Assembly (NCBI GenBank): GCA_943787795.1
Contig: CALSNU010000001.1
Coordinates: forward strand, 288,001 to 352,000
Length of the DNA stretch: 64,000 nt
Direction: 5' to 3'
Source of the DNA: an uncultured bacterium
GTDB lineage: Bacteria; Planctomycetota; UBA1135; GCA-002686595
In this document: positions 1-64,000 of the stretch, in pieces
Layout: every line of letters begins with the position of its first letter
Numbering within the stretch: position 1 is the first letter of the stretch
Notes under the pieces: model-generated
What the model was told of the DNA's origin: nothing
The model's input: the letters and a program-made list of their open reading frames with translations, nothing else
Databases searched by the model: none
Program-made: the position numbers and the translations under genes

Positions 1-528
1 GGGTTCGGCGGTGAACAGGTCGTTCGAGGCGGCCTCGATGACGATCTCGTCCTGGATCCGACTCGCCTCCTCCTCGGACAGCGTGGAGTCCAGTCGGACC
101 AGGATGTAGAGGTGGGTGCCGGTGTGGGTGGACAGGTCGAAGGTGCCCGGGCCGTAGGTCATGGCCTGGATCCGGTGGTCCTCGGTCACCCCCTGGACGG
201 ACACGTACTTGCCCTCCGGGATCTCCGGGATCGTGATCGTCGCGCCGCCGGAGACGTTCACGACCCCCATGGAGTAGTAGGTGTCCCGGTTCATGCGCAC
301 CACGGTCTGCTCGTCGGTGGGGACGAGCTTGCGTCGGTGGTCCAGCTGGTTCACGCCGGAGGTCTCTTGCGCGATCAGGATCTGGCGAGACGTCTCGTGC
401 GTGGGGTAGGTCGCCGCCGTGACGACCTCGCCGCCGTCGTCGACGAGGAAGGCGTCGACGGAGCTCTGCTGCGTCGCGCAGCTGAAGAGGAGGAGGGGCA
501 GTAGAGAGGCTTGGAGGAGCTGGCGCAT
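1..528 (-). CDS. DUF1254-family lipoprotein, runs off the window edge
   Basis: Manual translation from ATG 528: MRQLLQASLLPLLLFSC (lipobox) ... VVRMNRDTYYS ... GKYVSVQGVTEDH, resembling the DUF1254 motif. Missing from the ORF track because it has no stop in the window. Confidence 0.7.
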   Translation of the reverse strand, partial: MRQLLQASLLPLLLFSCATQQSSVDAFLVDDGGEVVTAATYPTHETSRQILIAQETSGVNQLDHRRKLVPTDEQTVVRMNRDTYYSMGVVNVSGGATITIPEIPEGKYVSVQGVTEDHRIQAMTYGPGTFDLSTHTGTHLYILVRLDSTLSEEEASRIQDEIVIEAASNDLFTAEP

Positions 529-684
529 GGCTTGGAGCGAGCGTCTGTCGATTCGAGGGTTGGGAGGGGGAGGAGAGCGAGGGATTCTTGCGGGCCGACC
601 CTCGCCGGGCTAGTGCGGCTCAGCTCAATACCTGCGGAGATGGGCCAGGAATACCCCCAACGCGGGCTCCACCCGGCGTCGCTC

Positions 685-760
685 CCCCTCGGCTGGCGAC
701 AGGCCCCTCGGTCGGCGACAGGCCCTTCGGTCGGCAACAGGCCCCTCGGCTGGCGACAGG
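685..760. repeat. Intergenic tandem repeat, 4 x 19 bp (consensus cccctcggYYggcgacagg)
   Basis: Units at 685, 704, 723 and 742 read directly, with 2-4 differences among the non-identical copies. Confidence 0.9.
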
Positions 761-821
761 TGCAGCCCGACGACGCCGCCCCGGGACAAGGTCAAGGATG
801 GGGACCGCTCCCTGGCTCAGC

Positions 822-1555
822 TCACCGGAAGGTGAGCTCCAGACGGCTCGTGAAGTTCGAGGTGACCTGGCCGGCCGCGGTGTCACGGAACCAGGCCTGG
901 AAGCTCCAGGTGTCGCCCGGTTGGATCTGCACGAGGCCCGTGGGCGTGGGCTGCTCGGCCAGGTCGAGGGCGAGGGAGAAGGTGCCATCGGTCCCGGAGT
1001 CTTGGAGCTGACCGGGGCCGACGAAGCGGCCGATCGAGCCGCCGAGGCAGAGCACGCCCTGGCTACCACCCGGATGCGGGGCGAATCCCTGGGTCCGGGA
1101 GATGAGGAAGGAGCCGACGCTGTTCTGCGGCAGATCCGCGGCCCGGAGCGTGACGCGGTTGACCGTCACGTCGAGGCTCCCCGTGGCCGTCGCCACGCCC
1201 GAGAGCCCGTGGAATTGGGGACTGCAGGGCCGCAAGAGGCCACTCCTCGTTGGCCCATCAGGTTCTCGTACCAGGCGATCTTGCCGTCGTGCCAGCTGGC
1301 GGAGAGCACGTCCGCGTCGCCGTCTCCATCAAGGTCAGCGTCGTGGATCGATCGGACGTAATGAACGGTCGTCGTGATCTCGAGCTGGGGCCCGAAGGAC
1401 TGCGCCGCAGCAGGCGAGGCGAGGGCGGCGGCGCCGACGTCTCCCGGCAACTTCCATGAACGTCCCTGCGGTCCCAGCCGCCGATCGAGGTGAGAGGGCG
1501 GTCGATGAGCGCGGGTCGGTCCTCGAGGGATCCACGGGGCGGTGCCGAAGGACAT
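822..1555 (-). pseudogene. Secreted protein with a single FG-GAP repeat plus the shared C-terminal domain; frameshifted near 1205, start uncertain
   Basis: ORF 1166..1555 gives AAAQSFGPQ...DLDGDGDADVLSAS..DGKIAWYENL...CGPAVPNSTG. ORF 822..1235 continues LSGVATATGS...LCLGGSIGR...GDTWSFQAWFRD...SNFT. Adding one G joins them. Confidence 0.7.
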
Positions 1556-1587
1556 GAGCCCCTCCGCGACCGTGGCCCAGAGCCTCT

Positions 1588-2511
1588 TCAGGGAGCCTTC
1601 GCCTCGGAGGGTGCTGGTCGCGGCCCGAGGGTGACGGTCACGGGGTAGTGGTCGGAGACCTCCTCGAGGACGCCGCCCTGGGGCATGGTCGCGGCGGTGG
1701 CGCGGGCCATGGCGGCGGGGGAGAGGAGGATGAAGTCGATGCGCTCGAGGAAGCCGGCCTGGGCCTCGGGGGTCTTCGAGTGGCCGAGCACGCGGCTGGG
1801 GAAGGTGCCGCCCGAGGTCGCCTCCTCGCCCAGCACCCGATACGCGGCGTCGGCGACCCCGGCCTCGGCGAAGCGGGCGAGCACGCCGTAGTCGAAGGTG
1901 CGCTGGTCGATCAGGTTCTTGCCGCCCGCGCGCCGCTCCCGCAGCGGGGTCTGCCCGTCCAGGTGGGCGCAGTCGAGGGGATGGTGGGCGTTGAAGTCGC
2001 CGAGCACCACGACCTCGCGGCCCGCTGCGGTGAGGCGCCGGATCAGGGGCGCGAGCACGGCCACCTCCCTGCGGCGGAAGGCCCAGTCGCCGGGGTGCAG
2101 GTGGACCACCACCACGTCGAGTCCGGCGGTGCGGGCGTGCAGGTAGCCGTGGTGCATGCCCTCGAGCCGTCGCTCGATGACCTCGATCGGGGTGCGTGAG
2201 GTGAGCGCTACGGGGTAGCCCGACTCCTTGGCCATCACCGCGTGCCCATGACCCCAGGCGCGCGCGGTCTCCAGGAGCCGCTCCTTGGTGAAGCCGTTGA
2301 CCTCCTGGAGGGCGACGACGTCCGGGGCCTGGGCCTCGAGCCAGCCCTGGGCCGCCTTCACCTGGGTCCGATCCAGGAAGCCGCGCAGGACGTTCCAGGT
2401 GATCACGTGGGTGCTCCCGGGTTTCCGCGCCGTGGCCTCGTCAGGCTGGAGCGCCGCGGCGAGGGTGAGGGGGAGCAGGGCGAGCAGGGCGAGCGGCTGG
2501 GGTCGAAGCAT
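1588..2511 (-). CDS. Secreted endonuclease/exonuclease/phosphatase (EEP) family protein
   Basis: Signal peptide; motifs TWNV, DVVALQE, HL, GDFN, RIDFI, SDHYPV. Confidence 0.9.
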   Translation of the reverse strand: MLRPQPLALLALLPLTLAAALQPDEATARKPGSTHVITWNVLRGFLDRTQVKAAQGWLEAQAPDVVALQEVNGFTKERLLETARAWGHGHAVMAKESGYPVALTSRTPIEVIERRLEGMHHGYLHARTAGLDVVVVHLHPGDWAFRRREVAVLAPLIRRLTAAGREVVVLGDFNAHHPLDCAHLDGQTPLRERRAGGKNLIDQRTFDYGVLARFAEAGVADAAYRVLGEEATSGGTFPSRVLGHSKTPEAQAGFLERIDFILLSPAAMARATAATMPQGGVLEEVSDHYPVTVTLGPRPAPSEAKAP

Positions 2512-2623
2512 GCCCCAAGGCTAGGGCGCAGGTGGAGGCCCGGGCGCGCCTCTTCCCCAAGATGGGTCCGGGGGCCCGGGCGAGGAAGGGGCCGCTAGGA
2601 TGCGGGCCCCCTGGGGGATCGCC

Positions 2624-3049
2624 ATGAAGGAGACCGAGCTCGATGAAGACCTGGTGGGGGCCTACCGGGCGACCCTCTACGAGGTCTTCGGTGTCGAGGG
2701 CCTCACGCTCCGGATCGGCGCGGCCAGCGGGGAGCTCTCGAGGCTGATGGCCGAGCACGGGGCACGCTGCGCGGCGTTCGTGACGGCCTGCAACCCTCGG
2801 AGCCAGGCGCTCAGCGAGGAGGTCAACCGGGAGCGAGGCGCCACCCTCCTCGCGGACCTCGTCGCCGAGGGGCGCGTCTGCCTGGCGGGGCAGGGGCGCC
2901 ACCCGGACGGGGGCTGGCCGCCCGAACCGAGCCTCCTAGTGCTCGGCCTGGATCGCGTGGCCGCCAGCAAGCTCGGGCGCTGCTGGGACCAGAACGCCGT
3001 CGTCTGGGTGGGAGAGGACGCCACCCCCGAGCTGGTCCTGCTGCGCTGA
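2624..3049 (+). CDS. DUF3293 family protein
   Basis: AYRATLY, FVTACNPRS, W.PEPS, QNAVVW motifs. Confidence 0.8.
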   Translation: MKETELDEDLVGAYRATLYEVFGVEGLTLRIGAASGELSRLMAEHGARCAAFVTACNPRSQALSEEVNRERGATLLADLVAEGRVCLAGQGRHPDGGWPPEPSLLVLGLDRVAASKLGRCWDQNAVVWVGEDATPELVLLR

Positions 3050-3219
3050 CGAGTGGAAGGGGTGGGCCGGATCGGAGGAGTCCTCTCCGGGGGACCGGCC
3101 ATCCCGAACGTTCCGGGGCTTCCGCGCCTCGCCTTCGCCGGGCCGGGCGAACTCCGCAGGGTCAGCGGAGGCGATCCGCTACCATCCCCGAGGCAGCGCG
3201 CCTCGCCGCACCGCTCTCC

Positions 3220-3648
3220 ATGGCTTCCGAGTACAAGACGACCCGCCGCGTGGACTTCGCGGACACGGACATGGCGGGGATCGTGCACTTCGCCAACTTC
3301 TTCCGCTGGATGGAGTCGGTGGAGCACGAGTTCTTCCGCTCCTTCGGGGTGCGGGTGCACGAGGAGAAGGCCTTCGGCTTCGTCCGGGCGCACGCCTCGT
3401 GCGACTACCAGCGGCCGGCCCGCTACGACGACGAACTGCACGTGCGCCTCGTGGTGGAGAAGAAGACCACCAAGGCGCTGCACTACCGCTTCGAGTTCAG
3501 CGCGGCCCAGGAGCCCGGCGGCGCGCCGGAGCCCCTGGCGTCCGGTCGCCTCGAGGTGATCTGCGTGACCCGTGACACACCGGGCGGTCCGATCCGCTCG
3601 AACCCCATTCCCCCGTCCATTGCCGACCAGCTCGAGGTCGCGCCGTGA
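3220..3648 (+). CDS. Acyl-CoA thioesterase (4HBT/YbgC hot-dog family)
   Basis: DTDMAGIVHFANFFRWME and YQRPARYDD. Confidence 0.9.
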   Translation: MASEYKTTRRVDFADTDMAGIVHFANFFRWMESVEHEFFRSFGVRVHEEKAFGFVRAHASCDYQRPARYDDELHVRLVVEKKTTKALHYRFEFSAAQEPGGAPEPLASGRLEVICVTRDTPGGPIRSNPIPPSIADQLEVAP

Positions 3649-4244
3649 TTCACTCCGCTCTCTGTACCGCACTCCCTCTCATGCCCACCTCCAACGGCGC
3701 TGCCGGCGGCAGCAACCTGTGGCTCCTCTTCGCCCTCATGACCGTCGCCAGCTGGGGGCTCTACGGGATCTTCCTGCACATGGGCCAGATGGGGATGAAG
3801 GACCCGGTGAACGGCCGCTACAAGGCGTTCCTCATGGTCGGGGTCGCCTACGTCCTCGTGGCGGTGCTCGCGCCCGCGGCGATGATGATCATCAACGGCT
3901 CGGACTGGAAGATGCCCTTCGACGGCTGGACCCGCTCCCTGATCGCCGGCAGCGTCGGCGCCATCGGCGCCTTCTGCGTGCTGCTGGCCTTCGGGGCCAA
4001 GGGGCAGCCCGCGGTCGTCATGTCGATCATCTTCGCCGGCGCCCCGGTCGTGAACGCGGTGGTCGGCCTCTCCCTGCACCCGCCCAAGGGCGGCTTCAGC
4101 GGGATCTCCTGGCAGTTCTACGCGGGCATCCTGCTGGCGGCCTGCGGCGGCATGTTGGTCATGCTCTACAAGCCGGCGCCCGCGGCTGCGGCCCCGCCGG
4201 CCGCCGTCGAGCCCGCACCCTCCCAGGGCGCCGGGGGAGACTGA
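3645..4244 (+). CDS. Multi-pass membrane protein (EamA/DMT-like)
   Basis: About five hydrophobic helices; GTGA overlap with the upstream stop; alternative ATG at 3681. Confidence 0.7.
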   Translation: MIHSALCTALPLMPTSNGAAGGSNLWLLFALMTVASWGLYGIFLHMGQMGMKDPVNGRYKAFLMVGVAYVLVAVLAPAAMMIINGSDWKMPFDGWTRSLIAGSVGAIGAFCVLLAFGAKGQPAVVMSIIFAGAPVVNAVVGLSLHPPKGGFSGISWQFYAGILLAACGGMLVMLYKPAPAAAAPPAAVEPAPSQGAGGD

Positions 4245-4247
4245 CCC

Positions 4248-4949
4248 GTGGGCGCTGACCCGCTGCTGCGACTGGAGGGCGTCACCAAGGCGTTCGGGGC
4301 CGGCTCCGGACAGACCGAGGTGCTGCGTGGCGTCGACCTCACCCTCGGCGCGGGCGCCAGCGTCGCGGTGGTCGGGCCCTCGGGCTGCGGCAAGAGCACC
4401 CTGCTCAACATCGCCGGCGCCCTCGAGCCGCCCACCTCAGGCCGCGTCCTCTTCGACGGCGAAGACCTGACGGCCCAGGGCCCCGACGCCCTCGCCGCGT
4501 TCCGGGCCGCCTCCCTGGGGTTTGTGTTCCAGCACCATCACCTGCTGCCCCAGCTCACGGCGGTCGAGAACGCCCTGCTCCCGGCGCTGGCGGAGCCCGG
4601 CGGCTCGACGCCGAGCGACCTCCGGGACCGAGCCGAGTCCCTCCTCGAACGGGTCGGGCTCGCGGATCGGATGGGCCATCGGCCTGGCGCCCTCTCCGGG
4701 GGAGAGCGCCAGCGCGTCGCCGTCGTGCGCGCCCTGGTCCTCGGCCCGCGACTGGTGCTCGCCGACGAGCCCACGGGCTCGTTGGACGAGGCGCACGCCG
4801 AGGGCCTCGGGGAGCTCCTCCTTGAACAGGTGACCGAGGAGGGCGCGGCCCTGCTGCTGGTGACTCACTCCGCCGCCCTCGCCGCCCGCGCGGCAGGGAC
4901 GGTGACGCTCCGCGAGGGGCGCGTGGTGGAGACCGCGCCGGCCCGCTGA
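4248..4949 (+). CDS. ABC transporter ATP-binding protein (LolD/MacB-like)
   Basis: Walker A GPSGCGKST, LSGGERQR, LADEPTG, VTH. Confidence 0.95.
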   Translation: MGADPLLRLEGVTKAFGAGSGQTEVLRGVDLTLGAGASVAVVGPSGCGKSTLLNIAGALEPPTSGRVLFDGEDLTAQGPDALAAFRAASLGFVFQHHHLLPQLTAVENALLPALAEPGGSTPSDLRDRAESLLERVGLADRMGHRPGALSGGERQRVAVVRALVLGPRLVLADEPTGSLDEAHAEGLGELLLEQVTEEGAALLLVTHSAALAARAAGTVTLREGRVVETAPAR

Positions 4950-4954
4950 GCGCG

Positions 4955-7900
4955 ATGGGTCCGCTGCGCCTCCTCCTCGCCGGGCTCCGGCACCAGGCTC
5001 GTGTCCACCTCGGCGTGATGCTGGGGGCCGCGGTGGCCAGCGGCGTGCTGGTGGGCGCCCTGGCGGTGGGTGACTCGGTCCGCTTCACCCTGGGCCAGCG
5101 CGCCGCGGCGCGGGTGGGCGCGGTGGACGCGGCCATCGCGGGCGGCGACCGCTTCTTCCGCAGCGCCCTCGCGGATGAGCTCGCCGGGGGCGAGGCGGTG
5201 CGCGCGGCGGCGCCGATCGTGCAGTTGCCCGCGGTGGCGAGCACCCCCCGCGGAGACCGGCGCGTGCTGGACGCGCGGGTGCTCGGGGTGGACGCGCGCT
5301 TCCTGGCCCTCGCTCCCGGCGCGTCCGCCGCGCCCTCGGGGCCTGGACCCCGGGAGGCCTTCCTCGGCGCACCGCTCGCCGAGCGGCTCGGGGTGGCGGC
5401 CGGAGACACGGTGGTGCTGCGGGTGGAGCAGCCCAGCGCCGTCCCCCGGGACCTCGCCCTCTCGCCCGATGACAACACGGCGGCCCTGCGGGTCACCGTG
5501 AAGGAGATCCTCGACGACGCCCGCTTCGGCGCGTTTGCCCTCGACGCCTCACCGACGCCGCCGGCCAACGCGCTGGTGGACCTCGGCTGGCTTCAGGAGC
5601 AGCTGGAGCTCGAAAGCACCGCGAACCTCATGCTCTTGAGCCTCGAGGCGGATCGCCCCGACGGCATGGAGCGCGCCATGGAGCTCGCGACGGCGCGCCT
5701 CGCCGAGAGCTGGCAGCTGGCGGACGCTGCCCTCCAGGTGACCACCCTCGACTCAGGAGAGCGCGAGCTCTCGTCCACGCGTATCTTCCTCGATGAGCCG
5801 GTGGTGGAGCTCTTGGACGGGCTCGACGCGGCGCCGCTCACGGGCGTGTTCACCTACTTCGTGGACTGGCTCCGCGTAGGGGGCGCGCCGGAGGGGGCGG
5901 GCCTGCCGTACTCCATGGTCAGCGCGCTCGGCCCCATCGGAAGCGGCGGGGCGCCGCAGGGCGCGCTGCTCTCCCTGAGCCGCGGCATTCCCCGGGGCGG
6001 GCTGCGGCTCGGCTCCTGGGCGCTCGCGGACCTCGCGGCCAGCGGCGTCGAGCTCAGGGGGGGGAGCGAGGTCGAGCTCGAGTACCACGTGGTGGACGCC
6101 TCGCGGCGCCTGGTGACCCGCAAGCACACCTTCGCCTTCGCCGGCGCGGCGCCCGAGGTCCCCGACGCCCTCGGTGAGCTCGGCCCCCTCGAGGGGACCG
6201 TGGCGGGGGAGGAGCTGATGCCGGACTTCCCCGGCCTCGCCGACGCGGACAGCTGCCGCGAGTGGGAGCCGGGCACCCCGGTGGACCTCGACGCCATCCG
6301 GCCCCAGGACGAGCAGTACTGGGACGACTTTCGGGGGACGCCCAAGGCGTTCATGAACCTGGACGACGCACGCGAGCTGTGGGCCAGCCGCTTCGGCGCG
6401 CTCACCAGCGTGCGCTTCGACGCCGCGGACGAGGACGCGGTGCTGGCGGGCCTCCGCGCCGGGCTGGACCCCGCCCAGGTGGGCCTGTTCCTCGTGGACG
6501 TCGGCGGCGCGGCGCGCCGTTCGAGCGAGTCGCCCACCGACTTTGGCGGGCTGTTCATCGGGCTGTCCTTCTTCCTGATTGCGGCCGCCCTGCTGCTCAC
6601 CGCGCAGCTCTTCTACTTCGGCGTCGAGGCCCGGGAGCGGGAGCTGGGTCTCCTCGCGTCCCTCGGCTTCGCGCCGCGCCGGATCGTGCGGCTGCTGCTC
6701 GGGGAGGTGGCGCTGGTCGGCGGCGCCGGAGCGTTGCTGGGGATCCCCCTGGGGCTCGCGTACACCCGCGGCGTCCTGCGCGGCCTCGACGGGCTGTGGT
6801 CCGACGCGGTGGCGAGCCAGACCATCGACTTCCATGTGACCGGGGCCTCGGCCTTCGGCGGCGCGGCGGGTGCGCTCCTCGCGGTCCTCGCCGCGGCGTG
6901 GATCGGGCTGCGCCGGGCGGCGCGCCGCTCGCCCGCCCAGCTCCTCGCGAGCCGGCCCGGGGCCGAGCTCGCCTCCGCCGCACCGCGTCCCGGCCGGACC
7001 TACCTGGCGTCCGGCGGGCTGGCCGTCGCGGCCCTGGGGGCGGCGGTCACCGTGGACCCTTCCGCCGGGCCCGCGGCCTCGGGCGCCTTCTTCGGCGCCG
7101 GCGGCGCGCTGCTCGCGGCGGGGCTGCTCCTCGCCCGGCTCTGGTTGCGGGGGGAGAGAGGGCTCCGCGGGAAGCGCGGCGGCGCCGGCGACCCCCTCGG
7201 GAGCGTGTCGTCCCTGGGGGTCACCAACGCGACCCGCCGCGCGGGCCGCAGCCTCGGCACCGTGGCCCTGATGGCGATCGGCGCCTTCCTCGTGCTCAGC
7301 GTCGGGGTCAACCGCCTCGGGCCCCCCTCCGATACGACCCGCCGGGACTCGGGGACCGGGGGCTTCGCCTTCTACGGGCGCACGAGCCTGCCGCTGCTCC
7401 ACGACCTCGCCACGGTGGAGGGCCGCGACTTCTTCGGACTCACCGAGGAGGAGCTCGAGGGCGTTGAGCTGGTGCGCATGCGCGCGCGCGACGGCGACGA
7501 CGCGAGCTGTCTGAACCTCTCGCGCCCCGCGGCGCCGCCGCTGCTGGGCGTGGACCCTGGCGCGCTCGCCTCGCGCGGCGCCTTCGCCTTCGCGAAGGCC
7601 GAGGTGCACGACGACGGGTCGCCGTGGGACCTCCTGACGGGGACCTTCGAGGACGGCTCGATCCCCGCCATCGGCGACCAGGCGAGCCTGATGTGGCAGC
7701 TCAAGGTCGGGCTCGGGGACACCCTCGACTACGTGGACGAGCGCGGCCGAGCCTTCAGGGTGCGGATCGTGGGGGCGCTGGCGGACTCTGTCCTCCAGGG
7801 CGAGCTCGTCATCTCGACCGCAAACTTCGAGGCCCGCTACCCGAGCCAGGGCGGCTACCGCCGCTTCCTGGTGGACGCGCCTTCGGATCGCGCGGCGGAG

Positions 7901-8374
7901 CTCCGCGCCCTGCTCACGTCGGCCCTCGGGGACGTGGGGCTCGAGCTGCAGCCCACCGGCGAGCGGCTGCAGGCCTTCCACGCGGTGCAGAACACCTACC
8001 TTTCCATCTTCCAGCTCCTGGGCGCGCTCGGCCTGCTGCTCGGGAGCGTCGGGCTCGGGCTCGTGGTGCTGCGTAACACCCAGGAGCGCCGCGGCGAGCT
8101 GGCGCTCCTGCAGGCCCTGGGCTTCCGTCGGGCGCGGCTGCGCCGGCTCGCCCTGGCGGAGTACGGCCGGCTGCTCCTCGTGGGCCTCGGCGTCGGAGTG
8201 GTGGCGTCGCTGCTGGCGGTGGTGCCGCTGCTTGGCGACCCCACCGCCGACGCCCCCCTGGTCCGTCTCGTGTCCCTGGCGGGCGTCATCCTGGCCAGCG
8301 GACTCCTCTGGATCGTGCTCGCCATCCGCGTCGCAGCAGACCGCGACCCCGCGGCGGGCCTCCGGGCGGACTGA
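4955..8374 (+). CDS. Large FtsX/MacB-type ABC permease (two FtsX repeats)
   Basis: 1139 aa; two FtsX-like motifs (RERELGLLASLGF, ERRGELALLQALGF) and large periplasmic regions; follows the ATPase. Confidence 0.9.
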   Translation: MGPLRLLLAGLRHQARVHLGVMLGAAVASGVLVGALAVGDSVRFTLGQRAAARVGAVDAAIAGGDRFFRSALADELAGGEAVRAAAPIVQLPAVASTPRGDRRVLDARVLGVDARFLALAPGASAAPSGPGPREAFLGAPLAERLGVAAGDTVVLRVEQPSAVPRDLALSPDDNTAALRVTVKEILDDARFGAFALDASPTPPANALVDLGWLQEQLELESTANLMLLSLEADRPDGMERAMELATARLAESWQLADAALQVTTLDSGERELSSTRIFLDEPVVELLDGLDAAPLTGVFTYFVDWLRVGGAPEGAGLPYSMVSALGPIGSGGAPQGALLSLSRGIPRGGLRLGSWALADLAASGVELRGGSEVELEYHVVDASRRLVTRKHTFAFAGAAPEVPDALGELGPLEGTVAGEELMPDFPGLADADSCREWEPGTPVDLDAIRPQDEQYWDDFRGTPKAFMNLDDARELWASRFGALTSVRFDAADEDAVLAGLRAGLDPAQVGLFLVDVGGAARRSSESPTDFGGLFIGLSFFLIAAALLLTAQLFYFGVEARERELGLLASLGFAPRRIVRLLLGEVALVGGAGALLGIPLGLAYTRGVLRGLDGLWSDAVASQTIDFHVTGASAFGGAAGALLAVLAAAWIGLRRAARRSPAQLLASRPGAELASAAPRPGRTYLASGGLAVAALGAAVTVDPSAGPAASGAFFGAGGALLAAGLLLARLWLRGERGLRGKRGGAGDPLGSVSSLGVTNATRRAGRSLGTVALMAIGAFLVLSVGVNRLGPPSDTTRRDSGTGGFAFYGRTSLPLLHDLATVEGRDFFGLTEEELEGVELVRMRARDGDDASCLNLSRPAAPPLLGVDPGALASRGAFAFAKAEVHDDGSPWDLLTGTFEDGSIPAIGDQASLMWQLKVGLGDTLDYVDERGRAFRVRIVGALADSVLQGELVISTANFEARYPSQGGYRRFLVDAPSDRAAELRALLTSALGDVGLELQPTGERLQAFHAVQNTYLSIFQLLGALGLLLGSVGLGLVVLRNTQERRGELALLQALGFRRARLRRLALAEYGRLLLVGLGVGVVASLLAVVPLLGDPTADAPLVRLVSLAGVILASGLLWIVLAIRVAADRDPAAGLRAD

Positions 8375-8469
8375 GGCGCTAGACTGCGGCGGCGCGCGCC
8401 GTACTCGACGGCGCGTTCAGCGCCCCTCTCCGCGGGGCGCGCTGCGCCGCGACTCCGGACCCGCCGACC

Positions 8470-10293
8470 ATGCTTCACGCGCTCCTCCTCAGCCTCGCGC
8501 TGCTCCAATCGCCCCCCGCGCCCCAGGGCGTGGCGGTTCCCCAGACGCCGGCGGTCCCGCAGAACTCGGCGCCCGCCGCCCCGCAGAGCTCGACGGCCGC
8601 GCAGGCCAAGCGCGAGGCGGCCTTCGCCGGGCTGCTGACGGGCTCCCGGCTCGAGGGGTACACGACCCTGACCGACGGCGAGGGCAACCTCGTGAGCGAG
8701 GAGCTGGAGGCCGACAGCTACAGCCTGACCCGGGTGGCCAAGCAAGACGACGGCAAGTGGAAGTTCACCGCCCTCATCAACTACGGCGGCCGCCCGATCC
8801 CGGTGTCGGTGTCCCTGCCCGTGGAGTGGGCGGGGAGCGCCCCGGTCATCAACGTCGAGGACATGTCGGTCCCGTTCATGGGGACCTACTCGGCGCGGGT
8901 GCTCTTCGACGGGGACCGCTACGTCGGCGTGTGGCGCGGCGACGGGTACGGGGGGCACATCCTCGGCAAGGTCGTGCGCGCCGAGCCCGCCCCCGTGGTG
9001 GCCGTGGCCGAGCCCACGACCTCGATCCACTGGCCGCAGTTTCGAGGCGCTAAGGCCGGCGGCGTCTCGGAGGGCTACGACCTGCCGGAGAGCTTCGACC
9101 TGGAGACGGGTGAGAACGTACGCTTCCGCGTGGAGGTCCCCGGCCTCGCGCACTCCTCGCCGGTGATCCACGGGGACAAGCTGTTCCTGACCACCGCGAT
9201 CCGGGAGGACGGCGAGCAGGGCCTCAAGGTCGGGCTGTACGGCGACATCCAGCCCGTTGAGGACACCAGCGAGTTCCGCTTCGAGGTGCTTTGCTACGCG
9301 AAGTCCACCGGCGAGCTGCTCTGGCGCCGCGAGGCGTGGAAGGGTGTGCCGGCGGTGAAGCGTCACCTCAAGGGGAGCCACGCCCAGCCCACGCCCGCCT
9401 GCGACAGCGAGCGGGTGGTGGCGTTCTTCGGATCCGAGGGGCTCTTCGCCTTCGACCACGACGGCAACAAACTCTGGGAGCGCGACCTCGGCGTCCTCGA
9501 CGCGGGCTTCTTCCGCGACCGCGGCGCCCAGTGGGGCTTCGGCAGCTCGCCGGTGCTCCACGGCGGCAAGGTTGTGGTGCAGTGCGACGTGCAGGACCAG
9601 AGCTTCGTCGCCCTGCTCGACGCCGCCACCGGTGAGGACGTCTGGCGGGTGGACCGCGAGGAGGAGTCCGGCTGGTCCACGCCCACCGTGCACGTGAGCG
9701 CCGAGCGGAGCCAGGTCATCTGCAACGGCTGGAAGGCCATCGCCGGCTACGACCTCCGGACGGGCGAGGTGCTCTGGACCGCGGAGCCCGGCGGGGACAT
9801 CCCCGTGCCGACGCCGGTGGTGTCGAACGGGGTCGCCTTCATCACCAACGCCCACGGCCGCTTTTCGCCGATCTACGCCATCGACCTGGAGGCCACCGGC
9901 CACGTCTCCCTCGAGGAAGGGGAAGACGAGTTCATGCTGTGGGGGATCAAGAAGCGCGGCAACTACATGCAGACGCCCATCGTCTACGGCGACGCGGCGT
10001 TCTTCTGCCGGGACAACGGGATGCTGAGCTGCTACGACGCCATGGGCGGCGAGCGGCTCTTCGCCGAGCGCCTGGACGAGGGCCGCTCCGGCTACACCGC
10101 GTCGCCGGTAGGCGGCGACGGCAAGCTCTACATCACCAGCGAGGAGGGCTCGGTCATCACCGTCCGGGCGGGCCGCACCCTGGAGATCCTCGCCCGCAGC
10201 GACCTCGGCGAGGAGTTCATGTCCACGCCGGCCATCTCCGAGGGCACGATCTACTTCCGCTCTCGCGGCCACCTCACCGCCGTCGGCCTCTGA
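8470..10293 (+). CDS. PQQ-like/BamB-like beta-propeller with an extra N-terminal domain
   Basis: Signal peptide; WPQFRG, SSPVI, GSSPVL, STPAI repeats from about residue 190; the ~130 aa before that is a separate beta-rich domain. Confidence 0.85.
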   Translation: MLHALLLSLALLQSPPAPQGVAVPQTPAVPQNSAPAAPQSSTAAQAKREAAFAGLLTGSRLEGYTTLTDGEGNLVSEELEADSYSLTRVAKQDDGKWKFTALINYGGRPIPVSVSLPVEWAGSAPVINVEDMSVPFMGTYSARVLFDGDRYVGVWRGDGYGGHILGKVVRAEPAPVVAVAEPTTSIHWPQFRGAKAGGVSEGYDLPESFDLETGENVRFRVEVPGLAHSSPVIHGDKLFLTTAIREDGEQGLKVGLYGDIQPVEDTSEFRFEVLCYAKSTGELLWRREAWKGVPAVKRHLKGSHAQPTPACDSERVVAFFGSEGLFAFDHDGNKLWERDLGVLDAGFFRDRGAQWGFGSSPVLHGGKVVVQCDVQDQSFVALLDAATGEDVWRVDREEESGWSTPTVHVSAERSQVICNGWKAIAGYDLRTGEVLWTAEPGGDIPVPTPVVSNGVAFITNAHGRFSPIYAIDLEATGHVSLEEGEDEFMLWGIKKRGNYMQTPIVYGDAAFFCRDNGMLSCYDAMGGERLFAERLDEGRSGYTASPVGGDGKLYITSEEGSVITVRAGRTLEILARSDLGEEFMSTPAISEGTIYFRSRGHLTAVGL

Positions 10294-10338
10294 GCCTCGG
10301 CGCACCCCAGCGAAGACTTCAAGCGAAGGCCCCAAGCG

Positions 10339-11118
10339 ATGACCCACAAGTACTGCACCGTCGAGAGCGATGGCGAGATCCTGATCGTCACCATCAACCG
10401 ACCGGAGGTGCTCAACTCCCTCGACGTCCCCTCGAGCATCGAGCTCAGCGAGGTCTTCGACGCCTTCGAGCAGGACGACACGCACCGCGTCGCGATCGTC
10501 ACCGGCGCGGGGGACAAGGCCTTCTGCGCCGGGCTGGACCTGAAGTCCCAGTCGGGCTCCACCGGTCTGCCCCAGTGGCCCATGTCCGGCTTCGCAGGGC
10601 TCACCGAGCGGTACGGCGGCACCAAGCCGATCATCGCGGCGGTCAACGGCATCGCGGCGGGCGGCGGGTTCGAGCTGGCCCTCGCCTGCGACCTGGTGGT
10701 CGCGGCCGAGGGCGCGCGCTTCAGCCTGCCCGAGGCCCGCATCGGGCTCGCGGCGCTCGCGGGCGGCATCCACCGCCTGTCTCGCCAGATCCCCCTCAAG
10801 CACGCCATGGGCATGCTCCTCACGGGCCGCTCGGTCCCGGCGGCGGAGGGCGTTCAGCTGGGCTTCGTGAACGAGGTGGCGCCGGCGGGTGAGCTGATGG
10901 CCACCGCGCGCCGCTGGGCCGAGCGCATCGCGGGCTGCGCGCCGCTCGCGATCCTCGCCACCAAGGAGGTGGCCATCGAGGGCATGCGCCACGGCACGGT
11001 GAAGGACGCCATGAACATGCGCTACCCCGCGGTGGAGCGCATGGTGAACAGCGAGGACTTCATCGAGGGGCCCAAGGCCTTCGTCGAGAAGCGTAAGCCG
11101 GTCTGGAAGGGCAAGTGA
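10339..11118 (+). CDS. Enoyl-CoA hydratase/isomerase (crotonase, CaiD-like)
   Basis: AFCAGLDL, KPIIAAVNGIAAGGGFELALACD, PEARIG, EGPKAFVEKRKPVWKGK. Confidence 0.93.
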   Translation: MTHKYCTVESDGEILIVTINRPEVLNSLDVPSSIELSEVFDAFEQDDTHRVAIVTGAGDKAFCAGLDLKSQSGSTGLPQWPMSGFAGLTERYGGTKPIIAAVNGIAAGGGFELALACDLVVAAEGARFSLPEARIGLAALAGGIHRLSRQIPLKHAMGMLLTGRSVPAAEGVQLGFVNEVAPAGELMATARRWAERIAGCAPLAILATKEVAIEGMRHGTVKDAMNMRYPAVERMVNSEDFIEGPKAFVEKRKPVWKGK

Positions 11119-12017
11119 TCCGGGTCGCCGCCGTTGCGCTCGCGGGGCTCTCCGCCTGCGCGGCCCCCCCGGCGTCGCCCGAGGACCCTTCCCTGGCGGT
11201 CCCGGAAGGCGTCGACGTGCTCGAGGTGGAGGCGGATCCCTCGGTCGTGACGGACCCCTCGCTGCGGGCCGCCATCGCGGCGACCGGGCGACCCTGGCGC
11301 GTTCGCCATCGCCGCTCCGGGATGGAGCTGCTCCTCGTCCCGCCCATGGTCTTCGAGCGCGGCGCCGCGCCCGGGGACAGCGAGGCCGCGGACGACGAGC
11401 GGCCCGCCCACGCCGCGGCCGTGACCGCGGCCTTCTACCTGGGCCGGTTCGAGGTCACGGCGGCCCAGTGGGAGGCGGTCACCGGCGAGCGTCCGAGCTT
11501 CTTCAGCGCCGTCAACGGCGAGGGGGCTCCTATCGAGAGCGTCTCCTACTTCGCGGGCCAGGCGTTCGCCTCGGCCGCGGGGCTGTCGCTGCCCACCGAG
11601 TCCCAGTGGGAGGCCGCCTGCCGCGCAGGCTCCTCGGAGCCACGCCACGGCCTGCTCGACGACGTCGGCTGGCACCGCGGCAACGCCGGCGGGCGCCCGC
11701 ATCCCGTGGGCTTGCTGTCGGCCAACGCCCTCGGCTTCCACGACATGCTCGGCAACGTGTGGGAGTGGACGCGGAGCGGCTATGTAGCGGACGAGTACGA
11801 CCGCTACGCGGACTCAGGGGGCGCGGCGCCCCTGGACGTTCGGGGGCACGCTCGCGGGACCCCACGCACCGTGCTTCGCGGCGGCTCCTGGTTCGATCCG
11901 CCCAAGCGGGCCCGGGCCTCCGCTCGCTACGCCACCGAACGAGACCTCGTCGCCGGTCACGTGGGCCTCCGCGCCGCCCTCGAGCTCCCCGCTCTCACCG
12001 ATCCCCGAACCCCATGA
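11115..12017 (+). CDS. FGE/SUMF1-domain lipoprotein, probably non-catalytic
   Basis: Lipobox LSAC; LPTESQWEAACRAG, NALGFHDMLGNVWEW, RGGSW; lacks the catalytic Cys pair after RGGSW. Confidence 0.85.
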   Translation: MIRVAAVALAGLSACAAPPASPEDPSLAVPEGVDVLEVEADPSVVTDPSLRAAIAATGRPWRVRHRRSGMELLLVPPMVFERGAAPGDSEAADDERPAHAAAVTAAFYLGRFEVTAAQWEAVTGERPSFFSAVNGEGAPIESVSYFAGQAFASAAGLSLPTESQWEAACRAGSSEPRHGLLDDVGWHRGNAGGRPHPVGLLSANALGFHDMLGNVWEWTRSGYVADEYDRYADSGGAAPLDVRGHARGTPRTVLRGGSWFDPPKRARASARYATERDLVAGHVGLRAALELPALTDPRTP

Positions 12018-13567
12018 GAAAGCACCGCCTCTGGATCCCTGGCCTCGTCCTTCTGGGCGCAGGCGTCAGCGTCGCGATCAGCGTGGCGCGGTCGCGGGAA
12101 GACCTCACCGAGGGCGCCCTTCAGCAGCTGGTGACCTTGGTGGTCGCTGTCCTCCTGCTGGTGCTCTGGTGGCTGTTCCTCTCTGGCTACCGCGCGATCG
12201 TGCGCCTCGGCGGGTTCGTGCTGCTCACCGTCCTCCTCGCGGCGCTGCGCCCCTTCGTGCACACCGACGGGACGTCCGGCTCGAGCATGCCCACGCTTCG
12301 CTTTGGGCTCGACGACCCGGCCGTCCTGCCGATCACGCTCCCGGAGCTGCAGGGGGATGCGGTCGAGGCGCAGCCCCTCCAGCTGGAGCCGGGGGACTGG
12401 CCGGGATTCAGAGGTGCACAGCGGGACAGCGTCGCCCGCGGCGAGACCCTCGGCACCCCCGCCGAGGCGAAGCTGCTCTGGAAGCGCCCGGTGGGTGAGG
12501 GGTGGTCGTCGCTGGTGCTCGTGGGAGACTGGCTGTTCACCCAGGAGCAGCGAGGTGAGTTCGAGTGCACCGTGGCCTACGACGCGGCGAGCGGAGAGGA
12601 GCGCTGGGTCCACGCGGACGAGGACCGCTACGACACCTACCTCGGCGGCGTCGGTCCGCGGGCCACGCCGACGTTCAGCCTCGGCGTGCTGTATACGGTG
12701 GGATCGAACGGCCGGGTGAACGCCCTCGAGGCCCACACGGGGCGGGTCCTCTGGACCCGGGACATGCTCGAGGATGGCGGCGGCGGCCTGATCGAGTTCG
12801 GGATCGCGTGCTCACCCCTGGTCCGGGAGGACACCGTCTACGTGGTCCCTGGCGTGAACCCCGGCGGCGGCGCGGGGTCGGCGGCCGCGGGGGTCCTCGC
12901 CTACGACCGGGCGGATGGGACCGTGCGGTGGAAGGGGGGGACGCGGCCGGCGGGGTACACCGCCCCCTGGGTCGGGACGTTCGACGGCGAGGAGCACCTG
13001 CTGGTCTTCGGGCTCGAGGGGCTCTCGGGTCACGACCTCGCCACGGGCGCCGAGCGTTGGTTCACCCCCTGGGCCAACACGTTCAAGAATGGCAGCGTCA
13101 TGCCGCTCGTGGCCGACGGCGAGATCCTGCTGAGCGTGTTCAGCAACGGCGCCAAGAAGGTCGCGCCGCGCCGCGCGGGGAGCGGGAGCGGCGAGCTTGC
13201 AGCCTGGGAGGTCGACGAGCGCTGGCGCCAGCGTCGCTTCCAGCTCAAGTTCAACGGCGGCGTGAAGCGCGGTGAGCTGCTGGTCGGCCTCGACGGTGGG
13301 CTCCTGGCCTGCATCGACTGGAAGACAGGTGAGCGCTACTGGAAGGAGGGCCGTCACGGCTTCGGCCAGATCCTCCTGGCCGATGACGGCCTCCTGATCC
13401 TCTCGGAGTACGGGGAGGTCATCGTGGCCGGCTTCGACCGCGAGGGGGTGACCGAGCGCCTGCGCTTCGAGGCCCTCGAGGGGAAGTGCTGGAACCATCC
13501 CGCCCTCCGCGACGGCCGCATCTACGTACGAAGCGACGTGGAGATGGCCTGCTACGAGCTGCGCTGA
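12014..13567 (+). CDS. Membrane-anchored PQQ-like beta-propeller protein
   Basis: ATG 12014 overlaps the upstream stop; three N-terminal TM helices; WPGFRG, GPRATPT, CWNHPAL. Confidence 0.85.
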   Translation: MRKHRLWIPGLVLLGAGVSVAISVARSREDLTEGALQQLVTLVVAVLLLVLWWLFLSGYRAIVRLGGFVLLTVLLAALRPFVHTDGTSGSSMPTLRFGLDDPAVLPITLPELQGDAVEAQPLQLEPGDWPGFRGAQRDSVARGETLGTPAEAKLLWKRPVGEGWSSLVLVGDWLFTQEQRGEFECTVAYDAASGEERWVHADEDRYDTYLGGVGPRATPTFSLGVLYTVGSNGRVNALEAHTGRVLWTRDMLEDGGGGLIEFGIACSPLVREDTVYVVPGVNPGGGAGSAAAGVLAYDRADGTVRWKGGTRPAGYTAPWVGTFDGEEHLLVFGLEGLSGHDLATGAERWFTPWANTFKNGSVMPLVADGEILLSVFSNGAKKVAPRRAGSGSGELAAWEVDERWRQRRFQLKFNGGVKRGELLVGLDGGLLACIDWKTGERYWKEGRHGFGQILLADDGLLILSEYGEVIVAGFDREGVTERLRFEALEGKCWNHPALRDGRIYVRSDVEMACYELR

Positions 13568-13618
13568 TCACCGCAGGGTGATCCGCCCGATCCTGGGGCG
13601 GCGGACTATCCTGGGGCC

Positions 13619-16588
13619 ATGATCCTCGCGCTCCTCGCACTGGTCCCCGTCGGCGGTGACGGGCCCGTGGACTTCGGGCGCGACGTGCTGCCGATCCTGT
13701 CGGAGTACTGCTTCGACTGCCACGGCCCCGACGCGGCAGCCCGCAAGGGCGACCTGCGCCTGGACGTGCACGACGACGTGCTGTTCGTGGTGGAGCCCGG
13801 CGCGCCCGAGGAGAGCGAGCTGCTCGCGAGGCTCGTGCACGAGAACCCGAAGCGGCTGATGCCGCCGCCCTCCACGGGGAAGGCGCCGACGGCGGCCGAG
13901 CGCGAGGTCCTCCGGCGCTGGATCGAGGAGGGCGTCGCGTGGGCCGGGCACTGGTCCTTCGAGCCCGTCGAGGCGCCGCTCATCCCCGCCATGTCGCTCC
14001 CGTCCGGGGAGCTCACCGGATGGGACCAGGACCCCCTCGACCTGCTGGTGCTGCACCGCCTCGGGGAGCAGGGCATGTCGCCTTCACCGCCGGCGGACCC
14101 GGCGACCTGGCTGCGTCGCGTACACCTCGACCTCACGGGCCTACCCCCGACCCTCGAGCAGCTGGACGCGTTCCTCTCCGGCGAGTTGACGGACGCCCAG
14201 GTCGTGGACGGGCTGCTCGCCAGCGACGCCCGCGCCGAGCACCGGACCCGCGAGTGGCTGGACCTCGCGCGCTACGCGGACACCAACGGCTATCAGAACG
14301 ACTTCCGCCGCGACCAGTGGCCGTGGCGCGACTGGGTCCTGGGCGCCTTCGCCGCGAACATGCCCTACGACCGCTTCGTCATGGAGCAGGTGGCCGGTGA
14401 CCTGATCGAAGGCGGCGGGCGCGACGCCGTGCTCGCCACCGGGTTCCAGCGCAACCACCGCACGGTGACCGAGGCGGGCTCCATTGAGGAGGAGTGGCGG
14501 GTGGAGAACGTGGCCGACCGCGCGGAGACCAGCGCGACGGCCTTCCTCGGCCTGACCGTGGCCTGCGCCCGGTGTCACGACCACCGCTACGACCCCATCT
14601 CCCAGGTGGACTACTACCGCTTCTTCGGCTTCTTCGATCAGGTGGACGAGAAGGGCGTCTATTCGGAGATGCGGGGGAACGTCCCGCCGCTCCTGCGGGT
14701 GCCGTCCCCCGAGCAGGAAGCGCGGCTCGCGGCGCTCAACGCGCAGGTTGCGCAGGAGGAGGCGGCCCTCGCTGCGCTCGCCGCCACCTCCGCCGAGCGC
14801 CACGCGGCGTTCCGTACGGCCAACCAGATGGTGGTGCCGGACCTGCCCGCCCCGCTCCTCAAGCGGCGGGACGCGGTCCTCCTGGACGGCACGCGCACCG
14901 GATCAGCGGACCTCGGGGGCCGGGTCGACTTCGAGCAGGACCGGCCCTTCACGGTGACCCTCTGGCTGCGGCCTGAGTCCCACGGCGCGGTCTACAGCCG
15001 GATGGAGGACAGCGACCGATACCGCGGCGTGGACCTGGTGCTGCTGGAGGACATGCGTCCTGCGGTGCACCTGATCCACGAGTGGACGGGGAACGCCATC
15101 AAGGTCGTGGGGGACGACCCTCTGCAGAGGGGCGCGTGGCACCACGTGGCCGTGGCGTACGACGGGTCGGGTAAGGCGGCTGGGGTCACCGTCCGCGTGA
15201 ACGGCGCCCCGGTCCGCCTGAAGGCCGAGGTCGACCGTCTGGACGGCACCCTCGCCACCGACGAGCCCCTGCGGCTCGGGACGCGGCGCTATGCGGGGGA
15301 GCTGAAGGGGGAGGTGCTGGACTTCCGGGTCGACGGCCACGCCCTGGGCGAGGGGGCTGTGCTGGCGCTGGCACGGGGCCGGGCCGTGCTCGAGGACGGC
15401 GGGCCCTTCTACCTCGCGGTGTTCGACGAGGAGGCGACCGGGGTGCGCCGCCGCCTCGCCAAGACGCGGTCCGAGCGGGAGCGGCTCGAGCGGGACGAGG
15501 TCCCGACGGCCATGGTGCTCCGCGACCGCGACGAGCCCCGGGAGACGCGGCTCCTGCGGCGCGGACAGTACGACCACCCGGATGGGGAGGCCCTGACCCC
15601 TGATGTCCCCGGGGTCTTCGGCGGGCTGCCCGAGGGGGCGCGCCGGGACCGGCTGGGGCTCGCGCGTTGGCTGGTGGACCCGACGAACCCGCTCACCGCG
15701 CGGGTCGCGGTCAACCGGATCTGGGCGAGCTTCTTCGGGCGCGGCCTCGTCGCGACAGCCGAGGACTTTGGGATCCGCGGCGCGCGGCCCGAGCACCCCG
15801 CGCTCCTCGACCACCTCGCCGCCGAGCTGGTGGCGAGCGGCTGGGACCTGCGCGCGCTGGAGCGGCGGATCGCGCTGTCGGCCACCTACCGCCAGACCTC
15901 CGAGGCGAGCGCAGCGGCGCGCGAGCGGGATCCGGACAACGGCTGGCTGGCAAGGGGCCCGCGGCACCGCCTGGATGCGGAGGGCGTGCGCGACCAGGCG
16001 CTGTTCGCGTCGGGGCTGCTCGTGCAGAGGGTGGGCGGCCCCTCGGTGAAGCCCTACCAGCCCGCGGGGCTCTGGAAGGAGCTGGCGGGCGGCGCCGGTC
16101 AGGGGGCGTACGTGGAGTCCACCGGGGACGACCTGTTCCGCCGCTCCCTCTACACCTACCGCAAGCGGACCGTGCCGCACCCCCAGCTCACCACCTTCGA
16201 CGCGCCGGGCTTCGAGCTGTGCACCGCGCGCCGGCCGAGCACCAACACGCCCCTCCAGGCGCTGGCGCTCCTGAACGGGCCGACCTATCAGGAGGCCTCC
16301 CGACACCTGGCGAAGCGCATGCTGGAGGCCGAGGGCGAGGAGGCCCGCCTGGCCCTGGGGATGCGCGCGGTCCTCTCCCGCGGGCCCACCGACGGCGAGC
16401 TCGAGATCCTCAAGGGCGCCCTCGGGCGGTACCGACGTGAGTTCGAGGCGGACTCGATGGCCGCGGTGGAGCTGCTGGGCGTGGGCGCCACGGCCGCCTC
16501 GCCGCGCATCCGTACCCCCGAGTGGGCGGCGTACACCATGATCGCCTCGACGATCCTGAACCTCGACGAGGCGATCACCCAGCGATGA
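13619..16588 (+). CDS. Planctomycete cytochrome c / DUF1549 / DUF1553 protein with a LamG-like insert
   Basis: CFDCHGPD and CARCHDH haem motifs; [46 protein letters not shown]. Confidence 0.92.
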
Positions 16589-18021
16589 GCACCGACCAGC
16601 TCGACCTCCGGCGGTCCGCCGCCCTCGGCGCCGCCCTGCGCACCAACCGGCGCACGTTCCTCGGTGGCGGCGTGGCGGGCCTCGGGGCTCTGGCCCTGGG
16701 GAGCCTGAGCCCAGCGCTTGGCAGCTCACTCGCGCCCCGTTCGAAGGCCAAGGCCAAGCGGGTCATCTACCTCTTCCAGTCGGGCGCGCCCTCGCAGTTC
16801 GAGACCCTCGACCCCAAGCCGGGTCTCGTGGATCACTTCGGTGAGGAGCTCCCCGAGTCCGTTCGCAATGGGCAGCGCCTCACGACGATGACCTCGGGTC
16901 AGTCCTCCTTCCCGATCGCGCCGTCCAGATTCGGGGCCACGCGGCGTGGGGAGTGTGGGGCGCTGATGGGGGACCTGATGACCCACACGGGGGCCATCGC
17001 GGACAAGCTCTGCATCGTCCGCTCCATGGTGACGGACGCGATCAACCACGACCCCGCGATCACCTTCGCCCAGACCGGGTCCCAGCTCGCCGGGCGGCCG
17101 AGCATGGGGGCGTGGCTCTCCTACGGGCTCGGCTCCATGAACGAGGACCTGCCGACCTTCGTGGTGATGGTGTCCTCGAGCGCCACGAAGCAGCCCCTCT
17201 ACGCGCGGCTGTGGGGGAGCGGCTTCCTGCCGACGCGCCACCAGGGCGTGAAGCTGCGCAGCGGAGAGGACCCCGTGCTCTACCTCGCGAACGCCCCCGG
17301 CATCGACCGGGAGCGGCGGCGGGCGATGCTCGACGACCTCAGGCGGCTCAACGGCCTGCGGGACGACGAGGACCCCGAGCGCGATACGCGGGTGGAGCAG
17401 TACGAGCTGGCCTTCCGCATGCAGGCGGCGGTGCCGGACCTGACGGACATCTCCGACGAGCCGGAGTCGGTGCTGGAGCGCTATGGGCCCGACGTGCGCC
17501 GGCCGGGGTCCTTCGCCCGCAACTGCCTCCTGGCGCGCCGCATGGCCGAGCGCGACGTGCGCTTCGTGCAGCTCTTCCACATGGGCTGGGACCACCACGG
17601 CAACCTGCCGAAGGACCTGACCAAGTGCGTGAAGGACACCGACCAGCCCTCCGCCGCGCTGGTCCAGGACCTGGAGGAGCGCGGGCTCCTCGACGACACC
17701 ATCGTGGTCTGGGGCGGTGAGTTCGGGCGGACCGTTTACAGCCAGGGCGAGCTCACCAAGGAGAACTACGGCCGGGACCACCACCCGCGCTGCTTCCCCA
17801 TCTGGCTCGCCGGCGGCGGGTTCGCGCCGGGGGTCACCCACGGCGAGACCTGCGATCACGCCTACAACGTGGTGCGGGACCCCGTCTCCACCCACGACCT
17901 GCACGCCACGCTCCTGCACCAGCTGGGCCTCGACCACGAGCGGCTCACCTACCGCTTCCAGGGCCGCGACTTCCGCCTCACGGACGTGCACGGGGAGCTG
18001 GTCCGCGGCATCCTCGCCTGA
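16585..18021 (+). CDS. DUF1501 family protein with a Tat signal
   Basis: NRRTFLG twin-arginine; [35 protein letters not shown] coupling to the DUF1553 gene. Confidence 0.92.
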
Positions 18022-18094
18022 GGGCCGCTCGAACACGGGGAGGACCCGGCGCTCCTGCCGGGACATACCGCCAGCAGCCCCCTGCACCTCGCCC

Positions 18095-19516
18095 ATGCCG
18101 ATCGCCGCCGTCCTCTGCGCCCTCGTACCCGCGCTCCCCGCCCCTCAGGAGGAGGCCGCCCCGGCCGCCGAGCGCCCACCGACCCCCGGGCTGACGTCCC
18201 ACGCGGCGCCGCGGCCCCTGGCCGAGGGGGCGGTGACCGAGGACTGGCCGTCGTTCCTGGGGCCGCGGAGGGACGGGATCTGCCGGGAGACCCCGCTGCG
18301 CTCGGACTTCGGCTCCACGGCTCCGGCGCTGGTGTGGGAGCTGGAGCGGGGGGACGGCTTCGCGAGCCCGGCGATCGCGGACGGGCGACTGGTGTTCACC
18401 CACCGGGTCGGCCGGGAGGTTCACGTGGACTGCCACGAGGCCCTGACGGGCGAGCGCGTCTGGCGGCACTCGTTCCCGTGCGACTACTCGGGGCGCTACT
18501 TCGATCACAACGGTCCCCGGGCGACGCCCACCATCGCGGACGGGCGCGTGGTCGTGCACGGCGTGGGCGGTCTGCTGGTGGTCCTGGACTTCGAGGATGG
18601 CCGCGAGCTCTGGAGCTTCGACAGCACCGAGGTGCTCGAGGTGGGGGACGACTTCTTCGGCGTCGTCTCCTCGCCGCTGGTGGTCGACGACATGGTGGTG
18701 CAGAACTTCGGAGCGCCGGGCGGACCGAGCGTGGCGGCGCTCGACCTGGAGACTGGCGACCCGCGCTGGCTCGCGGGATCGGAGTGGGGTCCCAGCTGCG
18801 CGTCGCCGGTGCTCGCGACCATCGCGGGGGAGCCGCGCATCCTGGTCATCGCGGCCGGCGAGTCCCGCCCGCCGGTGGGCGGCCTGATGATCATCAGCCC
18901 CGAGGGCGAGGTCACCACGCGCTATCCCTTCCGGAGCCGGACGACCCTGAGCGTCAACGGGCCCAGCCCGGTGCCCATGGGGAACAGCGTCTTCCTCACG
19001 GCGGCCTACAACGTGGGCAGCGCCGTGCTGGACGTCGACGAGGAGGGGCGCGGCGTCGAGCGCTGGCGCGACCGTCGCTCGCTGGCCCTCGAGTTCGCGA
19101 CGCCGATCTTCACGGACGGGTTGATCATCGCCGTGGACGGCGTGTCGGGCCGGGCGGGGGCGCTGGTGGCCATCGACCCCAAGGACGGCAAGGAGCGCGC
19201 GCGCACGGCGCTGACCTTCGACCAGGAGATCGGGAGCGGCGACCGCAAGCGCACCCTCTCCACGAGCCTCGGCAAGGGCGCCGTGATGGAGGCCGATGGG
19301 GTCTTCTGGGCCCTGGGCGACACCGGTCAGCTGGTGACGGCGCGGCTCGGAGAGGAGGACTTCGAGGTCATCTCCCAGGCGCCGCTCTTCTACGCCGCCG
19401 AGACCTGGACCCCGCCGGTGATCTGCAACGGCCTCTTGTACGTCTGTCAGAACAACCCCGGCCGCGGGGACGGCTCCGCGAGGCGCCTGCTCTGCTACGA
19501 CGTGCGGGGCGAGTGA
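18095..19516 (+). CDS. PQQ-like beta-propeller protein
   Basis: Signal peptide; WPSFLGPRRDG, GPRATPTI, SSPLV, TWTPPVI. Confidence 0.85.
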   Translation: MPIAAVLCALVPALPAPQEEAAPAAERPPTPGLTSHAAPRPLAEGAVTEDWPSFLGPRRDGICRETPLRSDFGSTAPALVWELERGDGFASPAIADGRLVFTHRVGREVHVDCHEALTGERVWRHSFPCDYSGRYFDHNGPRATPTIADGRVVVHGVGGLLVVLDFEDGRELWSFDSTEVLEVGDDFFGVVSSPLVVDDMVVQNFGAPGGPSVAALDLETGDPRWLAGSEWGPSCASPVLATIAGEPRILVIAAGESRPPVGGLMIISPEGEVTTRYPFRSRTTLSVNGPSPVPMGNSVFLTAAYNVGSAVLDVDEEGRGVERWRDRRSLALEFATPIFTDGLIIAVDGVSGRAGALVAIDPKDGKERARTALTFDQEIGSGDRKRTLSTSLGKGAVMEADGVFWALGDTGQLVTARLGEEDFEVISQAPLFYAAETWTPPVICNGLLYVCQNNPGRGDGSARRLLCYDVRGE

Positions 19517-19522
19517 GGGGCC

Positions 19523-21719
19523 TCAGGCCCGCCGCGCGGGCCGCCTGCCGTTGAGCATCCACCCGATCGGCGTCGGGCGGATGAGGAGCGCGTAGGTGAG
19601 GAGCAGCGCCGCGAGGCACGCGGTCACCATGACCCCGAGCTTCTGCCAGGCCGGGAGCTCCCAGCGGGCCACGGCCCCCTGGAGCAGGAAGACCAGGGGC
19701 AGGTGGGCCAGGTAGATCCAGTAGGACGCGTCGGAGAGGTAGCGGACCCAGGCGCGCTCCCGGTGGAAGAGCTTCGCGGAGAGCCCGATCAGGCCGAGGG
19801 TCATGGTCCAGGCGAAGGCGGCCTGCATGACGGCGGGGATGAGCGCCTCGAGCTCCCCGCCCTTGGCGCTCTCAGCAGCGGCCCCCGCGGTGAGGAAGAT
19901 CACGATGGCGACGGCGAGCATCGCCGGCCAGCCGCGGGTGAGGCTGCGGGTGTCCGGGTCGAGGCCGCGGACAGCGGCACCGAACAGGAAGAAGACCCCG
20001 TAGTAGGCGAGCACCAGCGGGTCGAAGGCCAGGGCCGAGGACGTGCTGGGCCCGAAGAAGGTCAGCCCCGCGGTGCAGCATGATCGCCTGGAACGTCGCG
20101 GTCAGGGGGACGACGGCGATGAGGGCCAGGGGGGACACGTAGAGGGCCGAGTTGGACGCGGGGGTCCACCGGGCGGCGATGGCGAACACCGGGAGGCTGA
20201 GCACGAGCAGGCCCATGAGGTACCAGAGGAACCAGAGGTGCCCGAGGTCGAAGTCGGCGAGCTCTTCGAGGAGCCCGCTCCCGGGGGGGCTCGGGTCCAG
20301 GACCTCGACGCTCTCCGACGGAGCGCCGGCGAACACCGCCGCCGTACGGCGGACGCGGTCTGGCATGACGCCCAGGTCCACGTCGTACTGGACGAGGCTG
20401 GCCACGAGCTGCGTGAGCCCCTTGCGCTCGTCGCCCCAGGGCCAGAGGGAGAGCTCCATCGGACTCGTGCCGTCCCGGTTCCGAACCCCCGGGTCGGCGC
20501 CCCGGGCGAGGAGGACCCGGCTGGCCTCCGGAGCGGCCCAGAAGGCGGCGCTGTTCAGGGGCGTGCCCTGGGACCCGTCGCGGATCTCCAGGTCCGCGCC
20601 GAGGTCCAGGAGGAGCTCGCAGACCTCGGGCTGATCCGCGGTCGCGGCCCAGTGCAGGGCGGTGAGCTTGAGGTCGTCCCTGGCGTTCACGTCCTCGCCC
20701 GCGGCGATCAGGGCCTCGACCCGCTCCCGGTCACCGGCTCGGGCCGCCGCCCAGAGGTCGAGCTCCGCGCCGCGGGCGCCTACCTCCGAGCCCCCGGCGA
20801 CGTCCTCGAGGTCAAAGACCGAGGCCGTGGCGCGGACCCGGGCCGGCATGGCGGCGAGGTCCAGATCGAATCGGATGAGCCCTGCGACGAAGGTCGTGGC
20901 CACCAGTCGGTCCTCGGCCCAGGGCCACCTCGCCAGGTCCACCGCGCGGGTGCCGTCCTGGTTGCGGGCCTCCGGGTCCGCGCCGCGGGCCAGGAGGACC
21001 TCGCAGGCCGCCGCGGATCCCCAGAACGCGCCGCTGATGAGGGGCGTCGAGGCGGACCCGTCCCTGGCCTCGAGGTCCGCGCCGAGCTCGACGAGGAGCT
21101 CGCAGGCGGCGGCCTGGTCCTCGGTCGCCGCCCAGTGGAGGGCGGTCAGCTGGAAGTCATCCCTTGCGCTGAGGTCCTGTCCCTCCACGTCGAGCGCCCG
21201 GAGGCGCTGCAGGTCCCCGGCTCGGGCGGCGGACCACAGGTCGCGATTCGAATTCGTCGCCAGGCCCTCGGTCCCCCTCGGAGTCGAGCTCGCCCGGGAG
21301 GCCTCGGGCGCGTAGCGCAGCGCGAGGCCCTCGCCCACGGACCACTTCATCAGGGGGAGGATGGTGAAGCACGCGACGACCATGGGGACCAGGACTCTCC
21401 GGACCCGGTGCGAGATCAGGCCGCGCGCCCCACGCCGCTGCCAGAGCATCACTGCGAAGTAGCCGCTCAAGAGGAAGAAGAGCGGCATGCGGAAGCCGTG
21501 GATGAACGCGAAGAGCCCGGTCATCCCCTCCGTGCGGACCTCGTCGGTGATCGGCCAGGGGATGAACGACAGGGAGAGACACGCGTGGAGCACAACGCCG
21601 AGCGACATGGCGAAGCTCCGGACGGCGTCCAGGTCGTGGCGTCGGACCGATTCGGGGGCCCCGCTCGAGGGCGAGCTGGAGCGCGGGCTGGCGGTCGTGT
21701 CGACGGGGAGGGTCGTCAT
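19523..21719 (-). CDS. Acyltransferase-3 (OpgC/MdoC-like) with an internal ankyrin insert; +1 frameshift near 20065
   Basis: RRHDLDAVRSFAM, FRMPLFFLLSGYF, HLWFLWYL, then SDASYWIYLAHLP in the other frame. Removing one G from cgcggggctg joins ORFs 19872..21842 and 19523..20014. Confidence 0.85.
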
Positions 21720-21917
21720 GTTCGGGATCCGATCGGCTGGGGGCAGGCCCCCTCCACCTTCGCACGGACCGCGCGGGTATTCTCCGCGCGGGCTTCGAAA
21801 CCCCGGCTCAGCTCCCCGTTGGACCGAGCCCGGCCGGCCCACGGGCCGGCCACCCCTGGGCTCCGATGGCAGGGCACCGCGCGGGCCTCGGCCCGATGGG
21901 AGCCCGTTGGGGCCTGT

Positions 21918-22673
21918 TCAGGGCAGCTCGCGGATCCGGAGGTTCCGGAACTGCACGGGGGCAGCCTCGGCCTCGAGGGCGAGGTAGCCCGTGGCCGGCT
22001 GGCAGTCGCGGCCGCCGTTGACCTCTTCGCCGTTCACCCACAGTCGCACCTCGCCGTTGATGGCGCGGACGTAGTAGTGGTTCCACTCGCCGTGGGGCCG
22101 CGTGAGCCGCTGGGTCGGGAAGCTACGGGGGCTCTTGGGCTGGCCCACCTTGTACGGCGCACCGCCCTCGTCCGAGTACTCGATGGCGGGCGTGAAGGCC
22201 CTCATCTTCGAGGCGCCCACGGGGAAGACGTCCCCGTGGCTCGTGAACCAGTTGGAGTGCTTGCCCTTGTTCTTGAGCCAGTTGGCCTCGTAGCCGAGGT
22301 CGAGGACCTGGACCTCGATGCCGCTGCGGGGAAGCGTGCCAGGGGGCAGGTCCGTGAAGGCGGACTCGGGGCACCACAGGAACAGGCCGGAGTTGCCGGC
22401 GAAGGTCTCGTGCTTCCACTCGACCACCATCTCGAAGTTGGTGTAGGTCTTCTGGCTCCGGGCGCCGCCCACGGGCCGCCCGGTGCAGTGGATCACGCCG
22501 TCCTCCTCGCGCCAGGTGGTGTCGTCGCCGTTGACGTTGACGAAGTCGGCGAGGGTGAGGGTCGTCCAGCCCTCGCCGTCCACGTGGGCGCGCTGGAGCT
22601 CGGCGGCGGGGAGCGCGGCCCACAGGCCGGCGGCGGCCGGGATTGCGGCCAGGGAGAGCTTGAGGAGGTTCAT
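21918..22673 (-). CDS. DUF1080 (3-keto-disaccharide hydrolase family) secreted protein
   Basis: GNSGLF, IEVQVLD, GEWNHY, GYLALEAE, FRNLRIREL. Confidence 0.88.
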   Translation of the reverse strand: MNLLKLSLAAIPAAAGLWAALPAAELQRAHVDGEGWTTLTLADFVNVNGDDTTWREEDGVIHCTGRPVGGARSQKTYTNFEMVVEWKHETFAGNSGLFLWCPESAFTDLPPGTLPRSGIEVQVLDLGYEANWLKNKGKHSNWFTSHGDVFPVGASKMRAFTPAIEYSDEGGAPYKVGQPKSPRSFPTQRLTRPHGEWNHYYVRAINGEVRLWVNGEEVNGGRDCQPATGYLALEAEAAPVQFRNLRIRELP

Positions 22674-22680
22674 GGCGGGG

Positions 22681-24060
22681 TCAGTCCTTGGACTTGGCGA
22701 GGCAGTAGAGGAAGTCGCCCGTGCGCAGGTAGAGCCGGTCGCCCACGGCTACGGGGGAGGAGAGGGTGAAGGAGCCGTCGAGCTCGTTGACGGCCAGCTG
22801 CTTGAATTCAGGGCCCGCCGCGAGGACCACGGTGATGCCCTCCTCGTTGGTGATGTAGAGCTTGCCGTCCGCGAGCAGCGGGGACGAGGACACGGTCCCT
22901 TCGACGGTCCGCTCCGGGCCCCAGAGGGCCTCGCCGGTGGCGCCCACGATGCAGGTGACGAGCCCCGCGTCGTCCACCATGTAGAGGTGGGTCCCGTCAC
23001 TCGCCGGGGTCGGAACATCGGGGCCGCCGCGGGTGTCCCAGCGCCAGCGCACGTCCTCGTCGGTCAGGGGCTCGACGCCGCCCGTGTCGATGGCGAGCAC
23101 CGGCCGCTCGCGGGTCGGCGCCACCAAGATGTCGCCCACCATGACGGCCGACGGCACGATGCGGTAGTTCGTGGCCTTGCGCGGGTTGAGCCCGTCCACG
23201 CGCCACAGCTCCTTGCCGGAGTCGAGGGCGTGGCCCGTCACCACGTCGCCGCCGGTGATGACGAGCTCGGCGCCGCCCTCGCGCTCGATCACCAGCGGCG
23301 TGGTGTAGGCGTCGGGGGACTCGCGCGGCGCGTCGGTGGGCCGCTCGGCGTGCCAGCGGAGCTCGCCCGACTTCGCGTCGAAGGCCGCGATGTAGGAGGG
23401 GTCGTCGGTCTTCATCCCGTGCAGCACCTGCACGATCAGGAGGCCATCGTGGAGCACCGGGGAGGAGGCGTAGCCCCAGAGAAGCCCGAACGGACCCCAG
23501 CGCTCCTGCAGGTTGGTGGACCACGCCAGCTCGCCATCGAAGTCGTGGGCGCTCACGGTCCCGTTCCCGGTGACGGTCCACACGTGGGCCCCGTCGGTGA
23601 CCGGAGAGGCCGAGGCGCGGTTGGCCTTGTAGTGGAGCTCATTGCCCTCGTCGAGGCTCCGCGACCAGCGCACCGCTCCGTCCGTCGTGCTCAGGCAGTG
23701 GAGCAGCATCTGGGGGCCGCCCGGATCACGGCGCGGCCGCCGCCGCCCCTTGGGCTGCTCCTCGGGAGCTTCGGGCGCGGGGGACGAGGCGGAGAGGACG
23801 AAGAGGTGGTCGCCGCTGATGGCGGGGGTCGCGCCGGAGAACGTGGGCATCGGGGTTCGCCAGACCACGTGCTCCTCGACGGTCCACGTGGTGGGGAGCC
23901 CCTCCGCGTCTGGCGCGGTTCCCCGGAGCTCGGGGCCCCTCCAGTTGCTCCACCCGGGCTGGCCGTCCTGGGGGCCGGCGAGCGGCGCCGGGGCCGAGGG
24001 TGGCGTGGCTGCGGCGAGGAAGAGGACGCCCAGGAGCGAGGAGAGGGGAGGAATCGTCAT
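22681..24060 (-). CDS. PQQ-like beta-propeller protein
   Basis: Signal peptide; WSNWRGP, ASPVTDG, ASSPVL, SSPVAVG. Confidence 0.85.
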   Translation of the reverse strand: MTIPPLSSLLGVLFLAAATPPSAPAPLAGPQDGQPGWSNWRGPELRGTAPDAEGLPTTWTVEEHVVWRTPMPTFSGATPAISGDHLFVLSASSPAPEAPEEQPKGRRRPRRDPGGPQMLLHCLSTTDGAVRWSRSLDEGNELHYKANRASASPVTDGAHVWTVTGNGTVSAHDFDGELAWSTNLQERWGPFGLLWGYASSPVLHDGLLIVQVLHGMKTDDPSYIAAFDAKSGELRWHAERPTDAPRESPDAYTTPLVIEREGGAELVITGGDVVTGHALDSGKELWRVDGLNPRKATNYRIVPSAVMVGDILVAPTRERPVLAIDTGGVEPLTDEDVRWRWDTRGGPDVPTPASDGTHLYMVDDAGLVTCIVGATGEALWGPERTVEGTVSSSPLLADGKLYITNEEGITVVLAAGPEFKQLAVNELDGSFTLSSPVAVGDRLYLRTGDFLYCLAKSKD

Positions 24061-24197
24061 GTGGGGGAAGGGGGCGGGGGCTCACGCATCCTATCGCTCC
24101 GGACCCGGATTGCGGTGACGGCCTGGGGGCCCCCTGGGTGCTCGCCCGAGCTCCAGGCACCCCAGGGGTCGTGCTCGTGGCCCCTGCTGCGCCGGGG

Positions 24198-24221
24198 CCG
24201 GAGCCCGGAACCGGGCTCCGG
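24198..24221. promoter_or_regulatory. Perfect 11-bp inverted repeat (ccggagcccgg-aa-ccgggctccgg) in a divergent intergenic region
   Basis: Read directly; a second, imperfect inverted repeat spans about 24131-24168. Confidence 0.45.
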
Positions 24222-24355
24222 ACGGGGGACGCTCCGCGGGCTATCACGATCGAGGGGTCGCCTCTACCGTGATTCAAACCACGCGCCCGTCCCCGCTCCT
24301 CGAAGGGAGAGGGCCAGGCGACCCCACCCTTTGACTGCAGTCCCCGCGCCGCGCC

Positions 24356-25831
24356 ATGATCCGAGCCACCGCCAGCCTCTTCATCGCCCTCTTCATCTCC
24401 GCTCCCGCGCCGGCGTGGAGCCATGCGGACGTGGAGGCGCCCAGGGTGCTGTTCCTGACCCACTCGGCCGGCTTCGTTCACTCGGTCGTGCGGCGGCCTG
24501 CGCCTGACCAGCTGGCCCACGCGGAGCGAGTGCTGAAGGAGGCGGCGGAGGGCCGGCTTGTGGTGGACTGCACCCAGGACTGCGGGGCCATCACCGCGGA
24601 GAACCTCGCGGGCTACGACGCGGTCCTCTTCTACACGACGGGCACGCTGCCCATCAGCGACGAGGGGAAGGCGGCCCTCATTGACTGGGTCCGCGCGGGC
24701 GGCGCGTTCTGCGGCGTGCACTGCGCGACGGACACCTTCTACGAGTTTGCGGACTACATGGGGCTCGTGGGCGGCGCGTTCGACGGGCACCCTTGGCACG
24801 AGGAGGTGACGATGACCGTGGAGGACGGGATGCACCCGGCCACGTCGCACCTCGGGGAGCGCTGGGTGCTGACCGACGAGATCTACCAGTTCAAGTGGTG
24901 GCACCGTCACCCCAACCACGTGCTGCTCTCCCTCGACGCCGGCGCCAACGATGTGGCCCGCGGCAAGCGCGTGGACCGCGACTATGCGAACGCCTGGTGT
25001 AAGGACTTCGGCCAGGGGAAGATGTTCTACACGGCGCTCGGGCACCGCGAGGACGTCTGGACGAACCCGGACTTCCAGGAACACCTGATCGGTGGGATCG
25101 AGTGGGCCGTCGACGGCGGCTCGGTGTCGGCGCCCGCGCCCCCCGGCGCCCTGGTGCTCTTGGATGTGGCGGACCGCCGTCCCTCACGGACGCTGGCCGG
25201 CTGGCGGCACGGAGATGGTGGCGCGGCGAAGTGGCGGGTGACGATTCCCACGCCGAAGGCCAGCACTGGCGGCGCGGCACCTTCGGAAGCGGCGGACCCC
25301 GCGGTGAGCAAGGAGTTGGCGGGGCGTCTTGGCTACATGCAGGTGGTGCCGGGGACCGGCAACCTCTTCACCCGCGCAGAGCTAGGGGGCGATTACCTGC
25401 TGCACCTCGAGTTCATGGTGCCGCCCACGCCGGAGACGAGCGGGTGGCAGGACCGCGGGAACAGCGGCGTCTATGTCCAGGGGCGCTATGAGGTCCAGGT
25501 CCTCGACTCGCTCGGGCTCAAGCTGAGGAGCGGCGACTGTGGCGGGATCTACGGCAAGCACGTCGCGGACGTGGACGCGTGCAAGCCCGCGGGCCAGTGG
25601 CAGAGCTACGACATCGAGTTCCGCTCACCGCGCAGGGACGGCGAGGGGGCAAAGTCGGAGAACGCTCGCATGTCGGTCTGGCACAACGGAATCCTCATCC
25701 ACGACGACGTCGAGGTGGATGGCCCCACGGCCGCGGCCGTCGGCGGGGACGAGCCCGGCTTTGGACCGATCATGCTCCAGGATCACGGGCACCCGGTCCG
25801 CTACCGGAACATCTGGGCCTTGCCGCGCTGA
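24356..25831 (+). CDS. ThuA-like domain + DUF1080 fusion, secreted
   Basis: N-half: GVHCATDT, FDGHPW, DEIYQF, FYTALGH. C-half: GNSGVYVQGRYEVQVLDS, LQDHG..VRYRNIW. Confidence 0.88.
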   Translation: MIRATASLFIALFISAPAPAWSHADVEAPRVLFLTHSAGFVHSVVRRPAPDQLAHAERVLKEAAEGRLVVDCTQDCGAITAENLAGYDAVLFYTTGTLPISDEGKAALIDWVRAGGAFCGVHCATDTFYEFADYMGLVGGAFDGHPWHEEVTMTVEDGMHPATSHLGERWVLTDEIYQFKWWHRHPNHVLLSLDAGANDVARGKRVDRDYANAWCKDFGQGKMFYTALGHREDVWTNPDFQEHLIGGIEWAVDGGSVSAPAPPGALVLLDVADRRPSRTLAGWRHGDGGAAKWRVTIPTPKASTGGAAPSEAADPAVSKELAGRLGYMQVVPGTGNLFTRAELGGDYLLHLEFMVPPTPETSGWQDRGNSGVYVQGRYEVQVLDSLGLKLRSGDCGGIYGKHVADVDACKPAGQWQSYDIEFRSPRRDGEGAKSENARMSVWHNGILIHDDVEVDGPTAAAVGGDEPGFGPIMLQDHGHPVRYRNIWALPR

Positions 25832-26030
25832 CGGACCCGGACCGCGGCGCCCATGGAGAGGTCCGGCGAGCAGAGCTTGCGCTCAAGGAAGATGAGAAGC
25901 GCGTAAGGAGGGCCGCTCCTGGCGGCTCCGAGCTGTCCTGAGGCCGTCCTCGACCGATTCGATTGCTAGGCTGGCTCCGGACCCTCTCTCGCTTCCCTTC
26001 CCCGGCGCCCGTCCGGCGCCCGCTGGCTCG

Positions 26031-27395
26031 ATGAATCGAACACTGCTCTCCGCCTGCGCCGCCGCGCTCACGCTCTCCGCTCTCGCCGGGTCCGCCGAGG
26101 CCTTCTCGATCCAGGAGGGGGACAGCTGGCCCTCCTGGCGCGGGCCGGACCGGAACGGCGTGGCCCCCTCGGGCGGCGCGCCGACCGTCTGGGGTGAGGA
26201 GAAGAACGTTCGCTGGCGCGCCGAGCTGCCTGGTCTGGGTATCTCGACGCCGGTGATCTGGGGCGACTACCTCTACGTCACCACCGCGGTGGAGACCGAC
26301 AAGCTTGCCGATGGGGCGAAGGCCGAGCCCGAGCCCGAGGGAGGCCGGCGCCGTGGTCGGCGGGGCCGGGGCTCATCGGGTCCGAAGAAGGTCCACGAGT
26401 TCCGCGTCATGTGCGTCAGCCGTGCGGATGGCAGCCTGGTCTGGAGCCAGAAGGTCGCCGAGACCGCGCCGCACGAGGGCATCCATGGGACCAACTCCCA
26501 GGCGTCGGCGTCACCGATCACGGACGGCGAGCACATCTGGGCCTTCTTTGGCTCCCGCGGCCTGCACTGCCTCGACATGGAGGGCGACCTCGTCTGGTCG
26601 AAGGACTTCGGGAAGATGAAGACCCGCAACGAGTTCGGTGAGGGCGCGTCGCCGGCCGTCCACGGCGACAAGATCGTGGTGCTCTGGGACCACGAGGGGG
26701 TCGACTTCATCGCCGCCGTCAACAAGGAGACGGGTAAGGAAGCCTGGCGGACCGAGCGAGACGAGGTCACCACGTGGGTCACGCCTCTCATCGTTCCGGT
26801 TGGAGATCAGGTCCAGGTCATCACGACGGGAACGGACGCGTCGCGCGCCTACAACCTCGAAAACGGCGAGGAGATCTGGTCCATCGGGGGGATGACGACC
26901 AACTGCGTGCCGACGCCCATTCACAAGGACGGGGTCGTGTACTTGATGAGCGGCTTCCGCGGCTCTGCGCTGCAGGCCATCAAGCTCGAGGGTGCGGTCG
27001 GAGACCTCAAGGAGAGCAAGAACCTGCTCTGGAGCTACGGCAAGAACACGCCCTATGTTCCGTCCGGCGTGCTCGTCGACGGGAAGCTCTACTTCCTGCG
27101 GGTCAACTCTGGTCGCGTGACGTGCCTCGACGCGGCGAGCGGCAAGGAGCACTTCTCGGCGGAGAACCTGGGTGGGATCCGCTCGGTCTACGCTTCCCTC
27201 ACGGCCTCGGGTGGGAACATCTACGCGGCGTCCCGAGAGGGCGAGACCGTCATCTTCAAGGTGAGCGACACCTTCGAGCAGGTCGCCTCGAACACCCTCG
27301 ACGACGCCTTCGACGCCTCACCGGTGATGGTGGACGGCGAGCTGTACCTGCGCGGGCGCAAGGCCCTCTACTGCATCACAGCCGACGGCGAGTGA
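26031..27395 (+). CDS. PQQ-like beta-propeller protein
   Basis: Signal peptide; WPSWRGP, STPVIWGD, ASPITDG, ASPVMV. Confidence 0.87.
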   Translation: MNRTLLSACAAALTLSALAGSAEAFSIQEGDSWPSWRGPDRNGVAPSGGAPTVWGEEKNVRWRAELPGLGISTPVIWGDYLYVTTAVETDKLADGAKAEPEPEGGRRRGRRGRGSSGPKKVHEFRVMCVSRADGSLVWSQKVAETAPHEGIHGTNSQASASPITDGEHIWAFFGSRGLHCLDMEGDLVWSKDFGKMKTRNEFGEGASPAVHGDKIVVLWDHEGVDFIAAVNKETGKEAWRTERDEVTTWVTPLIVPVGDQVQVITTGTDASRAYNLENGEEIWSIGGMTTNCVPTPIHKDGVVYLMSGFRGSALQAIKLEGAVGDLKESKNLLWSYGKNTPYVPSGVLVDGKLYFLRVNSGRVTCLDAASGKEHFSAENLGGIRSVYASLTASGGNIYAASREGETVIFKVSDTFEQVASNTLDDAFDASPVMVDGELYLRGRKALYCITADGE

Positions 27396-27480
27396 TCCCG
27401 GCGAGGCGGCGGTCCGCGTCACGGCTCTTCGGCTCCAGATCACTCTCCATGGCAAGGTCTGTGAGGTAGAGTTTCTGGCG

Positions 27481-27819
27481 ATGGACCGCTTCACCACCTT
27501 CAATCTGATCTTCTTCCCTGCCCTGGCTGGTGCGCTCGCACTGGCGGCATGGGGGGGCTGGAAGCGTGGATGGCTGCTCTCTCTCGCTGGCCTCCTGGGC
27601 GGCGTGCTCCTGTTCTGGGGGGGCCTCTTGGCCGCGCTGGGCGCCTACTTCACGGCCTGGCAGCAGATCCCTGACCCGCCGGAGGAGGCCTTCTCGGACG
27701 GTGCCTCCCTGGTCCTCGTCCTCCTGGTGGGCTGGCTCCCCGGGCTCGTGCTCAGCGGCGCCGCCTTCGCGGTGGCGCGCCTGATCCGTGCGCGTCGGAA
27801 CGCTGCTGGGAGAGCCTGA
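27481..27819 (+). CDS. Small three-TM hypothetical protein
   Basis: ATG start, three hydrophobic segments, coding-like codon usage. Confidence 0.6.
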   Translation: MDRFTTFNLIFFPALAGALALAAWGGWKRGWLLSLAGLLGGVLLFWGGLLAALGAYFTAWQQIPDPPEEAFSDGASLVLVLLVGWLPGLVLSGAAFAVARLIRARRNAAGRA

Positions 27820-27888
27820 GAGGTCCGGCAGGCCCTGGCCCCCGGCCGCGGTGCGGCTCGGCGCTGCGGCGTCTCCTCCCCGGCGACC

Positions 27889-28383
27889 TCAGGCGTCTTC
27901 GAAGCGGCACCAGTACTCTTCGATCGCGCGCCGGGGTCCGTCCGCGTAGACCGGGTTGGAGCGCTCGCAGTCTTCGAGGTCGAGGCGCAGGAAGGCCAGC
28001 ACGGCGGCGCCCTGTGCCTGGTGCAGGCCCTCGAAGCGAGGCGTGTTGAAGTCGCTCGGTTCGAGGGAGTAGCCGAGGAACTCGCCAACGTCGGACTGCG
28101 CGTCGAGGGCGGCGAGGAGGAACGCGGGCAGGAGTGCCCGAAAGGTGTGGGGGCCCATCAACGGGAGGTCCTGCTCGAGGCGCTCCGCGAGCTCCCGGTC
28201 CACGGACCTCCAGTCGCAGCCTCGGAGGAGTTCCTCGAGATCCGTGCACTCGGGGCAGGGGCAACTCACGAGCGGCGGAGCGGGGGAGCCCACACCGGAC
28301 CACGCCGCGCGAATCTGCACGCGGAGCCTATCTGTCGCCGGAGGGCCGGCCCGGGGGGCCTCCTCTTCCTGCTCGCTGGCCAT
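27889..28383 (-). CDS. Hypothetical protein (DUF6714-like)
   Basis: CPECTDL..L.G.DW...LPLM...FRALLPAFL pattern; start taken at ATG 28383. Confidence 0.5.
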   Translation of the reverse strand: MASEQEEEAPRAGPPATDRLRVQIRAAWSGVGSPAPPLVSCPCPECTDLEELLRGCDWRSVDRELAERLEQDLPLMGPHTFRALLPAFLLAALDAQSDVGEFLGYSLEPSDFNTPRFEGLHQAQGAAVLAFLRLDLEDCERSNPVYADGPRRAIEEYWCRFEDA

Positions 28384-28454
28384 GACGCCCCGGAGCTTAC
28401 CGGAGATCGGCACGCCCGAGGCGACAGGGGCCCGCCTGCGGCCCCGCTGCGGGC

Positions 28455-29474
28455 TCAGTACAGGGTGACCTGGACGGGGAGTGAGAAGTTGGAGACCGGG
28501 AATCCGAGGACCGCGTCGCGGTACCAGCACTGGAAGTGCCAGGTCTCTCCCGACATGGCGGCGACCGGACCGGTCGGCTGGGAGAGTCCCGCGAGGTCAA
28601 GCGCCAGGCTCATCTCACCAGAGGAGGAGGCGGCCTGAGCGGACGCGCTGTAGCGACCGATGGACCCCCCGAGGCAGAGCGTGCCAACCGCGTTCCCGGG
28701 ATTGACGATCTGGTCGATGGTGGTGCTCGTGAGGAAGTAGCCGACCGCCCCGCCGGGCAGGGCGTTGCAGCGGACCTCGAGCTCGTTCCGCAGGATGGAC
28801 GGGCTCCCATCGAGGGAGGTCATTGCGACCTGGCCGGTCTGATTCGCCGCGGCGACGCAATACGACTCGCCCACGGGCGGACAGACCACGGCGATGAAGA
28901 CGCCGGGGCTCCCAACGTCCCCGTTCACGGAGGTGGTCGAGCCCCACGCGTCACCTTCGGCGGCGAGGGTCCAGCGGTAGATGTCGTTCACTCCGAGCCC
29001 GGCGTCGCACCCCTGGCCGCTGACCTCTCGAGCTCGAATCGAACCGGGGAAGTCCTCGTCTCCATAGGCGAGCACGTCCACCGTCGCGCCGGCGGCGTCG
29101 AAGAGGTGGATCTCGTCGTTGCGTCCGAGGGAGGAGATCGCGTTCCCCCCGAGGACCGTGACGGCGCCCAGGCTCCAGCTCGCCACGAAGTTGGCGGCGA
29201 CCCGGTCAGTGACGAGGATGGACTCGCCCGGGTCGATAATCCCGGCGAGGGAGAGGTCATAGGTCCCCGCAATGGCCGACTTGTCGTCGATGCTCCAGTC
29301 CTCGAGATCGACGGGCAGCGAGGACAGGTTGGTGAGCTCGATGAACTCGCCGTCGAGGCCGCTGTACATGTACTCGGTGATCTGGACCTGGCCCGAGGCC
29401 TGGGCCGCGAGGGCGCTGAACGCGATGAACGAGAGTACCGCTGGAGCGGGAGTGAAGCGGAGGGAGAGAGTCAT
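28455..29474 (-). CDS. Secreted lamin-tail-domain (LTD) protein with the shared C-terminal domain
   Basis: Signal peptide; ITEYMY...EFIELTN...VDLEDWSIDD; C-terminal C...NQTG...LCLGGSIGR...GETWHFQCWYRD...SNFS. Confidence 0.85.
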   Translation of the reverse strand: MTLSLRFTPAPAVLSFIAFSALAAQASGQVQITEYMYSGLDGEFIELTNLSSLPVDLEDWSIDDKSAIAGTYDLSLAGIIDPGESILVTDRVAANFVASWSLGAVTVLGGNAISSLGRNDEIHLFDAAGATVDVLAYGDEDFPGSIRAREVSGQGCDAGLGVNDIYRWTLAAEGDAWGSTTSVNGDVGSPGVFIAVVCPPVGESYCVAAANQTGQVAMTSLDGSPSILRNELEVRCNALPGGAVGYFLTSTTIDQIVNPGNAVGTLCLGGSIGRYSASAQAASSSGEMSLALDLAGLSQPTGPVAAMSGETWHFQCWYRDAVLGFPVSNFSLPVQVTLY

Positions 29475-29485
29475 GGAGGAGCAGC

Positions 29486-32055
29486 TCATTCGAAGTTCAC
29501 CGCGAGGCCGTTGGTGAAGTTGGAGACGGGCTGGCCGCCCAGGGAGTCACGGTGCCACAGCTGCCAGTACCACGTCTCGCCAGGCATGGCGGACACGAAG
29601 CCGGTGGGCTGGGGCAGCGCCGTGAGGTCGAGGGTGAGCGCGATCTCGCCAGCGGCGCCCGAGTTCCCGATCTGGCCGGGGCCGACGTAGCGGCCGATGG
29701 GCGCGCCGAGGCAGAGGTTTCCAAGACTGCCTCCGGGGTTCGGCGAGAAGCCGGTGTTGGCGCTCACGAGGAGGTATCCCGTGGAGCCGGTGGGCAGGCT
29801 CGAGGCGACCAGGGTCACGTCGTTGTCCGCTGCCTCGCGGCTGCCGTCGGCGCGCAGCGCCGAGGCCGCTCCCGTCGAGTTGGCGTTCGCGACGCAGAAG
29901 GGCGTCCCGATGCCGCCGCACGGGGCCCCGGTGAAGGAGCCGGGGTTACCGACATCGCCGTTCAGCGAGGTCACCGAGTCCTGATAGTCGCCCTCGAATG
30001 AGAGGGACCACAGCAGAGGATTCTCGGCGCCCCAGTCCATCGGCGCAGACCCACGCGGAGGCTTCGCGCGCCGCGAACGGAACCGGGATAGTCCTCGTCA
30101 CCGTACAGCAGGCGATCCTCGATGGCGCCGGTGTCGTCGAAGACGTAGATCCCGTCGTTTCGGCCGAAGGTGGCGTTGACGTTACCCTCGAGAACGGTCA
30201 CGCCGGTGAGACCCCAGTCGAGCTGGAAGGACGCCGCGGCGCCCTCGGTGATCACGATGGACTCGCCGGGGTCAACGACGCCCGCCGCGGAGAGGTCGAA
30301 GGTGCCGGCGTTCGCGGAGCTGTCGTCGACGCTCCACCCGGTGAGGTCGATCGCGGCGCCGGACGTGTTGGTCAGCTCGACGAACTCGTCGCCGTTGCCG
30401 GAGTACATGTACTCGGTGATGCGGATCCCTGCGCTGCCGAACGGGTAGCTGAAGCCGGCGGGCTTGCCCTCGGCGAACTTTGGGGCGTAGCGCTGACCGC
30501 CCCCGACGCCCAGGGGGGCACCGGCCTCGACGTAGTAGTCGAGGCGGCCGCCAGCGGTCCCGGGGATCGGCAGCTGAGCGCCGAACACGCCGTCGCCAGC
30601 GGCGCCGTCACCGTTGAGGCCGTCGTCGAACATCGGTACCGGGATGTAGCGGCCGATCTCTCGGTAGTAGAGGTTGGCGAAGCCCACCGTCGAGCCAGGG
30701 GTCTGGATCCGCGCGGTGATGAAGGTCGGCGTGCCGACGGTCGGTGCCGCGGGGGTGTGGGCCAGCTCGGTGATCTGCGGTTGGACCTTGGTCAGGTCCG
30801 GCTGGTTCAGCAGGAAGTTGCGCCGCGTCACCAGGTACTGCTCGAGGCCCGGGCAGGGGAGGGTCGAGCCGCCGACGTTCACGAACGTCTGGGTGTTGAA
30901 GTTCGACTGGAACTGGGCGTACGAGTAGAGGCGCTTGGGGTCCGCCAGGACGGCCGCGTCGATGAGCGCCTTGTATCCGAGGAGATCGCCCTGGAGGTCG
31001 GCCCAGCTGAAGTCCTCGAGCATGGTCCGATAGTGCGCGAAGTAGCGTTCCCGCAGGCGCGGGATGGTCATCAGGCGCGAGACCGCCGGCCTGCTGCCGG
31101 CGTTGAAGCGGTAGGTGGGCGACAGGTTCGTGGTGGTGCCGCCGGGCCAACCGAACAGGCTCACGCCCCAGGACTCGTTGCCGTCGTGCTGGTGGAGGTT
31201 GATCCTGTCGTGGAGGGGGTCGTAGTAGACGTTGAAGTCAGCGCCCTTGGAGATGTAGCTGTCCTCGTCCATGAACAGGTTCTCTGCGACCAAGGCCCAG
31301 ATCGCTCCGTCCACGGCGAACTTCTCGTCGATGGCGGCGACGTCGGCGCCTGAGTTGTTCAGGGCGAACGTGCCGTCGATCATCGGCTGCCAGGGCAGGG
31401 CGAGGCCGCCGTTGTCCTTGAGCTGGTAGTTCTGGGCGTACGAGTTCGGGTTGGTGCCGATGTAGCGCAGCGCGTCCTGGCCGGTGGAGATGTTCTGGGC
31501 CTTGTACCGGGCGCCGCCCGATTCCTCGAAGTACTCGTCGAGCAGCTGGGTGTTGTACTGCTGGACGTTGACGTAGACGCCCCAGTTCTCCCCGTTGAGC
31601 CGGAGCTGCACGTGGTTCCCCTGGCCGGCCGGCGTGTACCTGCGGACGAAGCGGAAGAACCCGATCTCACGGCAGAACGTGGGGTCCTCGATCCCGTTGT
31701 TCAGGTTCAGCGTCCTGTAGCCGAGCAGCCGCGCACCGTTGTCGGACTCGGTGATCTCGATGTTGAACGAGGTCTTCTGCGATCCAGGGGGGAGGAAGAA
31801 GAACGACGAGTTGCCCTTCACCCGGATCCCGACCCCAGGGATGGTGACTGGCGTGGGGAGGTCGGGACCCGAGAGGGTCAGGTCCACCACGAGGTTGACT
31901 CCCGTGTTGGCTGTGTTGCGGAGTGTCCCCCAGAAGTTCGTCTGCGGCAGCGTGATGTCGATCGTCCGCAGGACGGTGTCGTCGTAGAGATCAGGCTCCT
32001 GTGCGGGGGCGAGGGGAGCGAGCGCGAGGAGGCCGAGGGCAGCGAGGAGACTCAT
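29486..32055 (-). CDS. Secreted CotH kinase + LTD + shared C-terminal domain; two +1 frameshifts at about 30030-30075
   Basis: IRVKGNSS, LNLNNGIEDPTFCRE, LNGENWGVYVN, DEDSY, HDGNESWG; MFDDGLNGDGAAGDGVF; LTD. Comparison with the 28455 paralog restores the frame. Confidence 0.85.
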
Positions 32056-32344
32056 GGGGGGGGATCCTGGGGGGAGCTTTGGCAGGCCCATCCTACCGCC
32101 TCGTGAACAGGCGTCGCTCCTCGTGACGGACGAGGAGGGGCATGTGATCCACAAGTCCCCTGGAGTCGCACGATGGGACGGTCGACGGTTGCTCTCGAAG
32201 GCCTCCCTGACGAGCCCCAGGGCCAAGCGCGTCACGCGCGCCGCCGACAGGGTCTCTTGCGATCTGCGCGCGGCCAGGCGTTTGCCGGGGCCGGGTGGGT
32301 CCCGTCTTCCCGCGCGCGCGGGCCTCACCCGCGCGCTGAAGGGC

Positions 32345-35300
32345 TCACCGAGGGGGCCGCTGGCCGGGCAGGTTCTGGGAGCCTGGCGTCGGGTTCGCCG
32401 TGGCCGCGAAGTCGCTGCGCCCGTTCGTGGTCCGTGCGAAGCTGTGGTCCCGGCGCAGGTCGGGGATCGAGGTCGAGTCGAAGGGCAGCCCGGAGAGCTC
32501 TCCCGGTCCGAAGAGGCCGAGGAACTCGCCGCTGGCGGACAGTCTGAAGTTGACGTGAGTGGGCCCCTGAGAGCCCTCCTCATCTGCCCAGAACAGCAGG
32601 AATCCACGGGCAGGAATCGTGACGCCGACGGGGATCTCGAACTTGGTCGGGTCGTTCGGGTCGTCCGTCAGGTGGAAGCCTCCGAGGTCCAGCGGCGTAT
32701 CCGTGAGATTCCGCAGCTCGAACCAGTCATCGAAGTCGCCCGCCGCGTCAGCGATCGTGCGGGTGTTGTCGCTCTGCGCCTCGTTGATCCTGACCCGCGT
32801 CCCTGCGCAGTAGGTGCCCGAGAAGGGCGGGCTCCACTCCGATCCCGTCGAAGGCGCGCGCGCGGAGCTGCGAGGTTCCCGCGGGGGAGGATGACCGGTC
32901 CCGTCGCGCGCAGTGGCGACCGGGTTCACGACTCCAAGCGATCCGCGGGGGTCCGATCCGTCGAGCGTGTAGTAGACCGTGCCGGACCCGGAGAGCGTCA
33001 GGCCGGTGCCCGCCCGGTACCTCCCCGGCGCCCTCGACGGGGTGGGGATCGCCGAGATCGAGGGGAAGAGTCGTCGGCGTGGCGGCCGCCAGGAGCTGCT
33101 GGAGGACGCACCTGGCCCGCGGATGGGGAAGTAGTCGTTCAGCAAGCCGGTCCCGCTCAGTCACCCAGTCCGTCAGGTTGTAGCGCCCTGGCGACCTCGA
33201 AGTAGTTGCCCCAGCGGGCGTACTCCATCAGGACGGCGGGGCCCAGCTCCGCCGCGATCGCGGTAGTAGCGGGCCGCGGGGACGTTCCGCTCCGGGAAGG
33301 CGGGGTCGATGACGTTGTCCCCGCTCACGTCGAACCCGGGCTCGACCCAGAAGGTGCCCCGCCCGGCGTGAACATCCGGAGCTGGACCTGGGCTCGATCC
33401 GCGAGCAGCATCCAGATAGTCCGGGGTGGGCGAGGGCCGCCGTGTGAATGAACGCTGCATCGTTCAAGGAGCTGCTGCTCTGGATCCCGGTCCTGTCCCA
33501 GAATCCATCGTTGACGGCCGTAGCGGCGCTACCCCAATAGAGGGTGGCCTCCGCGTCCCAGCTGTGAAAGACGAACCGGCCCTCGGTGTTCACGTCAGAA
33601 GGGTCGCTGGAGTTTCGCGCGTGAGCTGTGGCCATCCAGTTGTTGAAAGGCCAGTCGGTGTTCCCGGCGTACCAGTTCATCAACATGTAGTCCGCGTAGT
33701 TCTCGAGGTCGACTCGCTCTACAAGCGCCTCGAACGCGTCTTCCCCCAAACCACTGTTGCCCGGGTGAGACTCCAGAGATGCAGATGTCGTACACCTCTT
33801 TCCAAAGCCCCGGAGCCGCACTTCCCACAGGGTTGCTGTTCCCGGCGGCTACAACGCCGCGCCGGACCCAGTCGTACTCCTCGGCGTCCCCGCCGCCGTA
33901 GGCGGCAGCGAAGCGCTCGTCCGGTCGCTCGTGCAGGTGGAGCACGCCCCAATACAGGCCATTGAGGTAGAGGTGTACCCAGCGCCCGTGGGGCGAGAGG
34001 TGCCCCATGTCACCGTGGATCGAAGCGGCGAACTCGTCCCGCGTCTCTTGGGCGTGAATCTTCGTCGTCGATCCCGCCGGTGCGTTGATGGAGAGCTGCG
34101 TGCCGCAGTCGAGGATGAGGTAGTCAAAGCGATCCAGCGGCGAGTTGTCGAAGACCTTGTACTCGAGTTTCGATGGGCCGAACTCCGCCTTGAACTTCAG
34201 GGCCATGGACAGCTGGCTGCGGTTGTTGGCGCTAGTGTTGGTGCCTCCCTGAATCCCGACTCCGCAATCGATCTGGAACTCAAGGCCACTCTGAGGGTCT
34301 AGCCACTCGACAGAACACGGCCGTGTCCAGGACTCACCTTCCTCGGAGGAGTTGGCGTAGATACCCACTCGACCAGAGGGAGCCATGAATCCGAAGAGGT
34401 CATCCGGGTGCAACTGGAGCGAGATTGAAGGAAGAGCTCCGAGGCTCTCTTGAACTTGCTCCGGGGTATAGGGGGCCGTGACGAGACTGTCGAGTCCGTA
34501 CCAAGCTCCCGGCCGTGTGCCGCCCCGGTCCCAGTTCGCACCGGACTGGTCGATCCACTCCGCAGGGAGATTGCGCCCGAGCGCTGTGTTGATCGTCTGG
34601 TCTTCCACTGACGCCGGAAAGATCCAGCTCCCGGTGGTTACGGGCGAGGGTAGAGAGCCTGCTTCGAAGGCACGGGCCCTCAGCGTCGTCGTACCGGCGA
34701 TCTGCAGTGGCCCGGTGTAGATCGCATCCTGGTTGGAGGGCTCTCTACCGTCGAGCGTGTAGCGGATGGTGGAGGCGGGGCTCGCGTGCTGCAGGCCCAG
34801 GACCAGAGGATCCGATTCAAGCCCCGGCGGAATTGAGAAGGTCACTGGCGCCAGGATGGAGCCGCCGCCAACCCCGTTTGCGGCACCGGGGGTGGGGGGG
34901 TCGAAGAAGGAGAGCGTGACGAGGTCGCTCTCGTACCCGTACGAGATGTCGGCTGTCTGGGCCGGGTAGGCCGGGGTGAATCGCGTAGAGGCCAGGCCCG
35001 CTGGGCTCACGAGCGCGAGGTACTCACCGCCTGTGGAGAGACGGAAGTTGGTGTGAAGCGGCTGCCCGGCCACTGTGCGATCCTTGTCAGAGGCGAACAC
35101 CACCACGTAGCCGCCAGGGGGAAGGACCTCGGCCGGGAGGGCCCACTTCGAGGGATCTCCCGCGTCATCGGTGAGGCGCCAGCCACCGAGGTCTACCGGG
35201 ACAGCTGAAGGGTTGTGGATCTCAATCCAATCCGAGCGGTCCCCGTCCTCGTCTCTGATCCCACCCTCGTTGTTCGCAAGGAACTCGGTGAGGATCGGTT

Positions 35301-35379
35301 GCTGCGCAGAGACAGAACCAGGAGTGCTGGCAAGGGCTACGAGTCCGGCAATGATTGCGTGGGAGCGCAGGAGTAGCAC
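32345..35379 (-). CDS. Secreted LTD / FN3-chitobiase / CotH kinase / LTD protein with many single-base insertions
   Basis: SDWIEIHN (LTD), IRYTLDGREP, HLYLNGLYWGVLHLHERPD, GNTDWPFNNW, SWDAE, EYARWG, VYYTLDGSDPR, DDWFELRN, found across ORFs 33595..35379, 33228..33821, 33173..33460 and 32345..33145. Confidence 0.8.
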
Positions 35380-35431
35380 GACAGTGAAATCGGGTGGGGC
35401 CTGGAGAGAAAACGAGACGCCGGCTTGGGAC

Positions 35432-35480
35432 GTTGTTAAAAGCCCGTTGCCTCAATTCAATATACAGATAAAAATAGACG
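35432..35480. promoter_or_regulatory. AT-rich divergent promoter region between the CotH and VTC operons
   Basis: ttgttaaaa...ttgcctcaattcaatatacagataaaaat is strikingly AT-rich for this window. TTGCCT-16 bp-TAAAAA faces the VTC gene. Confidence 0.55.
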
Positions 35481-35510
35481 CTCGGCTTCCGACCATGGAG
35501 CCGCGCCGCT

Positions 35511-36308
35511 ATGTCCCAAAACGACCGCACTCTCACCTCTCGATACGAGTGGAAGTACTTCGTCCCGGCGAGCATTCTGCCGTCGATTCGAGCCATGGTG
35601 CAGCCGTTTGTGAGGCCGGATCACTTCGCGCGCCAACACGCTGACCGGCGCTACCCCATCGTCAGCCTCTACCTCGATGGGGACGGGCTGGAGCTGTATC
35701 GGACGACGGTCGAGGGGCACCGCAACCGCTTCAAGCTCCGGGTGCGCGCCTACGACGATGACCCCAACTCGCCGGTCTTCCTCGAGGTCAAGAAGCGCTC
35801 GAACGTGGTGGTCCGCAAGACCCGCGCGAGGGTCTCGCGCGAGGTCGCGGAGGCGGTGCTCAGCGGTCGCCCCGCGCCCCTTTCGGAGGTGGAGGGGGCC
35901 AGCGAGTTCGCCCTGCGGCTTGGCGACCTCGGTGCCCGCCCCCTGGTCCGCGTGCGCTACATGCGGGAGGCCTACGAGTCAGTCCACGGTGATCCGGTCC
36001 GGTTCACGATCGACACCGAGGTCGAGCACGCCATGACCGCGACGAACAACCTCGCGCTCGAGGCGCACCGCGACTGGGAGAAGACCCCGACCGAGGGTGC
36101 CATCGTCGAGCTGAAGTTCTCCGAGCAGTGTCCGTCGTGGGCGACGCGGCTCATCGATCAGCTGGAGATCAACCGGGAGTCGATCCCGAAGTACGTGCTC
36201 TCGCTGGATCATGCGATGGAGCAGGGGCGGCTGTCTCGCCCTCGCCGAACGCAGCTACGACATGCTCTGAGCGAGGCGCGCCGGCCCCTCCGACTCCCCA
36301 ATGCCTGA
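35511..36308 (+). CDS. VTC-domain (polyphosphate polymerase-like, CYTH/TTM fold) protein
   Basis: RYEWKY, SLYLD, RFKLRVRAY, FLEVKKR, YMREAY, RFTID, IVELKF, PKY. Confidence 0.9.
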   Translation: MSQNDRTLTSRYEWKYFVPASILPSIRAMVQPFVRPDHFARQHADRRYPIVSLYLDGDGLELYRTTVEGHRNRFKLRVRAYDDDPNSPVFLEVKKRSNVVVRKTRARVSREVAEAVLSGRPAPLSEVEGASEFALRLGDLGARPLVRVRYMREAYESVHGDPVRFTIDTEVEHAMTATNNLALEAHRDWEKTPTEGAIVELKFSEQCPSWATRLIDQLEINRESIPKYVLSLDHAMEQGRLSRPRRTQLRHALSEARRPLRLPNA

Positions 36309-37017
36309 GCTCCGTTCGGCCATCGATAGCCTCGTCGCGGGCGGGAGCGCGGGGTCCGCGGGCGTGTCCGCCCTGCTCGCTTCCCTGATGATCGCGGCCT
36401 TCATCGGTCTGGCGGTGGCCTGGGTCTATCAACGCACGCACCACGGGCTCTCGTACTCCCGCGGCTTCACCCAGTCGCTGGTGGTCCTGACCATGGGCGC
36501 GACGCTGCTGATCTTCGTGATCGGTGACAGCTTGGTGACCGCCTTCGGGTTGCTGGGTGCGCTCGCGATCGTCCGCTTCCGCAACGTCCTCAAGGACACC
36601 CGGGACACGGTCTTCGTGTTCTTCTCGCTTGTGCTCGGGATGGCGGCCGGCACCCAGCGCTACGGCATCGCGCTCGTGGGCGGTGCGGTGCTCATGTCGG
36701 TGGTGACTTACCTGCACCTCGTGGCCTTCGGGTCGAAGACCCGCTTTGACGGCCACGTCACCTACGCGGTGAAGCGAGGTGAAGGTGGTGGTGAGGATTG
36801 GAAGGCGGCGCTCGCGCGGATTGATGAGGTCCTCGGGCGATTCTGCCGTGGCATCGAGATGATGACCTCCCATGACTCGGACGAGAGTGTGGAGGTGGTC
36901 TCGGCGGTGAGGCTGCGTGACCCCGAGCGCGGGAGCGAGATGATCGAGTACCTTCGTGCCACGCCCGGCGTGGTCGAGGCTAGCCTCGTGCTCCGTGACC
37001 GCTACGCCGAGCTCTGA
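36301..37017 (+). CDS. DUF4956 family membrane protein
   Basis: SYSRGFTQSL, AFGLLGALAIVRFR..LKDTRD, GMAAG; about four TM helices plus a soluble C-terminal domain; overlaps the VTC gene. Confidence 0.88.
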   Translation: MPELRSAIDSLVAGGSAGSAGVSALLASLMIAAFIGLAVAWVYQRTHHGLSYSRGFTQSLVVLTMGATLLIFVIGDSLVTAFGLLGALAIVRFRNVLKDTRDTVFVFFSLVLGMAAGTQRYGIALVGGAVLMSVVTYLHLVAFGSKTRFDGHVTYAVKRGEGGGEDWKAALARIDEVLGRFCRGIEMMTSHDSDESVEVVSAVRLRDPERGSEMIEYLRATPGVVEASLVLRDRYAEL

Positions 37018-37029
37018 TCACTCGACGCC

Positions 37030-38325
37030 ATGGAGATCCAGGAGCCACCGTCCGCCGACCAGGCGATGCCGCCGCTGCCGAAGCGTGTCCCCACGCCCAT
37101 CGGACTTCGACTGCGGGACTTCATGCGAGGCCCCGGACAGTTCTTCGTCTGGATCGGGCTGGGTCTGGCCGGGCTGTGGGCCGCTGGAACGGCGGCGCCC
37201 ACGCCGCAGCTCGTCGGCATCGTGAAGTCCACGGAGGTGGCCCACGCCTTCTCTCAGCCAGGACGGGTCGCGTCGGTCGCCGTGCAGGAGGGCGACGTCG
37301 TGGGCCTGGGCGATACGATCGCGCGGCTCGAGAGCGCGCCGCTGGAGGCCCAGCTGGAGGTCGCTGGAGGGCAGCTCGCGGCGGTGCTGGCGGATGTCAC
37401 CTCACTCGCGGCGTCCCAGACCCTCGCCAGCGCCGAGCGCCTGCTGGCGAACGGCGACAACACCACCACGCTGACCCAGGACGGCGAGGCCAACCGCAGC
37501 CGGGTCAGGGACGAGGTGTGGCGGCTCCAGATTGAGGCCCGGGACCGCCGGCTCGCGATCCTCGCCCTTGAGGTCGAGATCGAGCGTGACCTGCTCAAGG
37601 CCGACCAGGTCCGGGTGCAGGCCGAGCGTCTCACGCCTCTGGTGGATCAAGGGTTCGGCCGCGCCGCCGAGCAGCAGGACTTCGAGCTGGCGGAGCGCAC
37701 CCTGCTTGGACAGGTGGCGGCCAACCGCAACCTGCTCAGCGCCCAGGAGGAGGAGCGCGCCGCCGCCGATGCCAGCCTCGAGCGGGCCCGCGCGATCCTC
37801 GAGGGGCTCCAGGCGCCGACGCCGTCGGTCGCGGCCCGTGAGGCGGTGGAGCTCGCGGCGCGTGCCGCCGACGACGCGGCGATCGCCGCGCTGCAGCAGC
37901 GCGTGGACGTCCGCCGGGCCGAGCTCGGGGCGCTGCGGCTCGAGCAGGCGGGCCTGACCCTCACGGCGACCATCGCGGGCCGAGTCGGGCTCGTGGAGGC
38001 ACACCCCGGCCAAGCGCTCCTCGCGGGCGCGCTGGTCGCGCGGATTGAAGCCGGCGACGCGCGCAACGTGACGGTCTTCCTCCCCGAACCCATGGCTGCA
38101 GAGGGCGAGGCGCCGGAGGTGGTGCTGCTCTCACGCCGCGCATCCCCGGCTGAGCTCGCGGCGGCGGAGGTGGTCGGGTATGGCCGCGGTGTCGAGGAGC
38201 TCCCGGTTCGCCTGTGGCGCCAGCCTCAGGTCCCGGAGTACGGGCGCACGCTGATCGTGCGTCCGCCGGAGTCCCTGGCGTTGGTGCCCGGCGAGGTGCT
38301 GGGCGTCCGCCTCGAGCGGCCCTGA
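37030..38325 (+). CDS. HlyD-family membrane fusion (periplasmic adaptor) protein
   Basis: N-terminal TM; lipoyl halves GRVASVAVQEGDVV..GD.IARL and LTATIAGRV...GQ around a long coiled coil; ends LVPGE. Confidence 0.8.
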   Translation: MEIQEPPSADQAMPPLPKRVPTPIGLRLRDFMRGPGQFFVWIGLGLAGLWAAGTAAPTPQLVGIVKSTEVAHAFSQPGRVASVAVQEGDVVGLGDTIARLESAPLEAQLEVAGGQLAAVLADVTSLAASQTLASAERLLANGDNTTTLTQDGEANRSRVRDEVWRLQIEARDRRLAILALEVEIERDLLKADQVRVQAERLTPLVDQGFGRAAEQQDFELAERTLLGQVAANRNLLSAQEEERAAADASLERARAILEGLQAPTPSVAAREAVELAARAADDAAIAALQQRVDVRRAELGALRLEQAGLTLTATIAGRVGLVEAHPGQALLAGALVARIEAGDARNVTVFLPEPMAAEGEAPEVVLLSRRASPAELAAAEVVGYGRGVEELPVRLWRQPQVPEYGRTLIVRPPESLALVPGEVLGVRLERP

Positions 38326-38414
38326 GCGGCCGCCCCGGCGCTCCCCCGGCCCCAAGGCGGCTCCTCCGTTGCGCAGCGGCGCGGCCTCGCCGCAGAAGCG
38401 CTCTGAGGGCGTGC

Positions 38415-38504
38415 CAGCCGCGGCGATATCAGCCGCCGCAGTCTCAGCCGCCGCAGTGTCAGCCGCCGCAGTGTCAGCCGCCGCAATCTCAGCCGCCGCA
38501 GCCC
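38415..38504. repeat. Intergenic tandem repeat, 6 x 15 bp (cagccgccgcagtgt)
   Basis: Units at 38415, 38430, 38445, 38460, 38475 and 38490, between convergent genes. Confidence 0.9.
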
Positions 38505-38531
38505 GGCCGTGAGGCCCGCGGCGGGCGCGGC

Positions 38532-39338
38532 TCAGTGCGCTTCCGGCGAGGAGGGCCCGCTGCCGAGGCGTCGGTAGCTCATTGGATCGGCACGCAGGAC
38601 CTCGAGGTCGCCGAGCCGCGACAGGGTGCCTGAGATCTCCACCGGCTCGGCGACCATGTGGAGGATGCGGTCGTTGACCGCGCCGCCGTCCGCGTCGACC
38701 AGCAGGACATACCTGGCGGTCCCGTCGGGTCGTCGGACCATCAGCACCGGCGGCACCCCGCCGCTGATGCAGCGCGTGGCGCAGGCCCGGTGCACCTTGA
38801 GGTTCCCGGGCTTCATGACGCCGAGGTAGCACTTCGAGTCGACGATCTCGCCCCGCAGAGTGGCGGCCGTCGTGGTCAGCGGCGTGGGGTCGGCGAGGAC
38901 CGCCTCACCGAGATCCACCAGGGACTCGGGGAGGAGCTCGACCATCGTGACCCCGTCGCGGTCGATCAGCGTCCCCGTGAGGCGGACGCGATGGCCAGCG
39001 AGGTGACCCACGGCGGAGTCAGCCCCACGCTTGCCGAAGACGGTGAGGAGCCAGCGGGAGGTGGGGGCGACCTGAGTGCGCTCGGCGCCCGGCCGGTCGA
39101 CGATGAGCATCGGGTAGGGGGAGAGCTCGACCTGGCCCTCGAAGGACCGCTCCACCCCGAACTCGAACCTCGACGCGCCGAAGGGGGCCTGGGTCGCCGC
39201 GATCACTGACGCGAGGCCCAGGGAGATCAGGAGCACGGCGATCACGCGCCCGCGAACGAAGCGCGCCAGCCCCGGCGCCGCCTTGCCTTGCCAGCCGATA
39301 TAGAAGGCCTCGGCGTTGGTCTCGGGTGACTCGCTCAT
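38532..39338 (-). CDS. Membrane-anchored hypothetical protein with a Cys/His motif
   Basis: FYIGW, one TM helix, then GEIVDSKCYLGVMKPG..KVHRACATRCISGG. Confidence 0.75.
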   Translation of the reverse strand: MSESPETNAEAFYIGWQGKAAPGLARFVRGRVIAVLLISLGLASVIAATQAPFGASRFEFGVERSFEGQVELSPYPMLIVDRPGAERTQVAPTSRWLLTVFGKRGADSAVGHLAGHRVRLTGTLIDRDGVTMVELLPESLVDLGEAVLADPTPLTTTAATLRGEIVDSKCYLGVMKPGNLKVHRACATRCISGGVPPVLMVRRPDGTARYVLLVDADGGAVNDRILHMVAEPVEISGTLSRLGDLEVLRADPMSYRRLGSGPSSPEAH

Positions 39339-39342
39339 GGGA

Positions 39343-40407
39343 TCAGGCCGGGACCGAGCCGGCCGGGGTGATGGAGACGGGATCGGTCTCGGTGCCCAGG
39401 GGCAGCGGCCGTGGGTCGAGCAGCACGCGTCCGTCCTGGATTCGAAGTTTGAAGGTCGGCACGCGCTCGTCGAAGGGCTCGGGGGAGGTGCCGCACTTCG
39501 GTCGGTACTGGAACCCGTGCCACGGGCACACCACGAGGCCGTCGACCACGCGCCCCTCGCCGAGGGGGCCATTCTGGTGCTGGCAGACGCTGGAGAGCGC
39601 GGATAGATGGCCCTTGGATCGGAAGATCGCGACGCGGTCACCGGCGGCGACCACGACCTTGGCTCGGCCTTCGGGGATCTCGTCCACGCCACAGGCGTCC
39701 ACCCATCTCTCCTCTTGGAGGGCGCCTTCATCATTGTCCCGGTGATCGCGGCTGGCCTCGGTACGGGCGGCGAGCACGTGCAGGGTGCCGAGCCAGGCGG
39801 CTCCCAGGGCAAGCGCGGCGGGGGTGGCCATCCCGGAGTGGGTCTGGAGGGAGCCGAGGGCCACGTGCAGGAGGATCAGGGCGTAGGCCACGTAGACCAG
39901 CATGTGCAGGGCCTTCCAGGTCGGCGCCGACAGGTTCCGCAGCCAGAAGTCATGGCTCGTCGCGGCCATGATCACGAGGATCACCAGGGCCATGGCACCC
40001 AGTGGCTGGAAGGGGAACTGGGCGACGCTGTCCACGCGGGTGTTCGAAGTGAACAGGCTCACGATCGGGTTCACGTCGCCGAAGGCGTGGAACTGGAGCG
40101 TGGAGAAGCCGCCGTGCAGGAAGGCGAGGGTCGCCATCGTCACGCCCAGGTGCCTGCGGTTGTAGAGCAGCGGCAGCCACCTGGGATCACGGCGCGCGAG
40201 CGGCCCGATGCTGAGGATGATGTGCAGCAGCACGAGCGCCGAGGTACCGAGCCCGCGGATCAGCAGGGTCTCGACCGTGGCCTCGGGGTGAACCGCCGCT
40301 GACACGGCGATGAAGGACACGAGATAGAGGATCACGCCGCCGACGATGAGCCGGTCGTAGAGCTTCTTCTGCGGGTTCCACTGAACGGCCTGGTAGGTGT
40401 GCCCCAT
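39343..40407 (-). CDS. Ferric-reductase-like (MsrQ-type) cytochrome b fused to a C-terminal Rieske [2Fe-2S] domain
   Basis: RRHLGV, FLHG, WKALHMLVY, LLHV (haem His candidates); CQHQNGPL...CPWHG. Confidence 0.88.
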   Translation of the reverse strand: MGHTYQAVQWNPQKKLYDRLIVGGVILYLVSFIAVSAAVHPEATVETLLIRGLGTSALVLLHIILSIGPLARRDPRWLPLLYNRRHLGVTMATLAFLHGGFSTLQFHAFGDVNPIVSLFTSNTRVDSVAQFPFQPLGAMALVILVIMAATSHDFWLRNLSAPTWKALHMLVYVAYALILLHVALGSLQTHSGMATPAALALGAAWLGTLHVLAARTEASRDHRDNDEGALQEERWVDACGVDEIPEGRAKVVVAAGDRVAIFRSKGHLSALSSVCQHQNGPLGEGRVVDGLVVCPWHGFQYRPKCGTSPEPFDERVPTFKLRIQDGRVLLDPRPLPLGTETDPVSITPAGSVPA

Positions 40408-40409
40408 GG

Positions 40410-40901
40410 TCAGCGTCCCTCCGCCGTCGATGCGGCCAGTGCGAGGCTGCCAAGGACACGCTGTTGACCGAGGCTGAAGATGATCAGCTGCGTCCCGTGC
40501 GGGGCCGCCAGCGTGAGCTTGCTGGCTCCGAGGGGCGCCACCGAGCCGAGGAGTCGGGCGTCGGCCGGGAGGGCGGGGTCCTGTGATCCAGGCAGGGCGA
40601 GCGCCGCGGAGCTGGTATAGGCGAGGATGTCCGCCGCCTCGAGGCGCGTCCCGGCCATGAGCCACAGGACCTGCCGCCCATCCTGAAGGGGGAGCAGCGC
40701 GGCGCGCAGGCCATCAACGCCCGGGACGGGTCTTGCTGCGGAGGTCGCGTCCGGGGGCGCAGCGAGCACAGAGTCCCGACCGCCTCCAGCGTCCACGAAC
40801 GCGTCGGGTTGGACCCATACGCCAACCATGACGCTGGCGACCGCGGCGGCGAAGCTCGCCGGAGCCAGCCAGCGGTGGCGGCGGCGGAGGGGCTCGATCA
40901 T
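40410..40901 (-). CDS. Hypothetical membrane-anchored protein
   Basis: MIEPLRRRHR followed by a TM helix; ATGA-coupled to the upstream gene; ARLLG and LIIFSL motifs. Confidence 0.65.
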   Translation of the reverse strand: MIEPLRRRHRWLAPASFAAAVASVMVGVWVQPDAFVDAGGGRDSVLAAPPDATSAARPVPGVDGLRAALLPLQDGRQVLWLMAGTRLEAADILAYTSSAALALPGSQDPALPADARLLGSVAPLGASKLTLAAPHGTQLIIFSLGQQRVLGSLALAASTAEGR

Positions 40902-41164
40902 GCCTCGGCCTCCACCTTGCGCTGTGCCGCGCACTTGTGGGGCGTTCGCTCCTCCGAGGGCTGGGCGCCGTTCGCCCAGCGACGGGCGAGGATCGGCCAC
41001 AGCAGCGCGGCCCCAGGCATCACGAGCAGGCGAAAGCCCCACGTGGCGCCCCTTGCGTCGGGGTCGATCTTCCCGGCACCCACAAGCGCAAAGGGGATCG
41101 CGAAGGCCGCGCCGAGGGCCAGATAGAGGCCAGTGACGGATACGAGGACTTCGACGGTGGTCAT
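40898..41164 (-). CDS. Small two-TM hypothetical protein
   Basis: YLALGAAFAIPF...KIDPDARGATWGFRLLVMPG..LLWP; first gene of a tightly coupled four-gene run. Confidence 0.7.
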   Translation of the reverse strand: MTTVEVLVSVTGLYLALGAAFAIPFALVGAGKIDPDARGATWGFRLLVMPGAALLWPILARRWANGAQPSEERTPHKCAAQRKVEAEA

Positions 41165-41822
41165 GGCCAGACGAGGGGGTCAAGTCGGCGGGAAGGAGTC
41201 GAGGAGTGTAGGGGGCCGGCCCGGGCGCTGGAAAGACCGACCGGGCGGTCGTTGTCGACGTCGCCCTACGCCGCCGTCGCGGCACGCTGGTGGCTCCGGG
41301 ATTTCGGCCCCGGTGGATACCTCCAGGGGGCCGAGGTCACCCTCTCAGGCCGTCGACGGACCTCGTGTCCGGTCGGCCGGCGCCTCCGCCCTCGTGATCT
41401 CCCCGGACGGCGCAGCCCAATTCGAAGGCCAGCGGCCATGAGGCGGGGGGGGGGCGAGGAGCACTCCGAGGATCAGCGCTCGAAGGAGGCGGCGGCTCTC
41501 GCGCGTGGGGTCAGCGGACCTCAGGTCCGGATCGTAGCGGGAGGAGCTCTGCGTCCCGCGCGGCCGAGGTCCAATCAGCCGAGGCGCTCAGCGCTGGCGA
41601 GCGCCTGGTGGGGAACGAACAGCGACCCCCTTCACCTGCCTGTTGTTCAAAGAAATTGAGGGCTGAATCGGTGCAGGTGTGGGAGCCGTCGTTCAACACG
41701 AGGAGCCGTGCGGCGAACGGGAGCGAACGCAGATACGAGACTTCCTGCCCATCGAGCGCTCCCGCAGCCTCCATCCGGATTCCTGTCGCAAGCCCCGCCA
41801 AGGCTGGAGCGGGTCGCGGCAC

Positions 41823-43439
41823 TCAACCGCCAGCTGGCAGGACGCGGGCCAGCACGAAGCGCGTGCGGCCAGAGGTGGTCCTCAAGAGCTCTGCGATGGG
41901 AGGGGGAGCACCGACACCCGTCTCGACCGCCTCGGCTTGGCGGAGGTCGAGCAAGACCAGCTGGCCCGCGGCCGGCCACGGGCCATCGAGCTGGAACCGG
42001 CGCCAGGGGTGGTCGAGCAGGAAGTGGAGGTTGGAGTGGGTGTCGAACCAGTCGACGTGGAGCACCTCGCCCTCCTGGAGGAACGGGGCCAGCTCCTGAG
42101 CGGCGGCCCCCATGGCGCGGCGTTCGGCTCGACGGAGGTCCGTGCCCACGGCGATCGCTCCGAAGAGCGCGAGGGCGCAGCTCGCCATCGACGCCGCGCC
42201 GATGGACCCATCCGGGAGCCAGCGCCGGGAGCGGATGGAGCGAAGCGTGAGGCCGATGGCGGGGAGGCTCACCATGAGGGCCAGCGCCCGCGCGGAGGGA
42301 GGCGCGTGCGCTCCAAAGGCGTTCAGCGCCGCGGCGAGGCCGAGGCCTCCCGCGAGTGGTGGCAGCAGGCCGAAGGCGCGGAGCCGTATCCGCTCGGCTG
42401 ATGCTCCGGTGAGCTGCAGCGCGACGAGCGCGCCGACGGGAGCTGCCAGAGGGAGGAGGTAGCGCAGGCTCGTGCGCGGCACGAGCATGAAGACCACCGT
42501 GCCAGCCACCACAAAGGCCAATAGCGCGCGGCGAAGCGCGCGCTCCCCATCGTCGCCCTGGATCTTCACCAGGGGGAGCGCCAGGGACCACGGGGCGAAC
42601 AGCAGCATGACGGCCAGAGGGGCCGTCAACACTGCGAGCAGCCGCTCGACGGACCACGCCAGCGCGCGGTCGCTGCCCTCAGCCAGGGGCTGGGCGAAGG
42701 CCGCGGCCCCTGCGTCTTGCCAGGCCATGAGGGCCCAGGTCCCGATGGTGGCGAGCGATAGAGCCCAGGAGAGGCAGGCCATCGGCTGCACGAGGCGTCT
42801 CAGCCCGCCGGTGGCCCACGCGGCGGCGAGGAGGCCAGGGACGAAGAAGCCGACAGCCGGCGCGCCCTTCGACAGGAACCCGACCGTGAACCCGGCGCCG
42901 ACGAGGAGCCAGCGGCGCGGGCTGGAGACCGGGGCTGCGAGCTGGACCGCCGAGGCGAGGATGGCGACCCCGAGCCCGGCGGCCAGCAGCCCGTCGAACT
43001 CCGCGATGCGGATCTTCTGCAGGGTCAGGACCCCCGTGGCCCCGGCGAAGGCGGCCCAGGCCGCGCGGCGGAACCCGACCACGGGCGCGAGCACCCGGGC
43101 GCCGAGCCACGGACCCAGGATGGCGATCAGTGCGAAGGGCAGACGCAGGGCAAGGACGGTCTCGCCCAGCAGGCGAAAGCTAGCTGCCACCAGCCAGTAG
43201 GCCAGCGGAGGCTTGAAGGTGTAGAGCTCCCCGTAGAGCTGGGGGACCGCCCAGCTCCCCTCGCGGAGCATGTGCCGTGCGCCGGAACCGACGATGCCCT
43301 CCATGGTGACGACGGGGGCGAGGTCAAGTTGCGCGAGCGCCACGACCGCCAGCCCCAGGAGCAACAGGACCTCCGCTCGAAGGCGCGCCCCTTTCCCGCC
43401 GCTGAAGCTCACTCGCGCGGCGTTCCTGGCTGCGGTCAA
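41823..43439 (-). CDS. ArnT/PMT-type (GT-C fold) membrane glycosyltransferase; start approximate
   Basis: W.VP.LYGE..TFKPPLAYWL, LRLP, EFD, LSKG, RYLLPL; many TM helices. Confidence 0.85.
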   Translation of the reverse strand: MTAARNAARVSFSGGKGARLRAEVLLLLGLAVVALAQLDLAPVVTMEGIVGSGARHMLREGSWAVPQLYGELYTFKPPLAYWLVAASFRLLGETVLALRLPFALIAILGPWLGARVLAPVVGFRRAAWAAFAGATGVLTLQKIRIAEFDGLLAAGLGVAILASAVQLAAPVSSPRRWLLVGAGFTVGFLSKGAPAVGFFVPGLLAAAWATGGLRRLVQPMACLSWALSLATIGTWALMAWQDAGAAAFAQPLAEGSDRALAWSVERLLAVLTAPLAVMLLFAPWSLALPLVKIQGDDGERALRRALLAFVVAGTVVFMLVPRTSLRYLLPLAAPVGALVALQLTGASAERIRLRAFGLLPPLAGGLGLAAALNAFGAHAPPSARALALMVSLPAIGLTLRSIRSRRWLPDGSIGAASMASCALALFGAIAVGTDLRRAERRAMGAAAQELAPFLQEGEVLHVDWFDTHSNLHFLLDHPWRRFQLDGPWPAAGQLVLLDLRQAEAVETGVGAPPPIAELLRTTSGRTRFVLARVLPAGG

Positions 43440-43704
43440 GGGGTCATCCTTGGGTCTGGAGGGGGGAGGTTCAGCGCCCCGAACCGCGGGCCGCTCGGGG
43501 CCTTCGCCGTGGGCTTCAAGCCATCGGCTCTGCGTGGAGACGTTATCAAACGGCCGCCTCAGGTGAAGTCCGGGGCCACCACGTGGGTGCCGTGAAGACC
43601 GAGAGAGGGCGCCAGGCCGTGGAGGCCTGGCGCCCCCCCCCGAGGCGACCTGCGCCGAGCCCGGCGGCGTCCCGATGGATCTTGCCGCTGGCCCGCCGCG
43701 AGTC

Positions 43705-45633
43705 CTACTGGAAGAGCAGCGAGCTCGCGTTCGTGAAGTTGAGTCCGCCGGACTGCGGCAGGTCTCGGTGCGCGAACTGCGCGTACCAGGTGGTGCCGGG
43801 CAAGACCCCTCCGCCGGCGATAGGCAGCTGCGCGATATCGATGAGCTCGACGGCGGCGCCGTCGGCGCTCGTGGTCTGAATCCCAAGCCGGATCAGGTTG
43901 CCGCTGAGGCAGAGGACGCCGCCGCCGAGCGGCGTCATCTGGGAGGCGTCTGCGAGAACGAAGAGGCCAGCGGAGCTGGGAGGGAGGCGCCGTGCGTGCA
44001 GCTCAAGGTCGTCCTCGCTCACCCGGGTCGACCCGAGGGCGAAGAGCTCACCGGCGCTCCCGGTTGAGTTCGAGAGGGAGCCGCAGCTGAACGCCTCCCG
44101 CGACACGAGGTCGATCGAGTCGATCCATCCGGCGCCGTTCGGGATTCCGACCCCGAACGCCGCGGCGTGGTCTGGGTGGACGGCGACGCCGTCGCACCAG
44201 GGGAACCACCCGGGCAGGCCGGAGTCGACCTCGAGGCGTGCTTGGAGGGTCCTCACGTCCACGACGAGGTATCGATTCGACGACGCGACGACGGCGTAGG
44301 CACCGTCCGGAGTCAGGTCGACGTCCACGGGCCAGCCCTCGATCTGGTCCGTGAAGATCGGCGTCGGGGCCGGCCCCGCGGTGAGGTCATAGAGCCGCAG
44401 ACGCGTGGTCTCGCCGGACGGCGCGATCACCGCGGCGAGCTCATTGGTGCAGACCACCGAGTCGAGCCCGGCGTAGATCCCGGAGTGTGTGGCCGGGAAC
44501 GGGCGAGAGTTCGTGATCGAGAGCCCGCCGCCGCCTGTCGGGAGGTTCCCGAGGTTGAACTCGTAGATCCTCCGGCCGGTCTGGACGAGCAGCGTCTCAC
44601 CGTCCGGCGTCACCGTCAGGTCGCGCGGCGAACCGGTCAGCAGGGCGAACCAGTTCGTCCCACCGTGGTCTTGAACGTTGAGGTACCCGCCAGCGGTGCT
44701 CGGGCCGCCCAGGGTGATCGTCGCCCATACGCTGTCCGTCATGACCACCGTGTCGAAGGCCGTCTCGAGGTACGGCCCGGTCGGGCCAGGGAAGCTCGTG
44801 ACGCGCCGGACGATCTGGGTGTTCGTTCCATCAAGTCGGATGAGCGCGACCTCGTCCTCGGCGCGGACCGTCGCGTACTGACCGTCCGGTGAGACGGCGA
44901 CGTCCATCGGGCGACCGGCGAGCTGGTCGAGCGGGAGGGTGTCCAGCACGACGCGTGGTCCGCCGCCGGCGGGCGGGACCAGCTCGACCACGAGGACCGA
45001 CGTGTCGCCACTGTTGGGGTCGATGGAGAGGGAGACCCCGTGGTCCGCAGTGACGGCGACCATGTCGTTCCCAAGCTCGGCGTTGATGCCCGGCGGCTCC
45101 GAAGGTTCGTTCAGCAGGATCGCGCCGCCCGCCAGGTCAATCACGAACGTCCCGCTCGCTCCTGTTCCGCCGAAACGCGAGCCGCCTCGGACGACGGCGA
45201 GCCTCCCGTCGGGCGTCAGTTCGACGTCACGGGGCCGGAACCCGCAGTCGATCTCGGTGATCAGCGTGGGAGGCGTCGTGGTCAGGTCGATCAGCTGAGC
45301 CTGCGAGCCGAGCGTCAGCGCCCGCACGTTGGAGACGGCGACGGCGTCGTTCGCCGGGCCCGAGCCGCCCACCAGTAGCGACGCGGGGGTGGAGTAGACG
45401 AGCTGCCCCGTCTCGAGCTCGACGATGAAGGTCACCGTGGCGCTGGCGGTGGTCCGACCGATCGCATAGCGGCCGTCCGGTGTGATCTCAACGTCGTCGA
45501 CCCCGAGGTTCGAGCGGTCCGCGAAGGAGGTGAACTGTGCCAACGCCGGCGTCGATAGCAGGGCTCCGACCGGGAGCGCGAACGCGACCCCGAGCGGGCG
45601 GAGGGTCCTGGGGAGCAGCTCGGAGAGCCTCAT
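43705..45633 (-). CDS. Secreted beta-propeller (YncE-like) with the shared C-terminal domain
   Basis: Signal peptide; repeated PRDV.LTPDG-type blades; C-terminal C..NSTG...LCLSG...GTTWYAQFAHRD...NFTN. Confidence 0.8.
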   Translation of the reverse strand: MRLSELLPRTLRPLGVAFALPVGALLSTPALAQFTSFADRSNLGVDDVEITPDGRYAIGRTTASATVTFIVELETGQLVYSTPASLLVGGSGPANDAVAVSNVRALTLGSQAQLIDLTTTPPTLITEIDCGFRPRDVELTPDGRLAVVRGGSRFGGTGASGTFVIDLAGGAILLNEPSEPPGINAELGNDMVAVTADHGVSLSIDPNSGDTSVLVVELVPPAGGGPRVVLDTLPLDQLAGRPMDVAVSPDGQYATVRAEDEVALIRLDGTNTQIVRRVTSFPGPTGPYLETAFDTVVMTDSVWATITLGGPSTAGGYLNVQDHGGTNWFALLTGSPRDLTVTPDGETLLVQTGRRIYEFNLGNLPTGGGGLSITNSRPFPATHSGIYAGLDSVVCTNELAAVIAPSGETTRLRLYDLTAGPAPTPIFTDQIEGWPVDVDLTPDGAYAVVASSNRYLVVDVRTLQARLEVDSGLPGWFPWCDGVAVHPDHAAAFGVGIPNGAGWIDSIDLVSREAFSCGSLSNSTGSAGELFALGSTRVSEDDLELHARRLPPSSAGLFVLADASQMTPLGGGVLCLSGNLIRLGIQTTSADGAAVELIDIAQLPIAGGGVLPGTTWYAQFAHRDLPQSGGLNFTNASSLLFQ

Positions 45634-45988
45634 GGGCAGGCCGATGGGCTGGGGACGGCGGTGCGAGCGGAGGGGGTTGGTCATGACGGTCTCATGCGGG
45701 TGTGGCGGGAAACAGCCGGGCTCGGTGATAGCCGGTGCCGTCTCCTGGGTCACTCTGTCACGTGAACTCTTGGCGGGGAGGCTGGTGCGGACGACGGATC
45801 ACGGATGCTGACGGGAAGGCGGCGTCTGGCCGTGGGCAACCTCGCGGCCATCGCGTCGCCGGATGTCCGGGCCGCGTCCGCCCAGAGGCGAGGCGTCGGA
45901 GGGCGCAGCGGCGGGCGCGTAGGCGGCGAGTCTGGGTCATGGGATCGACCGGCTGCACCGTATCGCTCGCTCCGGCCGACCGACCCTC

Positions 45989-46867
45989 TCAGGCCGTTCT
46001 GGGCCAGCGGAGGCGTTCATTCCAGGGTCCAGGCGGAGGCTGCCCCCGGAGACGCACGGGCTCTCGTAGCAGCCTGGCGAGGAGCGCTCCGCGGTGGCGC
46101 CGGGCGGCGGGTAGGAGGTCGCGGCGGGCAGGCTGGCCATGGTCGACGCGGGCCCGCACGTAGGCCTCGAGCAGGAGCTGCTGCTCTGGTGTGGACCACA
46201 GGTCCATGCCGTCAAGCAAGAGGCAAGCCAGGTCATACGCGGGCCCCCGGAGCGAGGCGTGCGGGGCCGCGCGCCAGCTATCCACAAAGACGAGCCGTCG
46301 CGCGGCGGTGGGGGGCAGGACGAGGATGTTCCTCGGGAAGAGGTCGCGATGGATGAAGCCCAGCGCGTGCATGCGGCCGACCTCTCCGCCCAGCTCTCTC
46401 GCGAGGCTGCGCCGGCTCCCCTCATCGGCGCTCGTCAGGGGCCGATCTTCGTTCCGGTCGTCGAGGCTCTCCGGCGCACTGCCCAGGGCCGCGTCCAACT
46501 CCTGCACGCCCGAGAGCTGTTCGAGGATGAGGGCCTGGTAGCGGGGGAGGCCACCGCGCCAGAGGACCCCGGCGGCGAGGGCGCGTGGGACCTGGAAGCC
46601 GCGCTCTGCCAGCCAGCGGAGGTTCTCGTACTCACGAACCCTGGGGAGGGGCTGACCCCAGAGGCGGCGCAGCGCATGACGGCGCGCTGCCGAACCCGAC
46701 AGGGGGCTTGCCTTGGCGAAGACCGGCGCTCCGCCGGGTTCGACCACTCCGGTGAAGGGCCGGGGTGCACGCGCCTCCACCAGCCGGATGAGGTCGCGCT
46801 TCGCCTCCGTGGTGCCCCACAGCACGAGGGTGCCCCCCTCCAGGCGCATGCGCTGGTCAGCGCCCAT
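45989..46867 (-). CDS. Lipopolysaccharide kinase (InaA/WaaP/Kdo-kinase family)
   Basis: REYENL..L...GF.VP, MHALGFIHRDLFPRNIL, FVD, DLACL; alternative start at 46849. Confidence 0.85.
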   Translation of the reverse strand: MGADQRMRLEGGTLVLWGTTEAKRDLIRLVEARAPRPFTGVVEPGGAPVFAKASPLSGSAARRHALRRLWGQPLPRVREYENLRWLAERGFQVPRALAAGVLWRGGLPRYQALILEQLSGVQELDAALGSAPESLDDRNEDRPLTSADEGSRRSLARELGGEVGRMHALGFIHRDLFPRNILVLPPTAARRLVFVDSWRAAPHASLRGPAYDLACLLLDGMDLWSTPEQQLLLEAYVRARVDHGQPARRDLLPAARRHRGALLARLLREPVRLRGQPPPGPWNERLRWPRTA

Positions 46868-47468
46868 GGACGGTGGCGGCGACGAAGGTCTGGGGAGAGA
46901 GGTACCGGAAGGAGGCGGCATGACCCACGACTCGCGCCCCGGCGCTCTCGAAGTCCGCGCGCAGCGCCGCGCGCGGAACGGCGAGGCGCGTGTCGGCTTG
47001 CCGCGCCCGCCGCAGGCCTTTGCGTCTCCGCAGGGCATGCCAGCTCCTCGAGTCCCAGAAGGACGCGATGACGACGCCCTTGCAGACCCGGACCAGCTCC
47101 CCGATAGCCTGGTGCCGCTCGGCGGGGCCGAGGTGGTGCAGGAGCCTGCAGCAAACCACGGTGTCGAAGTGATCGTCGGGGAAGGGCAGGGCATGCACCT
47201 CCCCCTGGACCCGCTCGCCGCCGCACTCGGCCAGCATGCTGGCCGAGTAGTCCAGGGCGAGGTACTCCCGGCCGGGCTCCAGGGCCGCCTGCAGACGCCC
47301 GGTTCCAGAGGGCGCGTCCAGGATGCTCCCGCCGGGTGAGCCGTGGCGGTCGAGCAGTCCGAGGACCATCCGGGCATCACGGCCCCGGGACCGCGGACTC
47401 CGAAAGCGGTCCCCCGCGTAGTGTCGGCCAGCGCCCTCTCCGGTCCACTTCGTCTGCGCACGGGCCAT
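46857..47468 (-). CDS. Class I SAM-dependent methyltransferase
   Basis: ILDAPSGTGR, LDYSASML, LPFPDDHFDTVVCCRLLHH, ELVRV. Confidence 0.9.
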   Translation of the reverse strand: MARAQTKWTGEGAGRHYAGDRFRSPRSRGRDARMVLGLLDRHGSPGGSILDAPSGTGRLQAALEPGREYLALDYSASMLAECGGERVQGEVHALPFPDDHFDTVVCCRLLHHLGPAERHQAIGELVRVCKGVVIASFWDSRSWHALRRRKGLRRARQADTRLAVPRAALRADFESAGARVVGHAASFRYLSPQTFVAATVHGR

Positions 47469-48125
47469 CGCTCCAGTATGCCCGCGCCCGGTGACGCCCG
47501 GCGAGATCTTGGCCCTGCAGCCAGCCGAACTCGTAGGCGACGGCCGTGGATCACACGGCGTCCTGCGCCCACGCAGGAGCCAAGGCGCCGGTGCCCAAGG
47601 GGCACCGCACGCGCCTGGGTCATCGCGCTCGCGGTGGCGAGCGCGCCTTCCGGGGAGTCCGACCTACCCCGCCAGGGATCGAGCCTTGCCCCTGGTGGAT
47701 CCATGATCGATGCCTCCACGCCTCTCTGGCGCGACCGAAGGGCTGCCCGCTGCGCCAGGTGCCTGCAGGGTGGGTGGGCGAGCCAGGTGGACAGGTTTAG
47801 GGGTTTACCCTTACCGGGTGCCGCGGGGCGCCCTACGATCGAGGCGTCTTGAATCCAGGACCGTGGGGCCTGGATCTGCTCTCAACGCCATCCGCCCCGG
47901 GCTGCCCATGGAGACAACTCGCAGGTCGACCTGCGTCCTCGCCGCCGGATGCGCGAGCCTCGCCGCTCGCGCCCACCACGGTGATGACCATCCGGCCCGG
48001 GGTCTCGACGGCCCGACCGCCGCAACGGTCCCGGGGGCGCTTTGACGTTGCACTTCCTACCCCGGCCTGGGGATGACCATGGACTTCCGAGCGATCGGGC
48101 AGACCACCTGGGATCGAAGAACCTG

Positions 48126-49619
48126 ATGGCTGGGTTGAGGGAGCGGCCCATCCACTCCGCCGAGCCCGTCCACTCCGCTGAGCCCATCCACTCCGCTGAG
48201 CCCATCCACTCCGCTGAGCCCGTCCACTCCGCTGAGCCCATCCACTCCGCCAAGAATGAGGATCGGATCGGCAAGTTCCGCCTCGTCCGTGAGATCGGCC
48301 GCGGCGCCATGGGCGTGGTCTACGAGGCCTTCCAGGACGACCTTCAGCGCTGCGTCGCCCTGAAGGTGATCGCGCCAGGGGTGCTCGACGCGAGGCCCAA
48401 CGCTCAGGAGGCGTTCGAGACCGAGGCGAGGCTGGCCGCCAGCGTTCGCCACCCGGGGGTGGTCTCGGTCCACGAGGTCGGCTTCGCCGATGGCCGCGCG
48501 TACCTGGCGATGGAGTTCGTGGAGGGCGATTCGCTCGGCGCAGCATCGGCGCCGATGCACCCGAGGGAGCTGGCGCGGGTCACGCTCGAGATCGCGCGCG
48601 CCGTGTCGGCTCTGCATGAGGGCGGCATCGTGCACCGCGACCTGAAGCCCGATAACGTCCTCATGGACCGCGACGGGCGGGCGCGCGTGACGGACTTCGG
48701 GCTGGCGTTCCTGCATGGCGAGAGCGGCGTCGAGGTCGCGGGCACACCGGGGTTCATGGCGCCTGAGCAGCTGCGTGCCGGGTTTGGCCCCGTCGGAGAA
48801 GGCAGCGACGTCTACGCGCTGGGCGCGGTGATGCACTCGCTGATGACCGGGCAGCACCCCAACGCCGCGAAGCGGGTGATCGATGTTGTGATCGCCACGG
48901 TTGAGCGCGACCTCCCGGTCGTTCTCCCAGCGGCTGGTGTCCCGGCCGAGCTGTCGGCCATCTGTCGGCGATGTCTCGAGCGTCGCGTGGAGGACCGCTA
49001 TGCCAGTGCGGCGGCGGTCGCCGATGACCTGGAGAGATGGTTGCGAGGAGACGCGCCCGAGGCGACGCCGCCGGGGCGACTGCGACAGGCGCAGTCGTTC
49101 TTCCGTCGCCGGCGGATGCTGGCCGGGCGGGTGCTCGCCCTGTTCGCCTTCGGAATGCTGTCGCTCCTGAACTACGCGATCCTCGGGGTGATGGAGGCGG
49201 GCTACTTCTTCCGCGTCATCGCCGTGCTCGGGTTGCTCGTGATGGCCTCCGTGCTGCTGGACTGGATGAATCGTCGCGGCTCGTTCTTGCGTCAAACGCC
49301 CTACGTCTGGCCGCTGCTCGATTGCGTCGGGTTGACCTGGGTCCTGCATGTCGGGGACGGCCTCGACTCGTCGCTGATCGTCCTGTATCCGATGTTGATC
49401 GTCATGACGGGCTCCTGGCTCGACCGCTCGGTGGTGTTCGTGACCATGGCCCTGGCCATGCTCGCTTACGCCTCGGGGATCGCCCTGGGCACGAGCGAGG
49501 TGGCTGGCATCGAGCAGCACCTCGCTGTCATGACAACGCTCCTTGTGACCGCGTTACTGATGGGCATGCAAGTCGAGCGCACTCGTGCGCTGCGCGAGTA
49601 CGCGTCGAGCCGCTGGTAG
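48126..49619 (+). CDS. Hanks-type Ser/Thr protein kinase with a multi-TM C-terminus
   Basis: IGRGAMGVVY, VALK, HRDLKPDN, DFG, GTPGFMAPE, DVYALG; five or six C-terminal TM helices. Confidence 0.92.
   Translation: MAGLRERPIHSAEPVHSAEPIHSAEPIHSAEPVHSAEPIHSAKNEDRIGKFRLVREIGRGAMGVVYEAFQDDLQRCVALKVIAPGVLDARPNAQEAFETEARLAASVRHPGVVSVHEVGFADGRAYLAMEFVEGDSLGAASAPMHPRELARVTLEIARAVSALHEGGIVHRDLKPDNVLMDRDGRARVTDFGLAFLHGESGVEVAGTPGFMAPEQLRAGFGPVGEGSDVYALGAVMHSLMTGQHPNAAKRVIDVVIATVERDLPVVLPAAGVPAELSAICRRCLERRVEDRYASAAAVADDLERWLRGDAPEATPPGRLRQAQSFFRRRRMLAGRVLALFAFGMLSLLNYAILGVMEAGYFFRVIAVLGLLVMASVLLDWMNRRGSFLRQTPYVWPLLDCVGLTWVLHVGDGLDSSLIVLYPMLIVMTGSWLDRSVVFVTMALAMLAYASGIALGTSEVAGIEQHLAVMTTLLVTALLMGMQVERTRALREYASSRW
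48147..48254 (+). repeat. Tandem repeat, 6 x 18 bp, encoding (P[IV]HSAE)n
   Basis: cccRtccactccgcYgag units in frame at the kinase N-terminus. Confidence 0.92.
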
Positions 49620-49620
49620 G

Positions 49621-49695
49621 GCGCGACGGCTGCGGATGCGACGGCTGAGGATGCGACAGCTGCAGACGCGACGGCTGCGGACGCAGCGGCTGCCC
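49621..49695. repeat. Tandem repeat, 5 x 15 bp (aYgcgacggctgcgg), right after the kinase stop
   Basis: Units at 49621, 49636, 49651, 49666 and 49681. Confidence 0.85.
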
Positions 49696-49885
49696 CCCCC
49701 GAGTCACCATCACCGGAGCGTCACGGCGACCGCGTCCTCCGCGTTGGAGGTGTTCTGCTCGCCGCTCGCGTCCCGGTGCGCCTTGAGGGGTTCAACTCCC
49801 CGGACGGCCCAGCTGTCGCAGGTCGGTCGGCCTGCCGTGTTGTCACGTGCCGGGCCCCTCCTCGGCATTCGCTAGTCTCTCGCCC

Positions 49886-50878
49886 ATGCAAGGACCAGCA
49901 TTCCAGGCCAGGGCCAAGCTCGAAGCGATGGCTTGCGAGGCCACCGGCGCGACTCGAACTCTCTCGTGCGAGGTGGTTCAGAGTCTCTGGAGTGGCTACG
50001 GGCAGATCCTCCGCTTCGAGCTCGGGGGGGGCACCTGTTCGAGCGTGGTGGTCAAGCACGTGAAGTGGCCGACGGCACGCGACCATCCCCGCTCGTGGAA
50101 CTCGGACCTTGGCCACGAGCGCAAGGTCCATTCCTACGTGGTGGAGACGGCCTGGTACCGAGACCATGCAGAGTCATGTGGGCCCGCTTGCCGCGTCCCC
50201 CGATGTCTGGCGCTCGCGGCCGACGGCGACGAGGTCTACATGGTCCTGGAGGACCTCGACGCGGCAGGCTACGGCCGTCGGTCGAGCGACCCGAGTCCGG
50301 CCCAGCTCGAGGCGTGCCTGTCCTGGCTGGCGAACTTCCATGCGAGGTTCCTGGGCATAGAGAGCCAGGGGCTCTGGCCCATTGGCACCTACTGGCATCT
50401 GGCGACCCGTCCGGAAGAGCTCGCTGCCATCGAGCCGGGGCCCCTGAGGGACGCCGCCCCCGAGCTGGATCGCAGGCTGAACGCGAGCCCGTATCAGACC
50501 TTCGTGCATGGCGACGCCAAGCTGGCGAACTTCTGCTTCTCGGACAGCGGCACCGCCGTCGCGGCGGTGGACTTCCAGTACGTCGGCGCGGGGTGCGGCA
50601 TGAAGGACCTCGCCTACTTCGTCAGCAGCTGCTTCGGCGAGGATCAATGCGAAGCCCGGGAGCAAGAGCTGCTCGACCGGTACTTCCTGCACCTGGAAGC
50701 GGCGCTGGAGCGAGACCAGAGCCCCGTCGAATTCTCCGCCCTGGAGGCCGACTGGCGAGCGCTCTACCCGGTCGCATGGACGGACTTCTATCGCTTCTTG
50801 AAAGGGTGGAGTCCCGACCACTGGAAGATCCACCGCTATAGCGAGCGTCTGGCAAGGCAGGTCTTGGGGCAGCTATGA
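49886..50878 (+). CDS. APH/choline/ecdysteroid-kinase-like phosphotransferase
   Basis: [35 protein letters not shown]. Confidence 0.85.
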
Positions 50879-51768
50879 GGCTGAGTCCGAGCGACAGGCG
50901 ATGGCTCGCTGGGTCCGCGTGCCGCGCCGCGCGCGAGGCCGGCGACTTCATCCGCGCCTCGCGGCCGGCCATCGTCGAACGCAAGTCGGGGGGCCAAAGC
51001 GAGGCCTCGCAGGTCGTCACGGAGATTGACCGGAGGAGCCAGGAGATCATCCTCGAGGTCCTGCAGGAGAGCGTGACGCGATGCTCGCTCGGTGTGCTGA
51101 GCGAGGAGCTGCACGACGATGGCAGCCGCCTGGAGCGCGACTTCTTCTGGTCCATTGACCCGCTCGACGGGACCCTGCCCTACGTCGAAGCTCGCCCGGG
51201 CTATGCGGTCTCGATCGCGCTCGTCTCCCGCGAAGGGGTCCCCGAGATCGGAGTCATCGTGGATCCCGTCCATGACACTCTTCACTGCGCGATTCGTGGT
51301 GGCGGCATGACCCTTAACGGTGAGCCGTGGTCGCCCCCGCCGCCGAGAGCGAACGTGGGAGTGTCGGTCTTCGCAGATCGGAGCCTCCTGAACCACCCGC
51401 GGTACGCGACCGTCGTGGCGGCCCTCGATACGGGATCTGTGGACTCGGGCAGCACCGGAGCGGGGGTCCTGCTGGGTAGCGGCGCCGTCATGAACGCCTG
51501 CAGGACACTGGAGAGTCCACCTGCCTGCTACTTCAAGTTCCCCAAGGAAGAGGAGGGCGGCGGAGCGCTGTGGGACTTCGCCGCGTCGGCGTGCCTGTTC
51601 ACCGAAGCGGGGGCCGTCGCCACGAACATCCACGGCGGGCCACTGGATCTGAACCGCACGGACGGAACGTGGATGAACCATGAAGGCGTCATCTTTGCGA
51701 CGAGCGACGCCCTCGCGGCACGGATCACGGAGATCTACCGCGATGGGTCCGCGGCACGCGGTACTTGA
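50875..51768 (+). CDS. Inositol monophosphatase / CysQ family phosphatase
   Basis: VTEID..SQ, LSEE, IDPLDGT, WDFAA; ATGA overlap with the kinase gene. Confidence 0.9.
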
Positions 51769-51787
51769 AGGCCGGGACCCTGATGGG

Positions 51788-52156
51788 ATGCGACGCAAGG
51801 CTCGGCTCGCCGACGGTCACCTGGTCGGCGAACCGGTGGGGAGCCTCAAACTCGTCGATGACCTCGCGAGGGAGAGCCACCTTGAGCCGACACGCTTGGG
51901 GGATCAGGGGCGACCCATCAACGTCGCGTGGGTCTTCCGCGTCGCGATGTGCAGGCTCCTGGCGTCGGCATCCTGGAACGAGATTGGGAACCAGACCGGC
52001 CGGCTTGCGTCTTCGTGTGCGAGCTCGTTCAAGCGTCACCATGCTCGATTGATCGATGGGCACGAGCCATACAGACAGGCCGCGGCTCGTGCTGGCGCTC
52101 TGGTCGCTCAGGCGGTTTCGGGCCAAGAGTCGACCACCGGGCGTTGTGCGCGATAG
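51788..52156 (+). pseudogene. Possible C-terminal HTH remnant of an IS200/Y1 (RAYT-like) transposase
   Basis: MRRKARLADG...SWNEIGNQTGR...HHARL...Y..AAA resembles, from memory only, the HTH tail of planctomycete Y1 transposases. No HUH catalytic part is present. Confidence 0.3.
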
Positions 52157-52191
52157 TTGCTACGACTCCGTACGTCACCGCCGGCGGACGG

Positions 52192-53514
52192 CTACTCCTC
52201 GAACCGGTCCAGCCTCGGTGTGGATCGGAGGTTGAGGTCGCGGACGATGACTCCGGTGTCCGGCCCCTCGATGGCCAGGGAGCAGCCCGGGCCAACGAGT
52301 CCAGCGAGCGACGAGATGCCATCGAGGTCCCGCCGGATCGGAATCAACATGGAATCGAACAGATCCGCATCACCGGTATCGATCGAATGGAGTTTCCACC
52401 CGGCCCCGTCGCAGTCGAACCCGAGCGAGAACGTGCCTGTCCCGGTCTCCTCGCTATACGAGCCGTTCACGGCTCCCACGGTTATGGGCTGAGCGGAGAG
52501 GTGCAGGACCTCTCCCTGCTGGATCCAACTGGTCAGATAGTAGTTGCCCTCGGGGACGTCCGTGAACTCCGCGCTCTTCTTCGAGGGGTCCAGCTCCGTC
52601 GTGGCGAAGCGGCGGATCATGACGGAGTGCTCCGTCTCCTGAACAGAGACGAGGCTGACGCTGGAGCCAGTCCATTCCTCCCTGGAGGTGAAGAGCTGTA
52701 CGAGGGCTCGCTGGAAGGCCACCTCCGTGGTGAAGGTCAGCGACTCGCCCGGCCGGGCGGTGAAGGGGCGGGAGACCTGGGAGGGGCCAACGCGGCTCGG
52801 GGGCCGGGCTCGCACTCGGCCGCCGCCCAGCTCTTCGCCGTAGCCGACCCAGGCCGGGTGACCCGGGACGACCCGATGTCCCGGAGACGCGAGCACGAGG
52901 GGCGCGGAGTTCGTCGGGAAGACGGTCCACGCTTCGTCCCCGGGCTGAAGGGCTCCGGCGACCCCCTCCTCGGGGCGGTCCGCCTCAAGGAACCGATCCC
53001 ACTCCTTCGGGCTCCGGTCGAGGGCGACGAGGGCCTCGCCTGACCCGGGCCCGCTCGCGGAGACCCGGAACTGCCCCTGGACCTCCAGCGTGCCGTCGCT
53101 GGCGGTGTCGCCCTCCAGTCGGACAGGTGCGAAGGCGAAGCCGTCGGCCGGTCGGAGCTCCTCGGTGTTCCGGGGGACGGACAGCGCGCCGTCCGCCGCC
53201 GTGTCGATAGCCTCTGGGTCCGCGCCGCCAGGTCCGATGGGGAGGACCGCGCACTCGGCAAGGGCGAGGCCCGTGTGGGCATCGACCAGGCGGAGCTCGC
53301 GCGTCCCGGCCTCGACCCTCCCCGGCGCCTCGGACTCGGGGCTTCCGAGGCCTTGCACAGGGAGCACCGAGCCCATCTCCTCCGGGACCACAGCGGCGAC
53401 AGGGTCGCGCGTGAGGTGGTCTGGACGCGAATTGGACTCTCCGCGGAGAAGTAGCAGAGCCACCAGGATTGCGCCCGCGGCGCCAGCCAAGAGGAGGAGT
53501 TGAGTGGGCTTCAT
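52192..53514 (-). CDS. Membrane-anchored hypothetical protein (carboxypeptidase-regulatory-like beta domains possible)
   Basis: N-terminal TM; LRLVDAHTGLAL and FTDVPEGNY motifs; 440 aa. Confidence 0.65.
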   Translation of the reverse strand: MKPTQLLLLAGAAGAILVALLLLRGESNSRPDHLTRDPVAAVVPEEMGSVLPVQGLGSPESEAPGRVEAGTRELRLVDAHTGLALAECAVLPIGPGGADPEAIDTAADGALSVPRNTEELRPADGFAFAPVRLEGDTASDGTLEVQGQFRVSASGPGSGEALVALDRSPKEWDRFLEADRPEEGVAGALQPGDEAWTVFPTNSAPLVLASPGHRVVPGHPAWVGYGEELGGGRVRARPPSRVGPSQVSRPFTARPGESLTFTTEVAFQRALVQLFTSREEWTGSSVSLVSVQETEHSVMIRRFATTELDPSKKSAEFTDVPEGNYYLTSWIQQGEVLHLSAQPITVGAVNGSYSEETGTGTFSLGFDCDGAGWKLHSIDTGDADLFDSMLIPIRRDLDGISSLAGLVGPGCSLAIEGPDTGVIVRDLNLRSTPRLDRFEE

Positions 53515-53565
53515 GAGGTTCGGTACGTGCTGTCCTGGAAGTGCTGGGGCGGCGAACGATCGCGC

Positions 53566-54315
53566 CTAGTCCTGCATCGCAAGCGAAAACTCGATCGTGG
53601 CTATGGCTTCAACTTCAGCACTCGCGCTTCCCTCGGCGGGATCGTTCCCGGAGCCGGTCGTCTTCGCGATCTGGAGGGCATGCTCAGCTGCCCAGCCCAC
53701 GTTCACAATGGCCTCATTGGCTTCATGGGTCAATGTGGCGTCGGTGTCAGCGAGTTGCGCCGTCTGCGCTTCTGTTCCGTGCTCCTTGAGCGTGACGGTC
53801 CACGACCCGCCCCACCCAGCGAACGAGAACCCTGCTCCACCGGTCACGGCGCCTGCATGAGCAATGGCCAACGCGGTTCTTTTCTTTGCTAGGGCAACAT
53901 CATCGAGGATCTTGATCTCGACCTCCCCCTCTGCTGCAGCAGCCGCGTGACCGTGGGCATTCGTCATCTCCGCCGAGATCGAACCTTGGACCAGCGCTGA
54001 GCCGCTCACGTAGATCGTCTGGCCTGCCTTGGGAGCGCATGTCACCTTGTACGAGACGGCGTGAGCCAGGTGCTTCTGTGAGGCGACACCGCCGCCGCCA
54101 GCTGTAGTGTCTTCGATTCTGTCCTCGGTCGAGAGCGTGTCTCCGATCACAGGGGAATCGTCTGCCTCGGTAACGACCTTGATCCTCGGCTTGTTCATGT
54201 TTGTTGAGTCGTAGTCACACGTCACTCCCGATTCCGACTGGGCCGCGATGGCTGTGTGCGGCAAGGCGATCGAAGAAATCAGGAGGACGAGGATGTTGGT
54301 CAGGTTGCACTTCAT
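53566..54315 (-). CDS. Secreted hypothetical beta-rich protein, lower GC
   Basis: MKCNLTNILVLLISSIALPHTAIA signal peptide; Ala/Thr/Gly-rich; many A/T-ending codons. Confidence 0.65.
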   Translation of the reverse strand: MKCNLTNILVLLISSIALPHTAIAAQSESGVTCDYDSTNMNKPRIKVVTEADDSPVIGDTLSTEDRIEDTTAGGGGVASQKHLAHAVSYKVTCAPKAGQTIYVSGSALVQGSISAEMTNAHGHAAAAAEGEVEIKILDDVALAKKRTALAIAHAGAVTGGAGFSFAGWGGSWTVTLKEHGTEAQTAQLADTDATLTHEANEAIVNVGWAAEHALQIAKTTGSGNDPAEGSASAEVEAIATIEFSLAMQD

Positions 54316-54861
54316 GGCGATTACCGATGGTGAGTTGAAGGGAAGCGATGCGACAAGCTCGAGCGCGGCGAACCAGCGGTCCGGCGGCGCGAGAGATGCA
54401 CCCTCATGGACCGTGGCGTCACCGGTCAAGCGATCGCGCGTCGACGCCCTCCCTGGGAGCGCTGAGCAGGCCCTCCCTTCGCGCTTCCGCAGATCCGGGA
54501 GCGGACTTTGATGTGCCGTCGACTTATCCACAGCCGCTGGACGGACTGCGGTAGGTCGACCTTCAGTCGATGGATCGCGGGGAAGCGGCGCGCCCTGGCG
54601 GGCCTCCTTGCCCTCCGCCTCGCAGTCGCCGCGCTGCAGCGCGTCCTCCGAGGAGCGGGTCTTGCTGGCGATGGCGACGGGGACGACCGGACCGGCAGCA
54701 GACCGACAGCGGATACGACCGCAGTTGGGGCGCGAGACCCTGCCCCACGGTGCGAGGAGGTCCGATGGCGGAGGGCTCAACCGGCCAGCGGCGCGGGAGC
54801 TCGATCCGCCTCCAGGGGCCCAGGAATCGGGACTGGCGCCTGCGCCAGGGGGGATCGCGAG

Positions 54862-54937
<76 letters not shown>

Positions 54938-55043
54938 TCGCGAGGCGAGAGGGTACGCGCGGAGGCGCGGGAGCGCAACGGGCGAAGGCGGTCCGCGTGA
55001 GGGTGACCGCGCCGGTCTGGCGTGGGCCGGTGGGAGGCGCGGT

Positions 55044-55544
55044 TCAGGGGGCCGGGGCCGGCGCGACGGGGGAGGCGGCGGCGGCTCTCGGGGCGAGCTC
55101 GGGGGCGCGGCGCTCGGCGCGCGCGGTGATGGTGCGGAGGTCGTCCTCGAGGAGTTCGGCCCAGGCCTCCATGTACTGGACGGCGTGGTCGCGGTCCTGG
55201 TGGCGGAGCCAGCGGGCAGGGACGCGGGCGAGGATGCGCGGGTCGGAGAGCTTCTCCAGGTGGCGGAGGTCGCCGATGTGCAGGCCGAGGGCGAGCATCT
55301 CGTCGATCACGTGGTCGATGGCGAGGCCGGAGGTGGGGCAGTGCTCCACCGATTGCTGGGACCAGTCCCCGTGGCGCTCCATGGCGCGGCGGTGGATCTC
55401 GGCGGGGGAGAGCTCGGTCACCGTCTGGGCCAGGTGGCCGCAGATGCACGAGCCCATGTGGCCCCACTGAAAGTTGGAGCCCTCCCGGAGGCGGGCGGCG
55501 GTGGTGCGGAGCGCAGAGATCAGCTTCGGGGTCGCGGTGGCCAT
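55044..55544 (-). CDS. Conserved-looking hypothetical protein with a Cys/His motif
   Basis: FQWGHMGSCICGHLAQ...CPTSG; strong GC3 bias. Confidence 0.7.
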   Translation of the reverse strand: MATATPKLISALRTTAARLREGSNFQWGHMGSCICGHLAQTVTELSPAEIHRRAMERHGDWSQQSVEHCPTSGLAIDHVIDEMLALGLHIGDLRHLEKLSDPRILARVPARWLRHQDRDHAVQYMEAWAELLEDDLRTITARAERRAPELAPRAAAASPVAPAPAP

Positions 55545-55649
55545 GGGCTTATTGTCGGACAGGAGGGGGCGCTTCGGAAGAGACGATTCGCCGCGGGCCG
55601 GGCTCGGGCCCCGTTGGGCGGCCCCGAAGCGAGACCGCCCGGGTACCGG

Positions 55650-56027
55650 TCAGCGCACCCGTCGGACGCGGATGGGCCCCTTGGCCGTCGACGGGTCCAC
55701 GGGGCGGCTCCCCTGGGTGATCTCCACGCGCCCAGCGAGGACCAGGCGGCGGGCCGCACGGCGGGCGGGCTCCATGAGGGGCTTCCAGTCCACGGGTTCG
55801 ACCTCGCGGGCGGCCTCGGAGGGGCAAATGCTCGCGCTCTGTGGGCGAGCCGCCAGGAGCGTCTCGATGGCGGCCTCGAGGGCGAGGTCCACGGGGCGGA
55901 CCCGGCGCTTGCGGCAGGCGGCGCTGCAATAGCGCGCCGGGGTCGCCTGGTCCTTGGTGCTGCGACGGGGGGTCATGCGGCGCCCGCAGGAGGCGCAGTG
56001 GGGGTCGCGGTCTTGGTCGAGGGTCAT
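55650..56027 (-). CDS. DUF2256 + DUF3253 fusion protein
   Basis: CASCGR...RYCSAACR followed by SICPSEAAR...VEITQG...GPIRVR. Confidence 0.82.
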   Translation of the reverse strand: MTLDQDRDPHCASCGRRMTPRRSTKDQATPARYCSAACRKRRVRPVDLALEAAIETLLAARPQSASICPSEAAREVEPVDWKPLMEPARRAARRLVLAGRVEITQGSRPVDPSTAKGPIRVRRVR

Positions 56028-56090
56028 GGGGGCGCGGGCTGGTTCGCGTCGCCCAGGCCATTCGACCCGGCGGTGGGCGTGGAGGCGGTC

Positions 56091-56721
56091 TCAGTCGGGG
56101 GTGCCATCGCCCCAGCTCCAGCCGGGGGTCGAGGGCGTGTTGGCCCATGCGGTTCCGCGCGCCCCGCAGCTCGACGAGCGCCGAGTGGGTCGAGTTCTGG
56201 CTCCACTGGATGCCCCTGAGGAGCTCCCGGCCGTCCACAAAGGCGTCCGGGCTGGCGCGCAGGCCACCCATGCTCACCACCTCGTCCACGGTCACGATCA
56301 TCTGGACGCTCCCGCTGCGGCCGAAGGGCTCCTCGAAGCGCAGGGTGTTCACCGTCTCGAGGACGTGGTCCTCGTCGAAGAGGAAGAGGGCGGCCTTCCG
56401 GTCGGTTCCGCTTCTGCCGTAGGAGAACTTGAAGTAATCCCCCGCACCCGCTCCGAGGACCGCGCCGAGGCTCAGGCCGAGCTGCGACTCCTTCAGGCGC
56501 ACCGACTCATAGAGCAGCGCGATCTCTCCGCCGCGGGCGCCGAACTCCACCGGGGGGCCCAGAGCGGTGAGCACCTCGCCGAGAGACGCCTCGCCATGCT
56601 CGAAGCCGTCGCACCGGGCCAGGTCCAGGTCGTGGTCGATCCGGAGCTCGACCACCGAGCAGCTGGCGCCGAGCCCCGCCGCAAGAGCCGCGGCGAGCGT
56701 GAGGGGCAGGCGGCCGATCAC
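56091..56721 (-). CDS. Lipoprotein (SmpA/BamE-like), with a probable +1 error near the 3' end
   Basis: Lipobox GASC; EVLTALGPP; LFDEDHVL. Removing one G near 56112 gives a stop at 56091 instead of read-through over the next gene. Confidence 0.65.
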
Positions 56722-57080
56722 CGGGCTCCCGCGCCCTCGCTGACGGCGAACTCGGTGAGCACGCCCGAGTCATCGAAGAAGAAGATCGCCCGGTCGAAGT
56801 AGGAGCTCTCCACCCGCTGGTTGTAGAGGAGCAGGATCAGCCCGTCGGCGCGGGAGCGCTCCAGCAGGTAGTAGAGGGCCGTGCCGTCCTCCAGCGCGAG
56901 GACCTGGGACGGGACCCCCACGCGGTCGAGCACGTCGGCCCGGGTGGTGGTGCCCACCACGAAGGACGCGGGGTCCAGCTCCATCCAGACGGGCTCGATG
57001 CCCCGACGAGCGGAGTTGCGAATGCAGCCCGGGCCGACCGAAACGGCGGCGGCGAGGGCGAGGGTGAGGAGGTGGCGCAT
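56718..57080 (-). CDS. Lipoprotein (SmpA/OmlA/BamE-like)
   Basis: Lipobox GPGC; G.TTRADVLDRVGVPS; FFFDDSGVL. Confidence 0.75.
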   Translation of the reverse strand: MRHLLTLALAAAVSVGPGCIRNSARRGIEPVWMELDPASFVVGTTTRADVLDRVGVPSQVLALEDGTALYYLLERSRADGLILLLYNQRVESSYFDRAIFFFDDSGVLTEFAVSEGAGAR

Positions 57081-58672
57081 CACAGCAGGTCCCACTGGAG
57101 GTAGATGGAGGGGTAGTTGCTGCCGCCCTTGATGCGGCCGAACTGGGAGGCGGACTCGAAGATGGAGGAGCGGTGGTGGACCGCGACCCCGAGCCAGAGC
57201 GCCTTCATCTTCTCGGCGCTGAAGAGGTCGCCCACGTTCACGTCGAGGGAGAAGTCGAGGTAGTTCATGAGGTTGCTGGGACGATAGCCCTTCTCCTCCA
57301 TGCTCTGGCTCTCGATGTAGGTGATGTCCTCGATCCAGCTGATTCCCTCTGCCACGCCGAGCCGCGTCCGCACGGACCAGGGGAAGGTGTAGTAGAGGTG
57401 GATCTTCGCGATCAGCTCGACCGTCGCGTCCTGGACCTCGGACTTGTAGTGATAGGCGAGGCCGGGGCTGAGGTAGACCTGGAGGGGGAGGCCGAAGAGC
57501 TGATCGCTCAGCGGGTGGCCGTAGAAGACCGAGGTCATCTTGTTGTCGAACTCGTCGTCCTCGATGTCGAGGGAGAGGATCTCCCCCAGGTCCGAGGGGG
57601 AGGCGAAGCCCTGGGCCAGGCGGACGAAGGGCGGGGCGTCGATCTCCCGCTCCGTGCGCTCCTGCCCGGCGGGGCGGCCGAGGAACTGCGGCTCGCCGCG
57701 GTCCTGGAAGAATCCGAAGCCCAGGAAGCTCTCGAAAGAGCCCGACTCGTTGATCGCGTCGAGCCCGCGGATCTCGCTGCCGAAGGCGTTGTAGCGCAGG
57801 GCGCCCACCAGGTAGAGGTCGCTCACCAGGTGGTACCGACCCGCGACCTCGGGGGAGATGATGAAGGCACCGTCCGCGGATTGACCCGTGGCTGGCTCCA
57901 CCGCGTAGTAGCGGCTGATGAAGTCATCCGTGCCGTAGCGGAGGTTCAGGCCAGGCTCGAGGATCCAGTCCTTGCCGGTGAAGGTCGTCCCGCCGCGCAG
58001 GTTGCCGTACAGGTTGCCGCGCGGGTCGCTCATGACCTCGGCCTGCCACCAGAGGTCGCCGAGGTCCTTCTGGTACTGGAGGCCGAAGTCAGCGGTGTCG
58101 CCCTGCACCTCGTTCTGAAACTCCTTCGGGATGTCGAAGAAGCGCATGCGGGCCAGGGCGTTGACCTCCTCGTCCTCGTCCTTCCACAGGTGTGCGCCGC
58201 CGGAGGTGCCGCGGATGAAGAAGTCCTCGCCCTCGAAGAACATCATCGGGACGAAGCTCGAGACCGACTGGTTGCTCCCCGTGAAGGGGATGGTCGCGGT
58301 GCGGACCGCCGCCGCGATCCCCCAGTCCGCCTGGACGCTTCGAACCTGTGCGATCTTCTCGGCCGCGGAGAGCCCCGACCCATCCGCTACGGCTCCACTC
58401 GCCGGATCGCCTTCCTGGGCGGCGGCGTCCGTCGACTCATCCCAGGTGCCTTCGGGGCGGCTTGCGGTCCGCCTCGCCCGAGCCGCCGGCGCCGTGGAGG
58501 CCCGAGCCGGGACTTCAGCCGAGACCCCGCTGGGTGCCGAGGTGGGTGCCGAGGTGGGTGCCGAGGTGAGGCGGAGGTGCTGCTCTGCGCCCGGTTTGAC
58601 GGGCCGAACGGCGCCCGGGGTCGAGCAGCCTACGAGGGGGAGGAAGAGGAGAAGGAGGGTCTGCAGACGCAT
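57080..58672 (-). CDS. MipA/OmpV-family outer-membrane protein with a second barrel-like domain
   Basis: Lipobox VGC; FVPMMFFEGEDFFIRG; amphipathic beta strands; HHRSSIF...FGRIKGGSNY..IYLQWDLL end. Confidence 0.75.
   Translation of the reverse strand: MRLQTLLLLFLPLVGCSTPGAVRPVKPGAEQHLRLTSAPTSAPTSAPSGVSAEVPARASTAPAARARRTASRPEGTWDESTDAAAQEGDPASGAVADGSGLSAAEKIAQVRSVQADWGIAAAVRTATIPFTGSNQSVSSFVPMMFFEGEDFFIRGTSGGAHLWKDEDEEVNALARMRFFDIPKEFQNEVQGDTADFGLQYQKDLGDLWWQAEVMSDPRGNLYGNLRGGTTFTGKDWILEPGLNLRYGTDDFISRYYAVEPATGQSADGAFIISPEVAGRYHLVSDLYLVGALRYNAFGSEIRGLDAINESGSFESFLGFGFFQDRGEPQFLGRPAGQERTEREIDAPPFVRLAQGFASPSDLGEILSLDIEDDEFDNKMTSVFYGHPLSDQLFGLPLQVYLSPGLAYHYKSEVQDATVELIAKIHLYYTFPWSVRTRLGVAEGISWIEDITYIESQSMEEKGYRPSNLMNYLDFSLDVNVGDLFSAEKMKALWLGVAVHHRSSIFESASQFGRIKGGSNYPSIYLQWDLL
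58531..58566. repeat. Tandem repeat, 3 x 12 bp, encoding (TSAP)n in the MipA linker
   Basis: tgggtgccgagg repeated three times. Confidence 0.85.
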
Positions 58673-58763
58673 GGGGGCTCCGGCAAGATCCCAACCGCAC
58701 CGAGTCTAATCCGCAAGGGTCCCCTCGGGGCGAGGCCAACGGCTGGCCACCGCCCCGGGTCGA

Positions 58764-60593
58764 TCAGACGACCGCGGCGGCCTTCTTCTTGGCGCGCTTG
58801 CGCTCGTTCTCGTCGAGGAGGCGCTTGCGGAGCCGGAGGTTCTTGGGCGTGACCTCGAGGAGCTCGTCGTCCTCCACGTACTCGAGGCACTCCTCGAGGG
58901 ACATGATCTTCGGCGGGGCGATCTTGGCGTTGTCGTCCCGGCCGGAGGCGCGCATGTTGGTGAGCTTCTTCGCGCGGCACACGTTGAGCTCGAGATCGCC
59001 GTCGCGGTTGTTCTCGCCGACGATCATGCCGGTGTAGACCGCCGTGCTCACGGGCACGAAGAACTGACCGCGGTCCTGCAGGCCGTCGAGGGCGTAGGCG
59101 ATGACGTCGCCGCCGCGATCAGCCACGAGCACGCCGTTGGTGCGGCGGGGGATTGGGCCGCCGTCCTTCTCCCAGCTCTCGAACACGTGGCTCAGCACGG
59201 CCTCGCCCTGGCTCAGGGTGAGCAGCGCGGTCCGAGCGCCGATCAGGCCGCGGGCGGGAATCTTGAAGTCCAAGCGGGTCAGTTCGCTGGCGGCGTCCAT
59301 GTGGAGCATCTCGCCGCGCCGGCGGCCGAGATACTCGATGATGCGGCCGGCGTGCTCGCCGGGGACCTCGATGGTGGCGCGCTCGTAGGGCTCGCAGCGG
59401 GTGCCGTCCACTTCCTTGAGGATGACGTGGGGCTTGCCCACGGCGAACTCGTAGCCCTCGCGGCGCATGGTCTCGATGAGCACCGAGAGGTGCATGACGC
59501 CCCGGCCCTTGACCTCGAAGGCGTCCGCGCTGTTGGTGGAGGCGAGCTGCAGCGCCACGTCGCGGGTGGCGGCGCGCTCGAGGCGCGCGAGGACCTGGCG
59601 GCTGGTGACGTAGTCGCCCTCCTGGCCAGCGAACGGGGAGTTGTTGACGTAGAAGACCATCGAGATGGTCGGCTCGTCGAGGGCGATGGCGGGCAGGGCC
59701 TCGATGTGCTCGGGGTCGCAGAGCGTGTCCCCGATGCTGAGCTCCTCGACGCCCGTGACGATCGCGATGTCGCCGCACAGGACCTCCTCCGCAGGGACCC
59801 GCTGGAGGCCCTCGTAGCGGAAGAGCTTCTTCGGCAGGACGGAGAGCGGCTTCTCGCGGTCGGGGTGGGCGAGGGCGTACCGCCGTCCGATCTTCAGGCT
59901 CCCGCGCCCGACACGGCCCACGGCGATGCGGCCGAGGAAGTCGTCGTGGTCGAGGGTCGTGGCCTGGAACTGAACGGGGCCGTCCGCGTCCATGTTGGGC
60001 GGGGGCACGTGCTCGAGGATCTGCTGGAAGAGCGCCTCGAGGTTGTCGGTCTCTTGCGCGGGGTCCTCGGAGGCCCAGCCGTCACGGCCGGACCCGTAGA
60101 TGACGGGGAACTCGAGCTGCTCGTCGCTGGCTCCGAGCTCGACGAACAGGTCAAACACCTCGTTGAGGACCTCTTCGGGGCGCGCGTCAGGGCGGTCGAT
60201 CTTGTTGACCATCACCAGCGCCTTGAGGTTGTGCTCGAACGCCTTGCGCAGCACGAAGCGCGTCTGCGGCATGGGGCCTTCGAAGGCGTCGACGAGCAGC
60301 AGTACGGCGTCGGCCATGTTGAGCGTCCGCTCGACCTGGCCGCCGAAGTCGGCGTGCCCCGGCGTGTCGACGATGTTGATGCGCGTCCCCTGATACGAGA
60401 TCGCGGTGTTCTTCGCGAGGATGGTGATCCCGCGCTCGCGCTCCTGATCGTTGGAGTCCAGGGCACGCTCGGCGATCACCTGGTTGTCGCGGAAGGTGCC
60501 CGCGTAGCGGAACATCGCGTCGACAAGGGTGGTCTTGCCATGGTCGACGTGGGCGACGATGGCCAGGTTTCGGATCTCAGGGGCGGTCGACAT
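58764..60593 (-). CDS. typA: Translational GTPase TypA/BipA
   Basis: [53 protein letters not shown]. Confidence 0.97.
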
Positions 60594-60731
60594 CGGCGTG
60601 GCGGTGCTGCGTGGCCGGCGCAAGCCGGACGGGAGGCGGAGGCCAGGCGTCCCGTGATGGGGGCCTGGGTTCGGGAGGCCGTTGGGTCCAGGGCAGACCT
60701 GCCGGGCACGGGCAACCTCCCGCTCTCCCGT

Positions 60732-60785
60732 GTTCGAGGGCAAAGAGGTGTTCGAGGGCAAAAAGGGGTTCGAGGGCAAAGAGGG
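60732..60785. repeat. Tandem repeat, 3 x 18 bp (gttcgagggcaaagaggK), upstream of typA
   Basis: Units at 60732, 60750 and 60768. Confidence 0.85.
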
Positions 60786-61044
60786 TACGGACCCAACCCT
60801 CACACCGGAACCGCTGGCGAGCCATCTTGGTGGTCGGTCCCGTTCCGACCCTCCAGGGGCTGCGCCACCCAGTGGGTCGCTGGTCGTGCGGCTCGGCGCT
60901 GGGAAACCGTGGTCGGGCGGTCTCGATCAGGGCCCCGTGTCGCCTGGCTGTGAGCCGGCGAGGGCGTTCGATCGAGGCACCTTGCCTGCCTGTTGGGGTG
61001 GCCTCGGGGACCCTTGGGGCGGCGAGAGCGGCCCTCTGGCCGGC

Positions 61045-61080
61045 CCAGCGGCGGATCCAGCGGCGGATCCAGCGGCGAAT
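61045..61080. repeat. Tandem repeat, 3 x 12 bp (ccagcggcggat), just past the DDAH stop
   Basis: Units at 61045, 61057 and 61069. Confidence 0.8.
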
Positions 61081-61092
61081 TCCGTCGCCGGC

Positions 61093-61875
61093 TCAGTGGG
61101 CCGCTGGGCCGATCAACAGGGAGAGGCAGGTCAGCCCGGCCTCGGCCTTGTGGAACTCGCTGATGTCGACCGGGTGCAGGGGGTAGCCCACGGCGTCGAG
61201 CCTCTCAGCGGTCCTGGGGGCCGCCTCGGACACCACGAGCCGGTCGCCGACCTTGAGGACGTTGGGGCCCGCGGGCTCGTCGGGGTCTGCGTCCAAGACC
61301 TGAAGACCGTCGAGCCCCTCGGCGTCAAGGTCGAGGGCGCGGGGGTCGGCGAGGAGTCGATCGTCACCTAGCCAGGACAGCACGGTCTTGAGGTGGAGGG
61401 CGCCGCGCACGGGGACACCCCATACAGGCCTGCGCGAGACGTGGCGCAGGGAGGCCACTCCGGCCGCATCCGTCCGCGTCGAGAGCCCGACGAGGATGCG
61501 GTCGGGGAGCTGCAGGACATCGCCGCCGTCGAGACTCCCGGAGGGCAGACTCTCCACGGGTATGAGGTCCTCGAGGACGCGTCCGAGCGCAGCCACCTCT
61601 CCGCGCCGGCTCGCGGCCCCGGGCCGTGTCAAGACAGCACGCCCGGGGAGCGCGATGGCCGGGTCCTCGACGAAGCAGGCGTCGGGGAAGCCCTCGAGCG
61701 GTTCGAGCGTCATCACCTCGAGCCCCACCTCGCTCAACACCCTCGAGTAGGCGGCGTGTTGCTCCGCGGCGAGGGCCGGGTCGATGCGACCGCGCTGCAG
61801 GTGAGTCAGCTCGCAGTCGGCGAGCGAGGTCCCTGGGGAGCGGACGATGGCGAGGGTGCGGTCCTTGGTGTTCAC
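61093..61875 (-). CDS. Dimethylarginine dimethylaminohydrolase (amidinotransferase superfamily)
   Basis: FPDACFVED, SRRGE, LDGGD, LHLKT, EFHKAEAGLTCLS. Confidence 0.9.
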   Translation of the reverse strand: MNTKDRTLAIVRSPGTSLADCELTHLQRGRIDPALAAEQHAAYSRVLSEVGLEVMTLEPLEGFPDACFVEDPAIALPGRAVLTRPGAASRRGEVAALGRVLEDLIPVESLPSGSLDGGDVLQLPDRILVGLSTRTDAAGVASLRHVSRRPVWGVPVRGALHLKTVLSWLGDDRLLADPRALDLDAEGLDGLQVLDADPDEPAGPNVLKVGDRLVVSEAAPRTAERLDAVGYPLHPVDISEFHKAEAGLTCLSLLIGPAAH

Positions 61876-62013
61876 GGAGAAGCCTGGGCTCGGACCCGGG
61901 ATCGGAGAGGGGCAGACCTTACCCCGAGCGGCCACCGAGGGGACCTCGATGGATCCGGTCCCTGGCGCCGAGGGTCAACCTGTTTGGCTCCAGGGCCTCA
62001 GGGCTTCAGAGCC

Positions 62014-63867
62014 TCAGGGCTCCAGGGCCGGCGCCATCTCGAGGTACTTCGAGAGCAACGCATCCAGCAGCCCATTGTCGATGGGCTTGGCCAGGTAGTC
62101 GTCGCAGCCCGCGTCGAGGCAGCGGCGCTGATCCTCGGCCATGGCAGAGGCCGTCAGGGCCACCACTGGCGCGATGTGTCCTGCGTCCTTGAGCTTCCTC
62201 GCCGTGGTGAACCCGTCCTGGATGGGCATGTACATGTCCAGGAGGACGAGGTCGAAGGCCCTGTCCGATCCAGCGGCCGCCATCGCTTGCTGGAAACCAT
62301 CGGAGCCGTTGTCGGAGGTCTCCACCTCGAGGCCTCTGCGCCGAAGGAGCTCGCAGAGCACCCGCACGTTGATGACATTGTCTTCCACCACGAGGATCCT
62401 CCCCTGGAACCTCGAGCCTCGCTGCGGCTCCGAAGCGGGGGCCTGGGGGCCTTGTGCGGCGACGAGCGGCAGCGAGAGGGTGAACGTGCTTCCCCGGTCG
62501 ACCTCGCTCTCGACGGTCAGGTCGCCGCCCATCCTGCGGGCGATCTCGCGCGAGATGGACAGCCCCAGCCCCGTTCCACCGAACTCTCGGGTGGTTGAGG
62601 CTTCAGCCTGCTCGAAGGGTGAGAAGATGCGTTCGAGCGAGGACTCGGGGATTCCGATGCCGGTATCGGACACGGCGATCGTGAGGCAGGTGAGCTCCGC
62701 GGAAGATGGGCTCGGTACCGAGGAGACGACAACCTCGATGCCTCCCTGCGTGCTGAACTTGGTCGCGTTGGACAGGAGGTTGGTGATGACCTGGCGGATC
62801 TTCGTGGGGTCCGACTTGATCGTCGCGGGGACGCCCTCGTCCCACTTCAGATTGAGCGTCAGGCCGGCCTCCATGACACCGTGCCGGAGGGGCTGAACGG
62901 TCCGCTTGATGAGGTCTCGGAGCTCGAAGGTGATGTGCTCAACTTCGACCTGGCCGGCCTCGATCTTGGACACGTCGAGCACGTCGTTGATGAGCGCGAG
63001 CAGGTGTTCAGCGCTACTGTGGATCGACTCGAGGGCGGAGTGCTGATCGGCCCCAAGGCCCTCCTCTTCGGCCAGCAGGTCGGAGAACCCGATGATTGCG
63101 GTGAGGGGCGTTCGGAGCTCGTGGCTCATGTTCGCGAGGAACTCCGACTTGGACCGGTTGGCCGACTCAGCCCTGGCTTGGGCGTCATGAATCGCCTCCT
63201 CGTGGCGCTTGCGCTCGGTGATGTCACGGGTGACGCCGAGCTGCACGATCTGGCCTGTTCGGTCAGCGAGAGGGACTGCGTTCGTCTCGAACCAAAGGTG
63301 CTGCCCGTTCAGACCTAGGGCTTCGAAGGTCAAGGAGCCGGTCTGGCCCTGAAGGACGCTGGCGTGCATCTCGCGGTATGCCTTGCGGTGCTCCTCGACG
63401 ATGAGGTCCTCGATCTTGGCGCCGCGCACCTGGGAGAGGGAGGTCGCCGCGATCATCTCCAGTCCCGCGGGATTCATCTGCACGAGGCGTCCCTCGGCAT
63501 CCACGATCTTCACGCACTCCGGCTGAGCCTCAATAATCGCGCTCAGGTTGCGAGTCCTCGCCGCGAGGTGTCGCCCGATGGCGGTGATGGTCTCGAGCTG
63601 CTCGGCGAAGGGACCGGAATCCACCACGCTGCGACCCTCTTCTTGGTCCCCACTCTCGATCGCCAGCATCGTTGCGTGGGCGCACTCGAGCGCGGCCACC
63701 GCGTGGCTGCAGACCCTGTTCCGCCGATAGGTGCAGACAGCGAACATCAGGGCGCCGAACGCCGTAAACGCGAGCGGCCAGGCGAGGCCTGCGAGATCCA
63801 TGGAACCAGGAGGAGGTGTTGGGAGGGGCTCATTGGCAGACCGTTGGGCCCGCCTTGATTTAGACAT
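62014..63867 (-). CDS. Hybrid sensor histidine kinase (TM-PAS-HisKA-HATPase-REC); start may be 63801
   Basis: PECVKIVD..G PAS; FLANMSHELRTPL; NLLSNA.KF; DTGIGI; GGTGLGL; LLDMYMP..DG; YLAKP. Confidence 0.93.
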   Translation of the reverse strand: MSKSRRAQRSANEPLPTPPPGSMDLAGLAWPLAFTAFGALMFAVCTYRRNRVCSHAVAALECAHATMLAIESGDQEEGRSVVDSGPFAEQLETITAIGRHLAARTRNLSAIIEAQPECVKIVDAEGRLVQMNPAGLEMIAATSLSQVRGAKIEDLIVEEHRKAYREMHASVLQGQTGSLTFEALGLNGQHLWFETNAVPLADRTGQIVQLGVTRDITERKRHEEAIHDAQARAESANRSKSEFLANMSHELRTPLTAIIGFSDLLAEEEGLGADQHSALESIHSSAEHLLALINDVLDVSKIEAGQVEVEHITFELRDLIKRTVQPLRHGVMEAGLTLNLKWDEGVPATIKSDPTKIRQVITNLLSNATKFSTQGGIEVVVSSVPSPSSAELTCLTIAVSDTGIGIPESSLERIFSPFEQAEASTTREFGGTGLGLSISREIARRMGGDLTVESEVDRGSTFTLSLPLVAAQGPQAPASEPQRGSRFQGRILVVEDNVINVRVLCELLRRRGLEVETSDNGSDGFQQAMAAAGSDRAFDLVLLDMYMPIQDGFTTARKLKDAGHIAPVVALTASAMAEDQRRCLDAGCDDYLAKPIDNGLLDALLSKYLEMAPALEP

Positions 63868-64000
63868 CGACACTCTGTCAGTGATTCATTAGGACTATTC
63901 CCCAATGTGGTGCATGGCCGCTCAAGCCTGATGCGCCGCGTACGCGGCCCCCCGGGTGGGCCCGAGCGATTGCGGAGCTCCCGTGGGGACGGTGATGCCG

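Follow-up and report, generated by a model that had tools for sequence, protein, structure and literature searches.

Can kinases that act outside the cytoplasm be supplied with phosphate when they lack an obvious source of ATP? The question is raised by a set of genes in an uncultured marine planctomycete. In the window (the whole stretch of DNA that was analysed, 64,000 nucleotides), genes for secreted CotH kinases lie back to back with genes for a VTC protein, a DUF4956 membrane protein and a HlyD-type adaptor. The best reading of this arrangement, advanced tentatively and from sequence comparison, is a candidate system in which polyphosphate (polyP) synthesis is coupled to export for the use of CotH.

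Gene order and reading frames

The features of the locus are:

28455-29489, minus strand: LTD-only gene, secreted type, with a C-terminal domain as in CotH2 and no kinase domain
29486-32055, minus strand: CotH2; signal-like N-terminus, CotH kinase, choice-of-anchor-X repeat, LTD, genome-wide C-terminal domain
32345-35379, minus strand: CotH1; signal-like N-terminus, LTD, Fn3-associated, CotH kinase, Fn3-associated, LTD
35380-35510, no strand: divergent intergenic region, 131 bp, 54% GC
35511-36308, plus strand: VTC protein (PF09359, E 4e-32); 265 aa, stand-alone TTM tunnel
36301-37017, plus strand: DUF4956 inner-membrane protein (PF16316, E 5e-12); 238 aa
37030-38325, plus strand: HlyD/EmrA-type periplasmic adaptor (membrane-fusion protein; HlyD_3 E 1.5e-6); 431 aa

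Pfam searches bore out the genes and positions given in an earlier note on this DNA: VTC, DUF4956 and HlyD rightward, two CotH genes and an LTD-only gene leftward. VTC and DUF4956 overlap by 8 bp and DUF4956 and HlyD are 12 bp apart, as described there. The divergent gap, put at about 130 bp, is 131 bp long, but it is AT-rich only relative to the window (54% versus 70% GC); its GC content falls within the lowest 0.2% of 131-bp windows. It contains CAATATAC (35458-35465), which is common to six of seven aligned loci and is likely a -10-type promoter element. A sigma-70 consensus scan found no site, and a promoter and terminator scan gave no signal exceeding shuffles. RNA-library contigs (X17) span parts of the VTC, DUF4956, adaptor and CotH2 genes; contigs cannot show transcription. 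The LTD-only protein is present in the closest relatives only and is probably accessory.

The two CotH/LTD genes had been described as encoding signal peptides. The genes and domains stand, but neither is an open frame as written in the window. Relative to loci L053-L055, where the intact proteins are about 1000 aa (CotH1) and 855 aa (CotH2), the CotH1 gene carries about 14 surplus bases, not compensated, between 32840 and 33750, and the CotH2 gene carries two (about 30030 and 30071). The latter two are absent from contigs of independent runs X3 and X6. A contig from X1 shows 31 gaps across 32774-33746; the seven other listed X1 pieces show 0-1 differences. Because independent contigs and close relatives lack the breaks, we read them as assembly errors; on the same evidence, a pseudogene status was rejected. 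CotH1, CotH2 and the LTD-only protein have hydrophobic, signal-peptide-like N-termini as judged by eye. A crude count put signal peptides in 54 of 72 CotH frames; this figure is uncontrolled and is not relied on here.

CotH columns were mapped to B. subtilis residues by motif, via the 5jd9 alignment. CotH2 retains all of the kinase columns R, G, K, D and D. CotH1, judged on its intact L055 ortholog, keeps the D228- and D251-equivalent Asp and has Gln in the beta3 Lys column. Among 73 CotH domains the two catalytic columns are retained in 65 and 71, respectively; seven, the C4 copy included, have His at the D228 column. The PF08757 domain and the catalytic Asp, which mark the CotH atypical kinases, are both present. 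The closest known kinases are Bacillus CotH (PDB 5jd9/5jda) and cellulosomal CotH proteins. The kinase fold of Bacillus CotH is matched by this genome's C2 CotH (E 1e-7), and both Asp columns are shared; however, the proteins here are signal-bearing and multi-domain, and B. subtilis lacks VTC and DUF4956.

Co-occurrence of VTC, DUF4956 and CotH

CotH was expected in the earlier note to be enriched with VTC and DUF4956, and it is strongly enriched in both Planctomycetota and Acidobacteriota. Among 121 Planctomycetota genomes, CotH is found in 26 of 30 with VTC versus 3 of 91 without (Fisher p 5e-19, which is overstated as kin are not independent). All three families are found in 26 genomes, VTC and DUF4956 only in two, VTC only in two, DUF4956 and CotH in one, CotH only in two, and none in 88; about a quarter of the sampled planctomycete genomes have the module. 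In Acidobacteriota the figures are 12/14 with VTC versus 7/137 without, and 7 of the 19 CotH-positive genomes have no VTC. Both CotH-positive genomes in the phylum of G122 (101 genomes) also have VTC. In 14 control genomes, VTC and DUF4956 match the same three, and CotH matches those three plus B. subtilis. The association is far beyond chance.

DUF4956 lies within 4 kb of VTC in all 80 of the closest loci and, by HMM, in 32 of 40 loci of a phylum sample (33 with a Pfam match at L039). VTC and DUF4956 distances are correlated (r 0.93). The three core genes very probably serve one process. G098 combines one or two VTC loci with as many as 16 scattered CotH matches, as would fit a product that diffuses and acts in trans.

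Recurrent neighbours include phosphatase-type proteins: purple acid phosphatase/metallophosphoesterase (L010, L053), PhoD (L078) and pyrophosphatase (L016). DUF3616/phytase-like proteins are neighbours at 11 loci (clusters 19 and 25) and are fused to the adaptor in L135. At four adaptor-less loci (L025, L035, L036, L042) an OprO/OprP-like porin, which is a lead, and a dTMP-kinase-like protein were observed. In Firmicutes, the triad sits within glycosyltransferase clusters.

The earlier note took VTC, DUF4956 and CotH to be recurring neighbours and knew of no functional description; the triad is in print beside pel genes, with genetics. Two papers place cotH-PPP-DUF4956 accessory genes beside Gram-positive pel loci (10.1101/768473; SIR_1592-1594, PMC12345266), and the same three families are adjacent in C. 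perfringens NELoc-2 (PMC2879425). These papers likewise point out that the CotH is secreted, that there is a polyP-polymerase domain and that the membrane protein is of MgtC plus ACT type. The planctomycete locus shares these three adjacent families, but it belongs to a diderm and has a HlyD adaptor in addition; neither pel nor glycosyltransferase families turned up among the scanned flanking proteins or conserved neighbours, nor were pelDEAFG contiguous. The genome searches show the triad outside pel loci, contrary to a statement in PMC12345266. The consulted sections of these papers put forward no mechanism for export or for a phosphoryl donor. In a literature search, neither the HlyD/TolC extension nor polyP as a CotH donor was the subject of any paper, and no measured activity for this module came up; what was already known is the triad beside Gram-positive pel genes.

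The VTC protein, its membrane partner and the adaptor

The VTC protein had been taken to be Vtc4-like, and its fold and active-site residues indeed resemble those of Vtc4 more than those of the hydrolytic TTMs. With its predicted model (pLDDT 88.6), the ten highest Foldseek matches all come from the VTC complex (3g3r first, E 4e-14); other TTMs reach only E values of at least 2e-7. Vtc4 residues K200, R264, R266, K281, Y359, R361, E426 and K458 correspond to K15, R77, R79, K94, Y150, R152, E200 and K227, which are invariant in 103 of 103 homologs (K15 in 102). Of the nine triphosphate and metal ligands on which yeast Vtc4 depends, eight are thereby retained; the exception is S457, which is P226 here and Ser in 57/103 homologs. 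Within the hydrolase acidic patch (E2, E4, E90 and E171 in AtTTM3), motif spacing places R11 at E2 (97/103) and K202 at E171 (103/103), as in Vtc4, and E4 is retained as E13. E13, the second Glu in the ExExK motif of TTMs, is present in 102/103 homologs; Vtc4 has Thr. According to PMC4641920, the hydrolase AtTTM3 also has a Lys equivalent to K458, so this residue is not diagnostic of a polymerase. The basic residues of the Vtc4 exit path (R196, K294, R296, R373, K428) are conserved, which suggests a growing chain. The protein, predicted to be cytoplasmic, is probably a polymerase rather than a hydrolase.

By Pfam it is a single-domain protein with no SPX. A search of longer relatives for a VTC-DUF4956 fusion found none, which is weak evidence; it returned only four eukaryote-type VTC subunits with SPX and/or DUF202, the two named ones fungal. 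An apparent fusion in L083 was discarded as its reading frame spans an N. Bacterial polyP is generally ascribed to PPK1/PPK2 and to the cytoplasm (introduction of PMC4641920). PPK1 is found in 17/30 planctomycete genomes with VTC versus 54/91 without. VTC presence is independent of PPK1; replacement of PPK1 by VTC was accordingly rejected, and VTC does not merely stand in as a storage polymerase.

DUF4956 has five predicted membrane helices and a C-terminal ACT domain. R92 and R94 are invariant and K98, D99, R101 and D102 near-invariant, at the putative cytoplasmic end of helix 3; the helices have no basic residue deep inside. A soluble VTC protein and DUF4956 had been proposed to rebuild a split polymerase and channel. 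As worded, this is not supported: DUF4956 is MgtC-like with an ACT domain, and none of its 103 homologs matches DUF202, the VTC membrane domain, at E<=0.05. DUF4956 has no detectable homology to the VTC channel, so a split VTC is an analogy only. MgtC (PF02308) is matched at E<=0.05 by 73/103 members, weakly (best E 9e-7), and the window protein has no match at that threshold. The fold matches are to MgtC C-terminal domains (2lqj, 7qa5; Z about 8) and are dominated by the ACT domain, not the membrane bundle. MgtC/SapB proteins share the bundle and ACT domain, but DUF4956 has a distinct invariant basic motif and is nearly always paired with VTC.

The yeast VTC complex (Vtc4/Vtc3/Vtc1; PDB 3g3q, 3g3r, 7ytj, 8i6v) has the same tunnel fold and triphosphate/metal residues, and likewise pairs its enzyme with a small multi-helix membrane protein; synthesis-coupled translocation has been proposed for it. 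The SPX domain and the three-helix DUF202 channel that mark the eukaryotic complex are absent here and the partner is MgtC-like with ACT; in addition E13 is kept, S457 is variable and a periplasmic adaptor, often with TolC, is added.

The adaptor, a periplasmic component of the tripartite-exporter type, belongs to a HlyD subfamily dedicated to VTC-DUF4956 loci among the genomes searched; a TolC, which the earlier note could not see, is often next. All 13 matches of at least 173 bits are at VTC loci, and other adaptors score at most 121 bits. Its best solved relatives are an RND adaptor, EmrA, MexJ, MacA, LipC and HlyD, and its scores lie under curated NCBIfam cut-offs, so it is not a named subfamily. 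It follows DUF4956/VTC in 74/80 closest loci and is found in 12/40 VTC loci of the phylum sample, all diderm. Among the 70 loci that leave enough room, TolC lies behind it in 27 (25 plus L017 and L020); the 25 TolC-bearing tips all fall inside one subclade of 35, whereas no TolC adjoins the loci of the subclade to which the window belongs. The order DUF4956-adaptor-TolC-VTC, accompanied by two CotH genes, makes up a separate cassette in another VTC lineage (L135).

As in HlyBD-TolC, EmrAB-TolC and MacAB-TolC, the adaptor has an N-terminal anchor, lipoyl halves, a long hairpin and a beta-barrel, and a TolC-family gene is directly 3' of it in a large subclade. Unlike in these exporters, no energised ABC, RND or MFS pump is found at the locus or conserved in 123 loci (an ABC cluster occurs in 6/123), and there is no outer-membrane channel gene at this locus. 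The genome's nearest TolC homolog (C5:11934-13727) heads a MacAB-type adaptor-ABC-MacB operon and was rejected as a dedicated channel; a secretin is doubtful as an alternative exit, as 5/6 are on the opposite strand.

Proposed polyphosphate export and competing explanations

In the proposed mechanism, the Vtc4-like protein would turn cytoplasmic ATP into polyP and feed the growing chain through a predicted oligomer of DUF4956. The basic cytoplasmic motif of DUF4956 would draw the polymer in and, because no ABC, RND or MFS pump is conserved in the cassette, polymerisation would drive transit; we lean slightly towards a product that crosses the inner membrane in this way. The adaptor would then carry polyP across the periplasm. 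Since this locus lacks an outer-membrane channel, one would be borrowed in trans, or delivery would end in the periplasm. Outside the cytoplasm, secreted CotH kinases would take polyP as phosphoryl donor; that they use the polymer directly is conceivable, if short of probable. Acceptors may be surface glycans or proteins, as the LTD, Fn3 and beta-helix appendages and the Firmicutes glycosyltransferase neighbours suggest. That every part holds together, as a pump-less prokaryotic machine with an MgtC-derived channel, a HlyD/TolC duct in diderms and ATP-free phosphorylation by polyP-dependent CotH, is rather doubtful.

Several observations count against this reading: E13 is kept and S457 varies, the adaptor is in 12/40 loci although all are diderm, the window's subclade lacks an adjacent TolC, 7/19 Acidobacteriota with CotH lack VTC, and DUF4956 has neither detectable VTC-channel homology nor deep basic residues. 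B. subtilis CotH, a spore-coat kinase, has been shown to use ATP. The S. intermedius mutants also count against it, being hard to reconcile with a linear pathway of a simple kind: in PMC12345266, aggregation persisted on VTC deletion and no decrease was described, while deletion of DUF4956 and deletion of CotH moved Pel in opposite directions.

Those opposite changes, together with the lack of a reported VTC phenotype, are consistent with a regulatory module in which DUF4956 is an MgtC-like sensor (ACT), VTC produces or clears a phosphate signal in the cytoplasm, and the two, with surface CotH, tune exopolysaccharide or envelope assembly while no polymer crosses the membrane. The MgtC matches (73/103), the ACT fold and the Firmicutes glycosyltransferase clusters agree. 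This is unlikely, as it leaves unexplained the adaptor and TolC packed translationally behind DUF4956, in two VTC lineages, and why the full set of Vtc4 residues that bind triphosphate is invariant.

The same export geometry might instead supply a CotH of the ATP type with ATP itself or with a short oligophosphate (PPPi), VTC serving as a nucleotide-binding gate or short-chain synthase. Canonical kinase columns in CotH, the ATP use of the B. subtilis enzyme, the retained E13 and the absence from DUF4956 of the yeast channel's intramembrane basic rings would suit such cargo, but a polymerase-type tunnel is unnecessary for ATP export and the conserved basic exit path suggests a growing chain; we regard it as distinctly unlikely.

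Inward transport for phosphorus scavenging, with external polyP or oligophosphate taken up and VTC either reversed (polyP + ADP -> ATP) or hydrolysing, would suit the marine habitat, the phosphatase-type neighbours and the porin lead and dTMP-kinase-like protein at the four adaptor-less loci. Adaptor/TolC ducts in characterised systems, however, are export devices, E2 and E171 of the hydrolase acidic patch are replaced, and import does not explain kinases as the tightest partners; this direction is improbable.

Least probable is that exported polyP serves at the surface to chelate cations or cross-link the matrix, and that CotH binds or anchors it instead of taking it as kinase donor: degenerate columns in some CotH (His at D228 in 7/73; the beta3 Gln of CotH1) and the S. 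intermedius aggregation phenotypes would agree, but most domains retain both catalytic Asp (65/73, 71/73).

If the synthesis-coupled export of polyP is real, the module would be an analogue of the eukaryotic VTC complex and might be related to that complex's ancestor. If active, a Vtc4-type bacterial polymerase with an exit duct would constitute a third polyP route and an extracytoplasmic pool. It would also explain how extracellular CotH is fuelled in biofilms and cellulosomes; two 2025 papers call the function of such CotH, in cellulosomes and pel operons, undefined (PMC12774918, PMC12484212). The near-obligate link of CotH to VTC/DUF4956 makes the phosphoryl-donor question assayable, and C. 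glutamicum, B. thetaiotaomicron and M. acetivorans, which have all three families at the genome level, are tractable hosts. With about a quarter of sampled planctomycetes carrying it, this marine one included, the module may bear on marine phosphorus cycling.

The locus and its CotH genes

The VTC-DUF4956 module is real and tightly conserved; it is built of known parts and is unexplained. All six genes of the earlier note were found in the arrangement it gave:

35511-36308, + strand: VTC, rightward unit
36301-37017, + strand: DUF4956, rightward unit; 8-bp overlap with VTC
37030-38325, + strand: HlyD-type adaptor, rightward unit; 12-bp gap after DUF4956
Starting from the 131-bp gap, - strand (leftward): CotH1, CotH2 and an LTD-only gene

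The gap between the divergent units has a GC content of 54%. Judged by codon-position GC, the frame of the CotH genes switches several times. The closest relatives (L053-L055, from two Planctomycetota MAGs and one uncultured bacterium) have an identical arrangement with intact CotH genes (1000 aa and 855 aa), and the extra bases that break the frames are absent from contigs of three DNA runs which elsewhere agree with the window. The broken frames are thus errors of assembly. All 24 runs listed are labelled marine or seawater metagenome. The gene at 19523-21842, recognised by eye as that of an acyltransferase-like membrane protein whose insert resembles ankyrin, seems frameshifted too, probably by assembly error.

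A ferric-reductase-like/Rieske fusion and small partner genes (38532-41300) converge on the adaptor gene; they are kept in L055 but replaced in L053, and thus lie outside the module. A C-terminal domain of ~130 aa (28455-28870, 29486-29900, 43705-44100) is common to CotH2, the product of the LTD gene and other proteins that bear a signal. It has no Pfam match and 100 matches genome-wide, 98 of which end within 12 aa of a stop; it is a candidate lineage-specific sorting signal.

The same genome carries a second VTC-DUF4956-CotH unit without an adaptor (C4:714796-718805; L010:9608-16768). The CotH of this unit combines an N-terminal anchor with a beta-helix and reads His in the catalytic-Asp column; a TPR protein and a metallophosphoesterase are encoded ahead of it. 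A further lone CotH is found on contig C2.

VTC and DUF4956 proteins

For the AlphaFold model of VTC (pLDDT 88.6), VTC-complex structures head the matches (3g3r, E 4e-14), and other TTMs appear only from E 2e-7; with the VTC profile, only VTC subunits fall below E 0.2 in the PDB. The critical Vtc4 residues listed in the available text of 10.1101/2023.01.27.525886 map to K15, R77, R79, K94, Y150, R152, E200 and K227, each of them present in all 103 aligned homologs except K15, which 102 keep. The column of yeast S457 is variable, with Pro in the window protein. An acidic patch marks hydrolytic TTMs according to the accessible part of PMC4641920; of its four positions, three were mapped here, and two of these are basic as in Vtc4 (R11, K202) while one is acidic (E13). 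The same source warns that AtTTM3 is a hydrolase despite its Vtc4-like look. By prediction, the protein is thus a likely polymerase.

The model of DUF4956 shows an ACT domain besides five helices. All 103 members keep R92 and R94, and the charge class is conserved in at least 95% at K98, D99, R101 and D102. This basic motif lies at the end of helix 3 and would face the cytoplasm, if the ACT domain is cytoplasmic as the topology assumes. It resembles the basic vestibule of the yeast VTC channel in logic, without homology: none of the 103 members matches DUF202, and 73 weakly match MgtC. The 'split VTC' of the earlier note is for this reason an analogy only.

Distribution of the module and its adaptor

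Among 121 Planctomycetota genomes searched for the three Pfam families, 26 have all three, two VTC and DUF4956, two VTC only, one DUF4956 and CotH, two CotH only, and 88 none. CotH occurs in 12/14 Acidobacteriota genomes with VTC vs 7/137 without, one of these seven being G370, which is unpublished. Of 101 genomes from the phylum to which G122 belongs, five have VTC and two have CotH, both VTC-positive. These profiles bear out an enrichment of CotH with VTC/DUF4956. The p-values overstate it, because the centre genomes had been selected for VTC, the assemblies are incomplete and related genomes do not count as independent. The presence of VTC shows no relation to that of PPK1 (17/30 VTC-positive vs 54/91 VTC-negative genomes).

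The phylum sample comprised 40 of the 42 VTC places outside the window's genome, leaving out a split match (G047) and a partial one (G079). Our own HMMs placed DUF4956 within 4 kb in 32, CotH anywhere in the retrieved stretch (up to 20 kb) in 24, and the adaptor in 12; they missed the DUF4956 of L039, which Pfam detects. The 80 closest GTDB loci, picked by similarity (three duplicate the phylum sample), have DUF4956 in 80, the adaptor in 74, CotH in 27 and TolC in 25. Where no CotH adjoins, Cthe_2159 carbohydrate-binding proteins follow VTC in L037:10368-12143 and L138:2800-4539. A deep VTC lineage (L025, L035, L036, L042, L049) carries a dTMP-kinase-like P-loop protein of 470-590 aa, which, as a guess, might be a polyP-using nucleotide kinase; an OprO/OprP-like porin accompanies it at 4/5 loci, and at 3/5 CotH genes stand in arrays of 3-5.

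The adaptor profile matches EmrA, RND, MacA, LipC and HlyD adaptors. Among up to 16 candidates per genome in the 121 genomes, 13 score above 173 bits, all at VTC-DUF4956 loci; the other nine score at most 121. A VTC tree with 126 tips places all 84 that carry an adaptor in a single 90-tip clade (support 0.97). Of the 70 loci where 1.5 kb or more is available behind the adaptor, 25 have a TolC-family gene immediately after it, and two more have another TolC type. L135, of a second VTC lineage, has the order DUF4956-adaptor-TolC-VTC with two CotH genes. No ABC, RND or MFS pump is conserved among the module's neighbours. A secretin gene takes the post-adaptor place in L100, L109, L110, L124, L126 and L131, on the opposite strand in five of the six. 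DUF3616/phytase-like beta-propellers recur by the cassette (L013, L021, L022, L105, L108-L110, L126), and one is fused to the adaptor (L135:5730-7634).

Several observations count against a general trans-envelope machine: TolC is adjacent in none of the window's own VTC subclade, the nearest TolC in the genome is part of an operon of MacAB type, 28 of the 40 phylum-sample loci are missing the adaptor, and the Firmicutes loci viewed (two of six plasmid-collection matches) are without it, amid glycosyltransferase genes. The genome's closest TolC to the VTC-linked subfamily (307 bits, next best 37) sits in a TolC-adaptor-ABC-MacB operon (G000:C5:11934-17600; L134:8082-13594) and is a possible shared exit.

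Possible roles of the module

Among 73 CotH domains from VTC loci, the D228-equivalent Asp is kept in 65 and the D251 equivalent in 71. CotH2 keeps all five kinase columns checked; the CotH1 ortholog has Gln in the beta3 Lys column. B. subtilis CotH uses ATP (available text of PMC7821199), and occurs there without VTC. Nothing in the sequence separates ATP use from polyP use. With one or two VTC loci per genome vs up to 16 scattered CotH matches, the numbers are in keeping with a diffusible co-substrate being supplied.

The triad has been noted before (10.1101/768473, including the legends of Figs S4-S5; PMC2879425; PMC12345266, as far as their accessible text goes), and extracellular CotH is called undefined or unexpected in the portions available of PMC12484212 and PMC12774918. 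PMC10657179, in its available part, treats VTC distribution in eukaryotes. None of the papers listed by searches that covered few subscription journals seems, by its entry, to propose export or polyP donation. In the accessible text of PMC12345266, aggregation persists in all four accessory-gene deletions; a loss of more than 50% in sputum medium is seen on deleting either DUF4956 or CotH, Pel being up in the former case and down in the latter, and that text reports no such loss for the VTC deletion. These phenotypes speak against a pathway that is strictly linear, at any rate in that system.

The best mechanism, held tentatively and at less than even confidence, is that VTC would synthesise polyP, with synthesis coupled to its export, and that the exported polyP would serve secreted CotH kinases. 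We rank this, with the same reserve, ahead of four other readings. That the module is regulatory and does not export is unlikely; export of a donor other than polyP is more doubtful, scavenging less probable again, and polyP as a surface material the least probable. By inference the module may work like the yeast VTC complex, yet it is not a member of it. The window adds an adaptor-bearing form that lacks TolC, counts for the dependence of CotH on VTC, and the correction of the frameshifts.
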